DNA of 34,725 bases. Origin: a virus (lineage: Duplodnaviria; Caudoviricetes). The DNA is taken from positions 1 through 34,725 of the IMG/VR virus record IMGVR_UViG_3300025652_008283. One strand, given 5' to 3'. Positions 1-34,725 of the stretch are shown piece by piece. Below the pieces are notes generated by a model. That model saw only the letters and a list, made by a program, of their open reading frames with translations. It was not told the DNA's origin and did not search any database. The position numbers were made by a program, and so were the translations under genes. The stretch's first letter is position 1; each line of letters begins with the position of its first letter.

Positions 1-1200
1 TACTGTATTGGGTATGGTCAAACTCAGCAAAGCCCTACATTCAGCAAATGTGAATTGCTCAATGGTAGTAAAGCCAGCGTTATTTGGGAGGGTGAGACTT
101 TCTGCACTGTCGCAGCCTTGAAATGCTCTTTGTACGATGGTGGAAACACTGTCGGGGATGGTGATGCTCGTCAAGTCGCAGTTTTGGAATGCGCCAAAAC
201 CGATGCTGGTAACGCTGTTGCCGATGGTGACGCTCGTCAGGCTGCTGCTAGAGAATGCGTAACTCCCAATGGTGGTGACGCTGTCAGGGATGATAATGCT
301 CGTCAGGCTAATGCATTGACGGAATACGCTATCCCCGATGCTGGTGAAGTTAACATTATTTGGAAGTGTGACGCTCGTCAGGCTGCATTGAAAGAATGTG
401 TAATCCCCGATGCTGGTGACGCTGTTGGGAATAGTGATGCTCGTCAGGTTAATGCATCGATAGAATGCCTGAGTCCCGATGCTGGTGACGCTGTTGGGAA
501 TAGTAATGCTCGTCAGGCTAAAGCAGCTATCGAATGCGGCACTCCCGATGCTGGTGAAGTTAACATTATTTGGAAGTGTGACGCTCGTCAGGCCAGCGCA
601 GCCAGAGAATGCGCCATACCCGATATTGGTGACGCTGTCGGGAATGGTGATGCTCGTCAGGCTAGTGCAGCCATAGAATGCGTTAGTCCCGATGCTGGTG
701 ACGCTGTCGGGAATGACGATACTTGTAAGAGATTCGCAACCGCCGAATGTATTATTCTCAATCGAGGTAAACGCAGGATTATTTGGAAGCCTGATACTCG
801 TTAGCGCAGAGTAATAGAATGCGAAACTTCCGATGGTGGTGACACTGTCGGGAATCGTGACGCTCTGATTTGTTAAATTATTTCCTGCAAAATTGCTATT
901 GCTAAACGCCGCAAATCCAATGCTGGTTACATTAGTCCCAATATAAATGCTGTCTGGTTGATACGTATTGTAAAACCCATCTGAATTACTAATAGTTGCA
1001 AGATTCCGAGTTTGCTCCACGCCAGCCTGAATATCTATCGTGTATGGGTATGCGGTATCTTTAGAGGCATCACTAAGCGGAAAGTTGGCTAATTTAATTT
1101 TTTTAGTTTTACTTTCGCTGGAGTCTACAACTGGTGAAAAATCTACTGCCGAGTCTGCTGAAGTTATTTCTGTGAGTTCTGATATTTTTTTGTTTGCCAT
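1..1200 (-). CDS. BspA/TpLRR (LRR_5) leucine-rich repeat protein with shared N-terminal module; partial, runs off the window start
   Basis: Not in the ORF track. Manual translation from ATG at 1200: MANKKISELTEITSADSAVDFSPVVDSSESKTKKIKLANFPLS...SIYIGTNVTSIGFAAF...IVIPDSVTSIGTNAFYGCTSLTSITIPDSV...; open to base 1 (...LTIPNTV), 400 codons. Confidence 0.92.
   Translation of the reverse strand, partial: MANKKISELTEITSADSAVDFSPVVDSSESKTKKIKLANFPLSDASKDTAYPYTIDIQAGVEQTRNLATISNSDGFYNTYQPDSIYIGTNVTSIGFAAFSNSNFAGNNLTNQSVTIPDSVTTIGSFAFYYSALTSIRLPNNPAFTSIENNTFGGCESLTSIVIPDSVTSIGTNAFYGCTSLTSITIPDSVTNIGYGAFSGCAGLTSVTLPNNVNFTSIGSAAFDSCFSLTSITIPNSVTSIGTQAFYRCINLTSITIPNSVTSIGDYTFFQCSLTSVTLPNNVNFTSIGDSVFRQCISLTSIIIPDSVTTIGSYAFSSSSLTSVTIGNSVTSIGFGAFQNCDLTSITIPDSVSTIVQRAFQGCDSAESLTLPNNAGFTTIEQFTFAECRALLSLTIPNTV
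334..593. repeat. Exact 50-nt direct repeat inside LRR gene (334-383 and 544-593)
   Basis: cccgatgctggtgaagttaacattatttggaagtgtgacgctcgtcaggc occurs twice, offset 210 nt. Confidence 0.9.
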
Positions 1201-1218
1201 TGTGATTGTGGATTGACT

Positions 1219-1911
1219 TTATATTATGTTAACGGTCACGTTTATGTTCCCGCCAATTGTTTGGCCAGATCCAGCTGTCCAACCCAGTCCAGATGGCGCG
1301 TTTATAGTAAGAGGGGACTGTGTGTTAGTGAAAACATTATCTAGGCCATTTATAATAGAAAAATCTACATTGCAGTTAATTGTCGCTAAGTTAACGCAAT
1401 TACGAAAAGCGTTATCCCCAATACTAGTCACACTGCTGGGAATGGTTAAGCTGTTCAGGGCATTGCAGTTTTGAAGTGCGCCAAGCCCGATGCTGGTAAC
1501 GCTGTCTGGAATATTGATACTTTGGATAGCGGAGCAGAGCCGAAATGCATTTTGACCGATACTTGTGATACCGTTAGCGATGGTTACATCCGTCAGGGCA
1601 TCGCAACGAATGAATGCGGATAACCCAATGCTGGGAACATTGCTCCCAATATAGATACTAGTTAAAGTAGTGTCATCGCCGTAATACTGATTGTAAATCA
1701 ACGGAGCAGTAATATTCCGTGTTTGCTCTACAGCACCGTGAAAGTCTGTAGTGTATGGGTACGCAAATCTTTCAGCCAAATCACTCAGTGGCAAATTACT
1801 AAATCTAATCTTTTTGGTCTCATCTGCGCTGGTATCTACAACAGGTAAGAGGTCAGTTGCTGCGTCAGCTGAAGTTAGTTCCGTAAGTTCTGATGTTTTT
1901 TTGTCTGCCAT
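1219..1911 (-). CDS. BspA/TpLRR leucine-rich repeat protein (short) with shared N-terminal module
   Basis: MADKKTSELTEL...DETKKIRFSNLPLS, then about 5 'IPDSVTSIGxxAFxxCxxL' repeats and a C-cap. Confidence 0.9.
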   Translation of the reverse strand: MADKKTSELTELTSADAATDLLPVVDTSADETKKIRFSNLPLSDLAERFAYPYTTDFHGAVEQTRNITAPLIYNQYYGDDTTLTSIYIGSNVPSIGLSAFIRCDALTDVTIANGITSIGQNAFRLCSAIQSINIPDSVTSIGLGALQNCNALNSLTIPSSVTSIGDNAFRNCVNLATINCNVDFSIINGLDNVFTNTQSPLTINAPSGLGWTAGSGQTIGGNINVTVNII

Positions 1912-1919
1912 ACTATTTA

Positions 1920-1925
1920 TTACAC
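1920..1925 (-). promoter_or_regulatory. GTGTAA motif (putative phage late promoter), 8 nt before ATG 1911
   Basis: Minus strand reads GTGTAA TAAATAGT ATG; the same motif with 8-10 nt spacing occurs at five other starts. Confidence 0.6.
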
Positions 1926-2016
1926 TAAACGTCTTGCTGAAGAATTACTTTAAAGAAGTTTCATCGCGAAAAGAGTGCGTCTTCAGATTTTATTTGCATA
2001 ATTTTAAAAATTCGAA

Positions 2017-2751
2017 TTATAGATCTGCTGTGACGTTAAAGCCTGCATATGTTGATTCGTATGCTGCTCCTTGTGGTACGTGAAATTCAGCATTAGTTGG
2101 CACGTTTGCGAACGTGTTAACTTTAAATGTCGGTGGGTTTTGTGCGTAACAATTAATTCTTGATAGATTGTTGCAGTTAACAAACGAAAATTGGCCCATA
2201 CTAATTACAGAACTGCCAATCGTGATATCTGTCATGGTGGCATTTCCTGCGAAAGCTTGTTGGTTAATTGTTAAAACAGAGTTCGGCACAACAAAAGAAG
2301 AAAGGTCGCAATCCTTAAAACAATAATCAGGAATTTCTGTTATACCTTGGACAATGGTTGCTTTCGTAAGATTGCTGCAGCCTTCGAATGCTTGTGACCC
2401 AATACTTGTAACGCTGTTACCTATGTTGACACTCGTCAGGTTGGTACAGTCCTGAAATGCTTGCGTCCCGATGCCAGTGACAGAAGAACCAAAAAAAATA
2501 GCCTCAATAGAATCATTACTTATAAATCCATCGGTATTACCAATAAATGTTAAGTTTTGTGTAACTGCGCTACCAGCATCAAACCAAGTCGTTGTTAAGA
2601 GTATTTGGCTTAAAAACGCTGAGCTAAGAGGTAAATTTTCTGGTCTTATTTTTTTTGTTTCATTGGCACTGCTATCTGAAATTACCAAAAAATCGTCTGC
2701 CGCCTTTATATAGGTTTCTTCACTTAGTTGTGATATTTTTTTGCCTGCCAT
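2017..2751 (-). CDS. BspA/TpLRR leucine-rich repeat protein with shared N-terminal module
   Basis: MAGKKISQLSEE...ANETKKIRPENLPLS; about 6 LRR_5 repeats; C-cap INCYAQNPPT...HVPQGA..Y. Confidence 0.9.
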   Translation of the reverse strand: MAGKKISQLSEETYIKAADDFLVISDSSANETKKIRPENLPLSSAFLSQILLTTTWFDAGSAVTQNLTFIGNTDGFISNDSIEAIFFGSSVTGIGTQAFQDCTNLTSVNIGNSVTSIGSQAFEGCSNLTKATIVQGITEIPDYCFKDCDLSSFVVPNSVLTINQQAFAGNATMTDITIGSSVISMGQFSFVNCNNLSRINCYAQNPPTFKVNTFANVPTNAEFHVPQGAAYESTYAGFNVTADL

Positions 2752-2759
2752 GAATATTA

Positions 2760-2765
2760 TTACAC
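2760..2765 (-). promoter_or_regulatory. GTGTAA motif, 8 nt before ATG 2751
   Basis: Minus strand reads GTGTAA TAATATTC ATG. Confidence 0.6.
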
Positions 2766-2776
2766 CTAGTTTCTAA

Positions 2777-4966
2777 TTATAGATCTGCTACGACATTTAA
2801 ACCCCCAAATGTTAGTCCATATGCTGTAGATGCAGCTTGTGGTACGTGAATGTCTGTGGTATCTACCCCCGCAAAGACGGAACTTCCAACTGTTGGCGGA
2901 GTAGGCGCGTAGCAGTTAATTGTTGCTAAGCCAGTGCAGTTATTGAATGCGCTATTCCCGATGCTGGTGACGCCAGTGGGGATGTTGATGCCAGTCAGGC
3001 TAGTGCAGTTAATAAACGCTTGTTGTTCCATACCCGTCAAGTTATTGCTTAATATTGCACTCGTTAGACCAGAGCAATTGTTGAAGACGCTGGCCCCAAA
3101 GCTGGTGATGTTGTCGGGAATAGTCACACCTGTCAGGCTGACGTTACCCCAAAATGTTTGTTGTTCGAGTCTTGTTATGCCTGTGCCAATAGTCACATCA
3201 GTTATATCGCTGCAGCCATAGAATACCTGTGTCCCCATGCCAGTAACGCTGTCGGGGATGATGATACCCGTCAGGCGGAGGCATGAAAAGAATGCTTGAT
3301 TCTCGATGATGGTGACGCTGTCGGGAATGGTTATGCTTGGCAGACTTCTGCAGTTCCAGAATGCGGCATCCCCGATGCTGGTGACGCTATTGCCGATGGT
3401 TGCGCTCGACAGGCCAGTGCAGTTAAAGAATGCTTGATTCGCGATGCTGGTGACGCTGTCGGGAATGGTGATGCTCGGCAGGCTAGTGCAGCCAGAGAAT
3501 GCACCATCCTTAATGCTGGTGAACTCAATGTTATTTGGAAGTGTGACGCTCGTCAGGCTAGTGCAGCTTTGGAATGCGTCTTCCCCGATGCTGGTGACAC
3601 TGTCGGGAATGGTTATGCTTGGCAGACTTCTGCAGTAACGGAATGCGTCATCCCCGATGCTGGTGACGCTGTTGCCGAGTGTAACACCAGTCATAGCGGT
3701 GCATTGATAGAATGCGCCCCTCCCGATGCTGGTGACACTGTCGGGGATGGTGATGCCAGTTAGTTCTACGAAGTCTGTAAACGATTCAGCGCCGATGCCA
3801 GTAACGCTGTTAGGGATGGTGATGCTTTCAACGTTGTAGCAACCGAAGTAAGTCCCTGAGTCTATCTGCTCGGTGTTATTTGGGATGTTGATGGCCGCAA
3901 CCTTATCGTAAAAACTAGAGCCAACCGCCTCTAAGTCTAGGCTGGAGCTGTTTAGGGTGATCTCAAGGTTGGCGTTGGTGTTTAATACCGCATCAGCGCC
4001 GATACCTGTAACGCCAGTACCGATTGTTAGCCCCGTCAGGCCAGTGCAGTCTCGGAATGCGGAATCCCCGATGCTGGTGACACTGTCGGGGATGATGATG
4101 CCAGTCAGACTTCTGCAGGAATTGAATGCTCTAACCCCCACACCTGTGACACTGTCGGGAATGGTTATGCTTGGCAGGCTGGTGCAGCTTCGAAATGCGC
4201 TGTTTCTTATATCGACGACATTGTCGCCGATGTTAGCGCCTGTTAAACCGTTAGCATAGAACGAGAAATCTCCGATATATTTTAACCCAGTTCCAATATT
4301 TAAGTTTGTTGCACTCTGGCACACATAGAATGAGCCGAACTCTATACCTGTGACGCTATCGGGAATTATAATTTCACTTAAAGCGGCATTTTGAAAGCAC
4401 CAAGACCCGATATTTTTAAGTTTGTCTGGAAAGGTAATACCAGTTAGGTTAGCACAGTTGGCGAATGCACCACCCCCGATACTGGTGACGCCGTCAGGAA
4501 TGGTGATATTATTTAGGCCAGAGCAGTCATGGAATGTGCTACCTTGGATTTGGGTGACGCCGTCGGGAACGATCATGCTCGTCAGGCCGCTGCATTTGCG
4601 AAATGCGCTTCCCCCGATGCTGGTGACGTTTTTGCCGATGGTCGCGTTACTTAGGTTGGTACAATTGTAGAATGCTTGAATCCCGATACCAGTAACTTCA
4701 ACGCCCATACGGATGGATTCGAGGGTGCTGGAATCATAAAAACCACTAAATTCATCAATATTTTCATAATAACCCACGAAAGAATTAGTTGATTCCGAGT
4801 AAATTGTTTGATTAATTGATTGACTTTCAACTCTTGAGCTGAGTGGTAAATTTTGTGGCCTGGTTTTTTTTGTTTCATTAGCACTAACATCCTCCACTAT
4901 CAGAAAGTCATTAGTTCTATCTACGTAAAACTTTTCATTAAGATCTGTTATTCTTTTATTTGCCAT
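2777..4966 (-). CDS. Long BspA/TpLRR leucine-rich repeat protein (roughly 25 repeats) with shared N-terminal module
   Basis: The track starts at 4984 (TTG), but ATG at 4966 (MANKRITDLNE...ANETKKTRPQNLPLS) matches the paralog starts. 23-aa LRR_5 repeats; C-cap INCYAPTPPT...HVPQAA. Confidence 0.92.
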   Translation of the reverse strand: MANKRITDLNEKFYVDRTNDFLIVEDVSANETKKTRPQNLPLSSRVESQSINQTIYSESTNSFVGYYENIDEFSGFYDSSTLESIRMGVEVTGIGIQAFYNCTNLSNATIGKNVTSIGGSAFRKCSGLTSMIVPDGVTQIQGSTFHDCSGLNNITIPDGVTSIGGGAFANCANLTGITFPDKLKNIGSWCFQNAALSEIIIPDSVTGIEFGSFYVCQSATNLNIGTGLKYIGDFSFYANGLTGANIGDNVVDIRNSAFRSCTSLPSITIPDSVTGVGVRAFNSCRSLTGIIIPDSVTSIGDSAFRDCTGLTGLTIGTGVTGIGADAVLNTNANLEITLNSSSLDLEAVGSSFYDKVAAINIPNNTEQIDSGTYFGCYNVESITIPNSVTGIGAESFTDFVELTGITIPDSVTSIGRGAFYQCTAMTGVTLGNSVTSIGDDAFRYCRSLPSITIPDSVTSIGEDAFQSCTSLTSVTLPNNIEFTSIKDGAFSGCTSLPSITIPDSVTSIANQAFFNCTGLSSATIGNSVTSIGDAAFWNCRSLPSITIPDSVTIIENQAFFSCLRLTGIIIPDSVTGMGTQVFYGCSDITDVTIGTGITRLEQQTFWGNVSLTGVTIPDNITSFGASVFNNCSGLTSAILSNNLTGMEQQAFINCTSLTGINIPTGVTSIGNSAFNNCTGLATINCYAPTPPTVGSSVFAGVDTTDIHVPQAASTAYGLTFGGLNVVADL
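3318..3636. repeat. Exact 37-nt direct repeat inside LRR gene (3318-3354 and 3600-3636; partial third copy 4152-4177)
   Basis: ctgtcgggaatggttatgcttggcagacttctgcagt. Confidence 0.9.
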
Positions 4967-4970
4967 AATA

Positions 4971-6167
4971 CTAAGCCTCTTCAATGGTTAATCCGCCGTA
5001 TTCTCCTTTTATGTCACCTGCATCGAGACCCCTAGCGACGTATGATCCACTAGAGCCGTTTGGAACGATAATTTTTGTTAAGTTGGGACAGTTGTTAAAT
5101 GCATCAACCCCCAATATTGGGGCGTCTACAGCTAAACTAATTAAGTTGGTTAAGGAAGCGGAGCCTCGGAATGCAGCAGCTCCGATGACCTCAACGCTAT
5201 TAGGGATAGTGACGCTCGTAAGGCTATCGAGATTGCGAAATGCGGAAGCCCCGATGCTCGCGACGCTATTGCCAATGACGAGGCCCGTCAGACCAGTACA
5301 GTTTAAGAATGTGTTCTGCGCGATAATTTCAACGCTGTCGGGAATGATAATGTTCTCAAGACTACCACAGTTAGAAAACGTGTTATTCCCGATACTCTCG
5401 ATGCTGTCGGGAATAATAATATCCTCTAAGTTGATACAATTAAAGAATAAAAAATTTGGCATTGTGACGAAATCAATATTATCTGGAAGTGTGATACCCG
5501 TTAGGGCAGTGCAGTTACCGAAAACTTGAGTCCCGATACCAGTGACGCTGTCTGGAATGGTAATGCTCGTCAGGCCATCGCAGTTTGCGAATGCTAGAGA
5601 CCCGATGCTGGTGACGCTGTTGCCGATCTTCGCGCTCGTCAGACCAGTGCAGCCAGCGAATGCGTAACCCCCAATGCTGGTGACGCTGTTGCCGACGTTG
5701 ATGCTGGCCAGGCTGCTGCAGTAATAGAATGCGGCACTCCCGATGCTGGTGACAGAATCTGGAATATTAATACCTTTGCATTTGTCTTGGTCAAAAAACG
5801 CTTCGTCTCCGATATTTGTTATGTTATTAGTTAGAGTGACATAACCACTTATTTTGTTAGTAAGACTTTCAAATGCAGCATCTTCAATTCCAGTTACATT
5901 AGTGCCTATATAGTAGTTATTTTTGGGGTCGTTTTCAAAGAAACCACTGGGTATAGAGGTGAGGTTTAATGCGTTAAATGGTTCAACATTAGACCCAACA
6001 CCAAAAACAAATGGGAAGTTTGAATTTGCCTCAGATAAACTCAGCGGCATATTGTAAGACAAAAATTTATAATTTTGATTGGTAGCACTTCCAACGCTTA
6101 ATAAAGAATCGTTGATTTTGTCAACTAATCCCAATTCTGTCAGTTGTGATATTTTTTTGTCTTCCAT
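4971..6167 (-). CDS. BspA/TpLRR leucine-rich repeat protein (about 12 repeats) with shared N-terminal module
   Basis: MEDKKISQLTEL...YNMPLS; repeats such as IPDSVTSIGSAAFYYCSSL; C-cap APILGVDAF...IIVPNGSSGSY. Confidence 0.9.
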   Translation of the reverse strand: MEDKKISQLTELGLVDKINDSLLSVGSATNQNYKFLSYNMPLSLSEANSNFPFVFGVGSNVEPFNALNLTSIPSGFFENDPKNNYYIGTNVTGIEDAAFESLTNKISGYVTLTNNITNIGDEAFFDQDKCKGINIPDSVTSIGSAAFYYCSSLASINVGNSVTSIGGYAFAGCTGLTSAKIGNSVTSIGSLAFANCDGLTSITIPDSVTGIGTQVFGNCTALTGITLPDNIDFVTMPNFLFFNCINLEDIIIPDSIESIGNNTFSNCGSLENIIIPDSVEIIAQNTFLNCTGLTGLVIGNSVASIGASAFRNLDSLTSVTIPNSVEVIGAAAFRGSASLTNLISLAVDAPILGVDAFNNCPNLTKIIVPNGSSGSYVARGLDAGDIKGEYGGLTIEEA

Positions 6168-6176
6168 AGTGTATTT

Positions 6177-6182
6177 TTACAC
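6177..6182 (-). promoter_or_regulatory. GTGTAA motif, 9 nt before ATG 6167, embedded in an inverted repeat
   Basis: Minus strand reads GTGTAA AAATACACT ATG; 6168-6183 is agtgta-tttt-tacact. Confidence 0.6.
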
Positions 6183-6216
6183 TAAATATGGAATTGCATG
6201 TTGTTTTCGGTCTGTT

Positions 6217-6489
6217 TTATTCTACTACTCCGTGTTCAAGTTCATACATTTCTTTTAGGTATTTAGTAATTAGATCTTCATATTCATCGTCAAAAATGTA
6301 TTCATCGTCATCAATAGGGCCATGGTCTTCCTTTACACCACTTATGATTTTATCTAATTCTCGAATATGATATAATGAAAAAACATCAGAATCTTGAATA
6401 AGTGAGTCATAGCTTTCTAGGGCTGACTCATAAGATTCTTGAGTTTCTACCGTTTCTTGGTTGTTTTTTGTATATATTATATAATGCAT
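6217..6489 (-). CDS. Small acidic hypothetical protein
   Basis: 90-aa ORF packed against the upstream gene; D/E-rich; no recognisable motif. Confidence 0.7.
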   Translation of the reverse strand: MHYIIYTKNNQETVETQESYESALESYDSLIQDSDVFSLYHIRELDKIISGVKEDHGPIDDDEYIFDDEYEDLITKYLKEMYELEHGVVE

Positions 6490-6491
6490 AA

Positions 6492-6860
6492 TTATTTGTA
6501 TATTGACTGGCGTATTGTTTTGGCGGGTTTATCAGAAAACTGCTCTACATATTTTACACCCGCATAATATATATCAGTAGGACTTAGGTTATTTTTATAA
6601 AAGCCTTTTCGGGGAGGCCCTATTTTATTTACTATTTCGCATTTAATATATTTATCAAAAAACTCTAATTCTTTAAAAAAATGTATTTCAGCTACATCTG
6701 GAGTAACTTGCGCGTGACCCATGCCAAATTTTTTGTGGCAAACAATATATAATCCAGGATGAGTCTTGGATTCGTTGTGGGTGTTTATGGTTGGAAATCC
6801 TAACTTAGAGCTTAGACCCATGCCTTTGAAGACTTCACCAAATATGAGGTTTTTATTCAT
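6492..6860 (-). CDS. Stand-alone riboflavin kinase-like protein (flavokinase / RibF C-terminal fold)
   Basis: GEVFKGMGLSSKLGFPTIN...PGLY...EIHF resembles the flavokinase pattern GxVxxGxGRGxxLGFPTAN...GVY...ExH. Confidence 0.7.
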   Translation of the reverse strand: MNKNLIFGEVFKGMGLSSKLGFPTINTHNESKTHPGLYIVCHKKFGMGHAQVTPDVAEIHFFKELEFFDKYIKCEIVNKIGPPRKGFYKNNLSPTDIYYAGVKYVEQFSDKPAKTIRQSIYK

Positions 6861-7470
6861 TTATAATGTATTTTTTAAAAACCCTCAAAGCTATAGACAT
6901 TTTAATCATTTTATTTTTAAATGTGGGGACAAAACATATTGTCCACCTTCCTTGGGTTTTAGATGGATTATAAGTAGAGTGAGGCAAACCCACATTTAGC
7001 AAACTTGGAATATTTGTATTTGCTTCAAATACTATTTCAGAATCTTCTTCTTTAGCAATGCGAAATGGATTAACTGAGTAATCTCTAGTTTTTGAAAAAT
7101 TATCTTTCAAGGACGAACTTGAATCTGTTAAATGATTTTCAGCTTTCGTAGTGTCAGACATGGGTGTGATTTTTTTGGTTTTCCACCATCTTGTAACTCC
7201 TCCCTCTGGCCCCCAAGTCATATTTATTTTAACATGGTCTGAATCCATATCATCGGTATGAATTGGTATTGATGCTAATGGAGGCGTATAAAAACACTCT
7301 ACACAACCAATACCGCATCCCAGTCCTTTCAACCAAGATATAACAACTTCATTTGAATGTTCATCTTCTAAAAGGTTTTTTTGTTGCGGCGTATCAAATG
7401 TTTTTCCAAAATATAAAGGTTTTGAAATTTCAAATGGTAAATTTAAATATCTGTGGTAGATGTTTTCCAT
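6853..7470 (-). CDS. Fe(II)/2-oxoglutarate dioxygenase-like (double-stranded beta-helix) protein
   Basis: FYTPP..IPIHTD...KIN...LLNVGLPHSTYN...RWTICF: HxD...H triad plus distal R. Confidence 0.7.
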   Translation of the reverse strand: MENIYHRYLNLPFEISKPLYFGKTFDTPQQKNLLEDEHSNEVVISWLKGLGCGIGCVECFYTPPLASIPIHTDDMDSDHVKINMTWGPEGGVTRWWKTKKITPMSDTTKAENHLTDSSSSLKDNFSKTRDYSVNPFRIAKEEDSEIVFEANTNIPSLLNVGLPHSTYNPSKTQGRWTICFVPTFKNKMIKMSIALRVFKKYIINE

Positions 7471-7994
7471 TGTTTTATCTTTCGTTTTAGCACTGGATAT
7501 GATAGTTTATTTTTATCTAAAGAGAACTCTATACTAAACAAACACCTCTCTCCTTCAAAATTATAAACGGCGTGTGGAATTTGGTTGTTGAATAAGTAAA
7601 ATTTATTTATTTCATAATCTAATTTTTCAAAATTAGCATAATGCGTAGGTGGCTTTCCATCTTTACCTAGTTGGTTTTGGAGAACCTCCTCAGAAAACAG
7701 AGTGACCGAGTTCGTATGGCTCAATAACACGTTTATACAGACACCTCGGCTGACATCTTTGTGAAAATTATACAATAGATTGGGCGACATTTTAATAATG
7801 CCACATTTAAATGGCACTAGCTCATAAAGCCAACAGAGGAATGGATTATCTTTAACGAATTGCTCTTCGCTTTCTTTTTCAAAGGGGTAAACATAAAACC
7901 CGTTATGGTTATACGAATCGGATTCAATATTGAGATTAGATAGATTTATATCTTGGTCGCAAATTTTAAAATAATAATTATCAGCAGTTTCCAT
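7443..7994 (-). CDS. Fe(II)/2OG dioxygenase-like protein (AspH-like cupin)
   Basis: FHKD..RGVCINVLL...YLFNNQIPHAVYNFEGERCLFSIEF. Confidence 0.72.
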   Translation of the reverse strand: METADNYYFKICDQDINLSNLNIESDSYNHNGFYVYPFEKESEEQFVKDNPFLCWLYELVPFKCGIIKMSPNLLYNFHKDVSRGVCINVLLSHTNSVTLFSEEVLQNQLGKDGKPPTHYANFEKLDYEINKFYLFNNQIPHAVYNFEGERCLFSIEFSLDKNKLSYPVLKRKIKQWKTSTTDI

Positions 7995-8535
7995 CTAAAA
8001 ATTCCTTTTTAATTTTGTTTTTCAATCTTTCGTAGGTTAAAAGAGGGTAATTTAACTCAAATTCCACACTAAATAAAAGTCTTTCTTTTTCAAAATTATA
8101 AACAGAGTGAGCTTTGGTTGTGTTAAATAAGTAAACTTCGTTTAATTCGTATGTAAAAGGTACGATGTCGGTTTGAAATTCTTCCCCGCCATGAGACATT
8201 AAATTGTTTAAATTGTCAGTAAACAAAACAAATGATGGTGACGGAGTTACTAGAGCATTTATACAAACACCACGATTTGTTTTCGTTTTGCCCACATCAA
8301 TATGCCAATCGTAAACTTTATTGGGTTCCATTTTAATCAAACCACAAGAAAACTTATAATTTTCAGCCAACCATTCGAAGAAAGGATTACCTTTAATAAA
8401 TTTTTCTACATTGATTTTTTTTAAATAAAAATGGTAGTAGAGATGCTCTGCTCCGCTTTCTAGCGGAATATCTAGTAAAGATAAAGGTTGAGAGGGTATT
8501 TTCCAAGCATATTTTTCATCTATTGGATAATTCAT
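7981..8535 (-). CDS. Fe(II)/2OG dioxygenase-like protein, paralog of 7443-7994
   Basis: WHID...RGVCINAL...YLFNTTKAHSVYNFEKERLLFSVEF. Confidence 0.72.
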   Translation of the reverse strand: MNYPIDEKYAWKIPSQPLSLLDIPLESGAEHLYYHFYLKKINVEKFIKGNPFFEWLAENYKFSCGLIKMEPNKVYDWHIDVGKTKTNRGVCINALVTPSPSFVLFTDNLNNLMSHGGEEFQTDIVPFTYELNEVYLFNTTKAHSVYNFEKERLLFSVEFELNYPLLTYERLKNKIKKEFLDGNC

Positions 8536-9068
8536 TATTTATCTACATTTAATCCTATTGATATTCTGTTCGTTTGGGAGCCTACGCAATGCCAAAACGG
8601 TTTGTCTTTAGATACTGTAAATTTTCTGTGTTGCCAACCTTTTTTGTCCCAATCTGTAATTATTTCGCCAGTTTCTGGGTCTCTATATCTAAAGAAACTT
8701 TTGTTGTCTTCTGCTGCCCATGCAAAATAAATCCTTTCTCCTTCGCAATTGCTGTTTGTATGCCAACCGCAAAAAGCATCTGGAGGATACCAGAAAAACC
8801 CAGAATATTTTCTTTTTGTCCCCGTTTCCTCTTTTACCATTTCTTTCAGTTTTAGTTGGTAAAATATAGAATTATTTAATATAATTCGATTATCATTATT
8901 GTCTATCGCATTAGCTTTTGATAGGTCCCCATTCATCATGATATTGTTTAGCACCTCCTCAGAAAGAGTATACTCCATATCATATTTATTTGGCAAAAAC
9001 TTATTTGTTTGGTTTATTTTTTGAAATTCTTCTAGAATTTTATCTAATTTTTTGTATATATGTTTCAT
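8535..9068 (-). CDS. Fe(II)/2OG dioxygenase-like cupin with HxN variant
   Basis: FWYPPDAFCGWHTN...FWHCVGSQTNRISIG. Confidence 0.6.
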   Translation of the reverse strand: MKHIYKKLDKILEEFQKINQTNKFLPNKYDMEYTLSEEVLNNIMMNGDLSKANAIDNNDNRIILNNSIFYQLKLKEMVKEETGTKRKYSGFFWYPPDAFCGWHTNSNCEGERIYFAWAAEDNKSFFRYRDPETGEIITDWDKKGWQHRKFTVSKDKPFWHCVGSQTNRISIGLNVDK

Positions 9069-9553
9069 ATATGAAAAATAACCTTTACTGGGTCTCCCAT
9101 TTCTGCTGTTATATTATAATATCTATGTAAAAATTTTAAATACCTTTCTGGATCTTTTCTATCGATTATGGTATGTATTTCATTGAATCCTAGTTTTTTC
9201 ATATCATCAAAGCCATCAAATGAACCTTTGAACGTGGAGCGACATAATTTAAAATCTTCTGATTTAAATATGAAGGGATTGTAACAAATTCCATCTTTTA
9301 TTCTAAAGCAATAAAATCCCCAAATTCTTTTTGTCTCGTCATCTATACCTATAACATTATGCTGACAGGATTCTACGAGTTCTTTTGTTCGGGCTTTAAA
9401 GAACTCAATTTTTTGACTAAATGTTTTTAAATGATTCGATTCTGCGAAATATTTTGTGCCAACTTTGTTGTGAAATTTCAAAAGCTCGCGAGCCAGTTCA
9501 TCTAAATATTGAGAGTTAAACTCTACTTTTTTATAGTTTTTACATGTTTTCAT
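9065..9553 (-). CDS. Hypothetical protein, possible GNAT-fold acyltransferase
   Basis: Helix followed by 'HNVIGIDDETKRIWGFYCF' beta-hairpin; similar layout to the neighbouring ORF. Confidence 0.45.
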   Translation of the reverse strand: MKTCKNYKKVEFNSQYLDELARELLKFHNKVGTKYFAESNHLKTFSQKIEFFKARTKELVESCQHNVIGIDDETKRIWGFYCFRIKDGICYNPFIFKSEDFKLCRSTFKGSFDGFDDMKKLGFNEIHTIIDRKDPERYLKFLHRYYNITAEMGDPVKVIFHI

Positions 9554-10050
9554 TTTAAAAATTCTACATAAACATTACCAAATGCATCTTTACTCATCAC
9601 ATTTGCTTTGAACACCCTTTTTACAAAATTTAAATATTTATCGAATCTATCTCTTTGGCCTAAAGCCGCGAAAATTCGCTTATTGGGAAATTCTTTTTTC
9701 ATGACTAATAAAATTAAAAATTTTAATAATTTATTAAATGGTATTTTTTCATCTTTAAAAACCAAAATAAGATCAATATGCCCCTCTATGATTACACTTT
9801 CATTAAAACAAGCGTATGCTATTATATCGCCGTTTTCTTTATTTACTCCGACGTAGTTATATTTGTGTTTTGTGGTTAGGCTTTTTAGCTCTCCAGCTAA
9901 ATAGGGTAGCGAAAACAATAGTTGTTGATCCTTGCTTATGCTATGATAATATCTGATTTTAGCTTTAGCTTGAAATTCCACGAAAATCTTAAAAACTTTT
10001 TCAAAATCTGAGTGTTTATATTTTCTATATGAAATGTTTTCGACGTTCAT
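9550..10050 (-). CDS. Possible GNAT-fold acyltransferase
   Basis: N-terminal 'ISYRKYKHSDFEKVFKI' and 'YVGVNKENGDIIAYACF' are typical GNAT beta1-alpha1 and beta2-beta3 patterns; the acetyl-CoA motif is not clear. Confidence 0.5.
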   Translation of the reverse strand: MNVENISYRKYKHSDFEKVFKIFVEFQAKAKIRYYHSISKDQQLLFSLPYLAGELKSLTTKHKYNYVGVNKENGDIIAYACFNESVIIEGHIDLILVFKDEKIPFNKLLKFLILLVMKKEFPNKRIFAALGQRDRFDKYLNFVKRVFKANVMSKDAFGNVYVEFLK

Positions 10051-10069
10051 TTTAATTTATTAGTTTTCA

Positions 10070-10075
10070 GTGTAA
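10070..10075 (+). promoter_or_regulatory. GTGTAA motif, 8 nt before ATG 10084
   Basis: Plus strand reads GTGTAA TATATAGC ATG, in a 33-nt divergent intergenic gap. Confidence 0.62.
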
Positions 10076-10083
10076 TATATAGC

Positions 10084-11130
10084 ATGGCTAATGGAATAAA
10101 TCAGGATTTTGCGAGGGCTATTTTGGATGTAGAACCTACGGCTTTATTAGAGTTGTATACATTATACTACGACTACCAGAATGATTCTCAAGCGCAAATT
10201 AATTTTCATGCAGGGACTAATGGTCTTGGGGGACCAATCGTGTTTGATGGGCAAGAATATTTACCCATACCTGTTGAATCTGAAGGGTTTGATTTATTGG
10301 GAGATCAAAGGTTGCCGAGGCCAATACTAAAAGTATCTAATGCTGGGTTATATATTTCATCTCTTTTAAGAAGGTATGAAAACCTGAATGGAGCAAAAAT
10401 AGTGAGAAAAAGAACTTTTTTAAAGTTTATAGACGACTCAAATTTCTCAAATAACCAAAACCCTTGGGGGGCTGCTAATCCAAGCGCTAGAATGCCAGAC
10501 GATAAGTTTTTTATATCAAGAAAAATATCTGAAAATAAAATGGCTGTAGAATTTGAACTCGTTTCGAGTTTAGAGTTGGAAAATATTGAAATCCCAGCAA
10601 GAAAAATCTCTTCTAGGTATTGCTCTTGGATATATAGAGGGTTTGGGTGTAGGTATGGGTATAATAAAACCACAGCAAAAGCCGATAGACCTATCGGGAC
10701 TGCCGACGATTTAACCTTTGTAACTGGAGCTGGTACAGCATTTAGACTAAATAGTGATTTAATACCTGGATCACATCCACAAAGAACTAGTGTTGATGCA
10801 TGCATAACAGCCGAGGGTCTTTGGGAAACGGGTAAATCTTATACCGTGGGGGATTATGTTTTTAAATTAAGCGATAGAGTGAATGAGGGTCAGGGGCTAA
10901 CTTCTAATTATTACCAACAACACCCAGTTTATTATATTTGTAAAAAGGACCACACCTCGGTTAGTGGTCTAAGTCCAGACAAAAACCAAGATTCTTGGGT
11001 AAAAGACGAGTGTTCTAAAAAATTATTTGGGTGCAAATTAAGGTTTGCTAATGATGATTTTGGTGGGGTAAATAACAACAAAAATCTACCATACGGCGGA
11101 TTTCCAGGAACAGAGAAATATTCCTACTAA
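10084..11130 (+). CDS. Lambda gpL-like minor tail tip protein with inserted domain
   Basis: LELY...YLPIPVESEGF...PRPILKVSN...GAKIVRKRTFLKFIDDSNF...VEFELVS..E; four-Cys motif C-W-YRG-GC...C-K-L-GCKLRF...YGGFPG. Confidence 0.92.
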   Translation: MANGINQDFARAILDVEPTALLELYTLYYDYQNDSQAQINFHAGTNGLGGPIVFDGQEYLPIPVESEGFDLLGDQRLPRPILKVSNAGLYISSLLRRYENLNGAKIVRKRTFLKFIDDSNFSNNQNPWGAANPSARMPDDKFFISRKISENKMAVEFELVSSLELENIEIPARKISSRYCSWIYRGFGCRYGYNKTTAKADRPIGTADDLTFVTGAGTAFRLNSDLIPGSHPQRTSVDACITAEGLWETGKSYTVGDYVFKLSDRVNEGQGLTSNYYQQHPVYYICKKDHTSVSGLSPDKNQDSWVKDECSKKLFGCKLRFANDDFGGVNNNKNLPYGGFPGTEKYSY

Positions 11131-11504
11131 TGAGCATAAAAAGAAAAATAGAATTAGAATGCGAAAAAGACACAACACAAGAACGTTGTGGGTTTATAAT
11201 TTATAATGATGGGGAACTAGACTTGGTCATGTGCGAAAACCGTGCGGAAGATAAAAAAAATCAATTCTATATCCCAGCAAAAGAGTTTCTATATATGAAA
11301 AACAAATCAGATATAGTCGCTATATATCATTCTCATAACGATGGGACAGAAAAGCCTTCTCCTTTTGATTTGAAATCTTCGGATATCACTTGTTATCCAT
11401 TTTTGATTTATTGCACAGTTAATAACAAATTTAGCATATCTGTGCCAGAGTTTTGTGACGCAGGTGACAAACAGTTAGATATGTTAAAAAAGGAGGTGTT
11501 ATGA
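11130..11504 (+). CDS. Lambda gpK-like JAB/MPN+ metallopeptidase (JAB domain only)
   Basis: ERCGFI...IYHSHND...PSPFD fits the E...HSH...S..D JAMM motif; follows gpL; no NlpC/P60 domain. Confidence 0.88.
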   Translation: MSIKRKIELECEKDTTQERCGFIIYNDGELDLVMCENRAEDKKNQFYIPAKEFLYMKNKSDIVAIYHSHNDGTEKPSPFDLKSSDITCYPFLIYCTVNNKFSISVPEFCDAGDKQLDMLKKEVL

Positions 11505-12064
11505 CAGAAATAAGATTACACGGTTTAGTCGCTAAAAAATTTAAACCCGTACACAAGATAGCGAACATAAAAAAACCAACGGATGCTATTTTAGCTGTTG
11601 ATGCTAATTATGATGGTTTTAAAAATTTCTTTTTAAAAGAGGCCGAAAGAAACAATTTCTATCAGATTGTAGTGAACGGGGATTTGGTTGAAAACGCAAA
11701 CCAAGCTTTAGAAAAAAAAGAAATAAAAACAATTGATATTGTCCCTTACATCGGTGGGTCTGCCCCCTTTATCGTGCCTTTTCTGATCACTATGGCTATA
11801 GGCTTGGTTATGGCTGGAATACAGTACTTGATGACCCCGATACCAGAAAACGAACCAAAGGTTGCTGTGGCTCAAGTGGGGGGTAAGTCTTTTTGGTTCT
11901 CTTCTAAGGGGAACTCTTCGTCTCAATTTAGCTCTGTCCCAGTAGGGTACGGAGAATTGAGGGTGGGGTCGAAAACGATAGAAACTGAAATTGAAGCTAT
12001 TGATAGAAATTCAGAAAACTCAAATCCGAACGGGTTAAAATCGACAGAAGGTTCAAGATATTAA
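11501..12064 (+). CDS. Lambda gpI-like tail assembly protein 1 (ubiquitin-like N-terminus)
   Basis: IRLHGLVAKKF...IDIVPYIGG, hydrophobic stretch, LMTPIP, VPVGYGELRVGS. Confidence 0.88.
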   Translation: MTEIRLHGLVAKKFKPVHKIANIKKPTDAILAVDANYDGFKNFFLKEAERNNFYQIVVNGDLVENANQALEKKEIKTIDIVPYIGGSAPFIVPFLITMAIGLVMAGIQYLMTPIPENEPKVAVAQVGGKSFWFSSKGNSSSQFSSVPVGYGELRVGSKTIETEIEAIDRNSENSNPNGLKSTEGSRY

Positions 12065-12066
12065 TA

Positions 12067-12753
12067 ATGAAAACAAAAATAAAACTTTACGGTAAATTAA
12101 AAAAAATATATGGGGAATCTTTTGAATTTGCCAATATTAAAACACCTATGGATGTGGTCAAAGCAATGAATACATTATTTCCAGGTTTTAGAGATTATGT
12201 TGTCAGCGAAGCTAAAGCTGGCGGGCATTATGAAATAATAGTAGATGGCGAATCAAAAAATGTACTTGAATTAAACCAAAAATCTCCCAAAATACAAGAA
12301 GTACAAATAACTCCCTGTTTGATTGGTAATGGTTTTGCAGCTATTGTTATAGCTATAGGTGTTGTGGCTGTTGGTGTAGGGTTAGCTGTAGCCAGTACTG
12401 CTTTGGCGGCTTTTTTTATTACTCTTGGTGTAGGTTTGATTATCGCTGGTATTATGTATCTTTTGACGCCTATACCAGAAAACGAACCCCAAGAGCAGAA
12501 CATAAAAGCTTCAATAAAAAATTCATCATTTCTTTTCCAAAACCCAAGAAATGTATCAACACAGGGCAGGGCTATACCAATTATTTATGGGAGATTAAAA
12601 GTTGGATCTTATGTTGTGGGTACGTCTGTGGTAAATTATCCACTACATCTTGATTTGCAGCTACAAAGACGGTTTATAGCTAATAGAGCGAATGCGTTAT
12701 TGAAAATTCAAGAGTCTTTTGGATCATCTTTTTCTGAGTTATATAAAATATAA
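12067..12753 (+). CDS. Lambda gpI-like tail assembly protein 2
   Basis: IKLYGKLKKIYG...ITPCLIG, G/A-rich hydrophobic stretch, LLTPIP, QGRAIPIIYGRLKVGS. Confidence 0.88.
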   Translation: MKTKIKLYGKLKKIYGESFEFANIKTPMDVVKAMNTLFPGFRDYVVSEAKAGGHYEIIVDGESKNVLELNQKSPKIQEVQITPCLIGNGFAAIVIAIGVVAVGVGLAVASTALAAFFITLGVGLIIAGIMYLLTPIPENEPQEQNIKASIKNSSFLFQNPRNVSTQGRAIPIIYGRLKVGSYVVGTSVVNYPLHLDLQLQRRFIANRANALLKIQESFGSSFSELYKI

Positions 12754-12755
12754 TA

Positions 12756-15700
12756 ATGAAAGATTATATAATAAAAAAATACAAAAGATATAACGAATTT
12801 TCTGTATTTGGCGCTGGCGACGAATTAAAAGATTATTATAAGAGTCTACAGGCAAACGCTGATAGATTAGTGGGTGTATTTACAAGACTGACCCCGCCGT
12901 ACGCTTCTCAATTAAAACTTTCAACAGCTAATTTAAATGCTATTGATTTAGTGTCTGAAGGGCCAATTGAGGGTTTTGTAAATTCAAAAGGTTTATCTTG
13001 TAATATTTTAGAGGCGACATATCTAGATAATACTGTTGTGGCCGAACCACAGTTATCGAAAACGACAGCCAATAATTTAACTACTAGTCTTTTGAAAGGG
13101 ATCGTCTATGATTTTAAACCTTTTGTAAAAGAGAGGTTAGATAACTATATGATAGAACTACAGAATCGTTTTATTCATAAAGAAGAGCCTTGGTATCAAT
13201 GGTTAGCTCAATCGGGTGGATATGCGCCGAAGAATAATAAAGTCTTGAATGGTCGTTATGCTGGCATAATTCCATCATCAATCGGTACAGTAACTAATAT
13301 CCTTAATTGCACCTCATTCGGTACTCTAAATGGCAGATATTCGGGCGGTCTTACGAATTTATCATTGCTAGCTAATGTTGGAGCGTATTGGGGTAAATAT
13401 TATAGATCATTTAATCAAAATGATTGGTATTTGGGGCTTAGGTATACTAATGGTACCCAACCTGCTGCGGACTGCGACCTCTCCTTTCAAAAGTGTGGAC
13501 ACGGTTACAGGAAAAGCCCGTACTCTGGTAGAAAGATTTACCATCCCGATGAAGTATGGCCAGAAAGGACGATGTCGGTCCCTTCGACTCTTGCGTTCCA
13601 ATTTGACCCTAGATATCCAATAGTATATAAAGGGTCTTATTCTAGAGGAAACGGGATTACACAAAAGGGAAGAGTAGACCGCCCTTTTAGTGCTAGAGCG
13701 TTTTTCTCTTTCCCGTCGTCACCCACAGCATATGGACCCGATCCAGTGTCAAACAGTAGTGGTAGAAGTTGGTATTTATGGGTAATCACTGCTTTGAGAT
13801 TAGCGAGTTATAAGCCAACTACATGGACCTTTCCAAACGGCCACCCAGTTCACTATAGAAATTTTTATACCGAAAGCACTTATCCAGAAGGTTTAAAAGA
13901 ACCAATTATAAACAATATCGCAAAAAAAATAAATGAAATGGGCGAGGATTATTGGAAGCCTCATAAATTTTATAATTCGGACCCATCAATAATTGACCCT
14001 CCAGTGGTTATGGCTGATGCGTGGCCAAATACTCTTTATAACAACTGGTTGCAACCAGGCTCCTCAACCCACGTAGCTTTAGGTAAAACGCAGATAGGTG
14101 GTTTATGGGCAGACACGTTTACTGTAACCACAAATAACGCAACAGCCATCAATATAACGAAACAAGACGGTGGAGACGCGGACGCTGCATTAAATCGTCC
14201 ATTTGATTCTGGCACAAGATACAGGTTTACTGGAAAAATCTACATACCATCTAACCAGGGAATAGATATGGTTCGGTTGCGGTTTCTGGACTCTTACTAC
14301 GGCACCAACAACCAAACAGCAGACAACAAATGGGTCGATATATCTGGGGGGACAGCAGAATGTCCATTTAACCAGTGGAATAATTTTGACATTACATTGA
14401 GGACGTGGCCAGATCGAAAATCACGTTTTATGATTCAAGGATATAGCGGGACGACTAATAACCCAGCCAACGCAAACGGCGCATACTGGGCTTTGAATAA
14501 TCTAACTGCTCTTGAAGAAACAAAGGGCGTAGAAGACGCTATCCCAAATACTGGAAGTTTTGCATATATGACTTTCGACGCTCAGGACTTTTTTGGCACA
14601 ACAAATTTTAAAAAAAACTACGAACTAACATACTCTGTTGGTGGTGGTAGGCTCGAACTCAATGACCCAAATGGGTTACAATACTCTTACCCAGAGGTAA
14701 CGGGTTTTGATTTATCGCAAAAAAGTTTCAAAGAATCTATAATTTGGAAGAACCCTATTGCAGCGACAACGTGTGACAAAAGAAATCGCACTCCTTATCA
14801 ATATCCCACTATTACGGGAGCAACGCCTGCGGTTAATTATGGAATTTCTTTAGAAGAGTCTGAATCAAATAAATTCAAGGGTGCTTTTTTATACCCAGTG
14901 TATCTCGGGGAAGATTTCGTACCACTACAGATAAATGGGGAAGTTAATACTGGGAAGATATTAATCTCCACGTCAGATTCTGCGGCGATAAGTGGAGCGA
15001 AAGTTGCTAGTGGAGTTTCTAACAATTATGATGTATTTTCTCTCGTAGGCCAAAATATCTCTTACGTTCACGTAGCTAATCCGAATATTAAAGTACCAGA
15101 TGTAGAGGTGTTAAATAAACCCATATCACTGAGATTGGTTGAAAAGGAGCCGACTCTTTTTAATTTTACAAATTTCGATGCAGAATTTAATTTGGGTGAA
15201 GAGGATCAACCACCACTAAATAAAGAAAGCATCTCGTCAATTGATTACAATAAAGCTTTGTATGGGCCAAATAATCCAAATCAACCTTTCGACGACACCA
15301 TATATACGGGCGCTTCTGATTCTAGTGATTCTCCAATTCTAATAAAAGGTGGGGCGAGCTATAGCGCTCTTGCGGGTAATTCTAGCGTGGATGTTCAGTC
15401 AGATGGAACGCAAGATTTCCAGTCCGATTGGATGGCGAACTTACCTTTAGACAGAGACGGTATTGATATAACCCACAGAGTCGAAAGAAAAGATGTAGAT
15501 TCTGTCATAATAACATTTGTTATAGAGCAGTTATACCAAGAAATACTTTCAGAGCAAGACCTTTTGGGGGTTTCTGTAAAATCGAACCCATTGGCGATAA
15601 ACTTTTCTGTATTTTGTGGTTTTGATGGAGTACCAGAATATGAAGAAGAAGAAACAAAAATAAGCTACTTCGGCATGGTTTCATCTTTTTATGCGGTAGA

Positions 15701-17570
15701 TACAGAACAAATTGTTTTACCTTCGTACGACGAGATAAAGAGTATTTTTCCAAACGAAGATACGCGCAGTTTATCTGCAAGATTCCCGAGAACGGTAAGA
15801 ATTGTTAAAAACGATTACGAAACAAGCTCAACTAGAATGGGCAGATCGGCTAGGCTATTCCAAGTTAAAGAAATTATCAAAGAGGCTTTTTCATACCCAT
15901 TTTCAGCTGTTATAAAAACAAAAATAGACGCCAGAACTTTTACAGATCCGCCCAATAAACAATTCAACCTTAGGCTTAAAAAAGTTAAAATACCTTCTAA
16001 TTATTTCCCATTAGATTTGAGGGGCAAAGATAAAAGGTTTGTTGAAAATGCCGAAGACTTAGGAACAAGGGTTATTTATGATGGAGACTGGGACGGAACA
16101 TTTAAAATTGGATGGACTGATAATCCCGCTTGGATTCTCTACGATCTTCTAACTAGCCAAAGATACGGAATAGGTAATACTATAGATAATTTAGAAGATA
16201 TTAATATATTTAATTTATACAAAATAGGTAGATATTGCGATGCGGTTGACGGAAATGGTAATTTCGTTGGACTCTCTAATGGTTTGTTGGGGTTAGAGCC
16301 TCGATATTCTTGCAATATTATGCTTGATGTATCGGCTAACGCATTTGACTCAATTAAAGATATAAGCTCTGTATTTAATGGTATGGCGTTCTGGGCAAAT
16401 GGGGCCTTAGATTTTTTTACAGATCAACCTAAAGAACCCATGATGTTTTTTAGTAATGGAAATGTTTTTGACGGTATGTTTAATTATCAATCGACCAATA
16501 AATCTTCCCTTTTCAATGTCGCCGATGTCGCTTATGCAGATAAGAGGGATAACTTTGCTGTTAAAACAGAAAGCGTAATTGATGAAGAGGGTATGAGGAA
16601 AAACGGCCTACAAAGGAGGGTGGTGACCGCGAAGGGGGCGACAAGTAGGTCTCAAGCAAGAAGATTAGGCAAATACATCTTATATTCAAATAAGTTAGAA
16701 AGAGAAATAGTGAATTTCAAGACATCGGCTGAAGCTTTAATGGTTTCTATTGGTGATATTATTGAGATACAAGATGAATTGAAGAATTTTAATATAAGTT
16801 ATGCAAAAGCTATAGAAATTGGGACAAACTACATTACTTTAGAAAATGGGCCAAGCGCAAGTTCAATACTTAATAATAATAGCGGTATTTCTGTTATTGT
16901 TCCAACTGGACAGGACACATTAAATGAACTGCATGATTATACTTTAAGTGGTGGTCTTATAGGAGAACAAGAGTTGCATGAATTTTATACACCTCAAGTA
17001 AAAAAATTAAAAATAACTGGGGTTTTAGACTTAGATGATAAGATCAAAATACAAATAGAAGACCCTTCTGGCTATCTTCCGTATGTGCAAACTGGATCTT
17101 TTGTTAATCTCGATTTAGAGAATAGAAATATAAAACAATACAGAGTATTAACACTAACGCCAGAGCAAGATAATCTTTATTCAATTTCTGCGACAGAACA
17201 TAATAAAGAAAAATTTAATTTAATAGAAGCAGAAGATAATTTTACTTTGGATGAGGTTGAACCGTTTAACATTGGAATTTTAGATAATGAAATTAAAACA
17301 TTAACTGAGCCAGAGGGTTTTTCTACTTCTATAATTAATACTACATATAATACGCAAAAAATAAACTTCACAGTGTCTGGAAACTTAACAGGTAACGAAA
17401 ATGCATACGAAGTTACTTTAATTCACCCAAACGGTAAGATAGACAATAAAAAAATAGCCAAACAAGCAAATGTAGAAGCTGGTTATTTCAAAACAACTGG
17501 GACGTTCCACGATGTGATTACTTATGGTAATCATATATTTAAAGCAAAATCAATAAATAGACATGATTAG
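12756..17570 (+). CDS. Lambda gpJ-like central tail fibre/tip protein 1
   Basis: IDLVSEGPIEG; YP; IPSNY; YDGDWDGTFKIGWTDNPAWILYDLL..RYG; YCD; EPRYSCN; GATSRSQARRLGKY; C-terminal FN3-like region. Confidence 0.93.
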   Translation: MKDYIIKKYKRYNEFSVFGAGDELKDYYKSLQANADRLVGVFTRLTPPYASQLKLSTANLNAIDLVSEGPIEGFVNSKGLSCNILEATYLDNTVVAEPQLSKTTANNLTTSLLKGIVYDFKPFVKERLDNYMIELQNRFIHKEEPWYQWLAQSGGYAPKNNKVLNGRYAGIIPSSIGTVTNILNCTSFGTLNGRYSGGLTNLSLLANVGAYWGKYYRSFNQNDWYLGLRYTNGTQPAADCDLSFQKCGHGYRKSPYSGRKIYHPDEVWPERTMSVPSTLAFQFDPRYPIVYKGSYSRGNGITQKGRVDRPFSARAFFSFPSSPTAYGPDPVSNSSGRSWYLWVITALRLASYKPTTWTFPNGHPVHYRNFYTESTYPEGLKEPIINNIAKKINEMGEDYWKPHKFYNSDPSIIDPPVVMADAWPNTLYNNWLQPGSSTHVALGKTQIGGLWADTFTVTTNNATAINITKQDGGDADAALNRPFDSGTRYRFTGKIYIPSNQGIDMVRLRFLDSYYGTNNQTADNKWVDISGGTAECPFNQWNNFDITLRTWPDRKSRFMIQGYSGTTNNPANANGAYWALNNLTALEETKGVEDAIPNTGSFAYMTFDAQDFFGTTNFKKNYELTYSVGGGRLELNDPNGLQYSYPEVTGFDLSQKSFKESIIWKNPIAATTCDKRNRTPYQYPTITGATPAVNYGISLEESESNKFKGAFLYPVYLGEDFVPLQINGEVNTGKILISTSDSAAISGAKVASGVSNNYDVFSLVGQNISYVHVANPNIKVPDVEVLNKPISLRLVEKEPTLFNFTNFDAEFNLGEEDQPPLNKESISSIDYNKALYGPNNPNQPFDDTIYTGASDSSDSPILIKGGASYSALAGNSSVDVQSDGTQDFQSDWMANLPLDRDGIDITHRVERKDVDSVIITFVIEQLYQEILSEQDLLGVSVKSNPLAINFSVFCGFDGVPEYEEEETKISYFGMVSSFYAVDTEQIVLPSYDEIKSIFPNEDTRSLSARFPRTVRIVKNDYETSSTRMGRSARLFQVKEIIKEAFSYPFSAVIKTKIDARTFTDPPNKQFNLRLKKVKIPSNYFPLDLRGKDKRFVENAEDLGTRVIYDGDWDGTFKIGWTDNPAWILYDLLTSQRYGIGNTIDNLEDINIFNLYKIGRYCDAVDGNGNFVGLSNGLLGLEPRYSCNIMLDVSANAFDSIKDISSVFNGMAFWANGALDFFTDQPKEPMMFFSNGNVFDGMFNYQSTNKSSLFNVADVAYADKRDNFAVKTESVIDEEGMRKNGLQRRVVTAKGATSRSQARRLGKYILYSNKLEREIVNFKTSAEALMVSIGDIIEIQDELKNFNISYAKAIEIGTNYITLENGPSASSILNNNSGISVIVPTGQDTLNELHDYTLSGGLIGEQELHEFYTPQVKKLKITGVLDLDDKIKIQIEDPSGYLPYVQTGSFVNLDLENRNIKQYRVLTLTPEQDNLYSISATEHNKEKFNLIEAEDNFTLDEVEPFNIGILDNEIKTLTEPEGFSTSIINTTYNTQKINFTVSGNLTGNENAYEVTLIHPNGKIDNKKIAKQANVEAGYFKTTGTFHDVITYGNHIFKAKSINRHD

Positions 17571-17949
17571 ACACACAGTAATGATTTTACCCCCCGTTAA
17601 AAGGGATATACAGATTTCGACGATATTATCTAATGACTCAGTTGTGTCAGAATTTAATAGAGTTAAAAGGTTTGCCAAAATTAAAAATAACTCAGGGAAA
17701 CTATACATCAAATTTTTCATAATGGATATGAAAACGATGCATAATGTTGGCGTTGATTACCCTAATTTATATCTAGATAGTCATTTGTATGACGAATCAA
17801 CTAAAGATTATACAAGAAAACATTTAAAATTTAAAAAAGATAGCGTTATTATAGACACAAAGTTGTTTAAGACTAAAAAAATAAAATTTAGGGTATCATT
17901 AATAGACCGAGGTCAAGTAATTGACCAATGTTTTATCGATATAGTGTAA
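17563..17949 (+). CDS. Hypothetical protein, possibly the detached C-terminal domain of gpJ-1
   Basis: Overlaps the gpJ-1 stop; weak by-eye similarity to the last ~130 aa of gpJ-2. Confidence 0.65.
   Translation: MIRHTVMILPPVKRDIQISTILSNDSVVSEFNRVKRFAKIKNNSGKLYIKFFIMDMKTMHNVGVDYPNLYLDSHLYDESTKDYTRKHLKFKKDSVIIDTKLFKTKKIKFRVSLIDRGQVIDQCFIDIV
17944..17949 (+). promoter_or_regulatory. GTGTAA motif, 10 nt before ATG 17960
   Basis: Plus strand reads GTGTAA TATAACTAGG ATG; it doubles as the last codon and stop of the upstream ORF. Confidence 0.55.
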
Positions 17950-17959
17950 TATAACTAGG

Positions 17960-20900
17960 ATGAGGGATTATAAAAAATATTTAAAGGATAAATTAAGCCA
18001 ACCAAAAGCAGTAATAGGTTCAGCTATCTTAAACCCACCTGCTGGGGGTCAGTTAGGGTTACAATCTTCAGCCTCTATGGCTGTTTTAGATTTGGTTTCT
18101 GAGGGGCCTATTTATGGTTTAGTTGACGGCAACGGCAAGAAAACAAACAATATGAGTGTATTGGAGTCTTTGTATTTGAACGATACCGCTGTTTTGGGTA
18201 AGAGTGTAAGTGAGGCGCAGATAAGAAATTTAAATTACAGCCAAATACAATCAGTCAATAGACTTAATTCTCAAAATATAGAAACAGCTTTTAACAATAT
18301 ATCTGGTGAGCTGAGCGCTCACGCGTCGCTCAACTTGAACAACCCAAGCTTTGCTGAGATTAAAATAAATCAATTAAAGCAGGAAAAGGAAACACTTAAA
18401 GAATTTATAGACGAAAACCCTTCATTACAAAGGTTTGGGTTTGCTCAATTTAAATTGTCTGGAATTTTCCCAACTGGGGACGAAATATATTCAAGGGTAC
18501 AAAGTACTCAGTTTGAAGTTAATCAAAACTTCACCGATACTTATAATGCGACCACTTTTGATTTGAATGTCTATAATGGAACAAACCTTTCTAAAAGAAC
18601 CATAAAAAACGAAGAAAACGAAAGTATTGAAATACCAGGTTCTTTTGTCTATGGTTATCAATCATTTAATGATTCTATATATGGCGGTTACGCTTCAGCC
18701 CCAAATACTCTTCAGGTGGATCAAGATGGCAAAGTCGGATTGAAATATTTGATAGATGGGTTTGCTGGCGGAGGAATGTTTTTTTTCGAGATGGGTGATG
18801 CGCCGAGTGCGGCAATTTCGCGTTTCTTTGTAGACAAAACCGACGCCAATTTAACTGGTAAATTGCAAAGCGGTAAAACTTATGGTTATGATGTTTTTGT
18901 TTATGATACCACAGGGATTTCATTAGAAAAAGCATCCCCAAACCAATCCAACCCAAGTGCTGGTGAGGTAAACGGAAAAAACATTGGACTAGGTTACATT
19001 AGCGATTCGGATTTTAAATACAATTATGGTAATATAGATTTTGAATTTAGAAACGGTCACGAGTTCCAATCAGTTATGGACGGGCATTCTGATGGTACTC
19101 TGGATTTTAATATAAGAAAAAAATTATATGGACCCTTGCAGTATGGTGGTAGTGCAACGTCTGAAGACGGATATTCAGACCCAAGAGAGGGTGGAGACTT
19201 CTCCGATTGGATGCTTAATCCGCCGCTAGAGTCGGACTCTTATCCATACACCCACACAATAAAAAGAAATGAAGTAAAGAAATGTTTCCCCACAATAGCT
19301 ATTGAGGCGCTGAGTGATGTGATTTCCGATGGCGAAGACGCTGGTGTCCAAAGAGCAGAAACTCTTTCGTTAGCACTGGTTTATGGTTTTGAAGGCGGGG
19401 TAACTGGAAGTGTCGGGGAGCTTTTGTCTGGAGGTAATTCTCTTCAAGAGGTAGCTCTAGGTTTGTATGAAACTACTGAAAATATTCAGTATAATGGGAT
19501 AGTGGTATCAAACTATCTTGATACGTATTCTGGTATTGGGGATTTGCCAAAAAATAAAATTTTAAAAGATTTAAAAGTAAATGCCACTGATGTTCCTGGA
19601 TTAACCTCATCGCTAATAACTCAATTTGGTTATAATTCCGAAGATTATATATTTCCTGGGGAAGATTGGAAAGTGGCGAATAGGTTTTTAAGAATAGAAA
19701 AGTTAAGTTATGAAACAGATTCCACGCTAATTAGCAGAGACTGCTCTCTCAGTTATGTAACAGAAACAATTGGAGACAACTTCAGTTACCCACTTGTCGC
19801 TTTAGCGGGTACAATCTTTGACGCTAGAAATTTCGCAGCCCAGCCAGAAAGAGACTACGAAGTAAGGGGGAAGTTGATCTCAATTCCATCTAATTATGAA
19901 CCGTTAAACGAAGATGGATCTGACAAAAGATTTGTAACAAATTCTAATCAATATGGGTTAAGAGATGTGGTGAAGTTTGGCGTAAATAGTAGAGCAAGCA
20001 TTCTTGATGCAATTTCTATAGGAACTGACAATTTTGAAATTTCTTTTAAATTTAAATGTGACACATTAAGAACCACTGATTTTGGAAATTACATTTTCTC
20101 AAATGGCCCTCAGTCAAGCGATGACTTCCTGACATTTTTTCAACTCAAAGGTGAATTTGTACTTGCAGGTAATTCTCCTGGAATAGAAAACGATATTTGG
20201 ATTCCTTTTACTTATTCAGAAATCGGAGCTACTGCTGATAATATTTTCGAAGTTTCTATCAAGTGTGTAGATAAAAAATACACTATGGATATAATGATTA
20301 ACGGTGTATTAAAAGGATCTAAATCAAGTTCTTACAATAATGCTCGGCGCAGTTTTACTTGGGATGATTTTACAATATGCGCTTATAATTCAGTAACTAG
20401 TGTAGAGATAGCTGATTTTAAGATCAAAAAGAATAACCAATTATTACATTTTTTTGATGGCACAGTTATAGACACAACAAGAAGCGGCCCGTGTTTAAAA
20501 GATAAATTTGGAGGATCACACGCCAAATTGCAAGTCATATCTGGCATAGGGAATGGGACGTATTCTACTGTAAAAGATTCGACATTTAAATTTGGCAAAA
20601 ATAAAGCCGCAATTTATAACGGAGCGTGGGACGGAACATTTAAACTTGGTTGGAGCGATAACCCAGCTTGGATTTTATATGATCTAATGATTAACCCTAT
20701 CTATGGAGTTGGAAATAATTTAGATAATAGAGAAGACATCAATATATTTAATTTATATCAAATAGCTAGATATTGTGACGCGGTTGATGACGAGGGGTAT
20801 TTTGATGGTTTACCAGATTCAACTAGGGGTTTAGAGCCGAGATTTTCCTGTAACCTAAGAATATATGAGTCAAAAAATGCTTTTGAGGTTATTGGTAATA

Positions 20901-22582
20901 TAGCTTCTATATTTAGAGGTTTTACTTACTGGGATGGAGTTGGTTTGAATTTTGCCCTAGATAGACCCAAAGAGGTTAGTGCTATTTTTAATAACAATAA
21001 CGTATTTGACGGAAACTTTAATTACGCAGATATAACATCTTCAGCAAGATTTACAAAAGTAGAAGTGATGTATGCTGATGCGAGAGATGTATACCAAACA
21101 AAAGTAGAATATGTTGAAGATGAAGAAGCTATCAGAAAATATGGTATTATAAACCAAAGGCTAAATGGGATTGGTTGCACATCTAAATCTCAAGCTAGGA
21201 GATTGGGTCAATATGTTTTATTAAGCAACAAACTAGAAACAGAAATAACTCAATTTAAAGCTGGAGGCGAGTGTCTTTTTCTGGAGCCTGGAGATATAAT
21301 TAGAATTGATGACGAATTAAAGAATTTTGAGATAAACTATGGAAAGGTTTTGGAGGTTAGTGATAGTACTCCTAACCCATATGTATCGGTGGAAAATTCT
21401 ATAAACATAAGTTCTATCAAAACTGGACAGGGCGGTAATATAGAATCTGACTTATATCTATATACAAATAGAAAACAAAATGAATTAGAAAATTTATACG
21501 AAATAATTAAATACAAGACAACTTATCAATTTGGAGAAGATTCGGATGTTTATAGTGGTGTCGTTGATTCTGAATTTATAAATGAACAAAGTTTATCGGA
21601 AATTTCCAAAATAAATGTTACTGGAGCTGTGTCTGCTGGAAACAAGACAATACTGTATTTAGATACTGGAGACTCAAACTTCGAGTACTTAAGCGGGGTT
21701 CAGAGTGGTTCTTTCTTTAATTTAGAATTAAAAAGCGATGTCAATGAATATTTTAAAATAGTAAAAAAGACTCAGGTCGAAAACAATTTATTTGAAATAG
21801 AAGCGATGGAATATAGTTTTGATAAATTCGAAAAAATAGAAAACGAAGATTATGACGACGAGGTTAATACACACAATATAGGTGTATTATCTAATGTTAT
21901 TAATAGGCCGATTGCTCCAACTGTTGTTTCTCAGATTACCCTGGCTAATAATTTGTCTTATAAGGTGGCTGGTACAATCACCGCAGCACCAAATAGTAAC
22001 GAAACTTCATATAGGGTAGTTCTTTATAGAACAAACCTATCTGGGCCATATATTGAAAAAGAATTTTTAAGAGAGTCTGATGATACAACCAGTTTCGAAA
22101 TTAACGGGTTAATAGATGGTTTTTACACTATATCTGTGGCTGCTTTAAGAAACCCAGAATCCAGTAATAATCACACAGAATCTTTTGTTATTGATGCTTT
22201 ACCATTGGTATATATGCATCCATTGATAAAAACAATAGATATTGCCGATTCGGCTGAAGTTAATTATGAAAGAATTAGTGGAAGCGGTTTTGGATCTGGA
22301 GTTTCAAACTACGAAGACCCTGAATATAGATTTATAACTGTTGATCAAAGAGATGTTGTTTTTAGTTTAACTCAATTAGATTTTACTTTAGATATTTATG
22401 CAGAAAAAAGTGGCGAGTACGTTTTAGTGAAACAGGATCACGAAAACGATATGTTCGTTTTTAATGATGTAGACAACGCTTCTATTTTTGGTTCGGTTGT
22501 TTCTAATTTCAATCTTAAATTTGATCTAAAAAAAGACGGAACCGTTGTAGATTCCGCCTTTTTTGAGACTACTTTAAATTAG
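17960..22582 (+). CDS. Lambda gpJ-like central tail fibre/tip protein 2
   Basis: LDLVSEGPIYGLVDG; IPSNY; YNGAWDGTFKLGWSDNPAWILYDL; YCD; EPRFSCN; GCTSKSQARRLGQY; LEPGDII. Confidence 0.93.
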   Translation: MRDYKKYLKDKLSQPKAVIGSAILNPPAGGQLGLQSSASMAVLDLVSEGPIYGLVDGNGKKTNNMSVLESLYLNDTAVLGKSVSEAQIRNLNYSQIQSVNRLNSQNIETAFNNISGELSAHASLNLNNPSFAEIKINQLKQEKETLKEFIDENPSLQRFGFAQFKLSGIFPTGDEIYSRVQSTQFEVNQNFTDTYNATTFDLNVYNGTNLSKRTIKNEENESIEIPGSFVYGYQSFNDSIYGGYASAPNTLQVDQDGKVGLKYLIDGFAGGGMFFFEMGDAPSAAISRFFVDKTDANLTGKLQSGKTYGYDVFVYDTTGISLEKASPNQSNPSAGEVNGKNIGLGYISDSDFKYNYGNIDFEFRNGHEFQSVMDGHSDGTLDFNIRKKLYGPLQYGGSATSEDGYSDPREGGDFSDWMLNPPLESDSYPYTHTIKRNEVKKCFPTIAIEALSDVISDGEDAGVQRAETLSLALVYGFEGGVTGSVGELLSGGNSLQEVALGLYETTENIQYNGIVVSNYLDTYSGIGDLPKNKILKDLKVNATDVPGLTSSLITQFGYNSEDYIFPGEDWKVANRFLRIEKLSYETDSTLISRDCSLSYVTETIGDNFSYPLVALAGTIFDARNFAAQPERDYEVRGKLISIPSNYEPLNEDGSDKRFVTNSNQYGLRDVVKFGVNSRASILDAISIGTDNFEISFKFKCDTLRTTDFGNYIFSNGPQSSDDFLTFFQLKGEFVLAGNSPGIENDIWIPFTYSEIGATADNIFEVSIKCVDKKYTMDIMINGVLKGSKSSSYNNARRSFTWDDFTICAYNSVTSVEIADFKIKKNNQLLHFFDGTVIDTTRSGPCLKDKFGGSHAKLQVISGIGNGTYSTVKDSTFKFGKNKAAIYNGAWDGTFKLGWSDNPAWILYDLMINPIYGVGNNLDNREDINIFNLYQIARYCDAVDDEGYFDGLPDSTRGLEPRFSCNLRIYESKNAFEVIGNIASIFRGFTYWDGVGLNFALDRPKEVSAIFNNNNVFDGNFNYADITSSARFTKVEVMYADARDVYQTKVEYVEDEEAIRKYGIINQRLNGIGCTSKSQARRLGQYVLLSNKLETEITQFKAGGECLFLEPGDIIRIDDELKNFEINYGKVLEVSDSTPNPYVSVENSINISSIKTGQGGNIESDLYLYTNRKQNELENLYEIIKYKTTYQFGEDSDVYSGVVDSEFINEQSLSEISKINVTGAVSAGNKTILYLDTGDSNFEYLSGVQSGSFFNLELKSDVNEYFKIVKKTQVENNLFEIEAMEYSFDKFEKIENEDYDDEVNTHNIGVLSNVINRPIAPTVVSQITLANNLSYKVAGTITAAPNSNETSYRVVLYRTNLSGPYIEKEFLRESDDTTSFEINGLIDGFYTISVAALRNPESSNNHTESFVIDALPLVYMHPLIKTIDIADSAEVNYERISGSGFGSGVSNYEDPEYRFITVDQRDVVFSLTQLDFTLDIYAEKSGEYVLVKQDHENDMFVFNDVDNASIFGSVVSNFNLKFDLKKDGTVVDSAFFETTLN

Positions 22583-23317
22583 TTTTAACAATTTACGACA
22601 TTCTTTTGCTGGAATATCTTTGTAGTTTTTCCAAGTCTTGATAACTTCTGGATCATTCTCATATTTACCGTCCGCGTAAAGCTTGCGTAGCTTAGTTAAA
22701 AAAGAACTGAAGTCTGTACCTGCTTTCTCTTTTAAAATGCCTTGTGGGCTAATATCCTTCGCTCCAGAGCTAGGTGCGACAACAATTGGAGCTTTGTTTC
22801 TTGAGGTATCAATTTCATCTGCTCCGACAATATGAATACCCAAGAAATTGCGGACAGTACGAACGAATGCGCGATTTTCCGCAATACACTCTAAGAACTT
22901 AGCAGCAAACCCGTTTGTGTTGTGGACTGTGGCGTTAGCGATGGAGGAAAAACTAAGACCTTCTGCATCTGGGTTTTCATAATTAGGAATGAAATTAATA
23001 ACACAACGAACCACTGAACGCTCATCAGAGCTTTCTTCTACGTTATACCCAACACTCTTGATGCCACGGAGCTTTGCTAGTTCTTTGATCCCACCCAACT
23101 TAATAAAAAGCTGGTTATCCTCTAGCCCTTCCGTGGATTCTGGAACTGGCATCTTGCGCATTTCAAAATGATCCTTGTTTGGGTATAGATGTTCTGGACT
23201 AATCATGGCTCGCCAATTGACGGAACCATCTTTATTGAATACATATGAAACAGACTCAAGGAGTCCATGTTCGTCGCGCTTCCAGATATCTGGGCCAAAT
23301 AATTTATTCTTCGTCAT
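22574..23317 (-). CDS. Putative single-strand annealing protein (Rad52/Sak-like)
   Basis: IKLGGIKELA...AENRAFVRTVRNFLGI..VGADEI resembles the 'AE.RA..RA....GI....EE' helix of phage SSAPs. Confidence 0.45.
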   Translation of the reverse strand: MTKNKLFGPDIWKRDEHGLLESVSYVFNKDGSVNWRAMISPEHLYPNKDHFEMRKMPVPESTEGLEDNQLFIKLGGIKELAKLRGIKSVGYNVEESSDERSVVRCVINFIPNYENPDAEGLSFSSIANATVHNTNGFAAKFLECIAENRAFVRTVRNFLGIHIVGADEIDTSRNKAPIVVAPSSGAKDISPQGILKEKAGTDFSSFLTKLRKLYADGKYENDPEVIKTWKNYKDIPAKECRKLLKLI

Positions 23318-24443
23318 ATAGGTATAAGTTTTCTAATTCTTTAGATGAGGCTTCATCATAGACAAAATTGTTCGACCTGTCAAGTCTATTTGCAGAAGAT
23401 TCTGAATTAAATGCCTCCGCATTTGTAATAAACTTTTTATTTGATAAAAACTTGCATTGTTTTTGTTTGTTTTCTAAGGTTTGTGGGGGTTCTTTTGCAG
23501 CCACGATAAAATCAAAATATTTTAACCTAACTGATGATATAGCTCCCTCATCTTCCACAACAATTACTAGATTTACGTTTTTCTTTTTTAACTTTTTAAA
23601 AAATTTAGTTAAATCCGATAACTCGTGTTTTTTGCTGTAGTAAAAAATTATTTGTTTTAGATTGGTGCAGGCTTTTAACATTTTCTCATCCAACTCTTGG
23701 TCTGTATGTAGATTAACCTTGCAAAATCTGCACCAATTAATAATATTTTTTTCATCAAAATGTAGGTCGCTTTTAATATTCACAAAATGACCAGATAACT
23801 CTTTATATGGTTCAAAGAAATTAGGAACAATATCAACGGTTTGGGAATTAAATCTTGAGCCAATTCGGATTGTTTTAAATCTGATTTTTATTGAAATACC
23901 TAATTGATCTAAAATATTTTGAGCAATCGTCTCTGGTTTAATCTCGTTAATTCTAGAGCAGTTGGTGGAAAAAGAAGGTTTTATTTCAGAAAAATCTGGA
24001 GAAATATTTATACACTTGTTCTTAATATGCCAAATTGGTTTTGAATTTTCTATATATGAATTAAAATGCAATACAATAGAGGGTATATCATAAACAGATG
24101 CTACGTGTCCTGAGAAGCTTTCGCATCCGACGTGCGTTGATGAATTTCTTACAATATAATTTGTTTGTTTGTAGCTACAACCTAAAAAAGATAAATCTAC
24201 ACCTTTGATTTGTTTGTCTTTGAACCCACCTATTTGTATAACTTTTATACCTTGTTTTTTTAAATAAGGATTAATTAGATTCAAAACAATGTCCCAGTAC
24301 AGGTATTCTGAAGACGGGATATTGTCATAAGAATGCAGTGTTATGTATTTTTCTGGCAGACCTGGTACGAAATGTTCTGTAATGTGTGGGCGACCGATCT
24401 TAACTCCAAGATCTTTTGCGTAAACTTCAATTATATGACTCAT
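23304..24443 (-). CDS. GT9 (heptosyltransferase-like) C-terminal half fused to an unknown domain
   Basis: KYITLH...YWDIVLNL...VIQIGG...YIVRNSSTHVGCESFSGHVASVYDIPSIVL. Confidence 0.75.
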   Translation of the reverse strand: MSHIIEVYAKDLGVKIGRPHITEHFVPGLPEKYITLHSYDNIPSSEYLYWDIVLNLINPYLKKQGIKVIQIGGFKDKQIKGVDLSFLGCSYKQTNYIVRNSSTHVGCESFSGHVASVYDIPSIVLHFNSYIENSKPIWHIKNKCINISPDFSEIKPSFSTNCSRINEIKPETIAQNILDQLGISIKIRFKTIRIGSRFNSQTVDIVPNFFEPYKELSGHFVNIKSDLHFDEKNIINWCRFCKVNLHTDQELDEKMLKACTNLKQIIFYYSKKHELSDLTKFFKKLKKKNVNLVIVVEDEGAISSVRLKYFDFIVAAKEPPQTLENKQKQCKFLSNKKFITNAEAFNSESSANRLDRSNNFVYDEASSKELENLYLYDEE

Positions 24444-24516
24444 ATGATTTTTTCTCTTTAATGTAAGAATTAAGTAAAATATTTATTTTGTTTTTAGGTT
24501 AGAGATTTTTTGTTTT

Positions 24517-26205
24517 TTAATTTTCATATAATTCTAATTGAGTTTTATCTATCCCATTGTGGTGAAAATTGTGGAAACGTTGAGTTCCATAGTGGGGGAG
24601 AAACGCCATTTCAAATAAACCTTTGTGGTTACCCTTACCCTCTAGCAGGTGAAGGTTTTCTATTTCTTGAGAATATGGAATAACTTTATAAACAGAGGGA
24701 TGGTCTTCGATATAATCAAAAAATTCAGGTTTCGTAAATACATAAATATCATGATTAGGATAAAGAGAATTAAGATTATCTACGAGTGAATTTAACCATA
24801 ATACATCTACCGCCGATTCAGGCATAACAACAGCTATGCGGCTTCCGTCGTCAACAATATCCTCCAAATTTTTAACTTTGCTTTTTTCATCTAGGACGGG
24901 TTCGTAGTTAGCTGACTCCATTGAGTCTATGATTGCTTCTAGTCTCTTACCCACGGATTCTGTCGAATAGTTTTCAATAGTCCATTCTTTGGCTTTTTTG
25001 CCCATTTGGGTTTTTTTATTAGCATCCATTCGCCAAACCTTTTTGAGCTGTTTTGCTATACTAGATGGATAGGTTGAGGCTTTAATAAACTGAGTTCCAG
25101 GTTCCCTGTATTCAGACCAATCTAAAGGAAAGCTTCCGCACTCTTGGCTAGAGGAATCTTCTCCACAAGAGTAGTTGGTTACAAGGGTGATGAGTTCCGT
25201 CATTTTAGCTTCAAATATAGGTATTTCCATACCCCCACTAGTAAATGGGTGACAATAAACATCCATTAAATTATAAATTTCGTTTAATTGTTCTTCATCA
25301 ACGCCATGTTGAATATTTGTTGTATTGAGTGTTTTTTCTGAGGCACAAAATCTACAAGTTTCCTCTTGTTTTGTAAAAACTCTTATTTCATATTTATTGC
25401 ATGAAGAGCAAAAATATGTTGTAAGTATATCTTGTGGATCAATCTCTTTTTCTTGAATGAGTCTGGGGATATCCCAACCTTCTGACCAGTGTGTATGCAA
25501 CAACAATTTGGCTTTGGGACAGTCCTTTTTGAATATTTTAAAACCCTCAAGTAGGTTGGGTACACTTTTTCTTAATTGATTTCTAAACACAAATCCTACT
25601 ATAAACTCATCAGAAAGACCAAACTGACTTCTCAGTTTTTTTCTATCTATATCATTGAATCTATAAAAATCATCTGTGTTGACTGTTCCTTGTAGGGTTT
25701 TAACGTGTTTTTGTCCCAAATCATTTAAATCTTTTTCCGCGAAAGATGACCAAACATAAAAATTCTTTGTTTTCTTTGCGGCTTCAATTGCTTGAGGGAG
25801 GATTGGTTGACTATCTAAAGTAGTCCAAATCATAGAGTTTGTTTGGTTCCACCAAGGCTTGTCCCAGTAATCTGTAAAAGCCCAGATATCTTCGATCCCA
25901 ATATATACATCTGGCTTGTATTTTTTAATTGCTTCGTCAATCATTTCTGCTCCGTACCCAGCTTTTCTAGCTTTTTGCGGATCAGAGCTTATTTGGCGCA
26001 AAACCTCTTGATTGTCTGGTAAGCTCCCTTGCGCTTTCCAGGGTCTGAGCTTCAAGCTGGCGTCACTCCAGGATGCTCCATTAGCAAACTCAATTATTTC
26101 ATATTTATTGGTAGACTGAAGATACCTTAAAATGTTTTTAGCGTGTTTCCCAAAGCCAGTGAAAGCTTTTGCATTATTAGAGTTGATTAAGACTTTTTTT
26201 TTCAT
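24517..26205 (-). CDS. GT4-family glycosyltransferase with Zn-ribbon insert and C-terminal GT9 N-domain-like region
   Basis: TGFG; PDVYIGIED; VFRNQLRKSVPNLLEGF; LNEIYNLMDVYCHPFTSGGMEIPIFEA; CSSC...CRFC insert. Confidence 0.85.
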   Translation of the reverse strand: MKKKVLINSNNAKAFTGFGKHAKNILRYLQSTNKYEIIEFANGASWSDASLKLRPWKAQGSLPDNQEVLRQISSDPQKARKAGYGAEMIDEAIKKYKPDVYIGIEDIWAFTDYWDKPWWNQTNSMIWTTLDSQPILPQAIEAAKKTKNFYVWSSFAEKDLNDLGQKHVKTLQGTVNTDDFYRFNDIDRKKLRSQFGLSDEFIVGFVFRNQLRKSVPNLLEGFKIFKKDCPKAKLLLHTHWSEGWDIPRLIQEKEIDPQDILTTYFCSSCNKYEIRVFTKQEETCRFCASEKTLNTTNIQHGVDEEQLNEIYNLMDVYCHPFTSGGMEIPIFEAKMTELITLVTNYSCGEDSSSQECGSFPLDWSEYREPGTQFIKASTYPSSIAKQLKKVWRMDANKKTQMGKKAKEWTIENYSTESVGKRLEAIIDSMESANYEPVLDEKSKVKNLEDIVDDGSRIAVVMPESAVDVLWLNSLVDNLNSLYPNHDIYVFTKPEFFDYIEDHPSVYKVIPYSQEIENLHLLEGKGNHKGLFEMAFLPHYGTQRFHNFHHNGIDKTQLELYEN

Positions 26206-26669
26206 TAGTCTTGATATTCAAACAACTTTATCAGATACAGCTCCAAGAGAGCTTTAAGTGTTCTAGCCTCCCCAAGTTCAATACCTATTCCAAATTTAAG
26301 GGTTGAATTTTTAATGACCCCAAGAGACCAAGCGTTTGTGCCATTATTTTTTTGATATGGCTTCAATGAAATTGTTGTCTTATCATCATTATAAGTATGA
26401 AAGGCGGAAAAGTCACTATATTTTTCTATAGCATTTAAAATGGCTCCGACTTCGTTTTCATTGATTTTGCAATAAATATTTTTTTCTGGGTCTTTCGCGT
26501 TAGCACTAAAAGATCCTATTTTCTTATTTGCATTCCAACTGGCTTGTTTGATAGATTGAATCAAGAAAGTAGGTTTAGTGTTTTGACCATCTTTGTCTTT
26601 TGTTATTATTTTGAAAGAGAAAGCGCATCCAGTATTCTTTGTGTTGGGTTTATAAAGATTGTATTGCAT
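26205..26669 (-). CDS. Hypothetical protein, possibly Whirly-like ssDNA-binding protein
   Basis: YNLYK...AFSF...KINENEVGAIL...AFH...ISLKP...WSLGV...IELGEARTL follows the Whirly/PC4-like duplicated beta-sheet + helix pattern. Confidence 0.45.
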   Translation of the reverse strand: MQYNLYKPNTKNTGCAFSFKIITKDKDGQNTKPTFLIQSIKQASWNANKKIGSFSANAKDPEKNIYCKINENEVGAILNAIEKYSDFSAFHTYNDDKTTISLKPYQKNNGTNAWSLGVIKNSTLKFGIGIELGEARTLKALLELYLIKLFEYQD

Positions 26670-26676
26670 ATGGGAT

Positions 26677-26705
26677 ATTATATATCCTATACGCTATAAT
26701 TCTAC
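26677..26705 (-). promoter_or_regulatory. Sigma70-like promoter GTAGAA-N17-TATAAT, 7 nt before ATG 26669
   Basis: ttctac at 26700-26705 and attata at 26677-26682 on the plus strand. Confidence 0.6.
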
Positions 26706-26719
26706 TATAATTTAGTTGA

Positions 26720-27814
26720 TTATAAATCTTTAATGTTGGGGCAAAACATTTCATCTAACATATCCATACTTTCTGAAAATTCATCTAAAACAGAATCCCT
26801 GATTAGAGCATAATTTTGGAATAACATTATTGCTGCACCTGATCTTCGTTCTTCAAGACATACCGCATGAAAATAAGAACAAACTAATTTATAAAGCATT
26901 ATTTTATATACCATTTGTTTAAAATAGATATAACTATACTCGTCTTCCTTTAAAAAAGATTCTGCATGATAAGCTTCTAAGAATTTTTTTTCCATAATAG
27001 GGTGTTGGTCTAGTTCTAGTTTGTATGATATAAACGCCAAATCCCAAGCAGGGTGAATAACAAAGGATTGATAAAAATTACATATTTTCATTTTGCCTTC
27101 TCTATTTAAAATAGAGGAGAGGTGAATATCTGTATGGCAAAGACACGAGCAAACTTCCACCAACTGTGTTTTTTGAATATTTATTGATTCTTTAATATCA
27201 TCCAATAAAAACAAGCATTTTTTAAAATATTTTGTTTCCATTAATGATTCATAAGACTCTGGGTTCATAACCTCCTCAAAAGATCCGAAAGAAAGAATAG
27301 AATCTACAAAATATTCCATTTGGTTGTCCTCTTGTTTTGTCGCGTTGTGTATTTTAGCTAATGTAGATGCGAAAACATCAATATTTTCATAAAGGTGGGA
27401 TAGCCCAAGCTCTTTCGAGGACATTGAATTTTCGTAAGAACTTAAAAAATACGAATAATTTTCTGTAGAGCTTGTATTAAAAAATAATGGGGATAAATTT
27501 AATCCTTTTAAGGATTCTAATGCATCACGCTCATTCTTAAAAATGAACGATTCTGACCCTTCTTCTATTTTTATAGCATAACTTAAATTGTCGTATGAAA
27601 ATTTATAGATGTCATAAAAAAAATTATTATCTAACAGTTTAATGCTATTTGTAATTTGTTCAATTTCGGGGAATTTTTCATTTAAATAGAAATCCTCTTG
27701 AAAAATACTTAAAATATATTCTTTTTCAATAGCAGACATAGTTAACCTCTTGGTTTCGCTTGCTACCCTATTAACTAGTAATTGAGAAATATTTAGTTGT
27801 GAACCTTCTTCCAT
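26720..27814 (-). CDS. Aminoglycoside phosphotransferase/choline kinase-like fold protein (degenerate motifs)
   Basis: YAIKI...ERDALESL...LAKIH...CLCHTDIHLSSIL...KICNF...HPAWDLA. Confidence 0.7.
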   Translation of the reverse strand: MEEGSQLNISQLLVNRVASETKRLTMSAIEKEYILSIFQEDFYLNEKFPEIEQITNSIKLLDNNFFYDIYKFSYDNLSYAIKIEEGSESFIFKNERDALESLKGLNLSPLFFNTSSTENYSYFLSSYENSMSSKELGLSHLYENIDVFASTLAKIHNATKQEDNQMEYFVDSILSFGSFEEVMNPESYESLMETKYFKKCLFLLDDIKESINIQKTQLVEVCSCLCHTDIHLSSILNREGKMKICNFYQSFVIHPAWDLAFISYKLELDQHPIMEKKFLEAYHAESFLKEDEYSYIYFKQMVYKIMLYKLVCSYFHAVCLEERRSGAAIMLFQNYALIRDSVLDEFSESMDMLDEMFCPNIKDL

Positions 27815-27819
27815 AGATT

Positions 27820-27848
27820 ATTATACAAAAAAAAGGCGGTATTTCTAC
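27820..27848 (-). promoter_or_regulatory. Sigma70-like promoter GTAGAA-N17-TATAAT, 5 nt before ATG 27814, overlapping a terminator
   Basis: ttctac at 27843-27848 and attata at 27820-27825. Confidence 0.5.
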
Positions 27849-27856
27849 CGCCTTTT
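27827..27856 (-). terminator. Rho-independent terminator
   Basis: Minus strand reads AAAAGGCGGTA-GAAA-TACCGCC-TTTTTTTT, directly after the stop of 27860-28069. Confidence 0.88.
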
Positions 27857-27859
27857 GAT

Positions 27860-28069
27860 TTAGATCTTAGTCTTACCCATTGAGAGCGTTTTAAGGCTCG
27901 TCTTGGCAAACTTTCGAATCTCCTTGGCGTTTCGATCTCGAACTACCACATAATTGGGAGTCTCGCGCACAAATTGTGCGTTGAGTGTTTCACCTTGTTG
28001 AGTAGTGAGGCCGAAAAAACGGCCACCACTAGCGCTAATTGCTTTTACAATACGGTTTGTCTTATTCAT
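27860..28069 (-). CDS. Small basic hypothetical protein
   Basis: 69 aa, beta-rich, followed by a strong terminator. Confidence 0.75.
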   Translation of the reverse strand: MNKTNRIVKAISASGGRFFGLTTQQGETLNAQFVRETPNYVVVRDRNAKEIRKFAKTSLKTLSMGKTKI

Positions 28070-28090
28070 TTTATTTATTTTGTTTATCTG

Positions 28091-29587
28091 TTAAAAACCT
28101 ATTCTGCCAGAAGATGGCACATTTTTATTTTCTTTGATGTTTTCCTTCGAAGTATTTAACTTATGAGCAAATATATCATATATTGTATCCATGTCAACAT
28201 TAAAAGTTTTATTTTTCAAACTTTCTCCCCATTTTTCTAAGATTTTTACATACTTCCCGTGGAATTTATCATAGTCGGTGTTTTTTTGAAAATCTAAGTC
28301 TACGAGTTGTTCTTCCATGTCTTTTGCTTTTTGTGGGCGAACCATGTTTACTTTTTTTGTTTTAGCTCCTGATTCATCTATAATGTCAAAAGCTTTATCT
28401 GGGAATTTTTTATTACTTAAATAAATATCACATAGCTCTACAATTTTTGCTAACAGTTCTTCGCTATATTCTACTTGGTGAAATTTTTCATAAGATTTCT
28501 TAGCCACCTTTAAAAGCTCAAAAGTTTCTTCTTTGGTGGGTTCATTTACATTGATTAATTCAAATCTACGACTTAGCGCTGCGTCATTTTTAAAAAAACG
28601 GTTATACTCGTCTTTGGTTGTCGCCCCAATGCAAGATATGTTTCCTCTTGATAAGGCTGGCTTTAGTATATTGGCGAAATCTAAGCTACCTTCTGAGCTA
28701 CCAGCACCGACTATAGTATGAATTTCGTCGATAAATAAAATATAATGATCTTCCGCTGATAGGTGTTCTAATATTTTTTTAAGTTTTTCTTCCATCTGGC
28801 CCCTATAAATAGTTCCAGACATTACAGAAGTTAGGTCTAACGAGAGTATATTTTTATGCAATAAAAGATCTGGACATTCTCTCTTTAAGATTTTCTCAGC
28901 CATACCTTCGACGATTGCAGTCTTCCCAACTCCAGCTTCCCCCACTAATATAACGTTGCTTTTGTTTTTGCGCAATAGTATTTCAAAAATTCTTTCAATC
29001 TCATCATCTCTACCAAAAATTTCAAAGTCACCTTTATTGGCTATTTTTTCGTTAAGGTTTTCACACCATCCCTCTATTTCGGATGAGGGGTTTTCTTGTT
29101 GCGCTTTGTTTGTGCCAATGGTTAATGCAACTTTTTCTTTCGGAATGCCATTTTTTATTATTTTTTTTAAATCATCAATTAATTTAATTAAGTCTATATT
29201 TAAATGAATTAAAAATTCAGCAATTTCTTCTCTTGTGCTAAGTATAGAAACTAAGATATGGTCTATACCAATAAACTCATCTTTGAGCCTAGATGCTAAT
29301 TTTTGAGAGTTGTTTAAAATTTCTAATATCTCTGGTGCATATATTTTTTTCTTTCTTTTGGGTTCTTTGTAATTTTCTACAGCGTATTCTATGCCTTGGA
29401 TAATCCCGTCCTTAATTAAGTTATTAGACGTTATAGCAAAATCTATACTATTATGATCCAACCTAAGTATAGATAACAAAAGATGCAAATCAATGACTTT
29501 AAGATGCTCAAATTCTTCAGCTACAGATATTGAGTCTTTGATCGCTTTTTGCGCGGAAGGTGTGAAGTTAAAGTTGGATAGATCCAT
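28091..29587 (-). CDS. ClpA/ClpC-like AAA+ protein: Clp_N repeats plus first ATPase domain only
   Basis: FTPSAQKAI...HLLL; GRDDEI; Walker A GEAGVGKT; YRGQMEE; Walker B ILFIDEIH; LKPALSRG; GATT; RRF; FPDKAFDIIDE; ends in RIGF. Confidence 0.9.
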   Translation of the reverse strand: MDLSNFNFTPSAQKAIKDSISVAEEFEHLKVIDLHLLLSILRLDHNSIDFAITSNNLIKDGIIQGIEYAVENYKEPKRKKKIYAPEILEILNNSQKLASRLKDEFIGIDHILVSILSTREEIAEFLIHLNIDLIKLIDDLKKIIKNGIPKEKVALTIGTNKAQQENPSSEIEGWCENLNEKIANKGDFEIFGRDDEIERIFEILLRKNKSNVILVGEAGVGKTAIVEGMAEKILKRECPDLLLHKNILSLDLTSVMSGTIYRGQMEEKLKKILEHLSAEDHYILFIDEIHTIVGAGSSEGSLDFANILKPALSRGNISCIGATTKDEYNRFFKNDAALSRRFELINVNEPTKEETFELLKVAKKSYEKFHQVEYSEELLAKIVELCDIYLSNKKFPDKAFDIIDESGAKTKKVNMVRPQKAKDMEEQLVDLDFQKNTDYDKFHGKYVKILEKWGESLKNKTFNVDMDTIYDIFAHKLNTSKENIKENKNVPSSGRIGF

Positions 29588-32157
29588 TATTTGATTTCAG
29601 ATAGTTTTGTGTAAATTTTTTCATCGAGAATGGTAATGCTATCACCAAATATAATATCTTCCCCTTTGCTGCCATAAATAAACACAATTTGTTCTTCTTT
29701 GGGTTTTTTACCTCCATTGTTTAAATAATTATCTAACGTGGCGGAGCGTCTATTATTCATAAGCATAAAATCAATTGTACCAAAGTCATCTTGTATTTCT
29801 ACTCTCATATATTTATTTCCTGCCGCACTTGTTCTGGAGATACAATCAGTCACGACCCCTACTAGTTTTACCCTGTCGTTGTTATTGACAGACTTTAATT
29901 GAATAGTATCGCATAGATCGCCAGAATTTTCAAAGACATCTTTAATCTGTGTTGAGTGGCTATAGCCAAGATATTTGCGCTCAAAAAACCAATTAGCAAA
30001 CTTTAAATGATCTTTGTTCTTTTCGTAAATCTTTTTGTATCCGTCGTATTTCTTTTTAAATGTGTTAAATCTAGAATCTTTCATTAACGGTTTGCCATCG
30101 TCGGCTACTAGGGAGTCTTTCACGACAGAATGGATGGATTTTAATACATCGTAATCAAACCTCTTTCCTAATTCTACAAAATTACGCTTTTCTCTATCCG
30201 TTAGAATATTAAACGCCTGAGCTTCTAGCACTAAGCGACAACGGTTTGGGATGGCTGCCTTTGAGTCACAAAAAGAATCCATCATTCCCCCTTGGACTAA
30301 TCCAGATAGCACACCAATATTTAAACCAGACTGCTTGGCTGTGAGGAATACGTCATACTTATTCTGACTGGTGTCTTGAGACTTACGAAATTCGACTAAG
30401 CTTTCTAGGGTTTTTTCAGAAACTCCCTTGATGCTGTTGACACCGAACCTGATGTCGCGACCTTCAATCTCAAACATGATGTCGGATTTAGATAAATCAG
30501 GTGGCAAGAGTTTCATATTAAAAAGACATAGCTCTTGATTAATTAATGAAATTTCAGCATGAGAATCTGGTTCATGTTTTGTCATCCTTAACAAACTCAA
30601 GAAAAACTCCTGTGGGTGTTTGAATTTAAGGTAAGTTGTGATTGCCGCCAAAATAGCATAACTAATTGAGTGGGATTTATTGAACGAGTAATTAGCTGAG
30701 TCTTCTGCAACCTTCCACAAGACTTCGCCTACCTGTTCATCTAAATTGTTTTCCTGAATCTTGGCCGCAATCTTATCTTTCCATTTAGACATTTGTTCCA
30801 CCTTCTTCTTGCCGACTATTCGTCTCAGCTGCTCAGACTCATCTAAGGTGAAGCCAACCTTAACAGCCATCTTCATTAGCTGCTCTTGGTATAGTGGAAT
30901 ACCTCCAGTATAGGAAAGAATCTCGTCAAAGTGTTCGTTCACTGATTGAAACTCTCCTGTGCTAACATATTCGCTGTATACATCCAAGTAATCAAGCGCA
31001 CCAGGACGAGCGATAGCCACAACCGCAGATAGTTCTTCTAGATTTCTTGGTGAAACTTTCTTACAAACTTTGAAGTTGGTATTAGCTTCGATTTGGAACA
31101 ATCCTTTAGGGGCTTCAATATTCTTGAAGTTTTCATAAATCTCTGGAAGCTCTACATCAATATCTTCCATTTTGATGCCAAGCTGTTTGCACGTTTCATG
31201 CACAACAGAAAGAGTGCGCAAGCCCAAAATATCAAACTTAACCATCAAAGCTGCAACATCATTCATATCATAAGCTGAAATAAGATCGCCGTCACCAGTT
31301 CTCTGCATAGGCATAATTTCTTCAACATTATAAAAGCTGATTGCAATGCCAGATGGGTGGACTCCTGTATTTTTATTTAGACCTTCTAATTTTTTAGCTA
31401 TTCTGTATACTTTTGCGTTTTTATCCGCAAATTCTTTAAACTTTTCACTCTCTTCGTAGGCTACATCTAGTTTAGCTACCTTGCCAAACTGTTTAGGTAT
31501 AATAGAGCTAACACTATTTACATCATCTTCAGATAATTCTCCAACAATTTTACCGCACTCTTTAACGCATAGCTTACTACTTAAAGTATTTAGTGTTAAA
31601 ATTTTACAAGTTCTTCCTTTGTGTTTTGTTTCAATATATTTAATCACTTCTTGGCGGCGATCATAAGAAATATCATTATCAACATCAGCTAGGAGCGAAC
31701 CATCAAGATAGGTAATACCATCAACAATTGTTTGTTTGGCTCGGCTCTTCGAAACAAATCTTTCAAAGAAAAGATCATATTTGATTGAGTCAACATTTGT
31801 AACTCTTAACAAGTATAATACCAAAGATCCTGCGGCAGATCCTCGTCCTGGACCCGTGGGTATTCCATTTTCGTGACAATAATTAAGAACATCCCAATTC
31901 AATAATATATATTCAACGAAACCAAGCTCTTCTAAAACAGAAAGCTCCATTTTTACTCGATCATAGTATTTTTGCTTATTATCTAATAAGTCAATACCTC
32001 TATCTTTTACGCCTTTCAAGCATAGCTTTCTCAACAAGTCAAAGTTAGATGTTCCTTTCGGGATGCCTAACTCTTTATAGTGCTTGTCATCTACTTCAAT
32101 CTCGGGGAGTCTTACCCCAACTGGCATAGGTTGCTTGTATGGTTTTAATTGTAACAT
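29587..32157 (-). CDS. dnaE: DNA polymerase III alpha subunit (DnaE-type) lacking most of the PHP domain
   Basis: GPGRGSAAGSLV; LFFERFVS; DVDND; GVHPSGI; KFDILGLRTL; RPG; YQEQLM; YSFNKSH; C-terminal OB fold. Confidence 0.95.
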   Translation of the reverse strand: MLQLKPYKQPMPVGVRLPEIEVDDKHYKELGIPKGTSNFDLLRKLCLKGVKDRGIDLLDNKQKYYDRVKMELSVLEELGFVEYILLNWDVLNYCHENGIPTGPGRGSAAGSLVLYLLRVTNVDSIKYDLFFERFVSKSRAKQTIVDGITYLDGSLLADVDNDISYDRRQEVIKYIETKHKGRTCKILTLNTLSSKLCVKECGKIVGELSEDDVNSVSSIIPKQFGKVAKLDVAYEESEKFKEFADKNAKVYRIAKKLEGLNKNTGVHPSGIAISFYNVEEIMPMQRTGDGDLISAYDMNDVAALMVKFDILGLRTLSVVHETCKQLGIKMEDIDVELPEIYENFKNIEAPKGLFQIEANTNFKVCKKVSPRNLEELSAVVAIARPGALDYLDVYSEYVSTGEFQSVNEHFDEILSYTGGIPLYQEQLMKMAVKVGFTLDESEQLRRIVGKKKVEQMSKWKDKIAAKIQENNLDEQVGEVLWKVAEDSANYSFNKSHSISYAILAAITTYLKFKHPQEFFLSLLRMTKHEPDSHAEISLINQELCLFNMKLLPPDLSKSDIMFEIEGRDIRFGVNSIKGVSEKTLESLVEFRKSQDTSQNKYDVFLTAKQSGLNIGVLSGLVQGGMMDSFCDSKAAIPNRCRLVLEAQAFNILTDREKRNFVELGKRFDYDVLKSIHSVVKDSLVADDGKPLMKDSRFNTFKKKYDGYKKIYEKNKDHLKFANWFFERKYLGYSHSTQIKDVFENSGDLCDTIQLKSVNNNDRVKLVGVVTDCISRTSAAGNKYMRVEIQDDFGTIDFMLMNNRRSATLDNYLNNGGKKPKEEQIVFIYGSKGEDIIFGDSITILDEKIYTKLSEIK

Positions 32158-32164
32158 ATACCGT

Positions 32165-32192
32165 ATTATAGGTATAGTTTTACAAATAGCAA
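32165..32192 (-). promoter_or_regulatory. Sigma70-like promoter TTGCTA-N16-TATAAT, 7 nt before the dnaE ATG
   Basis: tagcaa at 32187-32192 and attata at 32165-32170. Confidence 0.6.
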
Positions 32193-32193
32193 G

Positions 32194-32823
32194 TTAAAAA
32201 AGGTAATAAAATGGAACAAAAACACCTAACAGCGCTTTTTTAAATTTTGGAAATTTATTAGTCAATTTAGATACTAACCACATTATCGGGCGAGCATAGC
32301 AATTTATATAAATTTTAATAAATTTATTACATAAAAAGTGTTGTTTGTGTTGGCGTTTATTAATGAAACATTCTTGGGTATCGCTTTGGTCTGTTTTTCT
32401 ATCTATATTATCTGATTTGGTGCATTTAACACATTTAGACTTAACTAAGAACCCGTTAATAAACGAAAGCTCAAACAGAACATACCAATCTTTATTTGAA
32501 AAATCTATATAAGTGTCTGAAAAAATATTAATTTTACCAGAAAAGCATTCATCAATCCAGTACTCACCCTTTGTTTTTATGGCGCTCCTGATTGGTTTAT
32601 CGTTATCGCACACGTACTCATACTCCTCAAAGTATTGAGACTTAAGACTGCCCTCAAAAGACACCATATAATCGCTCGCAGAGCTATCAAGATCCCTAGT
32701 CCTAAAGCTATTATTTGTTTTTATTAAGCAAATAACTTCATTGGGGACTTCTGTTTTGCCCCAATCAATGTTTTGAATAAATTTTTCTACGCTTTCAAAC
32801 AAAACTGTGTCGGACATATCCAT
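32194..32823 (-). CDS. Hypothetical phage protein
   Basis: 209-aa ORF filling the gap between the exonuclease and dnaE; has its own GTGTAA motif. Confidence 0.7.
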   Translation of the reverse strand: MDMSDTVLFESVEKFIQNIDWGKTEVPNEVICLIKTNNSFRTRDLDSSASDYMVSFEGSLKSQYFEEYEYVCDNDKPIRSAIKTKGEYWIDECFSGKINIFSDTYIDFSNKDWYVLFELSFINGFLVKSKCVKCTKSDNIDRKTDQSDTQECFINKRQHKQHFLCNKFIKIYINCYARPIMWLVSKLTNKFPKFKKALLGVFVPFYYLF

Positions 32824-32831
32824 AAACTATG

Positions 32832-32837
32832 TTACAC
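32832..32837 (-). promoter_or_regulatory. GTGTAA motif, 8 nt before ATG 32823
   Basis: Minus strand reads GTGTAA CATAGTTT ATG. Confidence 0.5.
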
Positions 32838-32839
32838 GT

Positions 32840-33472
32840 TTATACGTCCAATTCCCACAGCTGTTTTTGAAATATTTCAAAATTCTTTTCGATGTCATAT
32901 AAAGCATCATGCAACTGATTCTCATCAAAAGGAATCTCATAATGCTGCAATAAGAACTTCTGGTTAGTCTTTAAGCCTCTTTCTCTGTAGTTTAGATACC
33001 TAAGCTGCCAAGTTAACATATCGTCCTTGTCTGGAGTCTTATTGCCTTTAGCGAGAGCTGTGGCAATGACCTTGGTGTCGAGAATGCGGCTAATGAAAGA
33101 GTAATCAATCTCAATACCAAGATTTCGGGCGATAACTCCTAGCATATATATATCATATCCTAACAAATTTTGGCCAACGATTATAACATCCTCATCCATA
33201 ATTAGGTCAATAAACTCTTTATAAACCTTTTCAGGGTCTTCTGCCTTGCTTAAATATTCTTTTTTATTAAACCCTGTAATTCTAGCCGCATCATCCGATA
33301 CGTTTAAGTCATCCCACTTAAGAAAGCGGTTTTGCTTTTTTACTATTTTTTTACCCTTAGCTTCAATCCAAGCTAATTGCCAAGGTTTTGATGATACAAG
33401 GTTTAAGCCTTCGGTCTCGGTATCAAAGATAATATATTTTTGATCGAATTTAAATCTTAATAGATCTTCCAT
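32840..33472 (-). CDS. DEDDh 3'-5' exonuclease (DnaQ/epsilon-like)
   Basis: IIFDTETEGL; GQNLLGYD; ILDT; LHDALYD. The start is probably ATG 33472 (TAATG overlap, AAGGAGG upstream) rather than TTG 33490. Confidence 0.88.
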   Translation of the reverse strand: MEDLLRFKFDQKYIIFDTETEGLNLVSSKPWQLAWIEAKGKKIVKKQNRFLKWDDLNVSDDAARITGFNKKEYLSKAEDPEKVYKEFIDLIMDEDVIIVGQNLLGYDIYMLGVIARNLGIEIDYSFISRILDTKVIATALAKGNKTPDKDDMLTWQLRYLNYRERGLKTNQKFLLQHYEIPFDENQLHDALYDIEKNFEIFQKQLWELDV

Positions 33473-34152
33473 TATTTTTCCTCCTTCCAAGATTCAACAC
33501 AAAAACTATCAGACCCGAAATGATCTAAACGAGGATTACTTATACTCGCTTGTCGCCCAGGCTGGCGATTACAAATACACTTATATGTTTGGAATGCCTC
33601 AACATCTTCTTTGTTTTCATAATATATGGATTTAGCTTTTATCATTTTTTTGTTCGGTTCGTTTGCAATATACTGCTCAATCTTTTGTTTAAGTAGGAAA
33701 TCAAAGGGAAGGTTATTGTTTTCGACAATAAAACTCATTTCGTCTGGCAGTGATGGCATACAATTAGCAAACGTTGTAAGGTTTTTATGTAAAAATGAAT
33801 CATAAAAGGGGACAACGAACTTTAAGTTTTTAAAACTTTCCCAAGGTGTCTTTAATTTTTCGCCAGAACTCTGAGTACATAGACTATATAACTCTTTGCA
33901 GCCCTCGTCCCCATCTGCGAAGGCTATAATTTTGCTTTCTGATTCGGGGTTTTCATCTTTGTTAAAGATGGGTAGACGCAAACCGAAGCGCATTCTATCC
34001 CCAAAAAGCCTGAAAGCTGCTGGAAAACCAGTCATAGAGTCTTCTACAAAATAAACCTCTTCGAGATTATTGTCTGTAGCTATTCTATCTACGTCGTCGA
34101 GTCGGAGTATACTGTTACCGATTGAGAAGTGAGTTTTAAATAAAGGAATCAT
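33472..34152 (-). CDS. Detached, degenerate PHP domain of DNA polymerase III alpha
   Basis: MIPLFKTHFSIGNSIL...VYFVEDSMTGF...FGLRL...KIIAFA...GCKELYSLCTQS...IYYENKEDVEAF follows the DnaE N-terminal PHP pattern. Confidence 0.75.
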   Translation of the reverse strand: MIPLFKTHFSIGNSILRLDDVDRIATDNNLEEVYFVEDSMTGFPAAFRLFGDRMRFGLRLPIFNKDENPESESKIIAFADGDEGCKELYSLCTQSSGEKLKTPWESFKNLKFVVPFYDSFLHKNLTTFANCMPSLPDEMSFIVENNNLPFDFLLKQKIEQYIANEPNKKMIKAKSIYYENKEDVEAFQTYKCICNRQPGRQASISNPRLDHFGSDSFCVESWKEEK

Positions 34153-34158
34153 TCAGGT

Positions 34159-34187
34159 ATTAAACAATACTAACCTCGTTTTGTCAA
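34159..34187 (-). promoter_or_regulatory. Sigma70-like promoter TTGACA-N17-TTTAAT, 6 nt before ATG 34152
   Basis: tgtcaa at 34182-34187 and attaaa at 34159-34164. Confidence 0.65.
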
Positions 34188-34725
34188 GTGTTTTGGACAA
34201 CCTTCGTAATATTTTATTTCATAGCTACCTTCTTCTGGAACCATTTCTGCATTAAAATCTTCTTGAAAGCAGGACGAAACAAATTCACCATCCTTGTTTT
34301 TTATTTCAGCATAAAAGAAATCAAACTTATATGGGCAATGCCACATTACAGTTCCATCTTTTTTGAGTTGGCCCTTCTCTTTGGCAAAGCCGCATTGAAG
34401 TTTACCGCCGAAAGAGCCGTCTGACGGAAACCCTTTATCTGCTGCAAAGTTTGCTACTGCGTCATTTTCGTTGAAATTTTCTAAATAATCTTGGACAGAT
34501 GCCAGTTGAAGTTCAAAGCCCTCCAAGTCATCTTCTTCGATAGGGTCCATCTTCATTAACCCGTTTTTATTTAAATCAAATTTTAAAAATAAGAATTCCG
34601 AAGTTCTGTTGACATATTCTGGAAATAAATGTTTTACCGCCAAACAATACATATAGTCTTGGAGGTTGTCTTCTTTTTCCTTACCTTCAAACATTTTCTT
34701 ACTAGTCTTATAATCTCGGATGATG
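34170..34725 (-). CDS. PD-(D/E)XK (RecB/Cas4-like) nuclease, 5' partial
   Basis: The frame is open upstream of the track's Met 34694 to the window end and reads IIRDYKTSKKMF...; then Q..MY.LA, and C-terminal Cys residues (QCGF, HCPY, GCP). Confidence 0.8.
   Translation of the reverse strand, partial: IIRDYKTSKKMFEGKEKEDNLQDYMYCLAVKHLFPEYVNRTSEFLFLKFDLNKNGLMKMDPIEEDDLEGFELQLASVQDYLENFNENDAVANFAADKGFPSDGSFGGKLQCGFAKEKGQLKKDGTVMWHCPYKFDFFYAEIKNKDGEFVSSCFQEDFNAEMVPEEGSYEIKYYEGCPKHLTKRG

Follow-up and report, generated by a model that had tools for sequence, protein, structure and literature searches.

Candidate accessory fibres with leucine-rich repeats in a siphovirus-like phage and a predicted peptide socket for their shared N-terminal module

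Only for a few systems is it known how accessory fibres are fixed to the phage particle, and each of these uses an adaptor of its own. In the branched RBPs of Klebsiella KP32/KP34, G7C and K1-5/SP6, as described, a short N-terminal segment docks on a particle-borne partner, and docking of this kind lets several exchangeable heads be carried (PMC6872550, PMC13352976). Trimeric phage side fibres, as described, combine an N-terminal attachment part with a variable C-terminal binding part (PMC13243795).

We analysed a 34,725-nt stretch of DNA (the window) from a large, siphovirus-like aquatic phage that carries five consecutive minus-strand ORFs, BspA/TpLRR genes A to E. Sequence comparison and modelling together indicate that the LRR proteins are probably accessory virion binding fibres, three N-terminal modules of which are predicted to clasp one acidic peptide on a likely structural protein. 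The likeness to the branched RBPs lies in a conserved short N-terminal segment on binding proteins, here the module. There, however, the first RBP provides the socket in the form of a folded, T4 gp10-like branching domain, whereas here it would be a 24-residue acidic peptide; their peptide differs between phage groups, whereas here the plug is one family and the socket is found in many unrelated structural proteins; and their heads are depolymerases, whereas ours are LRR_5. Compared with the side fibres described in PMC13243795, the trimer here is a prediction, no shaft separates module from head, several paralogues lie in a row, and the attachment module has no Pfam, PDB-sequence or PDB-fold match. 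A literature search, with most subscription journals and supplements outside it, returned no account of this module, of the peptide or of phage BspA fibres put to the test, and passages of PMC11445458 and PMC12796354 contained nothing comparable. The array, its upstream motifs and the tail-tip block are placed in the window as follows:

1..1200, minus strand: gene A, module and at least 15 LRRs, open at base 1 (contig end)
1072..1200, minus strand: module of A (43-residue alignment)
1219..1911, minus strand: gene B, module, about 4 LRRs and cap; 230 aa
1783..1911, minus strand: module of B (residues 1-48 used as complex-model chain)
1920..1925, minus strand: GTGTAA, 8 nt before the gene B start
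2017..2751, minus strand: gene C, module, about 6 LRRs and cap; 244 aa
2623..2751, minus strand: module of C (43-residue alignment)
2760..2765, minus strand: GTGTAA, 8 nt before the gene C start
2777..4966, minus strand: gene D, module, about 26 LRRs and cap; 729 aa
4838..4966, minus strand: module of D (43-residue alignment)
4971..6167, minus strand: gene E, divergent module, about 12 LRRs and cap; 398 aa; first gene of the array
6039..6167, minus strand: module of E (43-residue alignment)
6177..6182, minus strand: GTGTAA, 9 nt before the gene E start
10070..22582, plus strand: lambda-type tail-tip block with gpL, gpK-like JAB, two gpI and two gpJ

An earlier reading of the bare sequence (the first-pass annotation) had proposed a five-gene LRR array sharing one N-terminal module, which the ORFs, LRR_5 matches and 43-residue alignment bear out; all five genes passed the curated Pfam cut-off of LRR_5 (27.7 bits) with 97-893 bits. 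It gave about 5 to 25 repeats per gene; our own loose count is about 15+, 4, 6, 26 and 12 for A, B, C, D and E. The caps it described on the four complete genes are indeed present, one type in B and another in C, D and E. Gene D starts with the ATG at 4966, not with the TTG at 4984 of the ORF list, and plus-strand ORFs across the array (1-804 and others) were discarded as shadows of the repeats. Orthologues of gene B in the relatives L015 and L016 are 90-91% identical to it, and those of gene A have 610 aa (L015) and 354 aa (L016). Since the order in these two records is B, A and then a third module gene, a sixth module gene likely lies beyond base 1. The window makes up a whole contig, L393 being identical to it and equally long. 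Gene D varies in length: its allele in L388 has 864 aa, and in a contig of run X6 the repeats have lost a net 420 nt relative to the window. Array contigs are present in RNA run X8, although presence there does not show transcription. We found no cultured relative carrying this LRR array, and PEP-CTERM-like genes, sought in relatives as a clue to the host, scored under the cut-off.

The gene B model, the only one made, has the TpLRR solenoid fold (LRR part mostly pLDDT 88-97), and its best Foldseek matches were 4fs7 and 6mlx (E about 5e-6). Repeat consensus and fold are like those of BspA/TpLRR proteins (LRR_5; PDB 6mlx, 4fs7, 4gt6), but the array proteins are phage-encoded, have no hydrophobic export or anchor segment and are fused to a phage fibre module. 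Cellular BspA adhesins have an export signal or cell-surface anchor. Neither was found in the array proteins by a hydropathy scan or, for B and D, with the HupY/LrrG and Gli349 models, whose scores were far below the cut-off. The absence of a visible signal peptide, as first reported, agrees with the scan, in which the highest 19-residue hydropathy was 1.41, this being a crude measure and not a signal-peptide predictor.

The module comprises the first 43 residues of A-E, with 10 invariant columns in the alignment; that of gene E is the most divergent and lacks D26, T32 and K33. It is conserved from allele to allele, 263 codons showing 9 nonsynonymous and 10 synonymous changes. A profile search for its fusion partners recovered 12,443 protein clusters, often of tail-fibre-like proteins, and the module is not LRR-specific: among the distinct module proteins listed from viral loci, 74 of 91 have no LRR. 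Outside the clade of this phage, tail or virion PHROGs were matched by 29 of the 38 scanned non-LRR module proteins, and an S74 chaperone was present in 4 of 38 scanned module proteins. Sipho-, myo- and podovirus-like records all have the plug as a single family. In the slot beside gpL, four records (L069, L002, L003, L009) have the module with a non-LRR head, and in the close relatives among them (L002, L003, L009) the same slot also has LRR genes without the module. An annotated tail fiber protein, KBS-S-2A CPKG_00003, gave a weak module match (E 0.04); besides this cyanophage, the cultured environmental phages with the module include Methylophilales phage Melnitz and DSL-LC05. Prokaryotic genomes seldom contain the module, and where they do it sits in phage gene blocks, 11 of 16 loci having head, tail or lysis neighbours. 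With its fibre-like partners, its phage gene blocks and a candidate docking partner supported by a model, the module behaves like the virion anchor it had been taken for.

Other searches for the module were less productive. Residues 1-45 of B found no homologue among longer proteins, which is a sensitivity limit, given the 12,443 clusters of the profile search. No match was obtained in a second tblastn with another module against cultured phages, in the PDB by sequence, or by fold in Foldseek pdb and VIA wide, for which the 48-residue model is a weak query and does not imply a new fold. BFVD gave 0 matches at E 0.001, and the weaker ones were phage proteins only. The best match in a PHROG scan was phrog_35419, tail fibre (8 of 50 modules, E 0.0014 or weaker). 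No Pfam family was matched. A link to DUF685 (PF05085) was not confirmed, 0 of 76 module sequences matching it at E values of up to 1; an Atlas cluster in which DUF685 accounts for 35% of the members had a score of 0.94 and is a lead only.

Upstream of the array genes, GTGTAA recurs at tail genes. As first reported for three array genes, gpL and gpJ-2, it stands 8-10 nt ahead of the ATG of B, C, E, gpL (10070) and gpJ-2 (17944), the latter two in the tail-tip block, and we found it likewise at a gene at 32823. An ATG follows 8-11 nt behind 7 of 17 GTGTAA sites, against 1.09 expected, and the motif is likely a late-expression signal.

The candidate docking partner is an acidic, 24-residue peptide, (L-L-x-E-D/N-G-x-x)x3. 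It ends the gene upstream of the module in 40 of 83 cases, which fall into 8 of 27 families, whereas only 2 of 1138 background genes end in it; the pattern was chosen after seeing those sequences. It was directly upstream in 16 of 75 cases of a metagenome sample, for which the pattern was fixed, and in 5 of 16 genome contigs. In DSL-LC05 it lies two genes upstream. Reciprocally, of 82 loci where a gene ends in the peptide, 29 have a module gene next to it, a count that excludes about 17 more next-genes resembling divergent modules by eye; 3 of 159 control segments matched, all three from annotated records chosen for the module. The peptide is also internal to gpL, gpJ or neck proteins. Records with an internal peptide (the 10 that exceed 20 kb among the first 80 listed) had the module elsewhere in 9 of 10 cases. 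Of the controls with a gpJ motif (records >=12 kb among the first 80 listed, L287 and L262 left out), 3 of 49 had it (Fisher p 1.7e-7), and the single control record with the peptide is the one that has strong module matches. In the fetched flanks of 300-1500 nt, 0 of 41 internal-peptide loci had the module. The carriers have the peptide in or at the end of tail-tip, tube, neck, head-closure and baseplate proteins; the best PHROG was a tail, connector or head family for 16 of 31, an unknown family for 5 and none for 10. Neither the PDB by sequence nor the 34,725-nt window, the tail-tip block included, contained a match to the peptide.

In the clade of this phage, a protein of 107-132 aa ends in the peptide, and its gene is present in 5 of 5 relative records searched. 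This gene lies directly upstream of LRR genes in L016, L020, L022, L392, L402 and L409; in L010 no module gene follows it. Instead of a T4 gp10-like branching domain, which may still lie elsewhere in the genome, the candidate partner is a short peptide on an about 120-aa protein. The protein had no PHROG, NCBIfam or PDB match, and its Atlas matches were <=0.85. It showed no similarity to the 151-aa gene near the capsid gene of L020.

Structure prediction of the module as an oligomer with this partner gave a score of 0.66 for three modules and one peptide, against 0.24 for the best of 3 controls. The peptide of L016 was used because the window has no peptide match; it was paired with residues 1-48 of gene B, excluding the LRR body, in 3:1 stoichiometry only. 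Runs shared >=90% of contacts, with a partner pLDDT of >=73; the module had pLDDT 78-81 in the complex, for which the number of three copies was preset and the score refers to the partner only. Among solved pairs 116 of 157 attained the score mark, and among mismatched pairs 2 of 215, figures that apply only roughly to this case. The model places one peptide repeat on each subunit, and the threefold register had been noted before the run. TpLRR proteins are not known as trimers. Conservation was higher at interface residues (0.76) than in the rest of the module (0.50), which we do not count as evidence, positions 1-9 being the search pattern.

These observations suggest the following arrangement. 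Each array protein is built of the common module, an LRR body and, in the complete genes, a cap, and three of the genes have an upstream motif also found at tail genes; the module heads fibre-like proteins in many unrelated phages and co-occurs with the peptide. Each 8-residue repeat is predicted to contact one copy of the module at residues 4-6 and at T32, and one monomeric peptide may thereby hold one module trimer. In this clade the socket would be the C-terminal tail of the 107-132 aa protein, presumably encoded elsewhere in the genome of our phage. The LRR bodies may bind host-surface ligands via repeat positions 15, 16, 19 and 20, and could have diversified as repeats recombined in the ordinary way and genes were duplicated and selected. 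Between alleles, the 123 codons at these four positions have 36 nonsynonymous and 8 synonymous changes, and 563 other repeat codons have 25 and 39; the positions were picked from a set including the alleles compared, and the allele pairs are not independent. If true, a 43-residue plug (>12,000 clusters) and a 24-residue socket would explain head swapping between phage types, many hypothetical genes could be recognised as coding for virion appendages, and the peptide-carrying gene would tell where they attach.

A bolder extension, which we regard as possible though doubtful, is that the peptide is a portable pseudo-threefold socket in almost any particle protein, recruiting any module-headed trimer, and that mixed LRR trimers serve as combinatorial heads here. 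It would amount to a plug-and-socket code common to thousands of phage families, and five or more chains would give mixed trimers, with 35 compositions from five, by no diversity-generating enzyme.

The LRR proteins could instead be on the virion with the module as a trimerising fibre knuckle only, attached by another route, the peptide co-occurring since particles decorated in this manner have both. Some module proteins contain internal tandem repeats of it, up to 24 stretches in long proteins with no peptide in the same chain, so the module can act as a plain shaft unit; the missing peptide in the window and the lack of an adjacent peptide gene at many module genes fit this as well. We nevertheless consider it unlikely, as module and peptide predict each other whichever is taken as the starting point, also where the carriers are unrelated, and the model sets one repeat per subunit and beats its controls.

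Action inside infected cells or on their surface, as decoys, receptor masking or defence inhibitors, with the module a relic of fibre origin, seems to us distinctly improbable. BspA-type LRRs are general binding scaffolds. Such a role would suit this property, the shortness of B and C, and the position of the array, which does not share its strand with the tail-tip block and lies behind small, non-structural-looking genes. Against it stand the conservation of the module in all five proteins and between alleles, the upstream motif shared with tail genes, and the socket gene directly upstream of LRR genes in the six records named above. Accessory virion fibres remain the reading we prefer.

Lamprey variable lymphocyte receptors (VLRs) are a capped LRR solenoid set in which repeat number and surface residues differ. 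The first-pass annotation inferred a VLR-like set here, but the array has no somatic cassette assembly, belongs to another LRR class and varies off the concave strand. That claim is not supported, given the complete genes, the off-strand variation and the lack of a detected reverse transcriptase. Programmed diversity, by VLR-like cassette assembly or a diversity-generating retroelement, is a very improbable source of the variants. In its favour, four positions per repeat (15, 16, 19, 20) are highly variable (3.0-3.6 bits in 186 repeats), with C or T as the third codon base in 75-87%. However, strand positions are conserved: positions 2, 3 and 5 have 0.8-2.0 bits (186 repeats), and in the gene B model the beta-strands span positions 3-6, leaving the four variable positions off-strand. 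No incomplete germline gene with LRR cassettes was found; the ORFs are complete and every repeat copy lies inside an ORF. RVT_1 was not found in the window or in 5 relatives (records 14-64% complete). Adenine mutagenesis of AAY codons would not yield Q, E, K, M or W, and these make up 6-14% of residues at the variable positions, contradicting adenine-only variation.

Lastly, a host fragment misassembled onto the phage contig, as the GC contrast (40-51% in the array, 28-33% in the adjoining 4 kb) might hint and as the first-pass annotation had allowed for, is scarcely credible, since run X3 contigs (year and habitat equal to the best holder's, possibly the same campaign) span the A/B, B/C, C/D and D/E junctions and that from E to the upstream phage gene, and orthologous arrays occur in other phage contigs. 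The gene order E-D-C-B is found on another metagenome contig (L388).

The window, a single contig, comes from a large siphovirus-like phage and also encodes DnaE along with an exonuclease and a Clp-type ATPase. At its left end lie five genes (A–E), each joining a common 43-residue N-terminal module to BspA-type leucine-rich repeats (LRRs), with a cap closing every complete gene, as the first-pass annotation had described. The features concerned are:

1–1200, minus strand: LRR gene A, open at base 1
1219–1911, minus strand: LRR gene B, with its module at 1783–1911
2017–2751, minus strand: LRR gene C
2777–4966, minus strand: LRR gene D
4971–6167, minus strand: LRR gene E
10084–22582: gpL, a JAB protein, two gpI and two gpJ, by family matches

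The motif GTGTAA does stand, as also proposed, 8–10 nt ahead of the starts of B, C and E and of gpL and gpJ-2. An ATG at this type of spacing follows 7 of the 17 GTGTAA sites in the window (1.09 expected), and we infer that the motif is a late signal. Misassembly with a host fragment is unlikely, because contigs of sequencing run X3 bridge every junction of the array and the order E-D-C-B recurs in another contig, L388; the array is a real feature. Related phages carry one to four such LRR genes per locus, and in close relatives LRR genes without the module occupy the same slot. In that slot they also have a non-LRR fibre gene that bears the module and, after it, an LRR gene whose N-terminus differs (contigs L002 1363–2250, L003 1–684 and L009 5061–6101). 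Usually a sulfotransferase-like gene (266 aa, with a weak match to NoeE) follows the array (L015 13602–14974; same place in L019, L022, L024, L401 and L404), as does, in the same six contigs, a 130–192 aa gene with weak tail-fibre matches; both genes likely also lie beyond base 1 of the window.

The module gave no Pfam, PDB-sequence or fold match. Modelled alone it forms a short helix, a hairpin at 21–36 and a short helix (pLDDT 80). In the ESM Atlas, the module of B resembles by features one cluster (0.94) with 35% DUF685 members (Spirochaetota), an identity that Pfam did not confirm. A profile search (E up to 0.001) found the module in 12,443 clusters; among the best 150 it is N-terminal in 122 and joined to LRRs in 6. 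A pattern scan of viral contigs returned at least 600 matches; 235 of them stood up to confirmation, and 79 loci were retained. LRRs occur in 17 of the 91 distinct module proteins from the first viral loci, all 17 from phages like this one. The proposed search for fusion partners yields mostly non-LRR proteins, often of tail or virion type: 29 of the 38 scanned match tail or virion PHROGs, 2 match only PHROG families of unknown function and 7 have no match, while 4 end in an S74 chaperone. Cultured phages gave only weak matches (a cyanophage tail-fibre gene, Melnitz and DSL-LC05). In 185,579 prokaryotic genomes a strict pattern found 16 loci, all in assembled metagenome bins, 11 of them with head, tail or lysis neighbours (31 proteins scanned); since these loci are few, bin-derived and mostly beside phage genes, the module is not mainly one of cytoplasmic cellular proteins. 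It also occurs as internal tandem repeats, with no acidic peptide (see below) alongside: proteins P0001–P0005 and P0007 (900–3300 aa) hold 10–24 copies and are probably very long fibres built of them.

Three 8-residue repeats, L-L-x-E-D/N-G-x-x, close 40 of the 83 genes directly upstream of module genes, compared with 2 of 1138 other genes. The upstream genes belong to 27 unrelated families, 8 of which include genes ending in this acidic peptide. The pattern was picked after viewing these matches, and was therefore retested on fresh samples. A search with only the peptide gave 123 loci; the peptide lies close to a C-terminus in 82, and 29 of those have a following gene that begins with the module; the 41 loci with an internal peptide showed no module within the retrieved flank (300–1500 nt). 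In longer records with an internal peptide the module is encoded elsewhere in 9 of 10, versus 3 of the 49 records that were chosen through a gpJ motif (kinship ignored), and the sole peptide bearer among the 49 is the one with strong module matches. With pattern and profile fixed beforehand, the peptide stands in the gene immediately upstream in 16 of 75 metagenome module loci (kinship ignored; background 5 of 587, four being adjacent genes overlooked by ORF picking) and inside the locus in 8 of 16 genome loci.

Of 31 peptide carriers scanned, selected by length, 16 have as best match a gpL, gpJ, head-closure, tail-terminator, baseplate-wedge, major-tail or virion family, and none a named non-structural family. 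In this clade the carrier, the candidate socket, is a 107–132 aa protein present in all five records searched, its gene directly upstream of the LRR genes in several and far off in L015 and L028. Its family has an 85-aa core with no C-terminal extension, the acidic peptide or a further ~180-aa domain (L003 1628–2237, L008 7291–8103), and from sequence resembles a decoration protein whose extensions can be exchanged. In some relatives (L020 1767–11617, L392) the socket gene and LRR array stand beside an apparent head gene block, in others beside gpL, which means that the cassette changes place within genomes.

That the three repeats would match a trimer was an expectation set down before folding. 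Three copies of module B folded with the L016 peptide, at an imposed 3:1 ratio, scored 0.66 (runs 0.65, 0.71 and 0.66) versus 0.24 for the best of three controls; at least 90% of contacts agreed between runs and partner pLDDT was at least 73. Among solved complexes 116 of 157 reach the score mark, and among mismatched pairs 2 of 215; these numbers are only roughly valid here. In the model, module residues 1–9, 23, 25 and 30–32 are engaged in all three copies, and peptide residues 10–12, 18–20 and 26–28 contact residues 4–6 of copies 3, 2 and 1, respectively. No similar complex was found in the PDB, which makes it less likely that the score merely reproduces a known structure. The prediction supports binding of three modules to one acidic peptide; each repeat would serve one subunit, one peptide holding one module trimer. 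The module of gene E lacks T32; its docking may differ or be absent. The suggestion that the module docks at a virion site gains a modelled partner. The window itself contains no peptide carrier; CheckV values for relatives point to the greater part of the genome being missing.

Docking through a conserved peptide, here predicted, is also the mode in branched systems of receptor-binding proteins (RBPs), as far as the available text of two reports goes (PMC6872550; PMC13352976). The sockets described there have a T4 gp10-like domain and the heads are depolymerases, whereas neither holds for the candidate socket and heads here, so the pair does not belong to those systems. No published description of the pair was found in the freely available main texts searched. 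The part worth bench work is the widespread module, or plug, with its acidic socket, given the reciprocal genomic tests and the symmetric model.

The model of gene B folds as a TpLRR solenoid. Across 186 repeats, variation is low at strand positions and highest at 15, 16, 19 and 20 (3.0–3.6 bits), where Y, R and other large residues abound. Between alleles, the 123 codons at these four positions carry 36 nonsynonymous and 8 synonymous changes, the 563 codons at other repeat positions 25 and 39; by rough hand calculation dN/dS is ~1.5 versus ~0.2, which is no proof of positive selection. Repeat number also varies between alleles (A, 354, >400 and 610 aa; D, 729 and 864 aa), and D is a net 420 nt shorter in a contig of run X6. 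L015 and L016 contain orthologues of both A and B; C, D and E form long branches of unsure placement. The description of the set as VLR-like is not supported: variation lies off the strand, and we found no cassettes and, in the window and the relatives searched, no reverse transcriptase. The pattern is consistent with ordinary recombination together with selection acting on a binding surface, by which the heads would diversify, rather than a VLR or DGR mechanism.

Elsewhere in the window, gpI-like and gpJ-like genes each occur twice in the lambda-type tail tip (the gpJ-like ones 1604 and 1540 aa), a doubling shared by L002, L003 and L009. Four adjoining genes at 6853–9068 (177–205 aa; no Pfam, PHROG or NCBIfam match) encode H-x-D/N and a later H, resembling 2-oxoglutarate Fe(II) oxygenases, and a short riboflavin-kinase-like gene lies at 6492–6860 (PF01687, E 1e-5). 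DnaE seems split (29587–34152), with its core at 29587–32157, a separate exonuclease gene at 32840–33490 and a PHP-like gene at 33472–34152 (weak N-terminal phrog_405 match). PEP-CTERM-like genes, below cut-off, in related phages (L009 917–1552, L390 16709–17329) hint at an exosortase-bearing host, for example one of the Verrucomicrobiota.
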